DNA of 64,000 nucleotides from an uncultured delta proteobacterium (GCA_963716725.1 CAVQUB010000008.1:160001-224000), one strand, 5' to 3'; positions 1-64,000 are shown, counted from the first letter of the stretch. Made by a program: numbers and translations. The notes: generated by a model not told the origin, from the letters alone.

Positions 1-79
1 GAGCGTTGGACCGAGCGAGTCCGACCGCGACCCCGCGCCCGTCTCGATGACCAAGAAGAAGCAAGGGGCGAAAGAGTGA
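1..79 (+). CDS. 3' end of an upstream gene (partial)
   Basis: Frame 2 reads SVGPSESDRDPAPVSMTKKKQGAKE* with GC-rich third positions; its TGA overlaps the next GTG start (GTGA). Confidence 0.55.
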   Translation, partial: SVGPSESDRDPAPVSMTKKKQGAKE

Positions 80-2073
80 AGCGTCTCGTCTTTGCGCTCT
101 GCTGCTTTGTGCTGGCGATCACGGCTCGATCTGGCTCTGCGGCAGCTGCGCCGATCGAGGTGCGGGCGAAGACCGGAGGCTTGCCCATCGAGCTCTTGCC
201 CCAAGGCGGTAGCTACGGTGCTCGACTGGTGGTCGAAAATCGCAGCGCTGCTCCCACCAAGGTGCAGGTCGTGCTGCGCGAGGGCGGCGAGACCGACCCG
301 CGGCTGCCTCTGGGCATGCGCGCCCGCTTCGTCGACGGCGACACCGGCGTGCTGATCCAACCCGGGCAACAGCGCGAGATCGAGGTCGAGCTCTCGCCCG
401 CGCGCGGGCGGCGCTTTCATGAAGTGTACGGGCACGTGGTGGTGACGGCCGAGGACGAACCGGACATTGCGGCCGGTTTCCACGTGGCGCTGCCGGGATC
501 CGAGTCGATCTTCACCGGGCGTCACTTGTCGCTGGTGTGGCTCGTGCCGCTGCTCGGCGCGCTGCTCGTGCTCGGGCTCCGCGGCCGCGAACCGAAGCCG
601 GGCGTGGCGAGGATCGTCTGGATCGGCGCCAGCGCGATCCAGCTCGGATTGATGGTGTGGGCCGCCTCCCGCTTCGACGTGCTTCACACACGATTCGCTG
701 GTGGGGATGGTCTGCAGTTCGTCGAGCGCATGACGCTTTGGCGCGGGCTCGGCATCGAGTACGCCCTCGGTGTCGATGGCGCCACCCTGGCGCTCGCGCT
801 CAGCGTGGCATTGATCGGCTTGTTGTCGGCCGCGCTCGCCGAAGACGGCCACGCCGCCCGCTTTGGAGCGTTTGGCCTGTTGATCGTCGCGAGCGTCAGC
901 GGGGCGATCCTGGCCCTCGATTTGGCGCTGATGCTGGCGTTTTGGCTGGTCGCTCTGATTGGCGCGGTGCTCGCGCTCGCATCCTGGGCGGGGGATCGGG
1001 GTCTGGCTCGCGGATCGGCCATCGTGCTCGGATTGGGCTTCGCGCTCGTCGCCTTCGCGGTCTGGCAGATCTCTGGGACCGCGACCTCGGCCTACCTGAT
1101 CGACGGCGCGCCAGCCGCGCGCGTATTCTCGCTGGTCGAGCTGGCACACGGAGGCTTCGTGCCGCGGAGCCCGACGCTGCTCGGTGCGCAGCCGATCAAG
1201 GTCGTGACCTGTTGCCTCGTGGTCGGCAGCGCGCTCACGCTCGGCGCGGGACCCTTCGGCGGCTTTCTCTCTGCAACCGCGTCGCGCGCGCCGACATCGC
1301 TCGTGCTCTTGCTCGGCGGCGGAGTGACCCTCCTGGGCGCGCACGCGCTGGTCCGGGTCGGCTTCACCGCCCTCCCGAGCGGATCGGCCTGGGCCGCGAT
1401 GGGGGTGGCGGGCTTTGGCGTCGCGTGCACGCTGTACGCGTCGTTGGTGGCCCTCGTCACCAACGATCCGCGCCGCTTCGTCGCGCTGGCGCTCTCGGCC
1501 TCTGCAGGCGCCATTCTCGTGGGCGCCGCATCGCTGACCGCCGCGGGTCTCCAGGGTGCACTGCTGATCACGATCTGCCGCGGGCTCGTGCTCGCGCTCT
1601 GTCTCGGCGTGCTGACGATGGGCGCTAACGTCACCGGGTCCATTGCGCGCAGCTCGCCGATGCTCGCCGGCCTCGGCGTGGTGGCGTGGGTCGCCGCGGC
1701 GCTCGGACCCGGCACGCTCGCGTTCGCCGGCGTCGCGTCCACCATCTTTGGCGCGCTGCCGACGCTGCGCGGGCTCGCGCTGGCGGAGGCTCTAGCGCTG
1801 ACGGTGCTCGCGGTGGCCGCGCTTCGCAGCTACCGCCGCGCGTTCCTCGCCGGCGCCGAGCCGTCCATCGAGGCCCCGGCGCCGCCCGAGCGCGAGATGT
1901 CCGTGGTGCTCACGGCGGCCATGCTGCTGCTGGTGCTCGGGCTCTGGCCCCGGCCCTTACTTCGGCTGATGGACTCGAGCTGCCTCGATCACGCCCAACG
2001 CGTGAGTCCGCCCGGCGCCCTCGAGATCGTGCGGCTGTCGCCAGGCAGCGAGCGCGTCGCGTCCGGGCTCTGA
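76..2073 (+). CDS. NuoM/MrpD-like proton-antiporter-family membrane protein with signal peptide and N-terminal soluble domain; charged pumping residues degenerate
   Basis: QFVER..LGIEYALGVDG, D..L..FW and LGLWPRPLL landmarks of complex I subunit M; many TM helices; N-terminal signal peptide. Confidence 0.75.
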   Translation: MKRLVFALCCFVLAITARSGSAAAAPIEVRAKTGGLPIELLPQGGSYGARLVVENRSAAPTKVQVVLREGGETDPRLPLGMRARFVDGDTGVLIQPGQQREIEVELSPARGRRFHEVYGHVVVTAEDEPDIAAGFHVALPGSESIFTGRHLSLVWLVPLLGALLVLGLRGREPKPGVARIVWIGASAIQLGLMVWAASRFDVLHTRFAGGDGLQFVERMTLWRGLGIEYALGVDGATLALALSVALIGLLSAALAEDGHAARFGAFGLLIVASVSGAILALDLALMLAFWLVALIGAVLALASWAGDRGLARGSAIVLGLGFALVAFAVWQISGTATSAYLIDGAPAARVFSLVELAHGGFVPRSPTLLGAQPIKVVTCCLVVGSALTLGAGPFGGFLSATASRAPTSLVLLLGGGVTLLGAHALVRVGFTALPSGSAWAAMGVAGFGVACTLYASLVALVTNDPRRFVALALSASAGAILVGAASLTAAGLQGALLITICRGLVLALCLGVLTMGANVTGSIARSSPMLAGLGVVAWVAAALGPGTLAFAGVASTIFGALPTLRGLALAEALALTVLAVAALRSYRRAFLAGAEPSIEAPAPPEREMSVVLTAAMLLLVLGLWPRPLLRLMDSSCLDHAQRVSPPGALEIVRLSPGSERVASGL

Positions 2074-2081
2074 CTGGACCG

Positions 2082-2915
2082 TCAACGCCCCGCGGCCTCG
2101 AACTCCGCGCGCAGGCGCTTCTCTTCTTGCCCGAGGCGACCGATGACTTCCATGGTTCGATCGGCCGCGGTCTTGTAGACGCGCACCGACCCGGGACGCG
2201 CGTACAGGTCGGAAAAATCGATGGGCGCGCCAAAGACCACCAACACCGGGTTGCCCGTGCGGTCGTAGTTGCCGATGACTTGACGCGGAAAATCGTTGAT
2301 CAGGCCGTTGACGAAGACCGGAATCACCGGGACCTGGGCGGCGTGGATCACCTTGCCGACGCCGGGTTGGGCTCGCAGGAAGGTATAAGGATCGTCGTCG
2401 AGCTTGCGCGTGCCTTCGGGGTGGAGTCCGGCGAAGACGCCTCCCCGGCGCAGGAGCCACACCAACTCGTCCAGGCTGGTGACGTTCAGCGCCTGCTGCT
2501 TCTTGTCGCGGAAGATCGGCGGGTACATCGCGAAGAAGCTCATCACGCCGTTCACGAAGAGCCCGGCCGGCGAGTCGTAGAAGAAGCCGGACCGGACCGG
2601 GAACACGATGCGGTGCTCGAGGCCGCGCCGCACCAGGTCGCCGGTCACCAAATACAGATCGAAGAAGCTCCGGTGGTTCGAGACCAAGATGAAGCTCTGC
2701 GCCTGGTCGAGGGGCGGCAAGCGCTCGAGGCCGTGCACGTGCCGCAGGTGCTTGGTGAAGTGGTGGATCCAGGTCGAGCCGAGGTGATGTTGGCACCAGC
2801 GGATCGCGCGCTCGGTGCGGCCGGGCTCGAAAGTCCGCCGCACGAAGCGGATCTGCGCGCGCTCGAGCCGGCTCAGCCGATCACCGGCGACGCGGAGCAG
2901 GTCAGGGCGATCCAT
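2082..2915 (-). CDS. Lysophospholipid acyltransferase (PlsC family)
   Basis: NHRSFFD (HxxxxD) and HPEGTR motifs. Confidence 0.85.
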   Translation of the reverse strand: MDRPDLLRVAGDRLSRLERAQIRFVRRTFEPGRTERAIRWCQHHLGSTWIHHFTKHLRHVHGLERLPPLDQAQSFILVSNHRSFFDLYLVTGDLVRRGLEHRIVFPVRSGFFYDSPAGLFVNGVMSFFAMYPPIFRDKKQQALNVTSLDELVWLLRRGGVFAGLHPEGTRKLDDDPYTFLRAQPGVGKVIHAAQVPVIPVFVNGLINDFPRQVIGNYDRTGNPVLVVFGAPIDFSDLYARPGSVRVYKTAADRTMEVIGRLGQEEKRLRAEFEAAGR

Positions 2916-2916
2916 C

Positions 2917-3732
2917 TCAGGACGGCAGCGGCTCGGGCGTGCGGTCGAACACGATGTCCACGTAGCCCGGCGGCGGGACGAAGTCGCGCACGGCTTCGAT
3001 GATCTGCTGGGTGACCTCTTCGAAGTCGATGCTGCGGGACTTGGGGCGCAGGCTGAGGGTCAGATGCGGCTCGAGGTCGCGATCGGCGTTGAAGGTGGAG
3101 ATCACCTCGTAGCGCTCGATGCTGCCCAGATCGGCGAGGCAGTTCTCGACCGCGTCGAGAAATTCCTTCGGGGGCGCCTGGTCGGTCTCGGCGATCAACG
3201 TCTTCTCGAAGTCCTGCATCGGGATGTCGCGCACGTAGCCGACCAAGGGCAATGCGCGCCCCTGGGCCATGCTGGCGACCTCGTGCCGTTGAAGCATCAG
3301 CTCGGTGTCGTGGCTCGCGTTGACGATCAGCGCCATCACGTTCTCTTCGTCGATGATTTGCAGGGCCAGGTCCAGGGCGATCTTGGCCGGCAACGAGCAG
3401 TACTCGAGGGCGCCGTCGTCCGTCTGCCAGCCGATCTGCTCGGCCATGGGCTCCAGGATGTCAGGACGGGTGAACATCGCGCAGAAGAGCTGCCCGCCTT
3501 CGTCTTCGAGCAGGTGGGGCGCCAGGGTCAGATCGTCATTGAGCTGCATTTGCTCGCCCAGGGGCGCGCCCGGCACTCGCTTGGCCAAGGGCACGTAGAG
3601 CTCTCCGAGTTCCATGCGCTGCACGAGCTCGGCCACGTCGCGCCTGAGCCCCCGACGCGCATTCTGCACCCAGTGGGTGAGATCCGAGGGATCGAGAACG
3701 TCTCCTCCGCTGCCGTTGTCTCCTGTCGACAT
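2917..3732 (-). CDS. SseB family protein
   Basis: Acidic two-domain protein with LYVP..., CAMFT and ALIVN segments typical of the SseB N-domain. Confidence 0.6.
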   Translation of the reverse strand: MSTGDNGSGGDVLDPSDLTHWVQNARRGLRRDVAELVQRMELGELYVPLAKRVPGAPLGEQMQLNDDLTLAPHLLEDEGGQLFCAMFTRPDILEPMAEQIGWQTDDGALEYCSLPAKIALDLALQIIDEENVMALIVNASHDTELMLQRHEVASMAQGRALPLVGYVRDIPMQDFEKTLIAETDQAPPKEFLDAVENCLADLGSIERYEVISTFNADRDLEPHLTLSLRPKSRSIDFEEVTQQIIEAVRDFVPPPGYVDIVFDRTPEPLPS

Positions 3733-3803
3733 GGGTCGGCGCGATTATCATGCAATTGCCGTCGACGCACGCGCCCCATTCTGGCAAAAAAGGACAAACT
3801 GCG

Positions 3804-4760
3804 ATGAGCGCCGAGCGACGCAAGCTGTATCCAGCGTTGGAAGCGAATCAAACCGGGCGCTTGCGCGTCTCGGACGTGCACGAAATCTACTGGGAAGAGA
3901 GCGGAAACCCCCAGGGCAGGCCGGTGGTCTTCGTACACGGCGGACCTGGCGCCGGGACCGAGGCCAGCCACCGCCGCTTCTTCGACCCCGCGCGCTATCG
4001 CATCGTGCTCTTCGATCAGCGCGGCTCGGGCAAGAGCACGCCCCACGCCTGCCTGGAAGACAATACGACCTGGCACTTGGTCGCGGACATGGAGACGCTC
4101 AGACAGCACCTTGGCATCGAACGCTGGCAGGTGTTCGGCGGGTCCTGGGGCTCGACGCTCGCGCTCGCCTACGCCCAGAAGCACCCCGAGCAGGTCACGG
4201 AGCTGGTGCTGCGCGGCATCTTCCTGCTGCGGCGCTGGGAGCTCGAGTGGTTCTATCAAGAAGGCGCAAGCCGGCTCTTCCCCGACGCCTGGGAGAAGTA
4301 CCTGGCGCCTATCCCCGAGGAGGAACGCGCCAACCTGATCGACGCTTACCATCGCCGGCTGACCAGTGACGACTCGAGGGTGCGCCAAGAAGCGGCGCGC
4401 GCCTGGAGCGTGTGGGAAGCGACCACCAGCTTTCTCCACGCGAACCTCGAGCACATGTCGCACGCCGCGGACGACGACTTTAGCCTCGCGTTCAGCCGCA
4501 TCGAGTGCCACTACTTCGTCAACGGCGGTTTCTTCGAGAGCGCGTCCCAGCTGCTCGATGGCGCGAGCAAGATCCGCCATCTGCCCACCACCATCGTGCA
4601 GGGCCGCTACGACGTGGTCTGTCCCGCCCAGACCGCCTGGGATCTGAAGCGTGTCTTGCCGAGCGCGGATTTGCGGATCGTGCCGGACGCCGGCCACAGC
4701 GCCTTCGAGCCTGGCATCGTGCACGAGCTGGTCACCGCGACCGACGCCTACGCGGGCTAA
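3804..4760 (+). CDS. pip: Prolyl aminopeptidase (proline iminopeptidase)
   Basis: HGGPG, FDQRGSG, GGSWG nucleophile, QGRYD and AGHS motifs. Confidence 0.95.
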   Translation: MSAERRKLYPALEANQTGRLRVSDVHEIYWEESGNPQGRPVVFVHGGPGAGTEASHRRFFDPARYRIVLFDQRGSGKSTPHACLEDNTTWHLVADMETLRQHLGIERWQVFGGSWGSTLALAYAQKHPEQVTELVLRGIFLLRRWELEWFYQEGASRLFPDAWEKYLAPIPEEERANLIDAYHRRLTSDDSRVRQEAARAWSVWEATTSFLHANLEHMSHAADDDFSLAFSRIECHYFVNGGFFESASQLLDGASKIRHLPTTIVQGRYDVVCPAQTAWDLKRVLPSADLRIVPDAGHSAFEPGIVHELVTATDAYAG

Positions 4761-4831
4761 ACGCCAATGATTCCGGCGGCTTTCCGGGCCGCGCTGCAAC
4801 GCGGGCCGCGGGGGTTATGCTCTGTGCCGCC

Positions 4832-6256
4832 ATGGCCATCGCGACCCCTACCGATTTCGCATCCCCACCTCCCAAGACCGCCTCCAAGACGGACATCGTC
4901 GAAACGGTCGACAAGCTCCGCGCCACCTTCGAGTCCGGGGTGACGCGCCCCGCCGAGTGGCGCGTCACTCAGCTCCGACAGCTGTACCGAATGATCGAGG
5001 ACGAGGAGTCCAAGATCCTGAGCGCGCTGAGCAGCGATCTCGGCAAGTGCGCCGCCGAGGGCTTCATCGGCGAGACCAACATGGTGATGGGCGAGGTCAA
5101 GCTCCTCTTGTCGAACGTGCGCCGCTGGATGCGCCCGCGCACGGTGAGCGCGCCGCTGACCGTGCAGCCCGCGAGGGCCAAAATTCACCCCGAGCCGTTG
5201 GGCGTCGCGCTGATCATCTCTCCCTGGAACTACCCCTTCCAGCTCGCGATAGCTCCGCTGGCCGGGGCCATCTCGGCGGGCAACTGCGCGGCGGTGAAGC
5301 CCAGCGAGGTCGCGCCGGCGACCAGCGCGGTGATCGCCGAGCTGTGCCGGAAGTACCTCGATCAGAGCGCGGTCGCCGTCATCGAGGGCGGCGTGCCCGA
5401 GACCACCGCGCTGCTCGAGCAGCGCTTCGATCACATCTTCTACACGGGCAATGGCACGGTCGGACGCATCGTGATGCAAGCCGCGGCCAAGCACCTGACC
5501 CCGGTCGTGCTCGAGCTGGGCGGCAAGAGCCCCTGCATCATCGACCGCGACGTGAACCTCGAGGTCGCGGCGCGGCGCATCGCCTGGGGCAAGTTCTTCA
5601 ACGCGGGACAGACCTGCGTCGCACCCGACTACCTGTTGGTGCACGAGGCCGTGAAGAAGCCGTTCTTGGACAAGCTGGCTGAGGTCATCCGCGAGTTCTA
5701 CGGCGACGACCCCCAGAAGAGCCCGGACTACACCCGCATCGTCAACGCGCGTCACCACAAGCGACTGTGTGCGCTGCTCGACAGCGGCAAGGTGTTCGTT
5801 GGCGGCCAGACCGACGTGAATGATCGCTACATTGCGCCCACCGTGCTCACCGACGTGAGCCCAGACAGCGCGGCCATGCAGGACGAGATCTTCGGACCCA
5901 TCTTGCCGGTGCTCACCATTTCGAGCCTCGACGAAGCCGTGCGCTTCGTGAACGATCGCGACAAGCCGCTGGCTTTGTACGTGTTTTCGAACGACGCGGA
6001 TCGCGCCCAGACCGTCATCGACGGCACCAGCTCCGGCGGTGGTTGCGTCAACGACTGCGTGATGCACCTGGCTCCCCACGAATTGCCCTTCGGTGGCGTC
6101 GGACCCAGCGGCATGGGCGCCTACCACGGCAAGGCGAGCTTCGAGTGTTTCACCCACATGAAGGGTGTCTTGCACAAACCCTTCTATCTCGACGCACCGC
6201 TGCGCTACCCGCCCTACACCGACGACAAGATGAAGTGGGTGAAGCGACTTTCGTGA
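4832..6256 (+). CDS. Aldehyde dehydrogenase (ALDH3/fatty aldehyde type)
   Basis: PWNYP, KPSE, YTG, LELGGKSP, GQTCVAPD, EIFGP and PFGGVG motifs. Confidence 0.95.
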   Translation: MAIATPTDFASPPPKTASKTDIVETVDKLRATFESGVTRPAEWRVTQLRQLYRMIEDEESKILSALSSDLGKCAAEGFIGETNMVMGEVKLLLSNVRRWMRPRTVSAPLTVQPARAKIHPEPLGVALIISPWNYPFQLAIAPLAGAISAGNCAAVKPSEVAPATSAVIAELCRKYLDQSAVAVIEGGVPETTALLEQRFDHIFYTGNGTVGRIVMQAAAKHLTPVVLELGGKSPCIIDRDVNLEVAARRIAWGKFFNAGQTCVAPDYLLVHEAVKKPFLDKLAEVIREFYGDDPQKSPDYTRIVNARHHKRLCALLDSGKVFVGGQTDVNDRYIAPTVLTDVSPDSAAMQDEIFGPILPVLTISSLDEAVRFVNDRDKPLALYVFSNDADRAQTVIDGTSSGGGCVNDCVMHLAPHELPFGGVGPSGMGAYHGKASFECFTHMKGVLHKPFYLDAPLRYPPYTDDKMKWVKRLS

Positions 6257-6888
6257 ACTACCCGCCGCCGCCCTGGGAGACCTACGGCTTCGGTGTGATG
6301 TGTCCGTACCTGGTCCGGGTGAGTGATCTGAGCCTGCCGCCGGGCTTCGAGCCGGTCGCCATTGCGGGTCGCACCTTGGGCATGTTCGGCTACATCGAGT
6401 ATCGGCCGCCGTCGCCGCTGGTTTACGGCGAGCTGCTCTGGATGCCCGCGACGGTCCGGGTTCGTCGCAGCGACGGGCGCAGGGTGAGGGGCCATTTCGT
6501 GTCGCGCATGTACGTCGACCACGAGGACTCGCTCGCGGCGGGGCGCGAGCTCTGGCACCTGCCCAAGTCGCTGGCGCGCTTCGATCGGCGTGAGCGCGGC
6601 GTCGACGTCGAGGCCGAAGACGGCACGCGGCTGTCCTTCGACTTCGACGGCGTCGGTCCAGCGCTGCACCTGAGGAGCCGCGTCTCGACCCTGCAACCCA
6701 CGGGCAACGGCGTGGTCAAATTCTCCGCTGGTTTCTCTGGGATCATGCGTCCCGCCCGCACCCGCGTCACGCGATTCGAAAGTCCACACCCGGGCTGGGC
6801 TGCGTTCGAGAGCGCACGGCGCGCGCTGGGACTCGGGGTCTGGCTCGAGCGCTTCGAGAGCACGATGCTGGCGCCCGAAGACCTCTGA
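6253..6888 (+). CDS. Acetoacetate decarboxylase-family protein
   Basis: YPPPPW start, YGEL and MYVD...AGRELWHLPK motifs; GTG overlaps the ALDH stop. Confidence 0.75.
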   Translation: MNYPPPPWETYGFGVMCPYLVRVSDLSLPPGFEPVAIAGRTLGMFGYIEYRPPSPLVYGELLWMPATVRVRRSDGRRVRGHFVSRMYVDHEDSLAAGRELWHLPKSLARFDRRERGVDVEAEDGTRLSFDFDGVGPALHLRSRVSTLQPTGNGVVKFSAGFSGIMRPARTRVTRFESPHPGWAAFESARRALGLGVWLERFESTMLAPEDL

Positions 6889-6930
6889 TCAGTCGACGTG
6901 TCGGGCTCCGACGACTAACCTTCCCCTCCA

Positions 6931-9900
6931 ATGTCCGAACGCCCCTCTCTCGCCAGCGTCGTCGCGGGCATCAAAGAGGCGTTCAGCGCGCGCAAGCGCC
7001 GGGCCTGGATGGGACGGACGCGCGCCCATGTCGAGCTGCGCGAGCTGAGCGGAGACGAGCTCGAGCGCTTCGCGACGCTGCTGCGCGAGGCAGCGGCGCG
7101 CATGGCGCAGGTCAAATGGGTCGAGGTCAATCCGCATCTGCGTCGGGCGGTGATCGAGATCGAGCGCGGCGCCTACGAGCTCGAAGATCTGATCGAGCTG
7201 GTCGAAGCGGCGGAGCGGAGCGCCGCCGTCGACAAAGCGTCGTTCTCGGAGACGGCGGCAGACCACCCCGCCGACGCCGAGCCGCTGCATCAGCTCGGGC
7301 TCGGTGCTGCCCTCGACATGGTCGGTTTCGGGTTGGGCACGGTGCTCCGACTGTCGCCGCTACCGAAGTCAGGCGTCGCCGCCTCGGTGGCGGCCGCGGC
7401 TGCCGTGGTGCGCGCGGTGCCTCGCCTGCGCCAGGGCCTCGACCAAGCGCTGGGCACCCAGCGTGCCGAGATCACTTTGAGCAGCGTCATCTCCCTGGCG
7501 CAGGGCGCGGCGCAGCGGCCGGTGGCGTCCCTGGTGGATCTCGTCCACAAGGCAGCGCTCTTGCGCGAGGCGCGGACCCGGCAGGACACCTGGGAGGCCC
7601 GTGAAGCCGAGCTGTGCTCCGCGCCCTTCGAGCACGACCTTGGACGCGCGCGCATCGATCCGCGCCCCGTGCCCCTGCCGCGGGGTCCCATCGAGGAGTA
7701 CGCGGACCGAGCGTGGGTCGTCTCGCTCGGTGGCTTTGCCGTCAGCTTTCTCACCACGCGAAGCGTGCAACACGCAGTGGCCGCGCTCTTCGGCGCACTG
7801 CCAAAGCCGGCGCGCATGGGCCGTGACGTCTTTGCGGCTGAGCTCGGCCGCGCGCTCGCGGCGCGACGCGTGCTGGTGAACGATCCCGACGTGCTCCGGC
7901 GTCTCGATCGCATCGACTGCCTGGTGATCCAAGGCGATCTGGTCGCGCGCGACCGTTATGAGGTCACCGACGTCGTCACGGTTGAAGGTGTGTCGCGCCG
8001 CGAGACCCGCAGCCGCGCCCTCGAGCTCTTCGAGCCGGAGCATCCGGTGAGCGTGATCCGGCGCGGAAACCTGGTGCTCGGCCCTTTCACGCGACTCGGT
8101 GCGAGCCTGCCGCCGGCCCTCGAAGAGCGGGCGACGGAGTGGTCGCGTCGCGGGGAGCTGTGCCTCGCCCTCGCGCGCGACGGTCGAGTCGAGGGGCTCG
8201 TCGCGCTGTCGATGATCCCGCAGACCGGCATCGAAGAGCTGATCACCGCCGCGCACGAGGCGCAGATGAGGGTGGTGATCGCGTCGAACGATGAGTCGGT
8301 GCTCGAGGGACTCAATGTCGACGACGCCATCCCCTTTGGAGACGGCTTGCCGAGCGGGATCCGGCGTCTGCAGCGCGAGGGCCGCAGCGTGATGTTGGTC
8401 GCGACGGGGCGCGCCAGCGGTGTCGGCGCCGCGGACTGCGCCATCGGGCTGGTTCGGGCCGGCGAGCCGCCGCCCTGGGGCGCTCACCTGGTCTCGAGCG
8501 ACGATCTGTCCGACGTGCGCTTCGTGCTCCACGCCTGCGAGGCCGCCAAGAAGGTCGCGAAGCAGAGCGTCAACGTCGCGCTCGGCGCGGCCGCCGTCGG
8601 AACTCTGGTGTCGGCGGGCGGCGTCGTGAGCATGACGACGAGCCGAGTCTTCACTGTCGTCAACACGGCCTCGCTGATCGCCATGGGCAACGGGATCCGA
8701 AACAGCGCGGCGCTCGAGCGTCGCGCCCTGCCGCCGCCCCGGGATCGCACGCCTTGGCACGCTCTCGACGCGCACGGCGTGATGGCCAAGCTCGGGACCA
8801 GTGAGACGGGGCTGTCGAAGAGCGAAGCGCAGGCGCGCAAGCGCCCCGCCGTCGGCGACAAACCCGCGCTGCTCGAGCTCTCCGAGGCCGTGACCGACGA
8901 GCTCTTCAATCCCCTGGCGCCGCTGCTCGCGGCCGGGGCCGGGCTCTCGGCGGTGGTGGGATCCGTCGCGGACGCCGGCATGGTCGGCGGCGTGGTGGTG
9001 CTCAACGCCGTGGTCGGCGGCGTCCAGCGCTTCCGCACGGAGCGCGCCATACGGAGACTTGCCACCGACACGACGCGCCGGGCACGGGTGCGACGCTCGG
9101 GTGAAGTCGTGACCATTGACGGCAGTGATCTCGTGCGCGGCGACGTGGTCCTGCTCGAGCCCGGTGACGTGGTCCCTGCGGACTGCCGCATGGTCGGCAC
9201 CGAGAGCGTCGAGGTGGACGCTTCGAGCCTCACTGGTGAGTCCCTTCCCGTGAAGAAGAACCCGGCCTCGGCCTACGATCCCGAGATCGCCGACCGCGCG
9301 AGCATGCTCTACGAGGGCACCAGCATCGCCGCCGGCCGCGCGACCGCGGTGGTGGTCGCGACCGGAGACGAGACCGAGGCGCGGCGCGGCTCGAACACCT
9401 CGCGGCGGGACATCGCCACCAGCGGGGTCGAGGTCCGCCTGCGTTCGCTGATCAATCTCACGGGTCCCGTCGCGCTGGGCGCCGGTGCCGCGCTGATCAC
9501 GGTCGGTGCTCTGCGTGGGCGCGGGTTGAAAGAGGTGGTCAGCTCGGGCGTGAGCTTGGCTGTGGCGTCGGTGCCCGAGGGGCTGCCGCTCCTGGCCACG
9601 GCGGCGCAGCTCGCCGCCGCCGAGCGGCTCAGCAAACGCGGCGCGCTGGTGCGCAACGCTCGCAACATCGAGGCGCTCGGACGCGTCGATGTGCTCTGCG
9701 TCGACAAGACCGGCACGCTCACCGAAGGACGCATCGACCTTCGCCGCGTCTCGGATGGAGTCAGCGACGCGGCGACAGAGGAACTCACTTCGCGGGAGCT
9801 CGTGGTCCTGGCCGCCGCGCTGCGCGCCAGCCCCGAGCTCGACAACGCGGCGTCCTTCGACCCGCTCGACGGAGCGTTGCACCGAGCCGCGGGGCAGCAG

Positions 9901-11346
9901 GGCATCGGGGTCGAACACGGAGCCGTAGGATGGCGGCGCGTCGCCGAGTTGCCCTTCGAGGCGGGTCGCGGCTACCAGTCGGTCACGGGCGAGACGCCCC
10001 ACGAGCGTTTCTTGAGCGTGAAGGGCGCGCCCGAGGTGGTGTTGCCGTCGTGCACCAAGCGACTGCACGACGGGACCCGGGCGCCGCTCGACGAGGTCAC
10101 CCTGGGCCAGCTCGCCGAGCGCGCCTCGGAGCTCGCGCGGCGCGGCCTGCGGGTGCTCGCCGTTGCCGGGCGCAGTGTCGCCGAAGAAGACCGCCTCGAT
10201 CCGACCCGGCTCGTCGGGCTCTGCTTCGTCGGCCTGATCGCCTTCAGCGATCCCGTTCGCCGTTCGGCGCGCGCCGCCCTCGACCAGCTGCGCGTCGCCG
10301 GGGTCGAGACGGTGATGATCACCGGCGACCATCCCAGCACGGCAGAGACCGTCGCCCGCGAGCTCGATCTGCTCTCTGGCAAGCGCACCATGACCGGGAA
10401 GGAGCTGGCGGAGCTGTCGGAGGAGCAGCTCGACGCTCGCATCAGCAGCATCAGCGTCTTTGCGCGGCTCACGCCCTCACAGAAGGTGCGCATCGTTCGC
10501 GCACTGCAGCGCGCCGGCCACTGCGTCGCCATGGTGGGCGACGGCTCCAACGACGCCCCGGCGATCCGCCTTGCGAACGTTGGCATTGCCATGGGCGAGC
10601 GCAGCACCAGCGCCGCCCGCGGTGCGGCTGACGTCGTGATCACCGACGAGCGCATCGAGACCATCGTCGACGCCATCGTCGAGGGCCGCGCGATGTGGGC
10701 CAGCGTGCGCGACGCGGTGTCGATTTTGATCGGCGGAAATCTCGGGGAAATCGGCTTCTCTGTCGCGGCGGGCTTGGTTGACGGGCGCTCTCCGCTCAAC
10801 GCGCGTCAGCTCTTGCTGGTCAACATGCTGACCGACGTCGCGCCGGCCATGGCCATCGCCTTGCGCCCACCGTCGGCGGCGACGCTCGCGTCCCTCGCCA
10901 GCGAAGGACCGGACGCGTCGCTTGGCGATGCGCTGACCCGCGACATCGTCTCGCGCGCCATCGTGACAACGGCGGGCGCTGGCGCGGCCTTCCTGGTGGG
11001 GCGGTTCACCGGCACGAGAGAGCGCGCCACGACCGTCGGGTTGCTCGCGCTGGTCGGCACTCAGCTCGGACAGACCATCACCTCGGGCGGGTACAGCCGA
11101 CCGGTGCTGCTCACCAGTGTGCTGTCGTCCGCGGCGCTGGCGGCGGTGGTGCAGACCCCGGGCCTGAGTCATTTTTTCGGCTGCCGCCCCCTGGGTCCGC
11201 TGGGTTGGGCTACCGCCATCGGCGCGTCGGCCCTGGCCACGGGGGCCGCGGTTCAATATCCGCAAGTGATCGAGAAGGTTGCGCAGCGCTTGAAGTTGGT
11301 CGACGTGCTGCCGCAGCGTGACCGAGATCGCTTGCCGGCCCCCTGA
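6931..11346 (+). CDS. Very large cation-transporting P-type ATPase (CtpH/CtpI-like)
   Basis: SLTGES, VPEGLP, DKTGTLT, KGAPE, TGDH and GDGSNDAPA motifs; ~600-aa N-terminal extension. Confidence 0.9.
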   Translation: MSERPSLASVVAGIKEAFSARKRRAWMGRTRAHVELRELSGDELERFATLLREAAARMAQVKWVEVNPHLRRAVIEIERGAYELEDLIELVEAAERSAAVDKASFSETAADHPADAEPLHQLGLGAALDMVGFGLGTVLRLSPLPKSGVAASVAAAAAVVRAVPRLRQGLDQALGTQRAEITLSSVISLAQGAAQRPVASLVDLVHKAALLREARTRQDTWEAREAELCSAPFEHDLGRARIDPRPVPLPRGPIEEYADRAWVVSLGGFAVSFLTTRSVQHAVAALFGALPKPARMGRDVFAAELGRALAARRVLVNDPDVLRRLDRIDCLVIQGDLVARDRYEVTDVVTVEGVSRRETRSRALELFEPEHPVSVIRRGNLVLGPFTRLGASLPPALEERATEWSRRGELCLALARDGRVEGLVALSMIPQTGIEELITAAHEAQMRVVIASNDESVLEGLNVDDAIPFGDGLPSGIRRLQREGRSVMLVATGRASGVGAADCAIGLVRAGEPPPWGAHLVSSDDLSDVRFVLHACEAAKKVAKQSVNVALGAAAVGTLVSAGGVVSMTTSRVFTVVNTASLIAMGNGIRNSAALERRALPPPRDRTPWHALDAHGVMAKLGTSETGLSKSEAQARKRPAVGDKPALLELSEAVTDELFNPLAPLLAAGAGLSAVVGSVADAGMVGGVVVLNAVVGGVQRFRTERAIRRLATDTTRRARVRRSGEVVTIDGSDLVRGDVVLLEPGDVVPADCRMVGTESVEVDASSLTGESLPVKKNPASAYDPEIADRASMLYEGTSIAAGRATAVVVATGDETEARRGSNTSRRDIATSGVEVRLRSLINLTGPVALGAGAALITVGALRGRGLKEVVSSGVSLAVASVPEGLPLLATAAQLAAAERLSKRGALVRNARNIEALGRVDVLCVDKTGTLTEGRIDLRRVSDGVSDAATEELTSRELVVLAAALRASPELDNAASFDPLDGALHRAAGQQGIGVEHGAVGWRRVAELPFEAGRGYQSVTGETPHERFLSVKGAPEVVLPSCTKRLHDGTRAPLDEVTLGQLAERASELARRGLRVLAVAGRSVAEEDRLDPTRLVGLCFVGLIAFSDPVRRSARAALDQLRVAGVETVMITGDHPSTAETVARELDLLSGKRTMTGKELAELSEEQLDARISSISVFARLTPSQKVRIVRALQRAGHCVAMVGDGSNDAPAIRLANVGIAMGERSTSAARGAADVVITDERIETIVDAIVEGRAMWASVRDAVSILIGGNLGEIGFSVAAGLVDGRSPLNARQLLLVNMLTDVAPAMAIALRPPSAATLASLASEGPDASLGDALTRDIVSRAIVTTAGAGAAFLVGRFTGTRERATTVGLLALVGTQLGQTITSGGYSRPVLLTSVLSSAALAAVVQTPGLSHFFGCRPLGPLGWATAIGASALATGAAVQYPQVIEKVAQRLKLVDVLPQRDRDRLPAP

Positions 11347-11408
11347 GCCCGCTTCGATAACTCGCGCAGAACTTGGCCGAAGACTCCCGCGCTTGGCATT
11401 TCCAGCGC

Positions 11409-12131
11409 ATGCGAAGCAATTTTTCGATCCTGTTCATGCTCCCGCTCGTGGCCGCCGCCTGCGGAAACGCGGGCGTCCCCCACCCGAGCACGCTCGACAT
11501 CGCCGAGGCCAAGCCGGCCAAGAAGACCATTCGTGCGGATGACGACATGCCCTTCATCGAAGAGCTCCCGAGCGCTGACGAGACGGTCGCCTCGGCGCCG
11601 TCGCAGTTCGCGGGCAAGCTGGTGGGCGATCGCACGGTGCATCGATTCAGCGGATCGTTCAGCAAGACCAGCCTCATCTTGAGCCAGGAGGTCACGGCGC
11701 GAGGCGGCAGCCTGGTAGTCGTCGACTACACGCTCGAAGAGGGCGCGAGCGCGACCAGGCTGCGCGTGACCCACGACATTGGCACTGAACGAGTGTTGCG
11801 AGTCCGGGAGATCCGCGGCAAGCGCGAGCTGCCGTCGAGCGTGGGCGCCTTCGACAAGCTCATGGCGCGCACGAGCTTTGCGCCCGACGACAACGAGGCT
11901 GAAATTGCCAAGCAAAAGAGCACCTGCCTGGTGGGCGACCAGCAGCTCGACTGCGAGAAGACCGACTACCGAGTGAAGATCGGCGATCAAACCGCGACCT
12001 TCAGCATCGCGCGCAGCAGCGACGGTCGCGACGTATCGGGCGAGATCAGCGATGCGAGCGGCAAGATCATCTACAAGAGCGAATTGATAGAGTCGCGGAG
12101 CGGCTTGCCGGCCAACGTGGCCAGCAGGTGA
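11409..12131 (+). CDS. Hypothetical lipoprotein
   Basis: Signal peptide with lipobox VAAAC; coding-like codon bias. Confidence 0.7.
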   Translation: MRSNFSILFMLPLVAAACGNAGVPHPSTLDIAEAKPAKKTIRADDDMPFIEELPSADETVASAPSQFAGKLVGDRTVHRFSGSFSKTSLILSQEVTARGGSLVVVDYTLEEGASATRLRVTHDIGTERVLRVREIRGKRELPSSVGAFDKLMARTSFAPDDNEAEIAKQKSTCLVGDQQLDCEKTDYRVKIGDQTATFSIARSSDGRDVSGEISDASGKIIYKSELIESRSGLPANVASR

Positions 12132-12159
12132 CAAACAGGTGACAGCGCCGCCCGGATAG

Positions 12160-12188
12160 TTGAGGGAGATTCACGCGCCCCGTAGTAT
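12160..12188 (+). promoter_or_regulatory. Putative sigma70 promoter TTGAGG-N17-TAGTAT
   Basis: -35 at 12160-12165 and -10 at 12183-12188 with 17-bp spacer, upstream of the response regulator/kinase pair. Confidence 0.55.
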
Positions 12189-12306
12189 TCCGGGCTCTGT
12201 CAGGGGGTGGTTCGCCGATGCCCGGGTTCGCGAAGCTGTCACTCGAAGCGTTGATCGAGAGCACCGCGCTCGCGGCGGCCGTGCGCCAAGTCCAGGGGGG
12301 ACAACG

Positions 12307-12675
12307 GTGACGGGCGGGCGGCCCGAGCGACCGCCGAGCGTGCTGGTCGTCGACGACAGCGAGCCGCTGCGTCGGCTCATGGTTCGGGCCCTCACCGCCG
12401 CGGGCTTCACCGTGATCGAGGCCGGTGACGGCGAGTCGGCGCTCCGTCTCGCGGGCGATGACACGCTGGTTGCGGTCGTCACGGATGTCGGGCTGCCGGG
12501 AATGAGTGGGCTCGAGCTCGCGGCGAAGTTGACGGAGATCAATCCCGAGTTGCGCGTGCTCTGCACTTCGGGTCTGGACACGCCGGACGCGCCGGGAGAG
12601 TTCCTCGTCAAACCCTTCGCTCCCTCGGTGCTCGTGCAGCGCGTTCGTGCGATGCTCGGCCGCGATGGCACGTGA
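12307..12675 (+). CDS. Single-domain response regulator (CheY-like)
   Basis: VLVVDD, TDVGLPGMSG and KPF receiver motifs. Confidence 0.9.
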   Translation: MTGGRPERPPSVLVVDDSEPLRRLMVRALTAAGFTVIEAGDGESALRLAGDDTLVAVVTDVGLPGMSGLELAAKLTEINPELRVLCTSGLDTPDAPGEFLVKPFAPSVLVQRVRAMLGRDGT

Positions 12676-14446
12676 GTACCGGCCGCTGATCGTTGCCCTG
12701 GTGCTGACGGCGCTGGTCTTCGTCGTCGATCTGCTGGTTCCCAACGGCTACGCGCTGAGCGCGGTGTATCCGGCCACGCTGTTCGTCCTCTTGCCGTCGC
12801 GGGTGGCGTGGCACGTTTGGGCTCATGCGGCGCTCTGCAGCGCGCTGGCCGTGGCCGGGATGTTCCTGGGTCCGGCTGGCGCGTCCCAGCAAGTGGTCGC
12901 CGTCAATCGAATCATCTCTCTGGCCGCAATTTGGCTCTTCGCGCTGCTCCTCTCGCAACACCTGCGCTCCGGCCTCGCACGCGAGCACGCCCAACGTTTG
13001 TTCGAGCGCACCCTCGACGCGGCGCCGGATTGCATGCTCGTGCTCGATGCCGAGGAACGGATCGTCTACTCGAACAGCGCCGCCGCGTCCTTGTTCGGGA
13101 TCCCGACCGGCGAGCTGGGGGGGCGCCGCTGGGAGAGTCTGGTCAGCGCGCCGCTCCAAGGCCAGCCCACGTTTCGGCGAGCGCGGAGGAGTGGCGGGAG
13201 CGAGCGCGTTGTCGAGTGTCACGTGAGCAGCGCCAACCATGGCGAGACCCCCCTCCGCATTCTCGTCGTGCGCGACGTCACCGAGCGGCAGCTGTACGAG
13301 GAGCGCCTACGCTCGAACCAGCGCATGGAAGCCATCGGCAAGCTGGCGGGCGGCATCGCTCACGACTTCAACAACGTCCTCGCGGCCATCATCGGGCACG
13401 CGGAGTTCGCGAAGGACGCGATCCCGGCCGATTCGCCCGCGGCCGAGGATCTCGCCGAGGTCCGCGTGTCGGCCGATCGCGCCGCGGCGCTGACCGCCCA
13501 GCTTCTGGCCTTCTCGCGCCGCCAAGTCATCGAGCCCATCCGGGTGGATCTCAACGAGGTGGTCCGTCAGATCGACCGCATGCTCGGGCGCCTGCTGGGG
13601 GCAGACATCGAAATTCAGCCGATGTTGACCGCCGCGCCCTGGGCCGTGGAGGTCGATCCGAGTCAGATCGAGCAGGTGCTGCTGAACCTGGCGGTCAACG
13701 CCCGCGACGCCATGCCCAAGGGCGGCAAGCTCACGCTCGAGACCCAGAACGTCACCCTCGGCGAAGACTACGCGCGGGAGCACCCCGAGGTCGAAGCTGG
13801 GGACTACGTGTTGCTCGCGGTCAGCGACACCGGCATGGGCATGACCGAGGACGTTCGCGTCCGGGTCTTCGAGCCCTTCTTCACGACCAAGCCCGTCGGC
13901 CAGGGCACCGGGCTCGGGCTCGCGACGGTGTACGGCATCGTCAAACAGGCGCGTGGCCACATCTGGATCTACAGCGAGCCCGGGCGCGGCACGACGTTCA
14001 AGATCTATCTGCCGCGCACGGAAGGCGCGGCGCAGGCTTTGCCGGTCAGGCGCCCTTCGCAGCGGCCCGCGGGCGGCAACGAGCGGATCTTGGTCGTCGA
14101 AGACGAGGCGGCGGTGCGGCGGATCATGGTGCGCGCGCTGAACGCCGCCGGCTACACGGTGATCGAAGCCAGCAACGGCGCGGACGCGCTGATCAAGCTC
14201 GAATCAGCCGACGGAAAACTCGACTTGCTGGTGACGGACGTGGTCATGCCGCAGATGGGCGGCCGCGAGCTGGCGACGAAGCTCACCAGCACACGCTCCG
14301 GGCTGCGCGTGCTGTTCCTGAGTGGCTACACCGAGAACGCCATCGTTCACCACGGCGTGCTCGACGCCGGGCTCGTGTTCTTGCAAAAGCCGTTCACGCC
14401 CGAAGAACTCGTGCGCCGCGTGCGCGACGTGCTCGACGCCAGCTGA
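12665..14446 (+). CDS. Membrane PAS hybrid sensor histidine kinase (CckA-like)
   Basis: TM helices, PAS, AHDFNN H-box, NARDAM, DTGMGM, FFTTK, GTGLGL and a C-terminal receiver. Confidence 0.92.
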   Translation: MAREYRPLIVALVLTALVFVVDLLVPNGYALSAVYPATLFVLLPSRVAWHVWAHAALCSALAVAGMFLGPAGASQQVVAVNRIISLAAIWLFALLLSQHLRSGLAREHAQRLFERTLDAAPDCMLVLDAEERIVYSNSAAASLFGIPTGELGGRRWESLVSAPLQGQPTFRRARRSGGSERVVECHVSSANHGETPLRILVVRDVTERQLYEERLRSNQRMEAIGKLAGGIAHDFNNVLAAIIGHAEFAKDAIPADSPAAEDLAEVRVSADRAAALTAQLLAFSRRQVIEPIRVDLNEVVRQIDRMLGRLLGADIEIQPMLTAAPWAVEVDPSQIEQVLLNLAVNARDAMPKGGKLTLETQNVTLGEDYAREHPEVEAGDYVLLAVSDTGMGMTEDVRVRVFEPFFTTKPVGQGTGLGLATVYGIVKQARGHIWIYSEPGRGTTFKIYLPRTEGAAQALPVRRPSQRPAGGNERILVVEDEAAVRRIMVRALNAAGYTVIEASNGADALIKLESADGKLDLLVTDVVMPQMGGRELATKLTSTRSGLRVLFLSGYTENAIVHHGVLDAGLVFLQKPFTPEELVRRVRDVLDAS

Positions 14447-14498
14447 CCCCGCGCCCGGGCCCTTGACCTCGGTCGGCGGCGCGCCCAAGTTCTACCCA

Positions 14499-14515
14499 CC
14501 CCACCCGGGGTGGGG
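14499..14515 (+). promoter_or_regulatory. Putative CsoR operator, inverted repeat CCCCACC-N3-GGTGGGG
   Basis: C/G-tract palindrome between a TTGACC -35-like hexamer (14463) and the copZ RBS. Confidence 0.55.
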
Positions 14516-14527
14516 CCAAAGGAGCCG

Positions 14528-14731
14528 ATGATCAAGCTGAAAGTTACGGGCATGACCTGTGGGCACTGCGAGGCAGCCGTGAAGAAGGCGCTCGGCCAGG
14601 TGCCGGGAGTCGAGCGCGTCGTGAGCGTGGATCGCACGCGACAAGAGGCGGTGGTCGACGGGCAGCCGGAGGTCGGGGCGCTCGTGCTCGCCATCCAAGA
14701 AGAGGGCTACCAGGCCGAGGTCTCGGCGTGA
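14528..14731 (+). CDS. copZ: Copper chaperone (HMA domain)
   Basis: GMTCGHC motif, 67 aa, GGAG RBS. Confidence 0.92.
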   Translation: MIKLKVTGMTCGHCEAAVKKALGQVPGVERVVSVDRTRQEAVVDGQPEVGALVLAIQEEGYQAEVSA

Positions 14732-15018
14732 AGAGCTGCGCGCACGGGCTGCGCCTCGACGACGCGACGCGCGCTCAGGCACGCAAGCGGCTCTTGTCCG
14801 TTCGCGGCCACGTCGAGGGCGTGATGCGCATGCTGGACGACGAGTCGGTCTACTGCGTCGACGCGCTCAAGCAGATCAAGGCCATCAACGGCGCGCTGGA
14901 GAAGGTTGGCTCGCTGATCTTGCAGAGCCACCTGCGCGACCATGTGGTGACTGCGGCCGAGCGCGGTGACGTCGACGTGATCGTGGGCGAGTTGATGGAG
15001 GTGATGAAGTACCGATGA
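14728..15018 (+). CDS. csoR: Metal-sensing transcriptional repressor CsoR
   Basis: [14 protein letters not shown]...YCVD..KQ...SHLRDHV signature. Confidence 0.92.
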
Positions 15019-17240
15019 CTCGCACGCTCGAGGTCGGCGTCCAGGGCATGACCTGCGCGTCTTGCGTGGGGCGGGTGGAGCGTGCGCTGAAGAAGCAGCC
15101 CGGAGTGACGGCGGCCAGCGTGAACCTCGCCACGGAGCGGGCGAGCATCGAGTACGCGCCCGAGTCGACGAGCCCGGACCGACTCGAGGCGGCCATCGTC
15201 GACGCTGGATATACGCCGGTGGACTTGGGGCCCGGGCCGGACGCGCTCGCCGAAGCAAAGGAGCGGGAGCAGGCCGAGCTGAGGCGAGAGGTCGTGATCG
15301 GAGCGGCGCTGTCGGTGCCACTGATGGTCGTGGCCATGGTGCCCATGCTGGTCAGCGCGATTCACGAGGCGCTCCCGCATCAGGTCTGGGGTTTGATCCA
15401 GCTTGGATTGGCCGCGCCGGTTCAGTTCTGGGTGGGCCGGCGCTTCTACCGCCAGGCCTGGTCCGAGCTCGTTCACAAGAGCCCGGGCATGAACACGCTG
15501 GTCATGCTGGGCTCGTCGTCGGCCTTCGGCTACTCGCTGCTCGCCCTGGTGGCGCCGTCCATATTTCCGGCGGGCACTGCCCATCTGTACTTCGAGGCGG
15601 CGGCCGTGATCATCACCCTGGTGCTCTTCGGCAAGCTGCTCGAAGCGCGGGCCAAGGGCCGGACCTCTGCCGCCATCACCAAGCTGATGCAGTTGCAGGT
15701 CAAGACCGCTCGAGTGCTACGTGGCGATGACATCGTCGAGGTGCCCATCGAGCGAGTGACTCCGGATGACCATGTGCAGGTGCGACCTGGTGAGCGCGTG
15801 CCGACGGACGGTGTCGTGATCGAGGGCCAGAGCTGGGTCGACGAGAGCATGCTGACCGGTGAGCCAGTGCCGGCCGACAAGAGGGTGGGCGCCGAGGTCG
15901 TCGGAGGCACGGTCAATCAGAACGGCACCTTCGTGTTCCGCGCGAGCCGAGTCGGCAGCCACACGGTGCTCGCGCAGATCATTCGGATGGTCGAGGAGGC
16001 CCAGGCGTCGAAGCCGCCCATCCAAGCCACTGCGGATCGCATCGCCGCTGTCTTCGTGCCGGTGGTGCTCGGCGCGGCGTTGACCACCTTCGCGCTCTGG
16101 ATGCTGGTCGGTCCCCAGCCGCGGCTCTCCCACGCTTTTGTTGCGGCCGTGAGCGTGCTGGTGATCGCGTGCCCCTGCGCCATGGGTCTGGCCACTCCCA
16201 CGGCGATCATGGTGGGCACCGGGCGGGGCGCGGAGCTCGGCATCTTGTTTCGGCAAGGCGCCGCCCTCGAGACCTTGGCTCACGCCGACACCGTGCTGCT
16301 CGACAAGACCGGCACCGTCACCAAAGGGCGCCCCGAGTTGACGGATCTGGAGGTCTTCGGCATGTCGGAGGAGGAGGTGCTGGCGCTGATCGCGGCGGTC
16401 GAGGACTCGAGCGAGCATCCGATCGCGCGGGCCGTGGTCGAGGCGGCGCGAGCTCGCGGCGTGGCCTTCGTGCGCGCCACCGGGGTGACGGCGGAAGCCG
16501 GGTTTGGCGTACAGGCGCGGGTCGACGGGCGACTGGTGCAGATTGGAGCGGATCGCTACATGGCGCGCCTGGGCGTCGACCTCGCGGCCGGGCGTGAGCG
16601 AGCCGAAGAGTTCGCTCGCGATGCCAAGACGCCGATCTTTGCAGCGGTCGACGGCGCTCTCGCCGCGCTGTGTGCGGTCGCAGATCCGCCAAAGGACGAG
16701 AGCGCGCAGGCCATCCGCGAGCTTCGCGGACTGTCGCTCGAGGTCGCGATGCTGACCGGCGATCATCGGAGCACCGCCGAGGCGGTGGCGCGGCGCGTGG
16801 GGATCGAACGCGTGGTGGCTGAAGTATTGCCCGCCGACAAAGCGGCGGAGGTGGCGCGGTTGCAAGGCGAGGGCCGCCGCGTGGTGTTCGTGGGCGACGG
16901 CATCAATGACGCACCGGCTTTGGCGCGCGCGGACGTGGGCATCGCCATCGGGACCGGCACCGACATCGCCATCGAGGCCGGGGACGTGATCCTGATGAGC
17001 GGCGAGCTGGCCGGGGTGGCGCGGGCGATCCGGCTTTCGAAGCGAACGCTGGGCACCATCCGACGCAACTTCTTCTGGGCCTACGCCTACAACGTCGCGC
17101 TGATCCCCGTTGCGGCCGGCGCGCTCTACCCGGTGTTTGGGCTGCTCCTGAACCCAATGTTCGCGGCGCTGGCCATGAGCCTCTCGAGCGTGTTCGTGGT
17201 CACGAACAGCCTACGTCTCAGGAAGTTCGCGGACTCGTGA
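15015..17240 (+). CDS. copA: Copper-translocating P1B-type ATPase
   Basis: [33 protein letters not shown] and MSLSS motifs. Confidence 0.95.
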
Positions 17241-17253
17241 TATCCTCGGCGAA

Positions 17254-18066
17254 ATGAAGCGCTTCTTGATCGGGCTGTCGCTGGCCCTCTCGACGACGTC
17301 GGCGTTCGCACAAGGGCAAGACCCGGGCAGCAGCGGCACGCTGCCACCGGTGGATCCACCGCCCGCCGCCAGCGGCGATCCGCCGCCCGGCGATCCGCCG
17401 CCCGCCGCGCCGCCGCCCGCCGCGCCGCCGCCCGCGCCTGCGCCGCCGCCCGGGGCCGCGCCGCCGCCCGGTTCGTATCCACCGGGCGCGTATCCGCCCG
17501 GTTCGTATCCGCCCGGCGCGTATCCGCCCGGGGCCGCTCCCGCCGGCCCGTACCCGCCCGGCGCCTATCGACCACCACCACCACCGCCCGAGCGAGTGCG
17601 CAATGTCTCGCTCACGCTCTCTCCGCTGCACCTGCTCTTACCCATCGTCGAGCTGACGGCCGAGGTGCGACTCGTCAATCACTTCTCGGCCGCGGTCCTC
17701 GGTGGCTACGGGTCGGTCTCGACCGACACCGAGAAGTTCGCCGCCTACGAGCTCGGCGCGCAGTTGCTCGCCCACCCGATGCAGCCATTTCACGGCCTCC
17801 AGCTCGGCGTCGAGCTGCTCTACCTGAAGATCGACGCAGACGATCTTCAAGACGGCAAGGTCCGCGGCAGCGGCACCGGTCTCGCGGTGGGACCGCTGGT
17901 GGGTTACAAACTGCTGACCAGCGGCGGTTTCACCTTCGTGGCTCAGGGCGGCGTGCAGTACCTGGCCGTCAAGGCGGAGGCGAGTGACAACGCGGGCAAC
18001 TCGGCCGAGGCCGACGACAACGATTTCATCCCGCTGCTCAACTTGAACCTCGGATACTCGTTCTGA
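17254..18066 (+). CDS. Secreted protein with Pro-rich linker and C-terminal beta-barrel-like domain
   Basis: Signal peptide, (YPPG[A/S])n repeats, amphipathic strands, terminal GYSF. Confidence 0.75.
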   Translation: MKRFLIGLSLALSTTSAFAQGQDPGSSGTLPPVDPPPAASGDPPPGDPPPAAPPPAAPPPAPAPPPGAAPPPGSYPPGAYPPGSYPPGAYPPGAAPAGPYPPGAYRPPPPPPERVRNVSLTLSPLHLLLPIVELTAEVRLVNHFSAAVLGGYGSVSTDTEKFAAYELGAQLLAHPMQPFHGLQLGVELLYLKIDADDLQDGKVRGSGTGLAVGPLVGYKLLTSGGFTFVAQGGVQYLAVKAEASDNAGNSAEADDNDFIPLLNLNLGYSF

Positions 18067-18131
18067 GCATCAGCCGCCGAGCGGGCCGAGCGGCAGCGAG
18101 CATCTGTCGCGGGGCCTCCTCCGCGGCGACG

Positions 18132-19667
18132 TCACTTGCCGTCCCAGGGATCGGCGTCGTCGGTCTGAAGTCCGGTCCCCTTTGCGCCACCAGCGCTCGG
18201 TGCCGCCTTGGGTGCGAGGCTGCCCTTGAGGGTGCCCTTCGCCGGCTTTGTGGGGTCCCCCTTTGCGCTGGTCGGGCCGAGATCGATGACTGCGGGCGGC
18301 GGCGAGGTGACATCGAACTCGAAGGTGCGTGTCTCGTGTCCGGGAGCGGAGACGCGCAGAGTGTGGCGTTTGGCGTCGGCTCTGAAGGTGCTCGACAAGG
18401 CGCCGCTGCCGACGGCGCGTCCGTCGAGCTCAATCAGCGCCCCGGTTGGAGTCACTTTCAAGTCCACCGTGTAAGTGCTGCTGCTGGCGCCGACGCCCAC
18501 CACCACCTCGCCTTCGTCGTGGGACGCGCTGCTGTTCTTCGTATGCGAGACGAGCTGGGATGCGCCGAACGAAAGGCCGAGCCCCAACAGCAAGGCGGCG
18601 GCGCTCGATAGCGACCACCAGGCCAGACCGAGCGGTCGCGCCGGGGGTACGCCCCCGGTCGAGAGGGCGCTGGCGCTCCGGCCGAGGGTCCCGCCGGTCT
18701 CCTCGAAGGGTGCCCGCGGCAGGTCCGGCACCGTCACTTCTTGAGTGCTCGGGGCGGACATCGCGCCGAAGCGAGCCTCCCAAATGGTGCGCGCACGGGG
18801 GCTGGCGAAGGGCAAGAGCGCGCGACCCAACGCGCCGACGCTCGGGAAGCGCTCGCCCTTCTGGCTGGCCATGGCACGCAGCACGATTCGTTCGAAGTCC
18901 GCGGGCAGGCCTGGCCGGTGCACGTGAGGAGGCTCGAAGTCCCCCTGGGCGATGGCGTACATCAGTCCCATGAAGCTGCCGGCCTTGCGAGCGAAGGGAC
19001 GGGCGCCCGTCGAGCCTTCGTACAAGATGACCCCGAGCGAGTACTGATCGGCCCGTGTGTCGAGGTTGCGATCGCCGCGGGCGACTTCCGGCGACACGTA
19101 GTGTGGTGATCCCAAGAACGTCGACTCCGTGGTCAAATCCGAAGGGGCGGGGTCCTGCACGATCTTGGAGATGCCGAAGTCGAGCACCTTCGGGGTCACG
19201 TCGTCGCTCCAGCCCTTCGCCAAGAAGATGTTGGCGGGCTTGAGATCCCGGTGAATGATTCCTTGCACGTGGGCCGCGTCCACCGCCGCGAGCACCGGCA
19301 GCATCAGGTCCACCAGGCGCGACAGATCGAGGGCCCCTTCTCGGCGGAAGTAGGCCTGCAGCGACTCGCCGTCGAGGTACTCCATCACCAAGCAAGGCAG
19401 TCCGTCGATCATGCCGACGTCCGTCACGTCCACGATATGAGGGTGCCGGATGCGTGCGGCGAGCTGACCTTCGCGCAGGAAGCGGGTCACGACCGCGTCG
19501 TTCTCGGCGTGGGCGCGTCGCAAAGTCTTGATCGCGACACGCTTGCCGAGTCCGGTGTGAACGGCCTCGTACACCTCGCCCATTCCCCCGGCGCCGATGC
19601 GCCGCTTGATGGAGTACTGGCCGACGGTGGTCCCGCCCGGCAGATCGGGGGTCTCTGAGGGTTTCAT
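18132..19667 (-). CDS. Membrane Ser/Thr protein kinase with PEGA-like C-terminal domain
   Basis: GAGGMG, VAIK, HRDLKPAN, DFG and SPE motifs; one TM helix. Confidence 0.93.
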   Translation of the reverse strand: MKPSETPDLPGGTTVGQYSIKRRIGAGGMGEVYEAVHTGLGKRVAIKTLRRAHAENDAVVTRFLREGQLAARIRHPHIVDVTDVGMIDGLPCLVMEYLDGESLQAYFRREGALDLSRLVDLMLPVLAAVDAAHVQGIIHRDLKPANIFLAKGWSDDVTPKVLDFGISKIVQDPAPSDLTTESTFLGSPHYVSPEVARGDRNLDTRADQYSLGVILYEGSTGARPFARKAGSFMGLMYAIAQGDFEPPHVHRPGLPADFERIVLRAMASQKGERFPSVGALGRALLPFASPRARTIWEARFGAMSAPSTQEVTVPDLPRAPFEETGGTLGRSASALSTGGVPPARPLGLAWWSLSSAAALLLGLGLSFGASQLVSHTKNSSASHDEGEVVVGVGASSSTYTVDLKVTPTGALIELDGRAVGSGALSSTFRADAKRHTLRVSAPGHETRTFEFDVTSPPPAVIDLGPTSAKGDPTKPAKGTLKGSLAPKAAPSAGGAKGTGLQTDDADPWDGK

Positions 19668-19746
19668 GCTCGGTCGAGGCGAGGCAGTGTAACAGCGCCG
19701 CCGACGGCGAGGCGGAGTCCTTGGTGGTCGTGATAGCGTCCGAGAG

Positions 19747-19842
19747 ATGTTTCCCATCGTCGTGCCGGGCGTCAGCCCCGATCCCGCGGCCTACGACGGG
19801 CAGTTCGTTCAGATCGATGTCGTGTCGATCCAAGCCAAGTGA
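19747..19842 (+). CDS. Putative 31-aa small ORF coupled to the aminotransferase
   Basis: MFPIVVPGVSPDPAAYDGQFVQIDVVSIQAK*; GC3-biased codons; TGATG overlap with the next start. Confidence 0.35.
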   Translation: MFPIVVPGVSPDPAAYDGQFVQIDVVSIQAK

Positions 19843-20993
19843 TGCTCTCGAGGCGAAGCGCCTTCCCGCGCGACCCAAACGCCCTGGCGAAGGCCGCCGA
19901 TCGCGCCCGAGCCTGCGGCGCTCCGCTGATCGATCTCACGGTTACCAATCCGACGTCGGCGGGGCTGCCCTACGAGGGCGAGAGGATCCGCGCAGCCTTC
20001 GCCAGCGAGCGCGCGCTGAGCTACGAGCCTGCGCCATTCGGGATCGATTCTGCGCGCGATGCCGTCTGCGTCGAACTGGCGCGGGACGGGATTGACGTCT
20101 CGCGCGATCGGGTCGTGCTCACCGCGAGCACTAGCGAGGCATACTCCTTCGCGTTTCAGCTGCTCTGTGACCCGGGGGACGCGGTGCTGGTTCCGGCCCC
20201 GAGCTACCCGCTGCTCGAGCATCTGGCTGCGCTCTCGGGCGTGCGCCTGGTTCCCTATCCGCTCGCCTACGACGGAGCCTGGCACATCGATGCCGACGCG
20301 CTGCAAAAGGCGCGCTGCGCCGACGCGCGCGCCGTGGTCGTCGTCAGCCCGAACAACCCGACGGGCTCGTTCTTGAAGCGAAACGAGCTCGAGCTAATCG
20401 CAGACCTCGGCCTGCCGATCATCAGCGACGAGGTCTTTGCCCGCTATCCGTTGACCGAGGACGAGACGCGAATCACGACGGCGCTCGAAACCAGCCGCGT
20501 CTTGGTCCTCGCTCTTGGCGGACTGTCCAAGCTGGCCGCGTTGCCGCAGCTCAAGCTCGGCTGGATGTTGATCGGCGGCCCTCCTGCGCTGGCGGCAGAA
20601 GCTCTCGGGCGACTGGAGCTGATCGCCGACACCTTTCTTTCCGTCGGCGCTCCCGTGCAACACGCGCTCCCAGAGATCTTCGACGCCTCCCGCTCCACGG
20701 TGGACGCGATCCGGTCGAGAGTTCGTGACGGTCTGGCTGTTGTGTCGGCCGAGCTCCGAGCGAGTCCGGCGAGCGTCTTGCACGTCGAAGGCGGCTGGGT
20801 TTCGGTGCTGAGGCTGCCTCGAACCAAGAGTGAGGAGGCGTGGGTCACCGGCCTCGTGGAGCGCGAAGGCGTTCTGGCGCAGCCGGGGTGGTTCTTCGAT
20901 TTTCCCGACGAACCCTACCTGGTCGTGAGTCTGCTGACGCCACCGGCCAATCTCGCGGAGGGCCTCCGGCGTCTTGCGCGCCATCTCGGGTGA
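19842..20993 (+). CDS. PLP-dependent class I/II aminotransferase
   Basis: SPNNPTG, SDEVF and GLSKLAALPQLKLGW (PLP lysine) motifs. Confidence 0.9.
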   Translation: MLSRRSAFPRDPNALAKAADRARACGAPLIDLTVTNPTSAGLPYEGERIRAAFASERALSYEPAPFGIDSARDAVCVELARDGIDVSRDRVVLTASTSEAYSFAFQLLCDPGDAVLVPAPSYPLLEHLAALSGVRLVPYPLAYDGAWHIDADALQKARCADARAVVVVSPNNPTGSFLKRNELELIADLGLPIISDEVFARYPLTEDETRITTALETSRVLVLALGGLSKLAALPQLKLGWMLIGGPPALAAEALGRLELIADTFLSVGAPVQHALPEIFDASRSTVDAIRSRVRDGLAVVSAELRASPASVLHVEGGWVSVLRLPRTKSEEAWVTGLVEREGVLAQPGWFFDFPDEPYLVVSLLTPPANLAEGLRRLARHLG

Positions 20994-21107
20994 CACTGCA
21001 CGCACGCCCCCCCATTGCCTTCGATGCTTCGGTTGGTCATCCTGCCCGCGGCCCGGAACTTGCTCGGATTCCGGCCCGCACGGGGTCGCCGTGCGCAGGA
21101 GGACACT

Positions 21108-23075
21108 TTGATTCGTCGCCGATCGCTTGGGTTCGTGCTCATGGGCAGCGGTATTCTCGTCGCTTGCGGGGCGCGCGACGCCATGGACAGCCCGTGCCCG
21201 ATGGGCTTCGCTGACGAAGACGGACAGTGCATCCCGATCACGGGTGGCACAGGCGGCAAAGGTGGCACAGGTGGCACCGGCGGCGTCGGCGGGACTGGGG
21301 GCTTCGGCGGCGGCGGCTTCGGCGGCGGGGGCTTCGGGGGTTTCGGCGGCGGGGGCTTCGGCGGGACCGGCGGCTTCGGGGGTTTCGGCGGCACGGGCGG
21401 TGGAGGGATGGGTGGCACCGGAGGGTTCACCGGCGACTGCTGCTCGCCGCAGCCTTGGCCTGGCTGTAGCGATCCGTTCATCACGAAATGCGTTTGCGCG
21501 GCGGATCCCTTCTGCTGCAACAACCAGTGGGACGGCGCCTGCGCGAATGAAGTGACCTCACTGGGCTGCGGCAACTGCGGCACCGGAGGCACCGGAGGCA
21601 TGGGCGGCTTCGGAGGCATGGGCGGCTTCGGAGGCATGGGCGGTTTCGGAGGCATGGGCGGTTTCGGAGGCATGGGTGGCTTCGGAGGCATGGGTGGCTT
21701 CGGAGGCATGGGTGGCTTCGGAGGCATGGGTGGCTTCGGTGGCACCGGCGGCTTCGGAGGCATGGGTGGCTTCGGTGGCACCGGCGGCTTCGGAGGCACC
21801 GGCGGCTTCGGAGGCATCGGTGGCATCGGAGGCATCGGTGGCATCGGTGGCATCGGTGGCTTCGGTGGCACCGGCGGCACCGGCGGCACCGGCGGCACCG
21901 GCGGCACCGGCGGCACCGGCGGCGGTTGCTCGGTCGGCGACTGCGACAACGACGGCTATAGCGTCGCCGACGGCGACTGCTGCGATCAGCCCGGCGGATG
22001 CAGCACCACACCCGAGCTCGTGAACCCAGGCGCCATCGAGTACATCGGCAACGCAGTGGACGACGACTGCGACGGGTTCTTCGACGAGATCGATCCGCCC
22101 TGTGACAACGCGGTCACCAATTCGGGAACCGGCGATCCGCTCGACTACGCCAAGGCCTTGGATCTCTGCCAGTTCACCACGGAGACGGTGCCCACCAAGA
22201 AGGACCTCAAGTGGGGCGTCATCAGCGGCAAGCTGACTCGCGCCAACGGAACCGGCGCCCCGGCGGTCCAGAGCCGATCGATCCGCTCCAAGTTTGGATC
22301 GGCGCTGTTCCCGTTGAAAGGGCAGAAGATGGCCCTCTTGTCTTCCGGTGCCGCGGCCGCGCCCGGGGACGCCAATCCGTCCCATCAGGCCTTCCAGTCG
22401 GGTGTGGACACGGGAACGACCAGTCCGTTCCCTGCCGATTGGTTCGCGGCAAACGGCAATACGCTACCGAATGCGCCCGGCTGTCCCGCCGTGGGTCAGG
22501 GTGGCGGCCAGGCGTTCAATCCGGTGATGCTCACGCTGCGGGTGCGGGTGCCGACCAACGCCAAGTCCTTCAGCTTCAACTCGTTCTTCTTCTCAGCGGA
22601 GTTCCCCGAGTTCGTTTGCACGAACTTCAACGACTTCTTCGTCGCTCTGGTCGATGCTCCCGTCACCACGAATCCGAAGGACAAGAACCTCGCCGTCTAC
22701 ATCGCGCCGGACTTCAAGCGCTACCCGATCGGTGTGAACCTGTCGCATTCGACCAACCTGTTCGCGGTCTGCGACGCCGGCGTGACCGGTTGCTCGGGCG
22801 GAGTGCCCGGCACCGCCAAGTGCCTGATGGGCCCCGCGCTCTTGGCGGGCACCGGCTTCGACACCAACACGGGTGGCTGCGGCACGCCGCCAAACGACAG
22901 CAAGCTGCTCGGTGGCGGCACCGGCTGGCTCACCACCGCGGGCAACGTCGCCTCGGGTCAGGTCATGGAGCTGCGCGTCGCGATCTGGGACACCGGCGAC
23001 GGCATCTACGACTCGCTCGTGCTGCTCGACAACTGGCTCTGGAACCTCAGCCCGGCATCACCGGGCACCCGCTGA
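21108..23075 (+). CDS. Gly-rich lipoprotein with ten-Cys module, MopE-like metal-binding repeat and choice-of-anchor-L-like domain
   Basis: GGAGGA RBS before TTG; lipobox LVAC; DNDGY..DC...NPGA.E..N.VDDDCDG; SAEFPEFVCTNFND and D.GD.IYDS.V.LD motifs. Confidence 0.75.
   Translation: MIRRRSLGFVLMGSGILVACGARDAMDSPCPMGFADEDGQCIPITGGTGGKGGTGGTGGVGGTGGFGGGGFGGGGFGGFGGGGFGGTGGFGGFGGTGGGGMGGTGGFTGDCCSPQPWPGCSDPFITKCVCAADPFCCNNQWDGACANEVTSLGCGNCGTGGTGGMGGFGGMGGFGGMGGFGGMGGFGGMGGFGGMGGFGGMGGFGGMGGFGGTGGFGGMGGFGGTGGFGGTGGFGGIGGIGGIGGIGGIGGFGGTGGTGGTGGTGGTGGTGGGCSVGDCDNDGYSVADGDCCDQPGGCSTTPELVNPGAIEYIGNAVDDDCDGFFDEIDPPCDNAVTNSGTGDPLDYAKALDLCQFTTETVPTKKDLKWGVISGKLTRANGTGAPAVQSRSIRSKFGSALFPLKGQKMALLSSGAAAAPGDANPSHQAFQSGVDTGTTSPFPADWFAANGNTLPNAPGCPAVGQGGGQAFNPVMLTLRVRVPTNAKSFSFNSFFFSAEFPEFVCTNFNDFFVALVDAPVTTNPKDKNLAVYIAPDFKRYPIGVNLSHSTNLFAVCDAGVTGCSGGVPGTAKCLMGPALLAGTGFDTNTGGCGTPPNDSKLLGGGTGWLTTAGNVASGQVMELRVAIWDTGDGIYDSLVLLDNWLWNLSPASPGTR
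21579..21924 (+). repeat. Coding tandem repeats (18-bp GGMGGF and 9-bp GGT/GGI units)
   Basis: Repeated ggaggcatgggyggyttc and ggcggcacc units in frame. Confidence 0.95.
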
Positions 23076-23076
23076 C

Positions 23077-23886
23077 TCAGCTGTGACGCTGGCGTCGCGC
23101 GGCCAAGAGGCCGAGGCCCAGGAGGCCTAGGGCGAGTCCGCCCGCGGGCTCGTTCCGGGTATTCGCGAGACGGCATCCGCAGCCGCCGGGCTTCTCCTTC
23201 ACTTCACCGGGCTTCTCCGGCGTGGGCTCGTCGACGGGATCCGCTACCGGCTCTTTCGCGGCGGGCTCTTCCTTCTTCTCTTCTCCGCCCTCGCCGCCGC
23301 CGCCCGCGGCTTCCTTCTCCTCGGCGGCCTTCTTCGCGGCTTCCTTCTCCTTCTTGGATTTGGGATCCGCAAAGACCATCGCACGACGGTCGATGATCTC
23401 GTTCTCGCCTTCGAACTTCAGCGTGGTGGGTGCGCCGATGAGCTGACCGTTGCGAGAGTCGCGTACCGACACCTTGTACTCCCCTGCTTCGAAGCCGTGG
23501 GCGCGGGTGAGCTTGAAGCTGAACTTGGTGCCTTTCTCGATCTTGCCGCTGCCCGGGTCCATGAACCCGACCTCGACGCCCTCGATGATGTCCTGTTGCC
23601 CGACGAGGGGCACGCGTCGCTCGACCAGCTTGTCTCCGTCCACCATGGCGCGCTCGAAGTACGCGACGGGTGAGAACTCGAACTTGACTGGGATGTGGGC
23701 GACGTCGGGAGCTCGGTTCAAGAAGATCTTGATCTCGAGCTTCCACGACTTGCTATCGGTCTCCGTGACCGTGGTCTTGGTCCATTGCACTCGACCGGCG
23801 GCGAGGGCGATACTCGCGAACATCAGCAGCGCGATCAACAGCGCGGAGCTCGTGACGAGCCGCACCCAGGAATTCCGCGTCGACAT
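23077..23886 (-). CDS. Secreted MYXO-CTERM protein
   Basis: Signal peptide; C-terminal GGCGCR, hydrophobic helix and RRQR. Confidence 0.85.
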   Translation of the reverse strand: MSTRNSWVRLVTSSALLIALLMFASIALAAGRVQWTKTTVTETDSKSWKLEIKIFLNRAPDVAHIPVKFEFSPVAYFERAMVDGDKLVERRVPLVGQQDIIEGVEVGFMDPGSGKIEKGTKFSFKLTRAHGFEAGEYKVSVRDSRNGQLIGAPTTLKFEGENEIIDRRAMVFADPKSKKEKEAAKKAAEEKEAAGGGGEGGEEKKEEPAAKEPVADPVDEPTPEKPGEVKEKPGGCGCRLANTRNEPAGGLALGLLGLGLLAARRQRHS

Positions 23887-23938
23887 CTGGCAACCTCCGA
23901 CCGAAAGCTAGCGCGAATTCAGGAAATCCAGAAACGCG

Positions 23939-24532
23939 ATGAGCCCCTCCCAGGTCACCAGCCGGCTGATTTGCGCGGCACCGCGGGCGGCAGTGCTCTT
24001 CGCGATGGCCTGCGCGCCGAGCGCGCCGACGACGCTGCCCCACGCTTCAGTGCCGAGTCGCGGCGAAGGCTCCTTGCCCGCCGCTCCGCCGCCGCCGCTG
24101 GTGGCGCCCCCGAGCGAGCAGCATTCTTGCAGCGATGCCCTCGGCAGCGAGCTCGCCAAGATCAGCTGCGACCGGAGACGCTTCGTCGTGGCCCACCCCA
24201 TCGAGCTTCACCCCGATCGAGCAGCGCCGCTGCCGCCCACACGAGAGGTGCTCCAGCGCGTGGGTGAGATCATGCAAGAGGCCGGCGACGTTCTCTTGGT
24301 CCGCGTCGAGGTCGCGTCGGGCTCCGATCCGGGGCGCGATCCCGCGCGTCGGCGCGCCGCTCTGGCGAGTGCGCAGCGGCGCGCCGACGCGCTACTCCAG
24401 TATTTGTGGAGAAAGCGCGGTGTCTCGGCCGAGCGCCTCGAGGCGGTCGCCTACGAATACGATCCGCGCCGCGAGGCAGAAGGATCGGCGTTCCCGGTCG
24501 TCCTTCGCATCGTGCAGCGCGCGAGCCGATGA
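23939..24532 (+). CDS. Lipoprotein with divergent OmpA-like C-terminal domain
   Basis: Lipobox AMAC; L..V..I...VRVE...QRRADA...YL...GVSAERLEAV pattern. Confidence 0.6.
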   Translation: MSPSQVTSRLICAAPRAAVLFAMACAPSAPTTLPHASVPSRGEGSLPAAPPPPLVAPPSEQHSCSDALGSELAKISCDRRRFVVAHPIELHPDRAAPLPPTREVLQRVGEIMQEAGDVLLVRVEVASGSDPGRDPARRRAALASAQRRADALLQYLWRKRGVSAERLEAVAYEYDPRREAEGSAFPVVLRIVQRASR

Positions 24533-24574
24533 GGCGTTCCTTTCTCGGGGAAGCCAGCGTACGCTTCCGCTTCG

Positions 24575-25414
24575 ATGAGTCGGAGGGTCGCCATCACGCT
24601 CGGCTCGTGGGTGTTTCTGGCTGCGGCAACTGCCCAGGCGGAGCTTCCACGGGACTACTTCTTGGACGCGCCGGCTGCCGGCACGTTCTCCATGTCGGAC
24701 GTGTACAACGTCGGCGCGCAGCAAAGCATCGAGAACCGCGCGCACCTCGAAGAGGGCATGAGCATGCTGACGACCCGGCTCTCGGGCATCGCCAGCTACC
24801 CCTACGCCGACGGCAGCATCAACCTCGACGCGCGCGTGTTTCTGTTCACGCTGGGGGCCAGCGCAGGCTACCGGCAGGTGTACCGCAACCACAGCTTCGC
24901 CCCCGGCGAAGACTCGAGCCGGGACGCGCGCAACGACCGTGAGTCGGACAAGGACTTCGACGCGCAGGGCTTTGCCTACGGCGAAGGGCGCCTCCGTTTC
25001 GTCGTCCCGCTGGATCCTTTCTTCTTGATCAGCACCAATACGGCGCGATTCGAAGACATGGACGACAACTCGCTCGACTGGATGCACGCCAACATGCACG
25101 ACGGCGGGACCCTGTTCAAGAGCGAGGCCACGCTCTTCTATCGCCATCGAAGTCTCGGAGGCATCGGCCCCTATGCGCGGGTGATGAACCTGCCCCGCAC
25201 ACGCGATGACGGAAGTCACGGGCGCGACACCGAACTCCACTACGGCATGGTGTTCGGCACCCGCCCGGGCCTCGTGACTCCGCGCGGGGGCAACGCCGAT
25301 CTGCTTCTGGTGCAGCTGGTGTTCAAGTTTGGCGACGAGGACTTCGGTCTGCACCCGTACCGCTTGCCGGTCTATCCGCTGGCGGTGTACCGGGCCGTGT
25401 TCCGGCTCTTCTGA
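24575..25414 (+). CDS. Hypothetical outer-membrane beta-barrel protein
   Basis: Signal peptide (AQA), amphipathic strands, C-terminal Phe. Confidence 0.7.
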   Translation: MSRRVAITLGSWVFLAAATAQAELPRDYFLDAPAAGTFSMSDVYNVGAQQSIENRAHLEEGMSMLTTRLSGIASYPYADGSINLDARVFLFTLGASAGYRQVYRNHSFAPGEDSSRDARNDRESDKDFDAQGFAYGEGRLRFVVPLDPFFLISTNTARFEDMDDNSLDWMHANMHDGGTLFKSEATLFYRHRSLGGIGPYARVMNLPRTRDDGSHGRDTELHYGMVFGTRPGLVTPRGGNADLLLVQLVFKFGDEDFGLHPYRLPVYPLAVYRAVFRLF

Positions 25415-26432
25415 GCTCGATGGCCCACGCGACCGCCAGGCTGGAGGCGGTCAGGATTGCGACGACGACCCAGGTGCGAGCGGGCGTCGAGGGCGAGAGG
25501 CCCGAGAGCTCCGCGACGCCGAGCAGGCCTAGGTGGGCGACGTACGCCGCCAGCGCGTGGCGGCCCAAGAGCAAGCAGGGCGCGATGACGCGGCTTCCGG
25601 CGAGCCGGCGCCCGACCACCAGCCACGCTCCGAGCGAGAGCGTCAGCGGCAAGATCAGCCCCAGCGTGCCGACGGCCGAGTGATTCCAGAATCGGACCGG
25701 TGCTCGGGCGGTGTTGCTGCCGAGATCGAAGAGGGCGAGTTGGCCGCCATGGACGCGATACATGGACGCACGCTCGGTGATCCAACTCGAATCGATCGCC
25801 AACACGCCGACGAAAAGCCCAGCGCTGACGGCGCTGATGACGCCGAGCCCGCGACCGCCGCTGCGCCGCCAGACTCGCCATATCAGCGAACCGATCAAGG
25901 TGAACACGACAATGGGAAAGGCGCCGCCGGGCCCTGCGTTGAGTCCCGGCACGGTGGTGCCGCTGTGGTCGAGCCACGCAGTGATGGACCACACCGCGGC
26001 GCCCGCGAGGCAGAGCGCCAGGTCGGGTGAAGGACTCGCCAGAGCTAGCGAACCCACCGCAATGGCCAAAGCGATCGCTGAGAGGATCCCCGGTGACGCG
26101 ATCAGATCTGGAAGCTCGGGGCCGTATTGCGGCACGAACAGCGCCACGGCGAGCAGATACAAACCCAGGGCGCGCCAGAGCACCTTCCCCGCGACGCTCA
26201 CGCCGGCCTTCTCATGGGCCAATGCGAGGGAGACGCCGGCGATGAACAAGAAGGACGCGGCGATGTACGGCTCGGTCCACATGAAGAAGCGCAGCGATCG
26301 CTCCACGATCGAGGGCTCCGCCCTCGGTTGGAGCCGCTTGGTGTGGACGATGAACATCATCACGACCACGAAGGCGCGATAAAGGTCGAGCCCGGGCTCG
26401 CTTCGCTGGGTCGTGGGGCTCGCTTGGGTCAC
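25323..26432 (-). CDS. DUF1624 / heparan-alpha-glucosaminide N-acetyltransferase-like membrane acyltransferase
   Basis: LDLYRA..V.MM..VH, FLFIAGVS and LGRHALAAYVAH motifs; multi-TM. Confidence 0.75.
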   Translation of the reverse strand: MTQASPTTQRSEPGLDLYRAFVVVMMFIVHTKRLQPRAEPSIVERSLRFFMWTEPYIAASFLFIAGVSLALAHEKAGVSVAGKVLWRALGLYLLAVALFVPQYGPELPDLIASPGILSAIALAIAVGSLALASPSPDLALCLAGAAVWSITAWLDHSGTTVPGLNAGPGGAFPIVVFTLIGSLIWRVWRRSGGRGLGVISAVSAGLFVGVLAIDSSWITERASMYRVHGGQLALFDLGSNTARAPVRFWNHSAVGTLGLILPLTLSLGAWLVVGRRLAGSRVIAPCLLLGRHALAAYVAHLGLLGVAELSGLSPSTPARTWVVVAILTASSLAVAWAIELRRAGTRPGTPPADRPASGTGADRSPRRQT

Positions 26433-26464
26433 GTTCCGGGGTACAATCCCTCCCGGAGGCACGC

Positions 26465-28072
26465 ATGGGAAGCCGGGTGATGCAGAGCACATGGCTCTTG
26501 GCCGCGGTCCTCCTCGGCAGCGCGTGCAGCTCGAGCAGCGACGACGTGGCGGGTGGCGGTGGGAATGTTGCCGGAGGCAGCGGCGGCAAGGGCGGTACCG
26601 GAGTCTCTGGTGGCGGGTGGGGCGGCTCCACGGCTGGCTCGGGCAGCGGCGGTAGCTCCAGCGGCGGCACCGGCGGTCTGGCTCCGCTGCCCTGTGACGA
26701 GCGTTTCAAGGTCGTGGATCCAGCGACCGTGGGCGTGCCATTCGATGTGTCGGTCAGCGACGCTTCGCCACACGCCTATGTCGATCTCGAAGTCGCGGGT
26801 CCGGGCTCGCCCTCGAGCGCGTGGGGTGGAGTGGCCGGGAGCAAGCCGTGGACCTGGACCTGGAAGGTCAGCGGACACGGCGCCGGCGTGCTCGACCTCA
26901 GCTTCAAGAAGGACAAGAACAACAACGCGGGCACCACCGTCGCAACCTGCCAGATCCACTCCGTCGGTTCCGGTGGAACCACCGGCGGTGGCGGATCGAC
27001 CGGCGGCGGCGGAAGCGGCGGGACGACGGGGACCGGCGGCACCAGCAGCGGGCCGCCCCCCGCCAACCGCTACGGCATGGGCCTCGTCAACCATGGAGAC
27101 GCCACCGATGTCGATCTCACCTCGAAGCTGGCCGGTCCGGGCGGGTGGTTCTTGGTGATCTTCGCGGACATCACGCCGAACCGCACCAGCGCCGACGCGA
27201 GTTGGAAGTCCAGCATCCAGCAGGCTTACGCCAAGGACTTGATCCCCGTGATTCGCATGGCGCCGCCCTGGGGCGATCGAAAAGTGCGCAACATGGGCGA
27301 GAGCCCGACCTCCTACAAGAAGCTCGCGCAGGCCTACAAGGCCGTGATCCAAGATCTGCCCAAGCGCAGCGATTGGCCCCTCTACGTGCAAATCCACAAC
27401 GAGCCGAACCTCTGCTACGAGTGGGAGTGCGACTCGTCCGCGGGCACGCTCAGCGACAAAACCATCGCCAGCGAGTACGCCCACATGATGCGCGACGTCG
27501 CCGACGCGCTGCACTCAATCGGCGATCCGAGGATCAAGGTCTTGAACGGTGCGCTGGCACCTGGCGGCGTCGCGTGGTGCCAGTGCGGCACCAGCAACTT
27601 CGCCCCCGGCACCCTCGCGTCCACATTCTTGACCCAGATGAACCAGGCGGTGCCGGGCGTGTTCGACAAGATCGACGCCTTTGCCACCCATTCGTATCCG
27701 GCCAAAGGCGAGGGCTGGGGGTTCTTCGTCGCGTACTCCGAGGCGATGACGGGTCTGAAGTACTTCGAGAAGGAGCTCGCGGCCATCAACAAGCCGAACA
27801 TGAAGGTGCTGATCACCGAGACGGGCTGGCCAACCACTTGGGAGGGCGGGATCAACTGGAGCCGCGATCAGGTGGCGGGCTTCACCGTCGATGCGGTGAA
27901 GAACGTCTGGACGACTCATCCGAACGTCCTCGGCATCACGCCCTTCATCCTCCGCGACGGGGGGAACTGGGACAAGTTCGCGTGGACGAAGCCTGACGGC
28001 GCTCCGTATCCTGTCTACACCAAGGTGCGCGCGCACCGCTGCGCGCAGGCCGGGGCCAAGAACTGCAACTAG
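26465..28072 (+). CDS. Lipoprotein glycoside hydrolase (clan GH-A)
   Basis: GGAGG RBS; lipobox GSAC; HNEPN acid/base, HSYP and ITETGW nucleophile motifs. Confidence 0.8.
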   Translation: MGSRVMQSTWLLAAVLLGSACSSSSDDVAGGGGNVAGGSGGKGGTGVSGGGWGGSTAGSGSGGSSSGGTGGLAPLPCDERFKVVDPATVGVPFDVSVSDASPHAYVDLEVAGPGSPSSAWGGVAGSKPWTWTWKVSGHGAGVLDLSFKKDKNNNAGTTVATCQIHSVGSGGTTGGGGSTGGGGSGGTTGTGGTSSGPPPANRYGMGLVNHGDATDVDLTSKLAGPGGWFLVIFADITPNRTSADASWKSSIQQAYAKDLIPVIRMAPPWGDRKVRNMGESPTSYKKLAQAYKAVIQDLPKRSDWPLYVQIHNEPNLCYEWECDSSAGTLSDKTIASEYAHMMRDVADALHSIGDPRIKVLNGALAPGGVAWCQCGTSNFAPGTLASTFLTQMNQAVPGVFDKIDAFATHSYPAKGEGWGFFVAYSEAMTGLKYFEKELAAINKPNMKVLITETGWPTTWEGGINWSRDQVAGFTVDAVKNVWTTHPNVLGITPFILRDGGNWDKFAWTKPDGAPYPVYTKVRAHRCAQAGAKNCN

Positions 28073-28383
28073 TCTTCCGGGGACGGCGACGGGATGGTGT
28101 CGTGATTGGCGTCGTCGGCCGGACCGTTCCGGTCGACGGACTGCGGCGCTGGCGGCGCTGGCAGCGTCGCGCCCTCCCCGCCGGGCACCTCGTGCTCGGG
28201 CTGAGTCGGGATCTGATCTTGGTCGACGAAGGGAGCCCAGGTCAGCGAGGGCAGGCGCGGTGCCTTCGGGACCGACACGGGATCGATCTGCTCGATCCGG
28301 CGGGTGCCGCTCCGCCGGCGCGCAGCTGTGGAGTCGACGGCCGCGTCGTCCTTCGGTCCTTGCTTCTTGTGCGCTGACGTCAT
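28069..28383 (-). CDS. Hypothetical low-complexity protein
   Basis: Fills the intergenic gap; Pro/Asp-rich with TLP/TIP motifs. Confidence 0.5.
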   Translation of the reverse strand: MTSAHKKQGPKDDAAVDSTAARRRSGTRRIEQIDPVSVPKAPRLPSLTWAPFVDQDQIPTQPEHEVPGGEGATLPAPPAPQSVDRNGPADDANHDTIPSPSPED

Positions 28384-28497
28384 GGTCCCACCCCCAACTC
28401 AGGGCCGGGAGTCTATTCCCCTGGCGGCAGATTGCACGCACCTTCGGGATCCCCTGGAAAAGTGGACTGGTTTGCCTGCCGGGCGCATGATTCGGGC

Positions 28498-29907
28498 ATG
28501 CGGATCACCAGGGCGGCGGTGGTGTTTTCGGCGGCGGGTTACGTGCTGTCGGGCTGCGGTGCCCGGACCGGCGACGATCTCTTCGGGGACGCTACCGGCG
28601 GCGTCGGTGCCAGCGGCGGCGTCGGTGCCAGCGGCGGGTTTGGCGGCGGTGGGTTCGGAGGCGGCGGGTTCGGTGGCACGCCCTTCGGAGGCGGCGGGTT
28701 TGGCGGCGGTGGGTTCGGCGGAACGCCCTTCGGAGGCGGCGGATTCGGTGGCGGCGGGTTCGGCGGCACGCCCTTCGGCGGCGGCGGATTCGGCGGCGGC
28801 GGATTCGGTGGCGGTGGGTTCGGCGGCGGCGGGTTCGGCGGCACCTCCGGCGACTGCTGCGTGCAGCACGCATTTCCGGGCTGCTCCAATCAGTACGTCG
28901 CGGCCTGCGTGTGCAAGCAAGATCCCTATTGTTGCCAAGAGCAGTGGGACGGCGTGTGCGTGGATGAGGTCGACTCCCTGGGCTGTGGCAACTGCGGTTC
29001 CGGCGGATTCGGTGGCACTCCTTTCGGTGGCGGCGGATTCGGTGGCACTCCTTTCGGTGGCGGCGGATTCGGTGGCACTCCTTTCGGTGGCGGCGGATTC
29101 GGCGGCACGCCCTTCGGTGGCGGTGGCACGGGCGGCGGACCCAATTGCGGCGGCGTGCCCTGTCCTTCGAAGCAGGTCCCCAACACTCCGATCACCTTGC
29201 CGGGCTGCTGCCCTCCCACTCCGCCCTACGCGTGCGGCCTCGATACGTCGCCGATCTCCCAGTACGTGCCGCTGCCGAACGCGTGCATGCAGAAGAACCA
29301 ACCGGGCAAGATCGATCCCTCTTGCCCGCAGCAGCCAACGCCGGTGGGACAGCTGCAAGGGTGCTGCAAGCCGAGCGGCATCTGCGGAACTTGGTTCGGC
29401 GCCATCGACCTGGGCTGTGTCGAGACCTGGCAGTACGGCGGTCCGCCGCCCGTGAAGTGCGGCGGTGGCAGCGGTGGTGCCGGTGGCGCCGGCGGTGCCG
29501 GCGGCTTCGGCGGCTTCGGCGGCTTCGGCGGCTTCGGCGGCTCCGGTGGCAGCGCCGGTTTCACGGGCGATTGTTGCGCTACTCAGCAGGGCCCTGGGTG
29601 CGGCGATCCGAGCGTGTGGCAGTGCGTGTGCCCGAAAGACTCGTACTGTTGCACCAGCAACTGGGACAGCATCTGCGTGGAAGAGGTCACCAGCCTGGGC
29701 TGCGGCAAGTGCGGCAGCGGAGGGTCGGGAGGTGTCGCTGGTGGTGGCGGGACGGCCGGGGTCGGCGGCGCGCCGCTCTGTAATCCGTCGTTCTGTCCCA
29801 AGCCGGGACCCCTGCAGCCCTGCTGCGTCTCGTCGAACGGACCTTGCGGAGTTGTCACGCCCAATGGCTGTCTGCCGTACTCGTTTGGCGGAGCCGGCGG
29901 GCAGTGA
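28498..29907 (+). CDS. Gly/Phe-repeat, Cys-rich lipoprotein with two ten-Cys modules
   Basis: Lipobox LSGC-GAR; GGGGF and GGTPF repeats; two CC..C..CVC..D.YCC..WD..C..EV.SLGC..C modules. Confidence 0.8.
   Translation: MRITRAAVVFSAAGYVLSGCGARTGDDLFGDATGGVGASGGVGASGGFGGGGFGGGGFGGTPFGGGGFGGGGFGGTPFGGGGFGGGGFGGTPFGGGGFGGGGFGGGGFGGGGFGGTSGDCCVQHAFPGCSNQYVAACVCKQDPYCCQEQWDGVCVDEVDSLGCGNCGSGGFGGTPFGGGGFGGTPFGGGGFGGTPFGGGGFGGTPFGGGGTGGGPNCGGVPCPSKQVPNTPITLPGCCPPTPPYACGLDTSPISQYVPLPNACMQKNQPGKIDPSCPQQPTPVGQLQGCCKPSGICGTWFGAIDLGCVETWQYGGPPPVKCGGGSGGAGGAGGAGGFGGFGGFGGFGGSGGSAGFTGDCCATQQGPGCGDPSVWQCVCPKDSYCCTSNWDSICVEEVTSLGCGKCGSGGSGGVAGGGGTAGVGGAPLCNPSFCPKPGPLQPCCVSSNGPCGVVTPNGCLPYSFGGAGGQ
28597..29140 (+). 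repeat. Coding tandem repeats (15-bp GGGGF, 30-bp GGTPFGGGGF) flanking a Cys module
   Basis: Direct repeats such as ggtggcactcctttcggtggcggcggattc x3. Confidence 0.9.
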
Positions 29908-29910
29908 ACT

Positions 29911-30345
29911 TCAGTGGGTGACTGCCGGTCGCGGCGTGTGCTCGACGATCGACACCGGCCAGGCGGCGGGGTCACGTTGCCACTCGCCGCTGCCGTCCTC
30001 GCGCAGATCGACTCGGAGCTCGTAGTTGCCGACCACCGGCGGCACCGGCAGTCCGAGCGAACGCGTGCGAAAGCGCGGTGTCGCCGATTTGAACTCGAAT
30101 GGCTCGGTGTAAGACTCGAGCGCGACGTCACTCACCATGGCGAGGCGCACGTGAAACGTCCGTTGGATCTCCTTCGGCGCGATCAAGAAGTAGGCGTGGA
30201 GCTCGAGCGGCAAGAATCCGCCGGGTGGCTGCGGTGCGTTCGGAGGGATGTTCAGCTGCTCGACGAGATTGAACAGCGTGACGTTGTTCGAGTGCTGGTC
30301 CAGTGAAGAACCGCTCGAGACGGCGAGCAAGTAACAGCGGGGCAC
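29911..30345 (-). CDS. Hypothetical beta-sandwich protein (DUF6941-like), last gene of the sdh-like operon
   Basis: GTG start 2 nt after the sdhB-like stop; VPRCYLLAVSSGSSLDQHSNNVTLFNLVEQL...GNYELRV. Confidence 0.65.
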   Translation of the reverse strand: MPRCYLLAVSSGSSLDQHSNNVTLFNLVEQLNIPPNAPQPPGGFLPLELHAYFLIAPKEIQRTFHVRLAMVSDVALESYTEPFEFKSATPRFRTRSLGLPVPPVVGNYELRVDLREDGSGEWQRDPAAWPVSIVEHTPRPAVTH

Positions 30346-30347
30346 GC

Positions 30348-31082
30348 TCAGCGCCGTAGTAGCGTCGCGAGCCAGCGTCGAGTGGTCTCGCCTTCGAGGC
30401 TCAGGATCGAGTCGAAGAGCGGGATGCGCTCGGGGCACACCTCGACGCAAACCCGCGCCTTGCCGCACTTCGCCACGCCGCCGGCGTTCATGCTGGCGTC
30501 GAGGCGGGCGGGCTTTCGGGGTCCACCCGCCGAGAGCTCGTTGGCGAGCCGCGCCTCGTTGAGCGCAGCGGCACCCACGAAGCGCTTGCCGGAGGTCTCG
30601 GGGCAGGCCTCGAAGCAGGCCCCGCAATTCGTGCAGCGATCGATCTCCGACAATGCGAAGGTCGTGAGAGGCGCCGCGGCCGGGGGCTCGTCGAGCCAGG
30701 CGCCGAGCCGCTGCCCGGCGTCGCGCAGGGGGCTGCGGTCGACGATCAAATCGCGGATCAGGGGGAACTTCGACATCGGTGCGAGCACGATGGGGCCGCG
30801 CTTCGGTCGCACGCTCTCGACCGAAGTGCGGCACGCGACGGCTGCGTGCGCGTTCACCAAGATCGTGCATGCGCTACAGCGAGCCGCCCGACACGCAGAC
30901 TCGAAGGCGACCGGCGCGACCTGGTGTCCCTCGGTGGTCACAGGGTCGTCGGCGATAGCGTGCAGCAGAGTCGCGACGCTGTCTCCGCTTCGAATCTCGA
31001 CCGAGAAGTCTTCGAAGCGTCGGCTCTCGAGCGCACCGGGCGAGTCCTGACGCTGCACGCGGACCACGACTCTCTGGCTCAC
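30348..31082 (-). CDS. sdhB: Succinate dehydrogenase/fumarate reductase iron-sulfur subunit homolog
   Basis: CRAARCSAC..C, CTNCGACFEACP and CGKARVCVEVCP cluster motifs; FPLIRDLIVDRS. Confidence 0.85.
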   Translation of the reverse strand: MSQRVVVRVQRQDSPGALESRRFEDFSVEIRSGDSVATLLHAIADDPVTTEGHQVAPVAFESACRAARCSACTILVNAHAAVACRTSVESVRPKRGPIVLAPMSKFPLIRDLIVDRSPLRDAGQRLGAWLDEPPAAAPLTTFALSEIDRCTNCGACFEACPETSGKRFVGAAALNEARLANELSAGGPRKPARLDASMNAGGVAKCGKARVCVEVCPERIPLFDSILSLEGETTRRWLATLLRR

Positions 31083-32458
31083 GTGCCCTCCTTTTCCGCG
31101 ATGCGCCGTGCGAGCACCAGCGCAGCCTCGAAATCCCACCAGGCACGGAGCTCGGTATTGGCGGCGCGCGAGCGGTCGCGCAGGTGAACCTTCGCGGCCC
31201 GCTCTTCGATGTCGTCCAGAGTGCCCTTCAGCTCACCTCGAGCCACCACTGTTCTGAGGCGCTGACTCGCGGCATGAAGGGCATCGCCCTGGTCGTTGCG
31301 GGACAGCAGCGACGCCAGCGCGGTCTCGGCGCGCTTCCGGGCCGCCTTCGAACTCTTGTGCAGATCCTTCTCCCGGGAGCCGTCGCGGTAGCCTCCGATG
31401 GCGTCGGCCACGCGGGTCGAACCGTGAAGCGCGGCGAGCAGCGGCGTGCCCGGGAGCGTTCCGGCGCCGAAGTAGGCGCCGATCACCCCGCCCACGGCGT
31501 AGAGCCCCGGGACGGCGGTCGCGTGGTCCGTCGAGACCTCGAGCCCGCCCAGGGTGCGATCCGGCGCGGCCATCACCACGATGGGCTCCGAATAGGGATC
31601 GGCGCCTGCGGCCTGCGCGTAGGCCTCGAGGGCGGAGCCCGCGGCGCGGCGCAGCGGCGCGCGGTCGAGCCGGGTGAGGTCGAAGAGGCCCGCGTCGAGG
31701 TCGGCGTTCATGCTTTCGAGTCGACGCGGCAGTCGGCGCACGAAGCCGGCGGCTCGGTAGCAGAGCGGATGCACGCTCACGCTTCCTGGCGCCACCACGC
31801 TCGCGCCACGTCGCAACGCGAGCCCCGTGACTCCGCCGAGGCCGCCCGGCGCGAGCGTATCGTGCATGAAGAGCCCGGTGTGACCGCCGCTCGCCAGGCA
31901 GACGCCGTTGGCTTCGAAGCTGCGGAGCTCACCGGTCGCGAAGCACTGCGCGACCACGCCGCAGGCACTTCCGTCGTCGTCGAGGACGAGATCGACCACG
32001 GTCCAGCCAACGTACCGATGGAGTTGGCCCGAGACCTCGTATTTGGCCAGCAGGGCCGAGAGCCGGCGGCTGAGATGTCGAGCCGTCATGCTCTCAGCGT
32101 GAACGCTGCGCGCCACGCTGGAGCCTCTCAGCTGCGACAGTACCAGGTCGCCGTCGCGCTCGCGTTCGAAGGGGATCTCGAGGCGTTCGAGGCGCTCGAG
32201 CTGGGCCGACGCTCCGTTGGTCATCGACTCGAGAAAAGGGCGCGAGCCTGGGCCCGCGAGGGCGAGCAGGTCGTCGAGATGTCGGCTCGGGCTGTCGTCG
32301 GCGCCTCGTGCGGCGTCGAAACCATCATGGCGGTGGGTCGACTCGGTGTGTTCGGCCGGTTCGCGCGCCAGCAGCAACACCGGGATGGCGGCCGCCGCGA
32401 GGGCGAGCGCGGTGGCCTGGCCCGCGATGCCCTCGCCGACTACCAGCGCGGGCTTCAC
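31079..32458 (-). CDS. Short, catalytically degenerate SdhA-like flavoprotein (459 aa)
   Basis: VVGEGIAG Rossmann motif, LASGG, VHP, LGGL.V and VPGLYAVG; lies between sdhC and sdhB homologs. Confidence 0.8.
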   Translation of the reverse strand: MKPALVVGEGIAGQATALALAAAAIPVLLLAREPAEHTESTHRHDGFDAARGADDSPSRHLDDLLALAGPGSRPFLESMTNGASAQLERLERLEIPFERERDGDLVLSQLRGSSVARSVHAESMTARHLSRRLSALLAKYEVSGQLHRYVGWTVVDLVLDDDGSACGVVAQCFATGELRSFEANGVCLASGGHTGLFMHDTLAPGGLGGVTGLALRRGASVVAPGSVSVHPLCYRAAGFVRRLPRRLESMNADLDAGLFDLTRLDRAPLRRAAGSALEAYAQAAGADPYSEPIVVMAAPDRTLGGLEVSTDHATAVPGLYAVGGVIGAYFGAGTLPGTPLLAALHGSTRVADAIGGYRDGSREKDLHKSSKAARKRAETALASLLSRNDQGDALHAASQRLRTVVARGELKGTLDDIEERAAKVHLRDRSRAANTELRAWWDFEAALVLARRIAEKEGT

Positions 32459-33141
32459 GTGGTGCCCCAGGGCGCGGCCGTGCCGGTCGCCAGGTGGATC
32501 ACCGTGGTCGCGCCGAGGGCGAAGAGCACGGCGCTGAATAGCGCACAGGCGATCCGCAACCGCTCGAGGGATTTCAGCGAGCGCACCAGGCCGAAGCTGG
32601 CGCAGAACCCCACCACGCCGTTGCCCAAGTGGTACGCTGTGGCTGCGATCCCGATCAGGTACACCGCGGCGTAGAAGGGAACGCCGAGGGGTCCCGTGCT
32701 CGACAGGCTGGCCACGAGTTCGCCGTGCAAATCGGCACTCGCCGCCTGTCCAATCACGAGCTTCACGCGCGTCTGCCACAGATGCCCAACGACGAACAGG
32801 AGCACGACCACGCCGGTTGCGCGTTGCAGCACCCAGGCCAGGTTGCCCGAGTACGGGTAGGCAGAGACGTTCGCGCGTGACTTCGCGGTGAGGGCTAGTC
32901 CGACTCCGGCGTGGACCAACAAGGGTAAGCCGATCAGCAACGCTTCGATGGTCATTCGCGTCGGGGTGAGGCGCGCGAGCGCACCCGAAAACGCCTCGGG
33001 ACCACGCAACGCTTGGGTCATGGCCACCAGGTGCGCGACCACGAAGACGCCCAAGGGCACCACGCCGCACAGCGACATCACGCGCCGCTGCACGAATTCG
33101 CGTCGATTCGTCTCGACCAGAGGCGGTCGGTCTTCACTCAC
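32455..33141 (-). CDS. sdhC: Succinate dehydrogenase diheme cytochrome b558 subunit homolog
   Basis: SLCGVVPLG.F...HL, LQRATG and four TM His (VAHL, LVHA, VGHL, AYHL). Confidence 0.85.
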   Translation of the reverse strand: MSEDRPPLVETNRREFVQRRVMSLCGVVPLGVFVVAHLVAMTQALRGPEAFSGALARLTPTRMTIEALLIGLPLLVHAGVGLALTAKSRANVSAYPYSGNLAWVLQRATGVVVLLFVVGHLWQTRVKLVIGQAASADLHGELVASLSSTGPLGVPFYAAVYLIGIAATAYHLGNGVVGFCASFGLVRSLKSLERLRIACALFSAVLFALGATTVIHLATGTAAPWGTT

Positions 33142-33177
33142 GTCGATGGGGTCGACCGTATCGCAGGCAGGGTGGGC

Positions 33178-34303
33178 TCAGGAAGGCCCCTGGGTGGCAC
33201 AGCCAAACAGCACGTCGACTTGACCCTTGGTGTTCTTCACCATCGAGCAGGTGCTCGGGCAGAGCAGGATCTTGGTGGGGGCCGCGTCGTTGTCGTAGTA
33301 CCAGCCGTTGCCCGCGGCGGGGCACGCCGCCTGATTGGCGTATTTGGGCCAGGTCTCGGGCTGGCCGCCCAGCGGCGTGAACGTGACGTTCACCTTCTGG
33401 TGATCGACCACGCCGCCTTCGGGCGTCGGGATCAGGTACTCGCAGGCGAGGGCGGCTCCGCGGATCTTGTTGAGCGCGTCGATGAACTGCTGACCGACGT
33501 TGCCAGAGGTATCCACGATGAACGCGGCGTTCGTGCCGCCCGCTTGCGCGATCTGGTTCAGATTCGAGAGCGCCGAGCCGACGCCGATCACGAAGGTCAG
33601 GATCTTGGGTGAGCCGTTGACGCCCTGTTGCGCGATCCCCGAAGCAGCGCCCACGCTGCTCGAGCAGTCGTTGGGCTGCCCGTCCGTCGCGAGCACGATC
33701 ACGACGACGTGGTCGGGGTTCTTTATCGCGTGCGTCTGCGCATACGACAGCGCACCTTGCATCGCCGGCACGGTGGGCGTGCCGCCATTCGGGCTCGTGC
33801 CGCCCAGCGCGCCGATCACGCTGCCCGCGTTGCCCGGCAGCACATTGATGGGCACGCTCGGGTTCGAGTAAGTCGACGGCGAACACTGGGGCGAATCGGG
33901 GAAGAAGTCCAAACCCACGCCGATGCCCGCGGACTGCGAGTCGTTCACGAATGAAGTGATGGCGCTGACCGTGCTCGTCCACTTGCCGCCGCCCATCGAG
34001 CCGGACTTATCGAGCATGATGTAGATGTCGAGCGGGAGCGGTTCGGCCTTCTGCGTCTCCGTCGCGCAGGCGTTGCCGTCGGTCAGCGCCCCGTCGCCGC
34101 TCCCCGAGTCGATGAGCAAGCCGCCGCCGGAGCCGGTGGTCGCCCCGCTTCCTGATGAGCCAGCACCGGATCCGCCGGCAGCGGTCGCGCCACCGTCGCC
34201 CCCCGCAATGCTGCCTCCGTCTTCGGCCGCACCACACGCCACCGCCAACGCGATGCTGCCTGCCGCCGCCCTGAGCCGAGATCCCGACGAGTCGCTTGGC
34301 CAT
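33178..34303 (-). CDS. VWA-domain lipoprotein (apparent +1 frameshift in the signal peptide near 34277)
   Basis: MIDAS DKSGS, TPT and LATDGQP; AGGAGA RBS before ATG 34303; removing one base gives MAKRLVGISLRAAAGSIALAVAC. Confidence 0.8.
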
Positions 34304-34357
34304 GTCGTTCTCCTGCACACAGGGTACTCTAACGGCGCCGCCTGCGGCGCCCCGCCG

Positions 34358-36205
34358 ATGTCTCGTCCCTCCTTTCTGTCCACGCGGCAGATTTCCGTTC
34401 TTGTCGTCCTCGTTGCCATTGGCTGCGGCGGGTCGTCTGCGAACGGACATGCGCCCCAGGCCAACGTCGCGGCGTCGACCGCGGCGCAGAGAGAGTTCCG
34501 GGAGATCCACCGGCTTTGGACCACGTTGGCGCCCGAGCAGCGCGCGCGTCTCGGGCCCGCCCTCGACGCATTCGTGAAGCGTCACCCTGATGACCGGCGT
34601 GCGCGCCGGGCGCGGATCTACCGGGCTTGGATCCATGTTCAGCAGGGGCGCGTGGACGAGGCGCGTGTCCTGGTGAAGGAAGTTCGGGCGGGCCCCAGCG
34701 GCGTCGTTCGGGATTTCGCCGCGGTAGTCGAGGCGGCCATCTTGCTCAGGGAGGGCAAACCCGACCAGGCACTCAGCGTGCTGTCGCCGCTCGAGGGCAA
34801 GATCATCGATCCCGAAGAGCGATTCCTGTTTGGTGAGCAACGGGTCATCGCAGCCCTCGGTGCCCGCCGGCCCGCGCTCGCACTCCGCGCCATGCGCGAC
34901 TGGCTTGGCGAGACTGCGCCCGAAGAACGAGACGCCGTTCGCGGGCGGTTGCTGGAGCTCACCCGGCAAATCCCCGCCGAACCGCTGTTTCGCGCGTTCA
35001 CCGAGATGGAGGCGGAGAAGAGCGAGGTCACCGCCAATCCCGATCGTGCCCGCGCCCGCGAGTTCCTGATCCCGCTCACCGCTGAGCGGCTGTCGGAGCT
35101 TGCCATTCGACGCGGCGATGGCGGACTCGCCCGCAAGCTGCTCGACAGCGGTCATCCGGTCTTTCGGCGTGGCGTGCGCGGTCAAGAGCTCGCTCGCATC
35201 GCCGCAGCAGGTTCGGTGCTGCCGCGAGTCGTGGGCCGATCTCTGGGGCTCGTGCTCAGCATCGGGAGCGCGGAGCAGCGCCGTCGCTCTGCCCAGGCTG
35301 CTGCGGGGGTGGCGCGCGCGCTCGGTTTGCCTGCGTCGGCAGCCGAGCGTGACGCGGTGCAGCTCCTGACCAGCGAGGACGACGGTTCTGAACACGGCGT
35401 CGCGCATGCGCTCGCAGAGCTGGCGGGCGAGGGCGCGACTATTCTGATCGCCGGAGTCGACCCGCCAACGGCGGCGGCGGCCGCTCGGTACTCGGCGCAC
35501 ACCGGCATCCCGGTGTTGCTGCTGGCCGACGCAGCCCCCCGGGGCGGTCCGGAGCTGGTGCTGGCCGAGACCGCGGCGCGGGAGGCTCAGACCCTGAACG
35601 AGGGCGCGCGTGCCCTCGGCCTGGACCCCGCCGCTCGCGTCGGGCCCGAGGGAGTCTCCTGCGATGTCGCAGCGAGCGCCGCAGGGCAGCCGCGTTTCCC
35701 GGTTCAGCTCTGGAAGACCGAGCGAGTCGAGGGTGTGCTCGTGCAGGGCGATGCCGCGTGCGCCCGCGACGTCGCGCGCGAGTCTCAAGAAACGGGTCGG
35801 CGTGTGACCCTCGGGCTCGGGCTCGAGGCTGGCGAGGTGTTTGCGGTGCTCGATCCGTTGCAGCCGCGCTTCGCTCTGGCTGCGGGGTCGTTTCCAGATC
35901 GGCCCGGGGCTACTGCGCCGCAGGCTCAACAGAAGCTCGTGGCGCAGTCTGGTCACGCACCGAGCTGGTTCACCACACTGGGTCACGACGCTGCGCTGCT
36001 CGCGCAGGTCGCGCTCGGAGGCTTTCCGCTCGACCGGGCCGACGACGCTCGGGTCGTCGCGGAGCTGCACCAGCGCGCGGTGCTCGAGCTGTCTCGCGCC
36101 GAGGCTCCGCTTTGGTCCAGCGACAAGCGTGGGTTTTTCGGAGCGCGGGTCCTTCCGCGCACGCTCACGGCGGTGGTGTGGACTCGAGGCAAGGCGCCGC
36201 CATGA
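34358..36205 (+). CDS. Lipoprotein with TPR-like N-terminus and periplasmic-binding-protein-like C-terminus (LpoA/LppC-like)
   Basis: Lipobox AIGC; helical N-region; LGLVL...G, PSWFTTLGHDAA pattern. Confidence 0.6.
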   Translation: MSRPSFLSTRQISVLVVLVAIGCGGSSANGHAPQANVAASTAAQREFREIHRLWTTLAPEQRARLGPALDAFVKRHPDDRRARRARIYRAWIHVQQGRVDEARVLVKEVRAGPSGVVRDFAAVVEAAILLREGKPDQALSVLSPLEGKIIDPEERFLFGEQRVIAALGARRPALALRAMRDWLGETAPEERDAVRGRLLELTRQIPAEPLFRAFTEMEAEKSEVTANPDRARAREFLIPLTAERLSELAIRRGDGGLARKLLDSGHPVFRRGVRGQELARIAAAGSVLPRVVGRSLGLVLSIGSAEQRRRSAQAAAGVARALGLPASAAERDAVQLLTSEDDGSEHGVAHALAELAGEGATILIAGVDPPTAAAAARYSAHTGIPVLLLADAAPRGGPELVLAETAAREAQTLNEGARALGLDPAARVGPEGVSCDVAASAAGQPRFPVQLWKTERVEGVLVQGDAACARDVARESQETGRRVTLGLGLEAGEVFAVLDPLQPRFALAAGSFPDRPGATAPQAQQKLVAQSGHAPSWFTTLGHDAALLAQVALGGFPLDRADDARVVAELHQRAVLELSRAEAPLWSSDKRGFFGARVLPRTLTAVVWTRGKAPP

Positions 36206-36672
36206 ACGAGCCAAGGCTCGAAATCGAGCTACCGACCCGGCGTGCGACCACTCGGTTGGCGGCTCGCGTTGCGCCGCACCTCGAAGCGGGCGATCTCTTG
36301 GTGCTCTCCGGCGCGCTGGGTGCCGGCAAGACCTTCTTCGTGCGCGCTCTCTGCCGCGCGCTTGGGCTTCCGGCGAGTGTCCCGGTCACGAGCCCGACCT
36401 TCTCACTCATTGTCGAGCACGACACGCGACCTCCGCTGGCGCACGCGGACTTGTACCGCCTGTCCACCCCGAACGACGTCCAAGGCCTCGGGCTCGATCA
36501 CCAACGCGATGATGGCCGATTGGTCGTCGTGGAGTGGGGTGAGCCGTTCATCGCGCTTCTCGGCGGGGACGCCCTGATACTGGCGCTGGCCCTCGATCCG
36601 CGGCGCGCGAGTTTCAGCGCCACCGGCTCGCGCTCGCGGCGAATTCTGGCGGACTTGGCCCAAAGCGGTTAG
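36202..36672 (+). CDS. tsaE: tRNA threonylcarbamoyladenosine biosynthesis ATPase
   Basis: GALGAGKT, SPTF, HADLYRL and VEWG motifs. Confidence 0.95.
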   Translation: MNEPRLEIELPTRRATTRLAARVAPHLEAGDLLVLSGALGAGKTFFVRALCRALGLPASVPVTSPTFSLIVEHDTRPPLAHADLYRLSTPNDVQGLGLDHQRDDGRLVVVEWGEPFIALLGGDALILALALDPRRASFSATGSRSRRILADLAQSG

Positions 36673-36687
36673 GTGTCACGGCTGGGT

Positions 36688-37497
36688 ATGGCCGTGACGG
36701 CAGCGCAACAGACCGGGACGGGGCCGAGCGTGATCGGGGATCTGATCCGAACCCCGGTCGCCACGCTGGAGAAGGTTGGGCAGTTCGTGTTGCTCACGAC
36801 CCGCACGGTCAGCTGGATGATCCGGCCGCCCTACCGTCTCGGACAGCTGCTCTCGGCCATGGATTTCGTCGGGGTGCAGTCGGTGTTCATCGTCTCGCTC
36901 ACCGGCATCTTCAGCGGCATGGTGCTGACTCTTCAGACCGTGAACAGCCTGCGGCAGTTCAGCGCCGAAGGCAGCGTCGGCGCCATCGTCGCGATCTCAC
37001 TCTGCCGGGAGATCGCCCCGGTGTTCAGCGCGCTGATGGTGACCGCCCGCGCCGGAAGCGCGATGGCCGCCGAGCTTGGCAACATGCGGGTGACGGAGCA
37101 GATCGACGCGCTCGTCACCATGGGCGTGAGCCCCGTGCAGTACTTGCTCTCGCCGCGCATGCTCGCAGCCGTGTTGATGGGACCGCTTCTGTGCGTGCTC
37201 TACGGTTCTGTCGGCATGGTCGGCGCTTGGATCGTCGCCGTGAAGTGGCTCAGCGTCGATCCCGGCGTGTTCGTCGCCAACATCGAGCGCTACTTGGAGC
37301 TCAAGGATCTCTGGATGGGCGTGTTCAAGTCCGCGATCTTCGGCTTCTTGATCTCGGCCATCTCGTGCAACCAGGGCTTCTACGCCAAGGGAGGCGCCCG
37401 CGGCGTGGGCATCGCCACCACCAAAGCCGTCGTGCAAAGCGCAGTGGCGCTCTTGATCGCGAACTACTTCATCACCGATTGGCTCACTGCGTTGTGA
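36688..37497 (+). CDS. mlaE: MlaE-family ABC transporter permease
   Basis: REIAP, ARAGSAMAAELG.M..TEQIDAL and GGARGVG.ATT motifs. Confidence 0.93.
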   Translation: MAVTAAQQTGTGPSVIGDLIRTPVATLEKVGQFVLLTTRTVSWMIRPPYRLGQLLSAMDFVGVQSVFIVSLTGIFSGMVLTLQTVNSLRQFSAEGSVGAIVAISLCREIAPVFSALMVTARAGSAMAAELGNMRVTEQIDALVTMGVSPVQYLLSPRMLAAVLMGPLLCVLYGSVGMVGAWIVAVKWLSVDPGVFVANIERYLELKDLWMGVFKSAIFGFLISAISCNQGFYAKGGARGVGIATTKAVVQSAVALLIANYFITDWLTAL

Positions 37498-37516
37498 TAT
37501 CGATGGGGGGGTGGGC

Positions 37517-37963
37517 ATGAACACCGGAACTTTGCCGAGCGCGAAAGACGATGACGGCGACGACGTGCGCTGGGCGCTGGAGACCGCGAACGCCGTCTGG
37601 GCGCAGGGCGACAAACGCGCCGCGCTCTCCTGGGTGCGCCGCGCGGCCGAGGCAGCGGCGGAGGTGGGGTCGGACCAGCGTGCCGTCGAGTTGGCCAAGG
37701 CGGCCGCGGAGCTGCGCGCGGTGCTGGAAATTCCCCGGACCCTGCCGCCGCCAGCCCCGCCGTCGGCGGAGCCGTCGGAGATTCCGCAGCAGGCTCGCGT
37801 GCGTCACCACGCCGTTCGTGTCGCCGTGATGCTCTCCCCCGATCACGACGGAGCCTTTCTGGCGTGGCCGCTCAAGACCGGCGAAGCCGCACCGTCGAAC
37901 GCCCACGAGGCGTTGTTCGTCGCTCTCGATCCCGAGGCCGACCTGTTTGTGTTCAAGATGTGA
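37517..37963 (+). CDS. Hypothetical protein
   Basis: Helical N-domain (DDVRWALETA..W...A..W.RRAAEAA) seen in myxobacterial proteins; coding bias. Confidence 0.65.
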   Translation: MNTGTLPSAKDDDGDDVRWALETANAVWAQGDKRAALSWVRRAAEAAAEVGSDQRAVELAKAAAELRAVLEIPRTLPPPAPPSAEPSEIPQQARVRHHAVRVAVMLSPDHDGAFLAWPLKTGEAAPSNAHEALFVALDPEADLFVFKM

Positions 37964-40182
37964 TCAGCGGCGCCACAGCTCTTCGAGCAAGCCGGGGTTT
38001 TCGCGGCTCGCGTCGACGGGCACCAGCTTTGCGTGCTCCAGGCCGCCACCGGTGCGGAGGCGCAGCAGGTCCCACGCGTCTTTCGCGCCCATGAACTGCC
38101 CGCCGCTGTCGTGCACGATGCCCGCCTTGCGATCGAAGCGCGCGCGCAGCGTGAGCGCGCGGCCGTCCCGGATCGCGTGCAGGCGCGCTTGATGACCCGC
38201 ACCGAGCAGCACCTCGCCCCCTGGGTGCCACTCCAAGCTCCAAATGCGCGCCTCGTGTCCGGCCAGGGTGCGGTCGAGCTTCCGGCGAATGACATCGACG
38301 ACGCGGATCTGACTGTCGTCGCTGGCGATGGCGAGGAGCCTGCCGTTGGGGCTCCATTTGATCTGACGGATCGGGTGCCCCACTTGCAGCACCTCGGACG
38401 CATGGCCATTGCGCCACACGCTCACGCCGCGTTCCATGTTTGGAAACGCAATCGCGCCGCCGTCGGGCGAGAGCACCGGAGCGGCGTGCAAGGTCCGTCC
38501 TTCGATCTTGTCGAGCAGTCGCCCCGAGTCGACGTCCCAGCGCGCGATGAACTTGCTGGAGGCGGTGATCAGCGTCGTGCCATCCGCCGAGAATGACAGC
38601 GCTTCGACCCGGGCCCAGGCTGCGACCGGCTTCAGGTCGAGGTGGCGCAGCGGTTTCCAGGTGACAGCGTCGATCAAGGCGACGCCCTCGGCTCCTCCCA
38701 CCGCGACCACGGATTTGCTCCAGGCGACGCCACCAACCATCCGGATGCCGACCGAGATGGTCTTCACCACCTTGCGTTTGCCGCGGTCCCAGACACTCAG
38801 ACGCTTGGCGTCGAACACGGCGACTTGCCGCGCGTCCGGCGAGAACGCGAAGCGCGCTCCCCAATCGTCCCGGGTCGGGACGCTGATGGTGCCCGCCTCG
38901 GCGCCGCGAGCGATGTCCCAGACCGACACCGTTCCGTTGCCGACCGCGGCAGCGACGAGGGCGCCATCCGGTGACCAGGCGGGCGGACCCACCGCCGAGG
39001 TCTTGGCGCGGAATCGCTGGAGGATCTCCCCGATCGAGCGCTCCACACGTCGACCCATCCGGTAGCCGCTGTCGCGATGTGCTCGCCCGTCGGGTCGAAG
39101 CTCGCCGCCGTGACGCTGCCCCAAGGGGATCCCAGGCCGCGCACCGGTGCGCCGGAGCTCGCGCTCCACAGGCGCACCTGCGCGTCGTCGTTGCCCGTGG
39201 CGACGAGCGAAGCGTCGGGACTCACCGCCATCGATTCGAGGATGCCGACCGGGAACTTGGTGAGCGTCTTTCCCGTCTCGCTGTCGAGCACCAACACGTT
39301 GGTCCCCGATCCGGTGAACAGCCGGCGGCCGTCGCGGCTGAAGGCTGGGCGCCCCACGCGCTCGGCGGTCTTGAGCGTGCGCGACACCTCGCCCGTCGTC
39401 GGGTCGACGAGCTTCACTCCGCCGTCGCTCGAAACCGCGAGCCGTCCGTCGGGCGCGAAGCTCACGCCCCGCACGCGCTCCGTGATTCGAAAACGTACCG
39501 AGAGCTTCTTGGCGTCCCAGATGTGGGTGATGCCAGCGAGGCTCGTGGTGACGATGGTGTTGTCGTCTTGCGAGAGCGTGATCCCGACCAGCTGTCGCCC
39601 TTCGCTGCCCGGGGGCTCCGCCACGCCGAGCAGTCGTCCCGTGTTCGGGTCGTAGACCGACAGCTCGGTCTTCGGGCCCACCGTGAAGACTCGCTTGCCG
39701 TCGGCCGTGACGGCGAGGTCGAAGGCTGGCTGCTCGATCACGCGCTTGGCCACGAAGCGGGCGAGATCCCAGACGATGACCTGCGAATCCCGCCCGACCG
39801 AGACCAAGGTGGTTCCGTCGGCGCTCCACGCCACGCGCTTCACCGCCTCGTGATGCCCGGTGAGCTGCGCGAGCAATCCTCCTTCGAGGTTCCAGATGCC
39901 GACGGTGTGGTCGAACCCGCCAGTCGCGAGGAAGCGACCCGTTGGGTGAAACGCCACGGACCAGACCTGGGACGAGTGCCCGGTTTGCGGGACCAGGACC
40001 GGCTCCGGAGCGGCCGCGGGCGGTGGAGCGGATTCGGGTTCGGACGGGCTCGGCGTCGCGCGCGCGGTGACCGACCTGCGCGGCAAGTCCGGTGGCAAGC
40101 CCTCCATGCACGCCGTAGCGAGCACCAAGCTCACGGCCGTGGGCCACCTTCGCACGGTCCTCCTACGACGGCCGACAGCCAT
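37964..40182 (-). CDS. WD40-repeat lipoprotein (frameshift at the C4/G4 run 39028-39031)
   Basis: Multiple GH...WD/WN repeats split over two frames; one extra G restores SARSG-EILQRF. Confidence 0.85.
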
Positions 40183-40225
40183 CCCTTCCTGCTCCGGACC
40201 GCGCGGGGGTAGACTGCGTGACTGC

Positions 40226-40852
40226 GTGACATACTGGTCATCCGCCGTCGTCGCGCTCTGCCTGACCGGGTGCGTCGAGAGTGCGGTGGGCTTTGTCCCC
40301 CGCTTTCCCTTCGCGGAAGCACGCGATCTCGAGCTGGTGCACGAGACCCTCACGCTGGAGGTACAGCGCGACGGGTGCGTCCAGGTCTCCGCGCTGTTCC
40401 ACTTCGTTTCACACGGGCCGTCCAAGGATCGGCTGCTCACTTTCCCCATTGGTCCACCGCGGGGCGGCGCGCGCGACTTCGTGGCTGAGCTGCCGGGCCA
40501 TCGCCCCCGGCGGATCCCCGCGACGCGGGGCACTGCGGGCGCCTTGCCCATGGGCGACACCGTCGAGTCGTGGGACATCTGGCTCGACGGCGCCGCGCTC
40601 GAAGCGCACTCCGGCAAGCTCTTGGTGCGCTACGCGCAAGCCGGCGCGGGCGACTTCGGCTACGTGCTCAAGAGCGGCGCGTACTGGCGCGGGCCAATTG
40701 GTCGGCTCGTGCTGATTGTCGACGATCCGCATCTGCGCGTCCGCGCCCTCAGCGTCGAGGGGCAAAGGCTGGACACCAAGGGGAGTCGCCGTGTATCGCT
40801 CGAATTCGTAGGCGTGGAACCCGCCGACCCGGTGAGATTGGAGCTGAAGTGA
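40226..40852 (+). CDS. Lipoprotein, DUF4424-like
   Basis: Lipobox LTGC; YVLKSGAYWRGPIGRLVL motif. Confidence 0.6.
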   Translation: MTYWSSAVVALCLTGCVESAVGFVPRFPFAEARDLELVHETLTLEVQRDGCVQVSALFHFVSHGPSKDRLLTFPIGPPRGGARDFVAELPGHRPRRIPATRGTAGALPMGDTVESWDIWLDGAALEAHSGKLLVRYAQAGAGDFGYVLKSGAYWRGPIGRLVLIVDDPHLRVRALSVEGQRLDTKGSRRVSLEFVGVEPADPVRLELK

Positions 40853-41484
40853 GGATTTGTCGTGCATTTGCCTGCTCGTTGTCGGCGGCGGTCTCGCTCC
40901 TCACGGGCGTGGCTTTTGCGGACGGTGGCCCCAAGATCACCGACTCGCTTTGGATGCCGGTCGGCGTGAATCTCGGCTGGGCAGTCAACCCCAGCCCGGT
41001 CTCCAATGGCTTCTTGGTCGGTCCCGAAGTGAGCTTCGTCTACCTCGATCAATCCGGGCCCTGGGTCGGCGTGTACGCAGACGCGCTCTACGACGGCGGC
41101 GGAGACCGAACCCGCATCAGCATGGGAGCCGAGGCTGGGTACGCGATCCTGGGATTCGACGTCGGCTATGTCACGACCGCGCGCGGCGATCGTGAGCACG
41201 GAGTTCGCGGCCGGCTGATGTTCTCGCTCGCAGCGGTCCACCTGTACGGCGGCGCGGGGCGACTCGCTGACTCCACCTATGGAGAGGCAGGCGTGTTGAT
41301 CAAGATCCCGCTTCAGATCTGGGCGGAGACCCCGCGTCGGCCGTGGATGGATCGCCCCGAGCGCCCGTCGACCTACGAGCCTTCCGACCCGCCGCCCGCT
41401 TCGCCGGGCCCTCCAATCGATCAGCCGCTCGAGCCCGTCCCCGCAAAGCCTGCCGAGCCCGATTTCGCTCAGCCACCGTCGTGA
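40849..41484 (+). CDS. Hypothetical secreted small beta-barrel protein with Pro-rich tail
   Basis: GTGA overlap with the previous gene, signal peptide AFA, amphipathic strands. Confidence 0.65.
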   Translation: MRICRAFACSLSAAVSLLTGVAFADGGPKITDSLWMPVGVNLGWAVNPSPVSNGFLVGPEVSFVYLDQSGPWVGVYADALYDGGGDRTRISMGAEAGYAILGFDVGYVTTARGDREHGVRGRLMFSLAAVHLYGGAGRLADSTYGEAGVLIKIPLQIWAETPRRPWMDRPERPSTYEPSDPPPASPGPPIDQPLEPVPAKPAEPDFAQPPS

Positions 41485-41739
41485 ACTGCGGCCCGAGGCG
41501 GCGATCGACGCGCTTCGTGACGACCCTTGGAAGTCCCCGACGGGGGACAGCCGGAGGGGTGCCAGCGGCGAATCGGCGATTGGCCACCCCGGTCTCGGCG
41601 AAGCCGCGCCGAGCAGGAGCGCGAGGCGATCGCGGTCCGGCTCGCGGCGCTCGAGGCGCGTCTGGGCGTCGACGCCAAGAAGCCCGACTGAGCGCGAACC
41701 CACCGGCCGGCGTGCTCGTCCGAACGCCGCCGGGGTCGC

Positions 41740-42192
41740 TCACCCGCCGTCGGGTTCTTCGATGCTGACCTCGAACGACGGGCCGCGGGCGATGGTCTTC
41801 TTCACCTTGCATGCCCCGATGGCGCGCAGCAGCGCGGGACGGAGCTCTTCGGGGAAACCCGTCGGGAGCGTGACATGTAGGCGGAACTCTCCGGGAACCC
41901 TTGCCGCGGGGTCGTCGATCACATCCTGGCGGATCTTCAGCCCCTCGGTGGGCAGGTCCCGCGCGTGGCAGAAGGCGAGGGCGTACACGCCGGCGCAGGT
42001 GGCGATGGACGCGAGGAAGAGATCGAAGGGACCCGGGGCGGAGTCGGCGCCGCCGTGGACCAGCGACTGATCCGTCGAAATGACCCGGTCACCGATCTGC
42101 GCGTCGACGCGTTTTCCACCGGGAAAGCTGACCTCGATGGAGGTGATTGCGGGTGGGGTGGGGTGGCGTTGGGGCATGGCTTCAGGGTTCAT
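41740..42192 (-). CDS. OsmC family protein
   Basis: TDQ...GG..SAPGPFDLFLASIATC and C.VKKTI motifs. Confidence 0.88.
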   Translation of the reverse strand: MNPEAMPQRHPTPPAITSIEVSFPGGKRVDAQIGDRVISTDQSLVHGGADSAPGPFDLFLASIATCAGVYALAFCHARDLPTEGLKIRQDVIDDPAARVPGEFRLHVTLPTGFPEELRPALLRAIGACKVKKTIARGPSFEVSIEEPDGG

Positions 42193-42274
42193 CGCACCAA
42201 GTCAGAGCCAGATGCTCGCAAATGGGGTCGCGCCCGTCGGCCCGGGTTGACGGCTGTCATGTCGCCGGGGCGCG

Positions 42275-43396
42275 TCACCAGGGTTTCGCGATGCGCATCA
42301 CGCTGCCGTCGTGCTGGGTGCAGGCTTGCACGCCCTGGGTCCCGCGGTTCAGCCAATAGACGTGCGTCGCGTCGAGGGCGACCTTGCGTGGATCGCGCTG
42401 AGCTTGAGCCAGAGCCGTGACCTTCTTGCCCTCGAGATCGGCCGCCATCACCGCGCCGTCGGTGAACTGCGACGGAGTGCCGGCCTCGACCCAGTAAATG
42501 CCCTTGGCGTCCACCGCCACGTCGCTCGGAGTGGGTCGTCCCGAAACCAGCGTGATCTGCTCGCTGCCATCGAGCCGGGCCCGACGGATCGTCCCGTCGC
42601 TCGAGTTCGCCCAGTACAAGTGAACCGCGCTCGCGGTGATGCCGCGGGGGCGACTCTGGTCCTTGGCGAGCTCCGCATATCCGGCGCCCGTGATGTCCGC
42701 GCCCGAGACGGTCCCGGTGGTGTTGCTGATGCCGCTGATGGTGAGGTAGAACTTGGTGCCAACGAGGGCGACGTCCACGGGGGACTCGAGCCCCACGACG
42801 ACGGCGATGCCGCCCGCCGTGCCGCCGTCGAGGTAGCGGCGGCGGAGCTCACCGTCGCTGGAGCCAGCCGCGCCCGCATTGACCCAGAACAGCGAGGTGT
42901 CGTCGATGGCGAGGGCGCGTGGAAACCCCTGTGAGGTGGCGAAAGTCTCGGGAGTGCTCGCCTGCGAGGGCAAGCGCCACACGCTGTCGTCACCCACGGT
43001 CGCCCAGAACACGTCACCGGTGAGCGAGTCGATCTCCACGGCGGCCGGCGAGTGCTGCCCGGTCGCCAAGGTCACGACGCACGCACCCGCGTCGTCGCTG
43101 CACCCCGCGGCCGGCATGGTGGCAACCACGCCGTCCTTGCCGCTGTTCTGCAGCGACCCTTGATCGACCCACAGCACGCTCCCGCCCGAGACGCGCAGAT
43201 CCGACGGGCAGTCGCGACCGGCGGCGAGCACCTGCGCCGACGCTCCGCCAGCGTCCGTCGGCGCGTCGGGCGTCGAATCCGCACTCGCATCGGTGGCGCC
43301 GCCCGTGCCGGAATCCGCGGGCGACTCGCCCACGGGATCCCCCGTGCAGGCGCCGACCGCGAGGGCTGCGGCCAGCGCCCAGCTCAGCGCCCGCAC
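42275..43396 (-). CDS. Beta-propeller lipoprotein (YW/FW repeat type)
   Basis: Lipobox VGAC; repeated P..lAvD...vYW units. Confidence 0.8.
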   Translation of the reverse strand: MRALSWALAAALAVGACTGDPVGESPADSGTGGATDASADSTPDAPTDAGGASAQVLAAGRDCPSDLRVSGGSVLWVDQGSLQNSGKDGVVATMPAAGCSDDAGACVVTLATGQHSPAAVEIDSLTGDVFWATVGDDSVWRLPSQASTPETFATSQGFPRALAIDDTSLFWVNAGAAGSSDGELRRRYLDGGTAGGIAVVVGLESPVDVALVGTKFYLTISGISNTTGTVSGADITGAGYAELAKDQSRPRGITASAVHLYWANSSDGTIRRARLDGSEQITLVSGRPTPSDVAVDAKGIYWVEAGTPSQFTDGAVMAADLEGKKVTALAQAQRDPRKVALDATHVYWLNRGTQGVQACTQHDGSVMRIAKPW

Positions 43397-43406
43397 AGCG
43401 GATAGC

Positions 43407-45536
43407 TCACTTGCACTGGCTCTCCCAGGTCTCCTGGCAGCGATCCTCTTCCTTGGGATCGTTGTCCACAGCGTCGTTGCAGTTGCACGCGCCCTTGCAG
43501 TACCAGCTGATCTTGCCGGTGCGGAAGAACTCGTTCTGCTGGTCGAAGGACGCATTCAGATCGCGCACGCGATCGTGGGGATCGCAGCCGTCGGCTGCCG
43601 GAATGTTGCTGGCGGGCAGGGGCTTCAGGCCAAAGTCGTACTCGACCAGCGCCGATTGATCCTGCAGGGGCGCCTTCTTCTGAGCGATCCCGTAGTAGTC
43701 GTCGAACACCGGCTGGGCCGCGTCGTCAGATGCCAGCTGAACCGCGCCGATGGTCCTGGCCATGACGTGTGCGCCGAAAGGCGTCACCTGGTGGTCACCG
43801 CGGGCGATGTGCATGAGCACGTGGTGCGCTGGGGTGTTGGGCAGGAGATCTTCGGTCATGTACGGCGTGAGCCCGCCGGGCTCGACGCGGTCCCAAGCCA
43901 TCTGCAGGGCTCCGAGCATGAGCTGCACCGAGACGCCGTTGAAGTTGAAGCCCGACTCGAGCATGAGCTCGTAGGCCGGCCAGTCGAAGCTCCGGTTCAG
44001 AACCAAGTTGTAGGACATGCCCGTCTCACCCAAGAGGCCGCGCGTCACGTCCGTGCTGACGGACATGTACGTGGCGCCCATGATGCCGCCCTGACTGTCG
44101 CCGCGGTAGGCGCGCACGCCGGCGTCGATCCAAGCGGGGTCCAGCACCAGAGTGCCGCTCGTATCCTTGATGCCCTCCTTGGCGATGCGCCCCTTCATCA
44201 TGCGCATGACCATCAGCTGATTGACCATGCCCTGGATCTGCCGCTCGGTCAGGCTCTTGAGGCCCTCGAACCTGCCGAGCAAGGTGTCGATGGCGCGCGT
44301 GACGTCGTTCTCGTCGAAGCCGAACAGATTGGTCGAGAAGGCGATCCATTGATTTCGATTGGCCGCGCGCGCCAGGTACCCACCTTGGCCCTCGAAGCGG
44401 CTGCCGAAGAGCCCATGAGCGTTCTGGAGCAGCCCGTGTTTCTTGCCCGACTGCACGCTCTTCGGGACCAGGATCAGCACGTCCCACTCCATCGTTCCGT
44501 TCTGCTCGACGTCGCCCGCGGCGTTGATGTTCAGCCGATCCAGTGGCTTCTTCTTGTCGTAGCTGGTCGAGGCGCTGGTCAGGTAGACCGGCACGGTCAT
44601 CACCAGGTGAATGCGCCGGATCAGCTCGGTGCTGTCCGTCAGCTCCTCGACTTCTTTCAGCTTGAAGGTCGGGCCGTCGTCGCCGACGACCGCGAGGGCC
44701 TTGTCCCGCATCTGGACGATCCAGCGCGAGATGTTGTCTTTGCTGGCGGTGGTGTAGTCCCAGGCGATCTGCAGGTCCTTCCGATCCACCCCGGCCTTAT
44801 CGAGTTCGCTGAAGATTTCTTGGTAGAGTCCGTGGCGCGAATGCACGCTCCACTTCTCGGCGGCCGTGCCATTGGCCAGGAGCTGGCCTTCGCGGATGGC
44901 CTTGAAGACTTTGCTCGGCGGGATCACCTTGTCGTTGACGTCCTCGACGTTCCGGATGGCGACGATGTAGCGCGTGTCGTCCTTCAGGCGCTCCGCCGGA
45001 CGGATCATCAGCAATCGGTGATCGGGCAGGTCGTCGAGGCCGTTGTTGTCGGTGCTCATGTCGAGATCGACCCAATGGGGTACCTTGCGGCCCGTGGAGA
45101 CTTCGAGCAGCACGGTGGGGTGATCTGCCTCCAGCGACTTCTCGATGCTGTACGGAGTCGCGCAGGCCGCGCACTTTGCCAGCGGCAGGTGGGTCATCGG
45201 GCCCTGGCTGGGCGAAAAGCCGTCGTGGTCGTAGAACAGCTCTGGCGGAGCGTGCAGATCGTCTTGGCGTGCCGGCAGCGTGGTGGGGCCGAAGCTCACG
45301 CGCTTTCCGTTGGCGTGCTTCCCGTCCGGATCGTCGCCCAGGTAGACATTCGAGGGGAAGGGCAGCCCGCAGTGCGTGGGCACCATCGGATCGCAGTCGT
45401 CGCCGAGCAGCGGAACAGCGCTCTGGGGCTGCTTCGGGATCTCGGTCCCGCCCTCTTCGTCGTCACCGCAGCCTGAGGCGAGCAGTCCGAACAACACAGC
45501 ACCGAGCGCGAGATAACGAGAGCGAAGCAAGTCCAT
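43407..45536 (-). CDS. Large lipoprotein with alpha/beta-hydrolase-like domain
   Basis: GGAGG RBS; lipobox ASGC; AHGL, GDSQGG nucleophile elbow, GDHQV and late PH. Confidence 0.7.
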   Translation of the reverse strand: MDLLRSRYLALGAVLFGLLASGCGDDEEGGTEIPKQPQSAVPLLGDDCDPMVPTHCGLPFPSNVYLGDDPDGKHANGKRVSFGPTTLPARQDDLHAPPELFYDHDGFSPSQGPMTHLPLAKCAACATPYSIEKSLEADHPTVLLEVSTGRKVPHWVDLDMSTDNNGLDDLPDHRLLMIRPAERLKDDTRYIVAIRNVEDVNDKVIPPSKVFKAIREGQLLANGTAAEKWSVHSRHGLYQEIFSELDKAGVDRKDLQIAWDYTTASKDNISRWIVQMRDKALAVVGDDGPTFKLKEVEELTDSTELIRRIHLVMTVPVYLTSASTSYDKKKPLDRLNINAAGDVEQNGTMEWDVLILVPKSVQSGKKHGLLQNAHGLFGSRFEGQGGYLARAANRNQWIAFSTNLFGFDENDVTRAIDTLLGRFEGLKSLTERQIQGMVNQLMVMRMMKGRIAKEGIKDTSGTLVLDPAWIDAGVRAYRGDSQGGIMGATYMSVSTDVTRGLLGETGMSYNLVLNRSFDWPAYELMLESGFNFNGVSVQLMLGALQMAWDRVEPGGLTPYMTEDLLPNTPAHHVLMHIARGDHQVTPFGAHVMARTIGAVQLASDDAAQPVFDDYYGIAQKKAPLQDQSALVEYDFGLKPLPASNIPAADGCDPHDRVRDLNASFDQQNEFFRTGKISWYCKGACNCNDAVDNDPKEEDRCQETWESQCK

Positions 45537-45644
45537 GGAGGCCTCCGGGGGGCCGGAAGCATATCAGCCGGCTCCGCCCAGCGCAGTGATGGAAGGCGCC
45601 TCATGGCTCGCCCGGCGGGCGGGTTGCGCTAGGATGCCGCCGCC

Positions 45645-47615
45645 GTGCCGGACCTGGACGCCAGCGTCGATTCAGAGCCTCGCCCCGAGTCCGGGCGCAG
45701 CCCGGCCGTGGTGGTCGGGGAGCCCGAGCCGCCGTGGCGATCCAAGCGCCGGAGATTGCGGCGCGCGCGCAAGGCCTTCGGCCTGTTTCTGCTCTTGGCC
45801 CCCGTGGTGGCCGTGGTGGCCATCGACGCTTCACGCAGAGCAGAGCTGCTGGGCACCTTTCAGGGTTACTACCGCTGGACCTACTTCGGCGCGGTGGTGG
45901 AGAGCCTCGTCTTGTGGGGCACCCTGCTCTACGCGGCCGCGCGGCGCAGCGGCTGGGCGCGATGGCTCGCCGCCGCGCTCTTCGTCGTGGGGATCACCTT
46001 CTCGTTCGGGGGTCAGGCCTACTTCTACTCCCAGTACCACGCCTACCTGAACGTCGACGTCTCGGTGTTCGCGTCCAACTTCATGGACAGCGTGATGAAC
46101 CAGCTCTTTGCCGACATCGGGAATTATCTGAAGGCGAAGGCTCCGCCACTCATCGCTGCCATCGTGATGTTGGTGCTCGCCCGTCGCGTGATCCGGCCCC
46201 GGCGCATCCCGGGCATCGTGGCCTGCTACGTCGCGCCCGTCCTCGTGATCGCGTCGTTCTTCATCCCGACCCAGCACCGCCACATTCAGGCAGCCACCCC
46301 CGATGTGCTTTACCTGAACGCCGTGGGTGGCTTGATCCGCACTCAACTCGGGCTCACGGACCAGTCGAACCAGCTTCGTCCCCGGGCCCGGGAGTCCCTG
46401 CCGGTCGAGACGCTCACGGGCAAGCCCCACTCGCCGCGCAACGTCGTGCTCGTGATCCTGGAGAGCGTGCGCGCGGACGCCGCCTGCATCGACCACGATC
46501 CGGAGTGCCAGCGGACTGGGGCCTCGAACCGCCTCTTGCCGAAGCGCTTTGGCCTCAACCAGATGCGCTCTCTCGACTCGTCGACGGCCATCTCACTCGC
46601 GGTGTTGTGGGCAGGGCTCTTGCCGACCGAGGACCGCGAGACGCTGCACACCTGGCCGCTGCTCTTCGACTACGCCCACGCCGCCGGGTGGGACACCGCC
46701 TACTGGACCAGCCAGAACATGATGTTCGGCAACGCTCGGCTGTGGGTGAAGAACCTGGGAGTCAGCAAGTTCATCGCCGCCACCGATCTCGACCCCACCG
46801 CCGATCTCGACATGGGCGCCCCGGAACACCTGCTCGCCGATCATGTCAACCGCGAGATCGGCGGGCTCAAAGAGCCCTTCTTCGCCGTCATTCACCTGTC
46901 GAACGTGCACTATCCCTATCACATCGACCGAGACGGGCCGCTGCCCTTCCAGCCGTGGACGACCAGCAAGGCGCCCGACGAAAACCCCTACTTCTTCAAC
47001 TACTACCAGAACTCGGTCCACCAGCAGGACCTGCACGTCGCGAAGATGCTCGAGCACCTCCGCTCGACGGAGCCCGGCAAGCGCACCGCGGTGATCTACC
47101 TGTCCGACCACGCAGAGGCGTTTCGTGAGCACGGTCAGATGGGGCACACCTTCAGCGTATTCGATGAAGAGATCCACGTGCCCGCGTGGGTGGACGCACC
47201 CGATGGCATCTTGACCGACGAGCAGGCGAAGAACCTGGCCGCCAAGAAGGACGCCTTCGTGTTTCAGGTCGACGTCGCCCCGACCGTCCTGGATCTCATG
47301 GGCCTCTGGGACGAACCGAGCATCGCCAAGTACAAGACCAAGATGCCGGGTCACAGCCTGCTTCGCCCCGAGCTCACGACCCAGGCGCTGCCGATGACGA
47401 ATTGCGCTGGCGTGTGGAGCTGTGCATTCGAGAATTGGGGCTACATGAAGCAGAACATGAAGCTCGAAGCGCGCGCCTGGGACCGAGGCTGGCACTGCTA
47501 TGACGTCGCGGCCGATCCCGAGGAGTCGAACCCTCTCCCGCTCGGCCGCTGTGGCGAGCTCGAGGGCCTGGCCATAAAGACCTTCGGACGACTGCCAGGG
47601 AAGAAGCCGGACTGA
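45645..47615 (+). CDS. Membrane-anchored sulfatase-like hydrolase/transferase (LTA synthase/EptA superfamily)
   Basis: TM helices, NVVLVILESVRAD, HYPY, SDHAE and GH motifs. Confidence 0.85.
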   Translation: MPDLDASVDSEPRPESGRSPAVVVGEPEPPWRSKRRRLRRARKAFGLFLLLAPVVAVVAIDASRRAELLGTFQGYYRWTYFGAVVESLVLWGTLLYAAARRSGWARWLAAALFVVGITFSFGGQAYFYSQYHAYLNVDVSVFASNFMDSVMNQLFADIGNYLKAKAPPLIAAIVMLVLARRVIRPRRIPGIVACYVAPVLVIASFFIPTQHRHIQAATPDVLYLNAVGGLIRTQLGLTDQSNQLRPRARESLPVETLTGKPHSPRNVVLVILESVRADAACIDHDPECQRTGASNRLLPKRFGLNQMRSLDSSTAISLAVLWAGLLPTEDRETLHTWPLLFDYAHAAGWDTAYWTSQNMMFGNARLWVKNLGVSKFIAATDLDPTADLDMGAPEHLLADHVNREIGGLKEPFFAVIHLSNVHYPYHIDRDGPLPFQPWTTSKAPDENPYFFNYYQNSVHQQDLHVAKMLEHLRSTEPGKRTAVIYLSDHAEAFREHGQMGHTFSVFDEEIHVPAWVDAPDGILTDEQAKNLAAKKDAFVFQVDVAPTVLDLMGLWDEPSIAKYKTKMPGHSLLRPELTTQALPMTNCAGVWSCAFENWGYMKQNMKLEARAWDRGWHCYDVAADPEESNPLPLGRCGELEGLAIKTFGRLPGKKPD

Positions 47616-47662
47616 TCCGCGCGGCCCGCTTCGTCCTGCGCGCCGCCCGATACGAGGAGACG

Positions 47663-49213
47663 ATGACCGCCCACGAGCCCTTTCCATCGCTTCTGATTGG
47701 TCCCACGGGCATCGGCGCCCAGGGCAGCTTCGCCGAGGCCCAAGCGGCCTATCTGGATCCCGATCCCGCGGAGGTGGCCGAGCTTGGTCGCCTGCTGCGC
47801 GACAAGAACGCCGGGGTGGTCGCGCACTTCTATATGGATCCGGAGCTCCAAGGCGTGCTCGCAGCGACCGACTGGCCGCTGATCCACATCTCAGACTCCC
47901 TGGTGATGGCGGATCGCGCGGTCGAGATGGCCAAGGCGGGCGCCAAGGCCATTGTCGTGCTCGGCGTGGACTTCATGAGCGAGAACGTCCGCGCCATGCT
48001 CGACGCGGGCGGGTTCTCCGAGCTGCCGGTGTACCGCGTGGCCGACCAAGCCATCGGCTGTTCGTTGGCCGACAGCGCCGAGGCGCCCGCCTACGGCGCG
48101 TACCTGACCCTGGCCAGCAAGACACCGAAGTCGCTCCACGTCGTGTACATCAATACCAGCCTGCGCACGAAGGCCTACGCGCACTCGCTCGTGCCGACCA
48201 TCACCTGCACCTCGTCCAACGTCGTCCGGACTGTGCTCACCGCGTTTGCGCAGGTCCCGGGCCTTCACGTCTGGTTCGGTCCGGACACCTACATGGGTCA
48301 GAACCTGGCTCGGCTCTTCGCCTCACTGTGCGAGCTCAGCGACGACAAGATCCGCGCGCTTCACCCGGAACACGACCGCGCGAGCATCGCGGCGCTGCTG
48401 CCGCGCTTCCACTACTTCGAGCAGGGCAGCTGCATCGTGCACCACATGTTCGGCGCCGCCGTCGCCGAGCGCGTGCGCACCGAGTACCGAGATGCCTTCG
48501 TCACGGCGCACCTCGAGGTACCCGGTGAGATGTTCGGCGTGGCGCTCGAAGCCCAGCGACGTGACGCCGGAGTGGTTGGCTCGACCTCGGACATCTTGGG
48601 CTTCATTGGCCAGAAGGTCGACGCCGCCGCTGCCGGTGGAGCACCTGCCCATCTCCGCTTCGTGCTCGGCACCGAAGCCGGCATGATCACCAGCATCGTG
48701 CGCCGCGTGCGCCAGACGCTCCGCGAGCTCGAAGGCCGCGGCGGACCGAGCGTCGACGTCGAGATCGTCTTTCCGGTGGCCAGCGAAGCGGTGGCCCTGA
48801 CCGGCGAGGCGGAGCTCGCCATCGTTCCCGGAGTCGCCGGCGGGGAGGGCTGCAGCACCGAAGGCGGCTGCGCCACCTGCCCGTACATGAAGATGAACAG
48901 CCTCGACGCTCTGCTGAGCGTGCTTGGTCGCGTCGACGTCGGCGCGCGCGCGTTGCTCGCGGGCCACGAGCCCAAGCACTACGCGGACACCATCGCCGGC
49001 AAGACCATGGCCGAGCTGGGTGGGCAGCCCATTTTGCACATGCGCGGCCTTGGAAAGCTGGGGCGCCTGCCAGATGCCCTGGTCGCCGACGTGCTCTCCC
49101 GGACGCCTGAAATCGCCCGTGTGACCGCCGCGCTGGGTCTCTTGCCCACATCAACCCCGCCGGTGCTCCCCGGTGCGCGGGAGTGCTCTCCAGTCGGGAC
49201 GCCACGCACTTAA
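47663..49213 (+). CDS. nadA: Quinolinate synthase
   Basis: AHFYMD, SDS, GVDFMSE, GCSLA, YINT, CTSSN, GPD, C.VH and CPYMKMN motifs. Confidence 0.92.
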   Translation: MTAHEPFPSLLIGPTGIGAQGSFAEAQAAYLDPDPAEVAELGRLLRDKNAGVVAHFYMDPELQGVLAATDWPLIHISDSLVMADRAVEMAKAGAKAIVVLGVDFMSENVRAMLDAGGFSELPVYRVADQAIGCSLADSAEAPAYGAYLTLASKTPKSLHVVYINTSLRTKAYAHSLVPTITCTSSNVVRTVLTAFAQVPGLHVWFGPDTYMGQNLARLFASLCELSDDKIRALHPEHDRASIAALLPRFHYFEQGSCIVHHMFGAAVAERVRTEYRDAFVTAHLEVPGEMFGVALEAQRRDAGVVGSTSDILGFIGQKVDAAAAGGAPAHLRFVLGTEAGMITSIVRRVRQTLRELEGRGGPSVDVEIVFPVASEAVALTGEAELAIVPGVAGGEGCSTEGGCATCPYMKMNSLDALLSVLGRVDVGARALLAGHEPKHYADTIAGKTMAELGGQPILHMRGLGKLGRLPDALVADVLSRTPEIARVTAALGLLPTSTPPVLPGARECSPVGTPRT

Positions 49214-49278
49214 TTGACCGTGGCTTTGTCCGAGAAGCTTGCCGGGAGGTTTGCGTCCGGGCATTCTGTTTTCTAGAA

Positions 49279-49680
49279 GTGGCCAATTTTCGCCTAGCCG
49301 TCGGATTCCTGATCCTCGCCGTGAGTTCTCCAGCTCTCGCGGAGGAGACCCAGCACCGCTTCCAGGCGCCGTCCACCGAACTGCCGCAGAGCCTGCGACT
49401 GCCCGCCAGCGTGCTGGCCGAGGTCGGCGCCGGCAGGGACCAGGGGCCGCCCCGCAAAAAGCCCAAGCGCACGCGGCCGGACTGCAACCAGAACGGCTGC
49501 GGGTACAAAGCGTTGCTTGGTGGCATCACCATCGCCAAGGACATCCAGGCGAGCGAGGACGTGTCCGTGAGGGTGATCCCGACCAACGACTCCCTCGGCG
49601 GGGCCGAGGCGAGCACGCGGATCCTGGTGCGTGCCCGCGTCGACGGCCAGTACGGCCTGCACCTGCGCGCTAAGTTCTGA
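49279..49680 (+). CDS. Hypothetical secreted protein
   Basis: Signal peptide (SPALA); C-terminal YGLHLRAKF. Confidence 0.6.
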   Translation: MANFRLAVGFLILAVSSPALAEETQHRFQAPSTELPQSLRLPASVLAEVGAGRDQGPPRKKPKRTRPDCNQNGCGYKALLGGITIAKDIQASEDVSVRVIPTNDSLGGAEASTRILVRARVDGQYGLHLRAKF

Positions 49681-49790
49681 AGAAAAGTTTCGCCCGCTGC
49701 CTAACGCGGCAGAAAGCCGCGAATCAGCATCCCATCCCCAACCTCCCCGAAGCTGGCTCCGTGGTAGGTCGGCGGGCGTCTGCGCATGGT

Positions 49791-51393
49791 TCAGCCGCCG
49801 CCGGGAGCACGTAGGAAAGGCGCGTACAGCGCGTCGGTCACGGCATGCACGCGGGCTTCGTCGCGCACCGAGCGAGCAAGCTCGTCGAGGTGCTGCTCGG
49901 TCTCGATCAACAGATCCTCGGCGGCGTGTCGAGCCAGGCCGATCTCGTCGGGTCGCGCTTGGGCTCGCAACAGACAACCGAGCGCGGCGGTGAGCGCCAC
50001 GTTGGCCCGCGCTACCGCTTGCAGCACGAGCTGGCGGCGAACCACGCTGACGCCGTGCTCGGCGCGGACGCTGAGCGTCGCGTCTTTGAAGCGAGCGCGG
50101 AGTGCGTTCCACGTTTTCGCCTCGTGCTCGAGGGGGCCGGGCAGCGAGAGCACCAGGTCGGCCGGCGAGGGTTTCCTGCCCAGCACCGCCGCGCCGCCCC
50201 GGACCAACAGCACGTCGTTGGCTCCCTCGAAGATGCGCGTGATGCGGCAGTCCCGCGCCAGCCGCGCGACGCCCGTGGGCTCGATGAAACCGAGCGCGCC
50301 GTGGAGCTGGATGGAACGGTCGCAGAATCTCGAAGCTCGCCTCGGAGCACAGCACCTTCGCCGCCAGCGACAGCTCGTCGATGACCTGGCCCGCCGCCAG
50401 TGCGTGGCCGACCCAACGCACCAGCGTCTCGCTGGCGTAGAGCCGACTGGCCATGCGAGCCACGTGGGCTCGCGAAGCGGTGAATTCACCGATGGGTCGA
50501 TTGAACTGCTGGCGCGAGGTCACGTGCGAAAGAGCGAGACCCAGCGCGGCGCGAGAAATGCCAACGCAGCCTGCCGCCATCAGCGTGCGACCCCAGGACA
50601 GCGCGGCGTGCGCCTGATCGATGCCTCGGCCGGCCTCGCCGAGGATCATCGAGCGCGGGACGGTGGCTCCGTCGAAGGTCACGGTGACGGTGGACGAACC
50701 GCGGATGCCGAGCTTGTCTTCCTCGGGACCCACGGCCACCCCCGCCGTCTCGCGGGGCACGAGAACCAGGGAGTGGGCCCGCACTCCGCCGAGCCCCGGC
50801 GTGCGTGCGAGTACCGTGTAGCAGCCGGCGAAACCGCCGTTGGTCACGTAGACCTTTTCGCCGTCGAGGCGGATGCCGTCGTCGACGAGCGATCCCGTGG
50901 TGCGAATGCCAGTCAGATCGGAGCCCGCCTCGGCCTCGGTGGCGGCGAACGCCGCGATGCGCGCGCCGCTGACGATCTCGGGGAACATGGAGCTTTGCAG
51001 CTCGGCGTTGCCGAGTTCGACCAGGGGACGCACCCCGAGCCCCGAGTGGAGCCCAATCATGATGGCGGTCGAACGTTCGATGGCCGCGAGATCTGCCACC
51101 ACGGCGCAGGCCGCCTTGAGGGAGAAGCCGGCTCCGCCGTGCTGCTCGGGCACGGTCAGCCCAAACAGGCCGGCGTCGGCCACGGCCTGGCGGAGCGCGA
51201 CCGGGATCTCGCCTTCGCGATCGATGCGAGCAGCGTCCGCGAGGCTCGCGACCAGCCGAACACTCTCGGAGCGCACCAGCGGCAGCGCTTCGGCTTCGGC
51301 AGCCGTCGCGTGCGCCACCGACAGCCCTTGGCCCAGGACGTCAGCCTGGGCGAGTCCGACGGCGATGGGCTCAGGAGGCAGCGCTGTCGCCAC
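49791..51393 (-). CDS. Acyl-CoA/acyl-ACP dehydrogenase (frameshift near 50326)
   Basis: ATEAEAGSD, DGEKVYVTNG, KLGIRGS, RQQF and QLHGALG..RIFEGANDV across two frames. Confidence 0.88.
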
Positions 51394-51646
51394 GCTGCTC
51401 CAGGGTGACCCGGTTCACGAAGGCACAGGCGTCGTCGACGGTGGCAAGCTCCATGGCCTCGTCCAGCTCGATATCGACGTCCAGCTCGTCGCTGATGCAC
51501 GAGAGCAGCTCGAGACTCGCGAGGGAGTCCATGCCGAGGTCTTCGCGCAGCCGATCGCTGCCCTTGATCTTGTCGGCGTCGAGCTTCAGAATTTTTGCGA
51601 CCATTGCGATCACACGATCGCGGCTCAGTGCGTCAGGCGTGCTCAT
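51371..51646 (-). CDS. Acyl carrier protein
   Basis: DLGMDSL phosphopantetheine site; acidic, 91 aa. Confidence 0.93.
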   Translation of the reverse strand: MSTPDALSRDRVIAMVAKILKLDADKIKGSDRLREDLGMDSLASLELLSCISDELDVDIELDEAMELATVDDACAFVNRVTLEQRGDSAAS

Positions 51647-52649
51647 GATTACTCCGTGATTGTAGCGGCGGGACTAGCTTGAGCCGCGAAAACCAAGCGT
51701 GCGCGCGGTCCAAGGCGTCGTCCAGCGGTGTGAAGGCAATGCCGAGATCTCGCTCGGCGCAGGCGTTTGATACGGCTTGCCCGCTGGTGATCAGGTCGAC
51801 CATCTCGCGCGGCACGGCGACGCGCTCGCGCTTGGGCGCGGCGGCGCGCTCGTCGGCCTCGGCGCGGTTCCGCGCTTCTTCGGCCTCGAGCTCGAGGGTC
51901 GGCACCTGTCCGCCGAAGCGGCTGGCCACGCGCTCGAGCAGCGTGCGGATCTGGATGTCGTGGCCGCCCAGGCAGTAGCGCGAGCGCGGCTGGGCGCGCG
52001 CAGCGCGAACGTGCGCCAAGGCGACGTCCCCGACATCGACGATGTTCACGGTGCCGTTCACCATCCACGGCAGCGCGCCGCGCACGACGCCGACGATGAA
52101 GGCGCCGCTGCCCACGCGGACGTCGTTGGGCCCGATGCAGCCGCCGGGCAACAGGGAGACCACCGGAAGTCCGCGATCGCACGCGGCCTCCACTTCTTGT
52201 TCCATGGCCCACTTCACGGCGCGGTACACGCTGCCTTCGGGCATGCTTGGCATCACGTCGCGCTCGTCTGCAACGCGACCCGCGGGCGCCGCTCCGAGCG
52301 TCGCGATGGTCGAGGTGTAGACGAAGCGCTCGACGCCGGCGGCCAGAGCCGCGTCGCAGGCGTTCTTCACCCCGGGCACGCCCTGGGCGATGGCGTCCGC
52401 GAGGTCGAGGGAGTAGCGCGGGTAGTATGCGCCGGTCAAAAACACCGTGTCGCAGCCGTCCATGGCGCGACGCAGCGCCTCGGGCTCTTCGAGCGACGCC
52501 GGTGCCCGCTCCACCTTGCGCTTTCGCAGCAGCAGAGTCGCGCTGCCCGGTCGCGTGGTCACGCGCACCTGCACGCCCTCCGCCAGGAGCGCGTCCACCA
52601 CGTTCACTCCGATGAACCCGGTAGCTCCGATGACCAGCGCCCGCTTCAC
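51633..52649 (-). CDS. Extended SDR / NAD-dependent epimerase-dehydratase (HpnA/DFR-like)
   Basis: GATGFIG, YTST, YRAVK (YxxxK) and VDVGDVA motifs. Confidence 0.88.
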   Translation of the reverse strand: MKRALVIGATGFIGVNVVDALLAEGVQVRVTTRPGSATLLLRKRKVERAPASLEEPEALRRAMDGCDTVFLTGAYYPRYSLDLADAIAQGVPGVKNACDAALAAGVERFVYTSTIATLGAAPAGRVADERDVMPSMPEGSVYRAVKWAMEQEVEAACDRGLPVVSLLPGGCIGPNDVRVGSGAFIVGVVRGALPWMVNGTVNIVDVGDVALAHVRAARAQPRSRYCLGGHDIQIRTLLERVASRFGGQVPTLELEAEEARNRAEADERAAAPKRERVAVPREMVDLITSGQAVSNACAERDLGIAFTPLDDALDRAHAWFSRLKLVPPLQSRSNHEHA

Positions 52650-54355
52650 GTCGTGCCAGCCTCTGTCACCAGGCGAGCGCACTCCTTGCGGCGGATCTTG
52701 CCGCTCGACGTGCGCGGCACGCTGCCCACTGGCCAGAGACGGACGTCGTCGATGCCGACGCCCAGCACCGCGAGCACTTCGCCGCGGATCGCTTTCGTGA
52801 GCGCTTCGCGCCCGGAGGGATCCGTCTCGCTGGTCTCGGCGACGACCACCAGATCGTCGGTGCCCGTGCCTTCGTTCTCACGTCCAAACGCGGCGACGCC
52901 GCCCAGGCGAATGCCTGCCAGCTCACCCACCACGCGTTCGACGTCGTAGGGGTACAGGTTGCGCCCGGCCTTGATCACCATTTCTTTGGCGCGACCGGCG
53001 ATGAAGAGCTCGCCGTCGGCGATGAAGCCGAGGTCTCCGGTCGAAAGCCAACCGTCGCGCAGCACGGCCGCGCTCGCCTCGTCGTTGCGGAAGTAGCCGT
53101 CCATGATCGACGGACCTGCCACGCGCACTTCGCCCACCACGCCCGCCGCGACGGGCTTGCCCGAGTCGTCGACGATGCACACGCGCGTGCCTGCCAGCGG
53201 TATGCCGACGGACACGGCGAGGCGCGCGGCGCTCGCGGTCGAGCGCGTCGCGCGACTCTGTTCCTCGAGCGCCTTGCGGTCCACGGCGAGCGTCACCGGA
53301 CCCCGCCCGACCGGCGAGAAGGTGACCGCCAGAGTCGCCTCGGCCATGCCGTAGACGGGCATCATCGAGCCCGGCTGGAAGCCGGCGGGGCCGAATTTCT
53401 CGTTGAAACGCCCGAGAGTCGCCGCGTGCACGGGTTCGGATCCGTTGATTGCGACCCGCCAGCGGTCGAGCTTCAGCTCCGCGATCTCGGCGATGCGCGA
53501 GGTGCACAGGTCGTAGGCGAAGTTGGGCGCGGGTGAGAGCGTCCCGCCCACCTCACTCATCAACTTGAGCCAGCCCAGCGGCTTCACGATGAAGCGTTCG
53601 GGGGGCATCACGTGCAGCGCGCCTGGGTGACAAATCGAACGTAGGAGCGCGCCGATCAGCCCCATGTCGTGGAAGAGCGGCAACCAGCTCACGCTGACGT
53701 CCTCGGAGGTCTGCCGCATGCCGCGCGCGATGCCGTAGGTGTTCGACACCACCGCGCGGTGCGAGATCATCACGCCCTTGGGTTTGCCCGTCGTGCCCGA
53801 GGTGTATTGGAGGAACGCGATGTCCGAGCCGGAAACGGACGCAGTCCGTGGATCGATGGGAGCGATGCCGTCGAGGTCGGCCTCCGTGATCACGTTGCCG
53901 AGCAGCGCGCGCAAAGCGTCGTCACCCGCCACTGCTTCCTTGATGCGCGGATAGGTGACGAGCCACTCGGCGCCGGCGTCTTGCAGGATGACGGTCAGGT
54001 TCTTCAGGTATCGCTCGACGCCTCCGAAGGTCATCGGCGACGCCAGCGGCACTGGGATTGCCCCGGCCATCATCGAGCCGAGCAGCGCTTCGACGAACAG
54101 GGCCGAGGTCGGCAACAGTAGCGCGACTCGATCGCCGCGCGCGATCCCGCGGTTGCGCAGGGCCGCCGCCACGCGCCACGCGCCTTCGCGCGCCTGACGA
54201 TACGAAATTTCGGTGCGCAGTCGGCCCTGGTGCAGGGTCAAGAACGGAGCCCCGCTCGCCACGGCGGCGTCGAGCGCGCCGAGCAACGTGTCCTCCGGCG
54301 GGCAGTTGGGATCCGCGCTCTCGAGCAGCGACGGCCCAGAGTCCGTTTCAGCCAT
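52646..54355 (-). CDS. Fatty acyl-AMP ligase
   Basis: YTSGTTGKPKG, SWLPLFHDMGLIG, PNFAY, YGMAEATL, TGDLG and PRTSSGKIRR motifs. Confidence 0.92.
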   Translation of the reverse strand: MAETDSGPSLLESADPNCPPEDTLLGALDAAVASGAPFLTLHQGRLRTEISYRQAREGAWRVAAALRNRGIARGDRVALLLPTSALFVEALLGSMMAGAIPVPLASPMTFGGVERYLKNLTVILQDAGAEWLVTYPRIKEAVAGDDALRALLGNVITEADLDGIAPIDPRTASVSGSDIAFLQYTSGTTGKPKGVMISHRAVVSNTYGIARGMRQTSEDVSVSWLPLFHDMGLIGALLRSICHPGALHVMPPERFIVKPLGWLKLMSEVGGTLSPAPNFAYDLCTSRIAEIAELKLDRWRVAINGSEPVHAATLGRFNEKFGPAGFQPGSMMPVYGMAEATLAVTFSPVGRGPVTLAVDRKALEEQSRATRSTASAARLAVSVGIPLAGTRVCIVDDSGKPVAAGVVGEVRVAGPSIMDGYFRNDEASAAVLRDGWLSTGDLGFIADGELFIAGRAKEMVIKAGRNLYPYDVERVVGELAGIRLGGVAAFGRENEGTGTDDLVVVAETSETDPSGREALTKAIRGEVLAVLGVGIDDVRLWPVGSVPRTSSGKIRRKECARLVTEAGTT

Positions 54356-54398
54356 TTTGGGGCGCCATACCCCGGTGCTCGGCCCAAGACCACTGAAA

Positions 54399-54416
54399 AG
54401 CACCCGATCCGGTGCT
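54399..54416. promoter_or_regulatory. Palindromic operator-like site AGCACCcGATCcGGTGCT
   Basis: 16/18 inverted repeat 44 nt upstream of the FAAL start; extra half-site CCGGTGCT at 54372-54379. Confidence 0.4.
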
Positions 54417-54486
54417 AGCGGCGGGGGAGCGAGCGGGAGTGTCCTGGGACGAGGGTTCGCCGGGGCAGGTGGCTCGGCGGCGCCGC

Positions 54487-54760
54487 TCAGCGCTGCGAGG
54501 CGAGCAGTGCGCAGAATGCCAAGAGCGCGTCGCGTCCGCGCGGTAGCTCGTCGTCCAGACGGCCGAGATCCAAGCTGCCGTAGGCGTGCGCGATCAAGTT
54601 GCCGAGCCGAAGAGCACCAGCAACTCGAGCGCGGGCCAGTCGCGCGCTGCCGCAGCGAGTGCGGCCTCGATCTCGTCGGAAAGGCCCCGTCAAGAATCCA
54701 CGAGCAGCAGCCTAGCAGATCGCATCGGTCCTCCCAGGCCGGCAGCGCCGGTGACGTGTT
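54487..54760 (-). pseudogene. Remnant of a HepT/DUF86 HEPN ribonuclease toxin
   Basis: GNLIAHAYGSLDLGRL resembles RN.I.H.Y..ID; upstream fragments (GLSDEIEAALAAAA) lie in another frame; no start. Confidence 0.55.
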
Positions 54761-54785
54761 CTGGTGTTTGCGCTAGAAGTCACCG

Positions 54786-56015
54786 ATGTTTCGCGTCGCC
54801 GTCACCGGTATCGGCTTGCTCAGCCCCCTGGGGTTGGACGTTCCTTCCTTCTGGAACGGGCTGTGCGCGGGCCGCTCGGGGGTGGATTTCATCACCGAGT
54901 TTTCGACGGAGAAGCTGCGCACCGACATCGCGGCCAACGTCCGCGGCTTCGATCCCAAGAGCGTGCTCGAAACCCGCGAGATCGACTACACGGGTCGCGT
55001 CGTGCAGCTCGGACTCGCGGCGTCGCTCCAAGCAGTCCGTGAGGCGCGACTCGAAGACGTCGATCGCACCCGGGTGGGTGTCCTGGTGTCCTCCGGGCAA
55101 GGCTCGGTCGAGATCTTCGTGGATCAGGTGCAGCGCGCGGCGGCCCGGGGACCCCGGGCGGTCTCGCCTTATTTCATCCCCTCTGCGATGCCCAATGCGC
55201 TCTCCGGGCTCATCGCCACCAAGCTCGGATTGCGCGGACCCAGCTTCAACATCGCGAGCGCTTGCGCGACGTCGACGCACTCCCTGGCAATTGGCGCGCT
55301 GCTGATCCTCAGCGGAGACGCGGATGTGGTCATCGCGGGCGGTGGCGAAGCCGCCACGTGCCCGGCAACCATCGCGGGATTCGGCAACGCCCGTGCGCTC
55401 GCCAAGGCGTATCAGGGGGACCCCACTCGGGCCTCGCGTCCCTACGACAAGCACCGCAACGGCTTCGTGATTGGAGAGGGCGCCGGGGCCATCGTGCTCG
55501 AGAGCGAAGCTCACGCCAAGGCTCGCGGCGCGCGTCCCCTCGCGTGGCTCACCGGATGGGGCATGTCCAGCGACGCGGAGCACGTCACCCGACCTCACCC
55601 CGAAGGTCTGGGGCTCGAGCTTGCCATCGGGGCAGCGCTGCGTCGAGCTTCCATCAGGCCGGATCAGGTCGGATACATCAACCCGCACGCGACCTCGACT
55701 CCGGCGGGTGACGTCGCCGAGTACAAGGCCCTGCGCTCGGTGTTCGGGGACGGGCTGCGAAGCGTGCCGATCTCGGCCACCAAGAGCATGATCGGTCATC
55801 TCTTGGGTGGGGCCGGTGCAGCGGAGGCCGCCGCGTGCGTGTGTTCGCTGCGCGATCAGCGCCTGCACCCGTCCATCAACGTCGACGAGCTCGATCCCGT
55901 TTTTGAACTGGATCTGGTCCGCGAGGCGAGGGCGTGCGACCTGCGCTACGTGCTGAAGACCAGCGCGGGCTTCGGTGGACACAACTGCGCGTTGGTGTTC
56001 GAGCGCGCCGGGTGA
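54786..56015 (+). CDS. fabF: Beta-ketoacyl-ACP synthase II
   Basis: SACAT, NPHATST, KSMIGHLLG and GFGGHN (Cys-His-His triad). Confidence 0.92.
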   Translation: MFRVAVTGIGLLSPLGLDVPSFWNGLCAGRSGVDFITEFSTEKLRTDIAANVRGFDPKSVLETREIDYTGRVVQLGLAASLQAVREARLEDVDRTRVGVLVSSGQGSVEIFVDQVQRAAARGPRAVSPYFIPSAMPNALSGLIATKLGLRGPSFNIASACATSTHSLAIGALLILSGDADVVIAGGGEAATCPATIAGFGNARALAKAYQGDPTRASRPYDKHRNGFVIGEGAGAIVLESEAHAKARGARPLAWLTGWGMSSDAEHVTRPHPEGLGLELAIGAALRRASIRPDQVGYINPHATSTPAGDVAEYKALRSVFGDGLRSVPISATKSMIGHLLGGAGAAEAAACVCSLRDQRLHPSINVDELDPVFELDLVREARACDLRYVLKTSAGFGGHNCALVFERAG

Positions 56016-56028
56016 GGCTCGAGCGCGC

Positions 56029-56370
56029 TCAGCCCACCACGCGCCAGATCATCAGCGCTATCCAGCCCAGGGCCAGCGCGAGCGCGACCACCGATTGGGC
56101 TGGTGCCCGACGGACACCGCCGACCGCGGGTACCACGCTCGACAACGCGAGCAAGCCCGAGACTCCCAGGGCCGCACGCCGGAGGGTCGAGCGCCAGGAC
56201 TCGGCGCGCGCAAACTCGTCACCGAGCTCGAGCCGAAACGCGACCACCAGACCGACCAGCGCCCAGGCCACGAGCACCAGCACGAGCGCCGTCCGGCTCG
56301 CCCGCTTCGGCGGAGGCATCATGGTCAGCGGAACCGACCGCGGCGCGATGGAGGCAGGGAAGTCCAGCAT
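56029..56370 (-). CDS. Small 3-TM membrane protein
   Basis: Three hydrophobic segments; start uncertain. Confidence 0.55.
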   Translation of the reverse strand: MLDFPASIAPRSVPLTMMPPPKRASRTALVLVLVAWALVGLVVAFRLELGDEFARAESWRSTLRRAALGVSGLLALSSVVPAVGGVRRAPAQSVVALALALGWIALMIWRVVG

Positions 56371-56424
56371 GTCGCCAGTGGACTACGGCCGGCGCAGCCA
56401 ATGCTTTAGCCCCGGCTGGGATCC

Positions 56425-57174
56425 CTACTGAAATGCGAGGGAAACCATCGACGTTCCCGGCATCTCGAAGCTCATTTTGGTAGTCAGAGCTGGGCCCTCC
56501 GCGCTGCCGCCGTTGGGGATCTGACAAGAGCCATTTGCGTCGGGCTGGCAGCCGCAAACGCCCACGTCCAGGCAGCTGATCGTGGTGCCCGCCTGCACCA
56601 TCACGCCGTACGAACCCCCGGGCGCGACGATTCTACGGTCGCAGGTTCCTTGCGCGAATTCGGGCTCGAAGTAGCACTGCTCCGGCATCTGTGCGTCCTC
56701 GAAGGTCGTGCCCGACCAGGTCTCCTCGTAGTATCCGCCGGGGATGATCATCACCAGCGGAGGGATCATGCAGGCGCCCGCGCAGTAGTTGCCGTGGGTC
56801 TGCAGGGCCTGACAGGTGTGTCCGCACGGACCGGCTTGCGCGGGTACCAGACCCTGCGGCCCGCTGAGATCGTAGAGCGGACCGGAATCGCAGCCATTGC
56901 CGCCGCCCAGGTAGATCGGCACCGAAGTCAGGTTCGTGTATCGGAACGTGACCGCGCCGGGCGACTTCTCGTCGGCAAACTGATCGCAGGACGAGCCCCC
57001 CGATCCGCCCGTCGATCCGCCCGCACCGGAGGATCCGCCCATCGATCCGCCCGACCCACCGGAGGATCCGCCCGATCCGCTCGTGCCGCCGGTGGACGAC
57101 TCCTGGCTGGTGGAACCGCCGCACGCGAAGGTGCTTGCGGCCAAGAGGAGCGAGATCAGAATGCGGGTCGACAT
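56425..57174 (-). CDS. Cys-rich lipoprotein with Gly/Ser linker
   Basis: Lipobox TFAC; GGSGGS linker; multiple Cys. Confidence 0.75.
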   Translation of the reverse strand: MSTRILISLLLAASTFACGGSTSQESSTGGTSGSGGSSGGSGGSMGGSSGAGGSTGGSGGSSCDQFADEKSPGAVTFRYTNLTSVPIYLGGGNGCDSGPLYDLSGPQGLVPAQAGPCGHTCQALQTHGNYCAGACMIPPLVMIIPGGYYEETWSGTTFEDAQMPEQCYFEPEFAQGTCDRRIVAPGGSYGVMVQAGTTISCLDVGVCGCQPDANGSCQIPNGGSAEGPALTTKMSFEMPGTSMVSLAFQ

Positions 57175-57186
57175 GACGACGACATG

Positions 57187-57202
57187 AGCAACGCCCGTGC
57201 CG
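57187..57202 (-). promoter_or_regulatory. Putative sigma54 promoter CGGCACGGGCGTTGCT
   Basis: GG-N10-GC with GGCACG and TTGC conserved; predicted +1 near 57176. Confidence 0.6.
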
Positions 57203-57289
57203 GCGTTGATCGACGCTCCGGCCGAGGAATTCGCCCGCAATGTGCCACGGGCGTGCCACCCGGAAGGGCCCGGGTGTCAGGGCATCGGG

Positions 57290-58810
57290 TCAGCGGGGTC
57301 CGCGGCGGAAGCTGCGCGGGCGCCTGCGTGCACCGGTCGGGGAGGCTTGGGAGGTCTGCTGGCCGTGGCCTTGGGAGGTCTGCTGGCCGTGGCCTTGGGA
57401 GGTCTGCTGGCCGTGGCCTTGGGAGGTCTGCTGGCCGTGGCCTTGGGAGGTCTGCTGACCGTGGCCTTGGGAGGTCTGCTGGCCGTGGCCCTGCGAGCTT
57501 CGCTGACCGTGGCCTTGCGAGCTTCGCTGACCGTAGCCCTGCGAGCTTCGCTGACCGTAGCCTTGCGAGGTCTGCGGATTGCGTGGCGGCGCGGCGTGCG
57601 CGTGCTGTTCGACGCGCGGAGCCTCCGGCAGCAGCGCCGCGTCCGCGACCGGGACCCTGCGCTTGATGAGGTGCTCGATGTCGCGCAAGAATGCGCGCTC
57701 TTCGCCGTCGCAGAACGACACTGCGGTGCCTGTGGCGCCAGCGCGGCCGGTGCGACCGATGCGGTGCACGTAGCTCTCGGGGATGTTGGGCAGGTCGAAG
57801 TTCACGACGTGCGAGATGCCGTCGATGTCGATGCCACGGGCGGCGATGTCGGTGGCGACCAGGACCGGGATGCGACCTGCGCGGAAGTCCTCGAGGGCGC
57901 GTTCGCGAGCGCTCTGGCTCTTGTTGCCGTGGATGGCTGCAGCGCGAACGCCAGACCGGGTCAGCTGCTCGGCGACCCGATTGGCCCCGTGCTTGGTGCG
58001 CGTGAAGACCAACGTGCGCTCCACGCCCTCGGCGCGCAGCACGCGTTCGAGCAGCACGCGCTTGTCGGCGCGACCCACGAAATAGACCGATTGCGTGACG
58101 AGCTCTGTCGTCGAAGCCACCGGCGTCACCGCGACGCGTGCCGGATTCGTCAAGATGCTCTGGGCGAGGTCGTCGATGTCCCGGGGCATGGTGGCGGAGA
58201 ACAACAAGGTCTGCCGCTTCTTCGGCAGCTCGCGGATCACGCGGCGCACGTCGTGGATGAAGCCCATGTCGAGCATGCGATCAGCCTCGTCGAGCACGAA
58301 CACCTCGAGGGCGTCGAGCTTGACGAAACCCTGCGACATCAGGTCGAGCAAGCGTCCCGGCGTCGCGATCACGATCTCGGGACCGCGCGCTAGCGCTTGC
58401 TCTTGCGGTCGCTGGCCCACGCCGCCGAAGATGACGGTGTGACGAACGCCGAGGTGCTCGCCGTAGCACCCGGTGCGCTCGCCGATCTGCGCGGCGAGTT
58501 CGCGGGTTGGCGTCAGGATCAGGGCGCGGATCTTCTTGTGCGCGGCGCGAGTAGAGAGCCGCTGGAGGATGGGCAGCACGAAGGCGGCGGTCTTGCCGGT
58601 GCCGGTCTGCGCGCAGCCGAGCAGGTCGCGCCCGTCCAGGAGCGGCGGGATGGACTGGGTCTGGATCGGGGTCGGGGTCTCGTAGCCTTCGTTCACCACG
58701 GCGCGGACCAAGGGGGCCATCAAGCCGAGGTCGGCGAAGGGGGAGGCGGGAGTCGACGGAGCCGTGCGGGCGGGCGCTGGCCCGAGCCGCTCAGGGCTGA
58801 AGGAATTCAT
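57290..58810 (-). CDS. rhlE: DEAD-box RNA helicase (RhlE-like) with repeat tail
   Basis: [31 protein letters not shown] and HRIGRTGR motifs. Confidence 0.92.
57346..57575 (-). repeat. 24-bp tandem repeat (~9.5 units) encoding SQG[H/Y]GQ[Q/R][T/S]
   Basis: ggccgtggccttgggaggtctgct units directly visible. Confidence 0.95.
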
Positions 58811-58988
58811 CTAGAAAAAAACACACTTTCTGGCGGCGAATTTGCCGCGTTCGTCACGGTTTCGGAGCGTCGGGCTTGCCCAGACACCAGAGCCGGTTAG
58901 GGCCACACGATTCGTGAGCGCGAGCATGAGTAGCGCGGATCCCGGGGTGTGGCAAGCCAGCCCCCCGCTCCATGGTACCTTGGTCCTG

Positions 58989-60184
58989 GTGCGCCCAGCT
59001 CGTTTCGCCGCCGTTTTGGTCTGCGCCGCGATCGCGGGTGGCTCGGGCTGCAGCGAGCCCGCGCTCGAGGCGGACGAGTCGGCCGTGGTCTGCCCAGTCG
59101 ACGACCCGGACTGCGATCGCATCGACGAACCCTGCGTGATGGATGAAACGCCAGCGGCGGATCTGGAGCCGGGCTCGTCGCCGATGGGTCTTGGCGGGCC
59201 GCTGACGGGCGGCGGCAAGCACCAGATCTGGCCCAAGGGGCGCGTGCCCTACAAGGTCGGTTCGACCGTCAACAGCACGACCAAGAGCCGGCTTCTGTCG
59301 GCGATGAAAGAGTGGGAGACCAAGACCAAGAGCGTCGTGCGCTTCGAGGCGGCGACCAGCGCGGACAAGGCCCACGTGCTCGTCAGCGAGGGGAGCCCCC
59401 GCGTCGCCTTCGTGGGCTATCGCGCGGGCACGGTCTCGAACCTGTACTTACGCGATTCGGAGTACCTGACCGTGACGCGACACGAACTCGGGCACGTGCT
59501 GGGCCTCGAACACGAACACCGGCGCAAGGACCGCGCGAACCAGATTCAGGTCATTTCGAGCAACATCGTGAACACGTCGCTGTGCAAGTATCAATTTGCG
59601 CTCTGCACGGACTGCGCGCTGCTCGACAAGTACACGGTCAAGTCCGTGATGCACTACCGCTCGACGCGCGATCTCACGAGCTGCCGCGTCGGTGGCAAGG
59701 CGGTGCTCCTGACCAAGTCCGGAGCGCTGATCAACCACGAATGGCTGATCGCCACGGGCGACATCGAATCCATCTACGAGCTCTACGGCTCACCCGTCAC
59801 CGGCAGCGGTGGCAGCGGTGGCACCGGCGGCAGCAAGGACGCCGGCCTCACGGGTGGCACGGGTGGCACAGCGGACGCTGGGCGAGCGACGCGGCACCGG
59901 AAGGCAGCGCGTCGGGCGGCACTGCAGGAGTGGCCGGAGCCGCGGGTGCGGGAGCAGGCGCGGGCGATGACGGCATCGACGAACCTAGTTGGGCGGGCGC
60001 ATCTGCTTTGGATGGCGCGGCTGGCAGCGGGGCCGGCGGCGGTCAGAGCACCAGGCTCGTCGCCAACGACGAGGGCGGTTGCAGTTGTCGCGCGGTTCCC
60101 GAGCGATCTTCAGGTGGGTGGTGGTTGCTGGTACTGGGCGCAGCGATCGGGCTCTTGCGATCCGAGCGGCGCCGCCGCTGCTGA
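58989..60184 (+). CDS. Astacin-family (M12A) zinc metalloprotease lipoprotein with MYXO-CTERM (frameshift near 59881)
   Basis: WPKGRVPY, HELGHVLGLEHEH.R.DR, SVMHY Met-turn; GGCSCR-TM-RRRR in the next frame. Confidence 0.88.
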
Positions 60185-60185
60185 C

Positions 60186-61180
60186 TCACTCCGGCAGCGT
60201 GCCATCGACCTTGGGCACCGCCGCGTTCATGCGCTCGGCGAAGACCTCGGCGGGCTGAGCCACCGACAGATCGAGCTCGAAGTCCGGGCGCTCGGCGGGC
60301 GACAGCTTGATCACCAGCTCGTCGAGCTCGCGCCTGGACAGACCCAGGGCCTCGAGCGCGGGTCGTTCGAGCTTTTCGGCCTGGCCCGAGAGTCCGTCGG
60401 CGCTGGCGCTGACCAGCCTGCGCAGCGCGTCGAGCTCCATGCGGCTCATGCGCGTGCCGCACACGTCGTAGTCGATCCACGCCTCGTAGGAGTGGGGCGC
60501 GAGCTTCTTGAGCATGCCCGCCATCACGCGGCCGTACTCTTGAATTTCCCACTGCGCGTGGCTGTCGACGCGCAGCTTGAGGAAGTGTTGCAGGTTGTGC
60601 AGATCGATCTTCCAGTACCACTGGGTATAGGTCGAGAGCGGCAGGTCGATGCGCGCGAGCTCCCGCGCCATCTCTTGGTTGGTCATCCACTCGTAGGTCG
60701 CCTGCGAGAGGCTGCCGGATCTCGTTCCAGCGCGCGATGGCTTCGGCGTATTTGCTCGGCGGGCACGCTCTGGCCGCTGCGCCCCTGGTTGTTCTGCACG
60801 CTCTGCGTCTGAAGCTGCTCTTCGCTGGGCGTGTAGAACAGCATCGGCATCAGGGAATACCGCCCGCTGTATTCGTTCACGCTCGCCGTCCGGTGACGGA
60901 TCCACTGCCGCGCCACGAACATCGGCATGCAGCAGTGGAACTTCAGCTCGACCATCTCGGTCGGCGTGGTGTGCAAGTGACGCCGCAGGTAACGCAAGAG
61001 ACCTCGGGTGAGCTGGGCCTTGCGCGTGCCGTAGCCGTAGCTCACGCGCGCCGCGCGCTCGATGCACTCGTCGGTGCCCATGTAATCGACGAGGGACACG
61101 AAGCCGTGATCGAGCACCGGGAAGTAGAGCCCGAGGATCTCTTCGGCGCCGGGGGAGGTGGGGCGACGGGTGTCAGTCAT
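60186..61180 (-). CDS. thyX: FAD-dependent thymidylate synthase (two apparent +1 indels near 60752 and 60710)
   Basis: AARVSY, HTTPTE, RHRTASVNEYSGRY, ARELAR and LR...HAQWEI motifs. Confidence 0.93.
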
Positions 61181-62178
61181 GCGATGAGCTCGGCGATCTG
61201 TACGGCGTTGAGCGCGGCGCCTTTGCGCAGGTTGTCCGCGACCACCCACAGGTTGAGCGCGCCGGGGACCGCCAGGTCGTCGCGGATGCGCCCGACATAC
61301 ACCGGATCGGTGTTCGCGGCCTGAATCGGCTGTGGCTCTTTGCCCGGCGCGTACTCACCGTCGTCGACCAGCACCACGCCGGGGGCGTTGGCGAGCAGCT
61401 CGCGGGCGCGGGCGGCGCTGAGTGGCTTCTTGAAGCGCACGTGCACGCTCTCGGCGTGACCGGTGACGACCGGGACGCGCACGCAGGTGGGAGTCACGCC
61501 GATCTCGGCGTCGCCCATGATCTTGCGGGTCTCGTGGACCAGCTTCAGCTCTTCTTCGCTGTAGCCGTCCTTGCCGCCCTTCCAGTCCGACAGCACGTTC
61601 ATGGCCATCTGTCCGGGGAACACCTGGTGCTCGGGTCGCTTGCCCGCGACCACGGCCGCCAGCTGAGCCCGGAGCTCCTCGACGGCCGCCTGGCCCTTGC
61701 CGCTGGTGGCTTGATAGGTGCTGACCACGATGTGCTCGACGTGCGCCTCGTCGTGAAGTGGCTTGAGCGCCACGACCAGCTGGATGGTGCTGCAGTTCGG
61801 GTTGGCGATGATGCCCTTCCGGCGGTGCAGGACCGCCTGAGGGTTCACCTCGGGCACGACCAGCGGGACCTCGTCGTCCATGCGCCACGCGCTCGAGTTG
61901 TCGATCACGACGGCGCCCGCTGCGGCGGCGATGGGGCCGTACTCGCGGGAGACCGACGCGCCGGCGCTGAACAGCGCGATGTTCACGCCTTCGAAGGACT
62001 CGGGTCCGAGCTCCTCGACCACCAGCTCTGCGCCGCGGAAGGGCAGCTTCTTGCCGGCCGACTTGCCCGACGCGAGCGCCACCACGCGGTCCGCCGGAAA
62101 CTCTCGCCGCTCCAAAGTTCGGAGCATCTCGCGACCGACTGCGCCCGTCGCACCGACTACTGCCACTACCATACTCAT
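61177..62178 (-). CDS. asd: Aspartate-semialdehyde dehydrogenase
   Basis: GATGAVG, DNSSAWR, NPNCST, STYQ, CVRVPV..GH and DNLRKGAALNAVQIAE motifs. Confidence 0.96.
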   Translation of the reverse strand: MSMVVAVVGATGAVGREMLRTLERREFPADRVVALASGKSAGKKLPFRGAELVVEELGPESFEGVNIALFSAGASVSREYGPIAAAAGAVVIDNSSAWRMDDEVPLVVPEVNPQAVLHRRKGIIANPNCSTIQLVVALKPLHDEAHVEHIVVSTYQATSGKGQAAVEELRAQLAAVVAGKRPEHQVFPGQMAMNVLSDWKGGKDGYSEEELKLVHETRKIMGDAEIGVTPTCVRVPVVTGHAESVHVRFKKPLSAARARELLANAPGVVLVDDGEYAPGKEPQPIQAANTDPVYVGRIRDDLAVPGALNLWVVADNLRKGAALNAVQIAELIA

Positions 62179-62325
62179 CTTCGTTTCTCCGCGAGCGCGT
62201 GCCGTGAGGCGCCGGCCGTGGTGGTCGGTGCTGTCCGGCGGCGGGCGCCGCGCCGGAAAGGTAGCGCAGCGCGCCGCCAACCGCGAGCGCGCGAATCGCT
62301 TCCGATCTGCTACGCTCGGGCCGCG

Positions 62326-64000
62326 ATGTTCGCCCTCCGCCGCGCCCCGCTCTCAGCGTTTTTTGCGCTCTTGGCGGCGGCCTGCGCCCACTCAGGTAGC
62401 GCCGGCTCCGACGCTGCGGCGGGCAGGGGTTCTGTCGCACCGCCCCTCGGGGTCGTGACCCCGGCTCGCATCGTGGCGCTGCCAGACGCCTCGGCGTCCC
62501 TCGTCGAACACGATCCCGACGGTTCGACCCGGTTCATTTCCCGCGGCATGCGCGTGCTCGCTCAGCCGGATGGTTCCGTCGAGCGCAGTCGCCAGACCTT
62601 TCCCACTGGCAAGACCGTGAAGGCACTGCGGCTGCCCTCGAGACTCGGGGGCGGATTCCTGTTCTACGCGACCGGTGCGAGCTCGACGCACCTCTGGAAG
62701 TCGAGCAGCTGGACCGACACGCTCACACCATTCGCGAACGTGGACTTCGACGTCGAGCGCATCATCGACGGCTTCAACCGAATCTACTTGCAGGACCAGC
62801 GCTCGTTCGACGTTGTCGCGCTCGATCCGGAGAGCGGCGAGCCCTTGGACCTGGGCCCGCTTCCGCCATCGCCCGCGTACTCCAGCATGGCCTTCGCCGA
62901 TGCCTGGATGGCCGTGGTCGAGGTTCCCTTTCGCGGCGTGCTCGCCACCTTCGACGCGGGCGCCAGCTGGCGGCCCCTGGGCCTGTCACACAGCTACGGC
63001 GTTCACCTGGACCGCGGCGAGATAGCCATCAACACGGCCCAGGGGCGCTTCGTCCTCGACCCTTCGGGGCATCTGCGGCAGCGCGCGCAGAACAACGACG
63101 ACGACGCGACCTTCGTGGGTGCGGGTCGCCGCGGGCCGACCGCTGCGGGGACGGCCATCACACCCCCGGAACCGCCGCCCCCGCCCCCGGTGGGGCCCTT
63201 GGGCAAGCTGCCGCTGCGCGAGGCCATCCTGCACGGCATGCCGGACGGGCCGGGCTCGGCGGTGGTGGCGAAGGACGGCGTGCTCGCCCGCGTGCGGCTG
63301 AGCGACGGCAAGATCTTGGACCTGGACGAGCACGCGTTTCCGGCGGGCGCTCGCTGTCACGGTGTGCCACTGGGCGACGGCTTCGGCTTCGTATGCGGGC
63401 AAGAGCGCGGCGGCACGGTGGTCTACGCGTACAAGAAGCCGCTCGCCCTCGACCCCGTCATGCGTTTCGTCGAACCGCGCTTCGTCGCGCCAGCCGGCAA
63501 CGGCGCGCTGGTCGTGCGTGGACCGTGCAAAGGCAGGCAGGCGGAGGCCATCGGCGCCTACTGCATTCGCGCGCGCGACGGTCGGCAATCCGAGATGCGA
63601 GTGCGCGGTGATCTCGGGGTCGAGCGCCTGGTCGCGCTCTCGGACGGCGGGACCGCGGTGCTGGTTCCGCCACGGCTGGGCGCACCCGGAACGCTGACGA
63701 TCATCGCCGCCGACGGCGGCGCGAGGACCGTCAAGCTCAAGTTGCCCAAAGACGACGCGCAGACGGCGGCCCTGCTGAAGAAGGGGCTGTGGCTCGAGGG
63801 CTTCATCGAGCGAGATGCCGCCGGAGCGGACGACGTCCCCGAGAAGAAGGCCACGAAGAAGGGCGCGCCCGCGCCCAAGCGCGCTCCGAAATCCACCAAG
63901 CCCACCTGGAAGAAGCAGCTGGCCGGGTGGGTCGTGGCGGCGGGGCCCTTCGTCGGTGTGCGCCTCGATCTCGACGGCACCGTTCATGTCGGTCGCATCG
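62326..64000 (+). CDS. Large hypothetical lipoprotein (runs off the window)
   Basis: ATG 62326 MFALRRAPLSAFFALLAAAC lipobox; BNR-like TFDAGASW; frame appears open to the window end. Confidence 0.75.
   Translation, partial: MFALRRAPLSAFFALLAAACAHSGSAGSDAAAGRGSVAPPLGVVTPARIVALPDASASLVEHDPDGSTRFISRGMRVLAQPDGSVERSRQTFPTGKTVKALRLPSRLGGGFLFYATGASSTHLWKSSSWTDTLTPFANVDFDVERIIDGFNRIYLQDQRSFDVVALDPESGEPLDLGPLPPSPAYSSMAFADAWMAVVEVPFRGVLATFDAGASWRPLGLSHSYGVHLDRGEIAINTAQGRFVLDPSGHLRQRAQNNDDDATFVGAGRRGPTAAGTAITPPEPPPPPPVGPLGKLPLREAILHGMPDGPGSAVVAKDGVLARVRLSDGKILDLDEHAFPAGARCHGVPLGDGFGFVCGQERGGTVVYAYKKPLALDPVMRFVEPRFVAPAGNGALVVRGPCKGRQAEAIGAYCIRARDGRQSEMRVRGDLGVERLVALSDGGTAVLVPPRLGAPGTLTIIAADGGARTVKLKLPKDDAQTAALLKKGLWLEGFIERDAAGADDVPEKKATKKGAPAPKRAPKSTKPTWKKQLAGWVVAAGPFVGVRLDLDGTVHVGRI

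Follow-up and report, generated by a model that had tools for sequence, protein, structure and literature searches.

Complex II is, to our knowledge, among the most conserved of the respiratory enzymes, and the active site of its flavoprotein subunit is treated as invariant; a phylogenomic survey of the complex has reportedly been carried out by Karavaeva and Sousa. In the membrane anchor of the type B enzymes, the four axial histidines for the two haems reside on helices 1-4. As regards catalysis, excerpts of PMC9557727 place the dicarboxylate site between the flavin domain and the cap, and attribute proton transfer to residue R286 of SdhA and charge stabilisation at flavin N1/C2 to R399. The same excerpts describe relatives with non-covalent FAD in which fumarate is reduced and succinate oxidation is impossible, and according to excerpts of PMC10238741 the covalent bond lifts the flavin potential by about 100 mV, as needed for the oxidation of succinate.

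The locus described here lies in a window (the whole stretch of DNA analysed) of 64,000 nt from an uncultured delta proteobacterium (GCA_963716725.1 CAVQUB010000008.1:160001-224000; positions are counted from its first letter), where four coupled genes in the order C-A-B-D occupy the minus strand from 33141 to 29911. Judging from the sequence, we put at roughly 60% the probability that this operon is a functional, selection-maintained paralogue of the Bacillus/Wolinella-type complex II, with its single di-haem anchor, which no longer interconverts succinate and fumarate and would instead be a redox complex linked to the quinone pool, in which an open site with non-covalent flavin would act on another substrate. 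Our search of the literature found no description of such an operon, of DUF6941, or of Polyangiaceae together with succinate dehydrogenase.

The locus and its predicted electron wire

33141..32455, minus strand: gene C, SdhC-like putative membrane anchor resembling the di-haem cytochrome b558 family (GTG start, 228 aa, five predicted transmembrane helices)
32458..31079, minus strand: gene A, SdhA-like flavoprotein (GTG start, 459 aa, overlapping the C stop as GTGA)
31082..30348, minus strand: gene B, SdhB-like iron-sulfur subunit (GTG start, 244 aa, GTGA overlap with A)
30345..29911, minus strand: gene D, soluble protein of no Pfam family, predicted Ig-like beta-sandwich (GTG start, 144 aa)
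33178..34524, minus strand: upstream neighbour, vWA-domain protein (PF00092 VWA, E 4e-13)

The translational coupling of the four genes, already claimed in a first-pass annotation of this DNA, is borne out by the GTGA overlaps between C and A and between A and B, and by the GTG of gene D, which sits two bases past the B stop. An AAGGAGG word is found just upstream of the start of gene B. Third-position GC is 0.82-0.84 for all four frames; in an upstream extension of the A frame it is 0.51, where the C frame reaches 0.85, which supports the 459-aa start and agrees with the uninterrupted frame of this length that had been reported. The vWA gene ends 36 nt before gene C, and the short spacer between the two holds a conserved word. 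Its product is probably a lipoprotein, as predicted from reading its N-terminal sequence, and the gene may be co-transcribed with the operon. A scan of positions 29300-37000 returned no promoter-like sites and four terminator-like sites, against 3.4 expected. No canonical sdhCAB is present within the 64-kb window, which also holds a NadA gene 15 kb from the operon.

The subunits predicted to carry electrons look intact. B scores above the cut-off of TIGR00384 (95.5 bits against 88) and below that of NF006391 (190 bits against 244), and all 11 Cys of its 2Fe-2S, 4Fe-4S and 3Fe-4S motifs, noted as intact in the first reading, align with the Cys of Wolinella FrdB and are invariant in 29/29 aligned relatives. 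C reaches 84 bits with the b558 family model TIGR02046 (cut-off 96) and 25.9 bits with PF01127. Four transmembrane His had been counted in this cytochrome b; we find five hydrophobic segments with one His each (H37, H77, H120, H171 and H216), and all five His motifs are kept in the one orthologue available. A phmmer search of the PDB with C gave no match, and hence no residue-level alignment to a solved anchor.

That orthologue belongs to a locus from a Polyangiaceae MAG (L001), which repeats all four genes and their GTGA overlaps (65% identity for C, 63% for A, 70% for B and 81% for D) and has, directly upstream of gene C, a vWA orthologue that is 86% identical. For this single pair, with dS near 0.9 and L001 as the sole orthologous locus readable as DNA, dN/dS is 0.27 for C, 0.33 for A, 0.26 for B and 0.13 for D, and the frames are free of stop codons, rather than showing the values near 1 and the stops that would accompany ongoing decay. 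A genome scan for related loci confirmed at least two among the 600 pattern matches listed, the second of them from Silicimonas at 29% identity. The operon occurs, as far as these loci show, in Polyangiaceae-like Myxococcota. As far as these comparisons tell, the operon is not decaying: it is conserved and maintained by selection.

The flavoprotein and its family

The flavoprotein A matches PF00890 (E 2.9e-25), and every one of its NCBIfam scores is far under the respective cut-off, with 154 bits for the best model, the SdhA model NF006392 (cut-off 855), and 140 bits for TIGR01811 (cut-off 541). To read its motifs, A was aligned by phmmer with 1nek_A (E. coli SdhA) and 9lay_A (Chloroflexus Sdh). 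The first-pass annotation, comparing A with Bacillus-type SdhA consensus motifs, had listed HTES at the site of covalent attachment, the altered words DRTLGG and GTLPGTPL, the loss of the cap domain with the PRD Arg and the absence of the ESRGAH region; the alignments and a comparison of lengths upheld these, with a stub left of the cap. The covalent-FAD residue His45 of SdhA (1nek_A) corresponds to E39 (HTES for RSHT), and Glu occupies this column in 14/14 rows of the short family to which A belongs. The position of His354 is held by D300 (DRTLGG for HYMMGG) and that of Arg399 by T334 (GTLPGTPL for NRLGGNSL). The column of the cap Arg, R286 in SdhA, is a gap, and the cap interval amounts to a 41-residue stub, compared with 81-104 residues in six full-length relatives; the Glu of the cap Thr-Glu pair aligns ambiguously in A, at a position that is not conserved in the short family. 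Another 54-81 residues, ESRGxH included, are absent at the C-terminus, and with them the C-terminal domain. A does keep the HPT His, a residue that the first-pass annotation had left out, as H230; it is the equivalent of SdhA His242 and is retained in 10/14 rows of the short family. Every sequence test that we ran agrees with the earlier view that A cannot be a succinate/fumarate enzyme: neither the covalent His nor the cap Arg is there, and the residues at the positions of His354 and Arg399 are both replaced.

To call the protein "catalytically gutted", as had been done, is somewhat too strong, since an invariant stub remains. Its word Y-R-A-G-G-F-x-R-x-L-P is invariant in 11/11 sequences of the short family, as is R301 of DRTLGG, and residues 226-270, which comprise the stub and the stretch after it, have a conservation of 0.76-0.83, against 0.67 overall and 0.42-0.59 in the helical domain. 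With so conserved a stub, the site looks more like one that has been remodelled than one that is empty. Among 29 sequences, which include short, long and canonical proteins, neither the GxGxxG glycines nor other Gly/Ser/Thr columns vary. In the short family the GE of the GLYAxGE word has become GG and the NSL word has become (T)PL, changes by which flavin binding could be weakened. The AlphaFold2 model of A (pLDDT 94.4, pTM 0.93) has SdhA/FrdA structures as its best PDB fold matches, with TM-scores in the top 12 of 0.82-0.92 when normalised to the query and 0.61-0.74 when normalised to the target; 1knp and 2e5v, from the group of NadB and soluble fumarate reductases, are also matched. In this model A retains the SdhA arrangement of a FAD-binding Rossmann-type domain and a helical domain, and the conserved motifs and the fold suggest that it would bind FAD.

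The orthologues are likewise short and non-canonical, instead of being full-length canonical SdhA proteins: 14 short A-type proteins, the most distant at 31% identity, group in a single clade (support 100). This clade is nested within a 69-row clade of SdhA-like proteins that are largely full-length, most of which are also devoid of the catalytic residues, and across which the old catalytic columns vary freely. Nor is the case isolated: the clade around the family comprises dozens of SdhA-like clusters, defined at 50% identity, in which the catalytic set is missing.

Protein D and the possible role of the complex

The first-pass annotation had called D "DUF6941-like", a name that our searches did not confirm. 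D has no Pfam match at E<=10, 46 D homologues have none at E<=1, and we find only an ESM Atlas feature lead to DUF6941 (PF22091; score 0.94; 21/30 matches in DUF6941-type clusters), where the nearest cluster with a name carries DUF6941 in 35% of its members. The model of D (pLDDT 80; residues 13-26 below 50) retrieves from the PDB only generic Ig-like sandwiches, the best of them RhoGDI (E 1.2e-3, TM ~0.5), and its profile has no match among PDB sequences at E<=1. The protein has no hydrophobic segment. Conservation is highest in residues 12-32, for which the model has low confidence, and three invariant arginines (R91-x-R93-x-R95) occupy alternate positions of one strand. An origin of D as a detached cap or C-terminal domain of SdhA was considered and rejected, the comparison of D with an SdhA-like profile by hhalign giving a probability of 0.3. 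A protein of one D cluster, P0330 (274 aa), was also examined as a possible fusion and discarded, as its extension looks like a wrongly extended start.

D comes directly after B in both the window and L001, and has the highest identity of the four genes. Nine D matches pair with a B match or an A-family protein on contigs of identical size (2015, 6189, 13154, 1022482, 3286, 2456, 45989, 1681 and 25126), an indirect sign that the contig is shared. Another pairing, of the A fragment P0012 with the D match P0037 at 1020 nt, was put down to chance because the genes cannot fit on 1020 nt. There are 363 D homologues at E<=1e-3 (the best 120 of the 363 are all at least 55% identical), compared with 22 relatives in the operon-type B set at an identity of at least 48%, and most of those D homologues that lie on large contigs are paired with no B or A match. 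Since the D family is far larger than the operon-type B set, D is probably not exclusive to the operon and may have a life outside it. The prediction of an A+B+D complex with D as partner, made without control runs, gave no answer either way (score 0.00, mark 0.32).

In the scheme that we infer, which extends to how the complex assembles, which way electrons flow, what the substrate is and what D does, the membrane cytochrome b would exchange electrons with the quinone pool, and the three Fe-S clusters of B would connect these electrons to the flavin in A, which would be bound non-covalently because Glu replaces the covalent His. The flavin site would have lost its lid, with 41 residues left of the cap, as well as the dicarboxylate-binding His and Arg, and would have gained the family-specific conserved stub HP-x-C-Y-R-A-G-G-F-V-R-R-L-P. 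The substrate of a lidless site of lower potential, without the dicarboxylate residues, would probably be something other than a C4-dicarboxylate, and could be a bulkier molecule or a protein partner. D would be the leading candidate for a fourth subunit or partner. Of the repurposing proposed in the earlier annotation, the part that denies A a role on succinate or fumarate agrees with the sequence tests, and the quinone-linked module with D as its partner is what purifying selection and gene order suggest. More speculatively, and with the odds well against the proposal as a whole, the operon could encode a new quinone-coupled enzyme in which the wire of complex II is reused and the active site is rebuilt from the stub of A and the Ig-like D. 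The invariant, unstructured loop 12-32 of D would then fold onto the exposed face of the flavin, the substrate would be non-dicarboxylate or macromolecular, and the full-length degenerate SdhA-like clade would represent earlier stages of the departure.

It is also conceivable, if rather doubtful, that A is a pseudo-enzyme scaffold which would only cap and stabilise B, the complex serving as an electron buffer of the quinone pool or as a redox sensor whose state is read by D or another protein. The former catalytic columns are free to vary in the 69-row clade, as would be expected of an unconstrained site, but within the short family the polar residues round that site are fixed (E39 in 14/14; R301 and the YRAGGF-R-LP stub in 11/11). 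Likewise, D and B are the most constrained subunits (dN/dS 0.13 and 0.26) and A is less so (0.33), yet few parts of A are better conserved than the stub region. Non-catalytic partner roles of complex II are known, such as the fumarate reductase that binds the flagellar switch, mentioned in excerpts of PMC10238741; if A were a mere lid, however, it could do without an intact FAD-binding fold and its invariant dinucleotide-binding glycines.

We consider it quite improbable that the complex would still be a succinate:quinone or quinol:fumarate oxidoreductase with its lid and Arg supplied in trans, for example by D through R91-x-R93-x-R95. The order sdhCAB, the whole electron wire and the HPT His (H230, 10/14 rows) are retained, but four needed elements are gone together, two of them being the covalent His and the Arg of the cap and the other two the counterparts of His354 and Arg399, and in the known relatives treated in excerpts of PMC9557727 and PMC10238741 a non-covalent flavin does not support the oxidation of succinate. 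D does present three invariant arginines on one strand, although it has no profile similarity to SdhA (hhalign probability 0.3) and its Ig-like fold is a different one. A decaying sdhCAB duplicate, a relic on its way to becoming a pseudogene, is very hard to reconcile with the data and is already contradicted by them: A is down by some 100-140 residues (the cap interval and the C-terminus) together with its catalytic residues, and its NCBIfam scores all fall far under the cut-offs, but the frames are uninterrupted with normal codon bias (GC3 0.82-0.84), dN/dS is 0.13-0.33, the same short architecture recurs in 14 proteins down to 31% identity, the start/stop overlaps are kept in L001 and all 11 Cys ligands are invariant. 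In the least credible reading, A is an L-aspartate oxidase (NadB), or some other soluble protein already known from the fumarate-reductase superfamily, and just happens to be encoded beside Fe-S and cytochrome genes: NadB likewise binds its FAD non-covalently, the window includes a NadA gene 15 kb away and the model NF005701 matches A at 116 bits, but this score is far under the cut-off of 528, NadB-type rows keep a Q-H-S/T-E-R-R-H-R signature and sit in the other half of the tree, and A is translationally coupled to C and B through GTGA overlaps.

Under the preferred reading, that of a quinone-linked redox complex for another substrate, an active site has been dismantled while the costly haem/Fe-S wire stays under purifying selection, and a wire so kept without a succinate site has to be in use for different chemistry or for signalling. 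The degenerate clade and the independent loss of the cap described below suggest that many metagenome genes for a "succinate dehydrogenase flavoprotein" may not encode succinate dehydrogenases, a possible misannotation that matters for metabolic reconstruction. If its substrate is found, the complex would be a new entry or exit point of the quinone pool.

Comparison with known complex II and superfamily members

The operon shares with type B complex II (Bacillus subtilis SdhCAB, Wolinella succinogenes FrdCAB) the gene order C-A-B and an iron-sulfur subunit with all 11 Cys, and its single anchor, with five predicted helices, resembles the b558 family. The top NCBIfam models for A and B are of Bacillus type (NF006392 and NF006391), and among PDB sequences A is closest to Chloroflexus Sdh and B to Wolinella FrdB. 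Unlike these enzymes, A has neither the covalent His nor a C-terminal domain, is left with only a small part of the cap, and has lost the counterparts of His354 and Arg399; the operon adds a fourth gene, D; and A, B and C are all under the equivalog or subfamily cut-offs, even though B passes TIGR00384. With NadB and the soluble fumarate reductases, A has in common the superfamily fold and the predicted non-covalent FAD (for those enzymes, see excerpts of PMC9557727), but they keep the cap and the dicarboxylate-binding His and Arg, and have no electron connection to SdhB and SdhC.

Other SdhA-like proteins of 440-485 aa (such as P0219 and P0241) have also lost the cap internally. All eight of the cap-less proteins tested match NF006392 in two stretches that skip approximately profile positions 240-340, and the cap gap is found in 13/152 rows of the alignment. 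As they are located in the other half of the tree, their cap loss is independent of that of A. Unlike A, they keep both the R and the H of ESRGxH in 9/13 rows and the R alone in 3/13, with neither in 1/13 (P0213), and score 308-536 bits with SdhA models, compared with 154 bits for A.

The nearest relatives of A by profile search and by tree, at 160-290 bits, are long SdhA-like proteins of 570-714 aa (P0149, P0150 and P0014 among them), which come from metagenomes and are uncharacterised. Like A, most of them are without the covalent His, with Pro, Ala, Gly, Ser or Leu in its place, and their catalytic columns are altered; on contigs of equal size, P0014 pairs with a D homologue and P0160 with a B homologue. 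In contrast to A, their cap is full-size and the C-terminal ESRGxH region is usually kept. The short family of the window is a later, shortened offshoot of this long SdhA-like clade, with Glu fixed at the position of the covalent His.

A probable complex II derivative and its electron-transfer subunits

The four coupled genes probably (we would put it at roughly 60%) encode a functional complex that derives from complex II of type B, with the small protein D as a likely fourth component. In this derivative the electron wire would be kept, running from quinone through haem and iron-sulfur clusters to flavin, and the dicarboxylate site would have given way to a flavin site that is open, remodelled and non-covalent. 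The first-pass annotation had seen an intact wire joined to a gutted flavoprotein; that overall observation is confirmed, and its description of D as 'DUF6941-like', a language-model lead only, finds no HMM support. The genes are as follows:

33141..32455, minus strand: gene C, SdhC-like membrane anchor, 228 aa
32458..31079, minus strand: gene A, SdhA-like flavoprotein, 459 aa
31082..30348, minus strand: gene B, SdhB-like iron-sulfur protein, 244 aa
30345..29911, minus strand: gene D, protein of no Pfam family, 144 aa

The translational coupling proposed earlier is borne out by GTGA start/stop overlaps, read from the sequence, at the C/A and A/B junctions; D starts just two bases downstream of the B stop codon. 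Third-position GC is 0.82-0.84 in all four frames, similar to other genes of the window. If the A frame is extended upstream, the added stretch has a value of only 0.51, against 0.85 for the C frame there, which argues that the 459-aa start is real; the N-termini of A orthologues agree with it. Neither a canonical sdhCAB nor a second copy of C, A, B or D was found within the 64-kb window.

C scores 84 bits against the cytochrome b558 SdhC family TIGR02046 (cut-off 96), and its five hydrophobic segments carry one histidine each (H37, H77, H120, H171 and H216). All five recur in the one orthologue read, that of L001, a locus of a Polyangiaceae MAG. They are putative haem ligands, to judge from the family match and from type B anchors in general; a phmmer search of the PDB with C gave no hit. 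Against the general SdhB/FrdB model TIGR00384 B scores 95.5 bits, above the cut-off of 88, and against the Bacillus-type SdhB equivalog 190, below the cut-off of 244. As had been claimed, B keeps all 11 cluster cysteines: each matches a cluster ligand of Wolinella FrdB in the alignment, and none varies among the 29 relatives aligned.

Lost and kept features of the flavoprotein

A matches PF00890 (E 2.9e-25); with its best NCBIfam model, the Bacillus-type SdhA NF006392, it reaches just 154 bits where the cut-off is 855. When A is aligned by phmmer to solved structures, E39 takes the place of the covalent histidine of E. coli SdhA (His45), D300 that of His354 and T334 that of Arg399; H230, the equivalent of His242, is kept, which had previously gone unremarked. 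The cap interval (residues 225-265) measures 41 residues, against 81-104 in six aligned full-length relatives, and compared with the same relatives 54-81 residues are absent past the C-terminus, the ESRGxH word among them. Phmmer and alignment uphold the residue-level changes first read in the covalent histidine, the HYSMGG and NRLGANSL equivalents, the cap and the C-terminus. An AlphaFold2 model of A built on a 29-sequence alignment is confident (pLDDT 94.4, pTM 0.93), and its best PDB fold matches are SdhA and FrdA chains. TM-scores over the top 12 matches are 0.82-0.92 by query and 0.61-0.74 by target, as expected if A retains its FAD and helical domains but is missing two further ones.

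Short, long and canonical sequences alike share invariant dinucleotide-binding glycines and several further invariant Gly, Ser and Thr columns, from which we infer that A still binds flavin, non-covalently. A might be a non-catalytic scaffold or sensor, a reading that fits the free variation at the former catalytic columns of the 69-row clade described below and is harder to square with these invariant columns; we consider it unlikely, though a serious option. According to PMC9557727, the cap and the flavin domain enclose the dicarboxylate site between them, R286 of SdhA serves in proton transfer and R399 stabilises charge at N1/C2, and relatives with non-covalent FAD reduce fumarate and do not oxidise succinate. 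According to PMC10238741, the covalent bond makes the flavin potential about 100 mV higher, a shift that succinate oxidation needs. Taken together, the missing SdhA residues and covalent bond would make succinate or fumarate chemistry by A very unlikely. A residual succinate or fumarate activity with the residues supplied in trans could appeal to H230; given how much of the site is gone, we hold it to be quite improbable.

Conservation and descent of the A-type proteins

A search of 5.8 billion proteins recovered one 99% identical copy of A, 11 further short relatives (446-512 aa, 35-63% identity) and two fragments, and an exhaustive profile search added three more short relatives. Annotation of A-type relatives is generic only. 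L001, the one locus compared, matches the window operon in its four genes, their order and their GTGA overlaps, with protein identities of 65, 63, 70 and 81% for C, A, B and D. Nei-Gojobori dN/dS is 0.27, 0.33, 0.26 and 0.13 respectively, values that are rough because they come from one pair with dS near 0.9. Neither the window nor the L001 operon contains an interrupted frame. Decay, which could account for a truncated enzyme and had been raised at the outset as a possible refutation, would call for ratios near 1 and stops in relatives; with ratios of 0.13-0.33 and intact frames in both loci it is highly improbable.

Conserved residues of the short A-type family include E39, S40, R43, H60, R117, H120, R131, R132, Y234, R241, P244 and R301, as well as the LGG directly after R301. 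The remnant of the capping domain and the stretch that follows it (residues 226-270 of A) score 0.76-0.83, among the best values and above the overall 0.67; the C-terminal helical domain is least conserved (0.42-0.59). Such a pattern is that of a working protein rather than a relic.

The exhaustive profile search with A returned 10119 proteins at E<=1e-3, of which 425 remain at E<=1e-30. We aligned 152 proteins (the 150 best representatives with a length of 430 aa or more, together with the family members and a pair of NadB-like sequences), tabulated ten catalytic columns over the 152 rows and built a FastTree tree, of which two strong groupings are trusted and the fine order is not, support being local and many rows of unusual composition. 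In it the 14 short proteins group as a single clade (support 100); the orthologues of A are thus short as well, and not full-length canonical SdhA. This clade is nested within a 69-row SdhA-like clade (support 100) whose other members span 493-714 aa, nearly all 570-714 aa. Only 4 of those 55 other rows (proteins P0172, P0173, P0191 and P0222) keep the covalent histidine; in the remainder Pro, Ala, Gly, Ser or Leu takes its place, and the other catalytic columns vary freely. The nesting of the short clade among long rows mostly devoid of the covalent histidine indicates that the succinate site was lost first and that shortening came later. Canonical SdhA rows, with the signature H-H-S/T-E-R-R-H-R-R-H, occupy the other half of the tree together with the NadB rows, which have Q in first place; a NadB-like A is hardly credible, A not being NadB-like at the catalytic columns.

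The cap columns are also gapped in 13 rows outside the short family, SdhA-like proteins of 440-485 aa (P0199, P0213, P0214, P0219, P0225, P0226, P0236, P0241, P0253, P0257, P0264, P0279 and P0287). All eight cap-less proteins tested match NF006392 in two stretches, skipping profile positions of about 240-340, and cap loss is recurrent and independent of the short family. At a second related locus, L002 of Silicimonas algicola, the product of 8001-9104 is 29% identical to A over residues 5-337.

Protein D, the surroundings and the wider clade

No Pfam model matches D even at E<=10. Its homologues number 363 at E<=1e-3; every one of the 120 listed shows 55% identity or more, almost all measure 139-153 aa, and those with a named source come from Myxococcota MAGs. 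Over 46 sequences 35 positions are invariant. The model of D is an Ig-like beta-sandwich (pLDDT 80); neither fold nor profile search gave a specific PDB relative, and a search for hydrophobic segments found none. Residues 12-32 are its most conserved stretch and the only part modelled with low confidence, a combination that would suit a segment folding onto a partner protein. D directly follows B in both the window and L001, and for nine D matches the contig has exactly the length of one that carries a B match or an A-family protein, an indirect sign of co-location; one of these contigs, of 1.02 Mb, carries proteins P0032 and P0300. A match of this kind at 1020 nt must be fortuitous. Operon-type B relatives number only 22 (at least 48% identity) and most of those D homologues that lie on large contigs lack a matching B or A hit, so D may also occur outside such operons.

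Upstream of the operon the two loci share a further gene:

Window 33178-34524, minus strand: vWA-domain protein, probably a lipoprotein, ending 36 nt upstream of C
L001 about 6340-7281, plus strand: its orthologue in the same place, 86% identical over 313 aa

This protein is better conserved than the four SDH-like ones, and its gene may be co-transcribed with them; beyond it, in both loci, lies a divergent MlaE permease gene. The spacer between the vWA gene and C (window 33142-33177; L001 7282-7320) contains in both the word TGCGATACG(G/T)TCG, which might be a regulatory or ribosome-loading element. Converging on D, a 491-aa plus-strand ORF (28432-29907) with abundant GGFGG-type glycine repeats, two copies of a Cys-rich module and no Pfam match looks like a secreted myxobacterial repeat protein. 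At 34007-36214 two ORFs of about 730 aa overlap almost completely on opposite strands (third-position GC 0.77-0.78), the plus-strand one without a Pfam match. A plus-strand gene for NadA, quinolinate synthase, lies 15 kb from the operon (47504-49213), and no NadB was seen in the window. Two plus-strand P-type ATPase genes (6919-11346 and 14970-17240), one with a heavy-metal-associated domain, flank a PAS histidine kinase with a receiver domain; these are unrelated to the operon.

We found no description of this operon in the literature searched, and an earlier mention is possible; Karavaeva and Sousa have reportedly surveyed complex II phylogeny, which would be relevant here. The operon is not a one-off: A stands at the most reduced end of a sizeable clade, as yet uncharacterised, whose 'succinate dehydrogenase' flavoproteins are unlikely to be succinate dehydrogenases.
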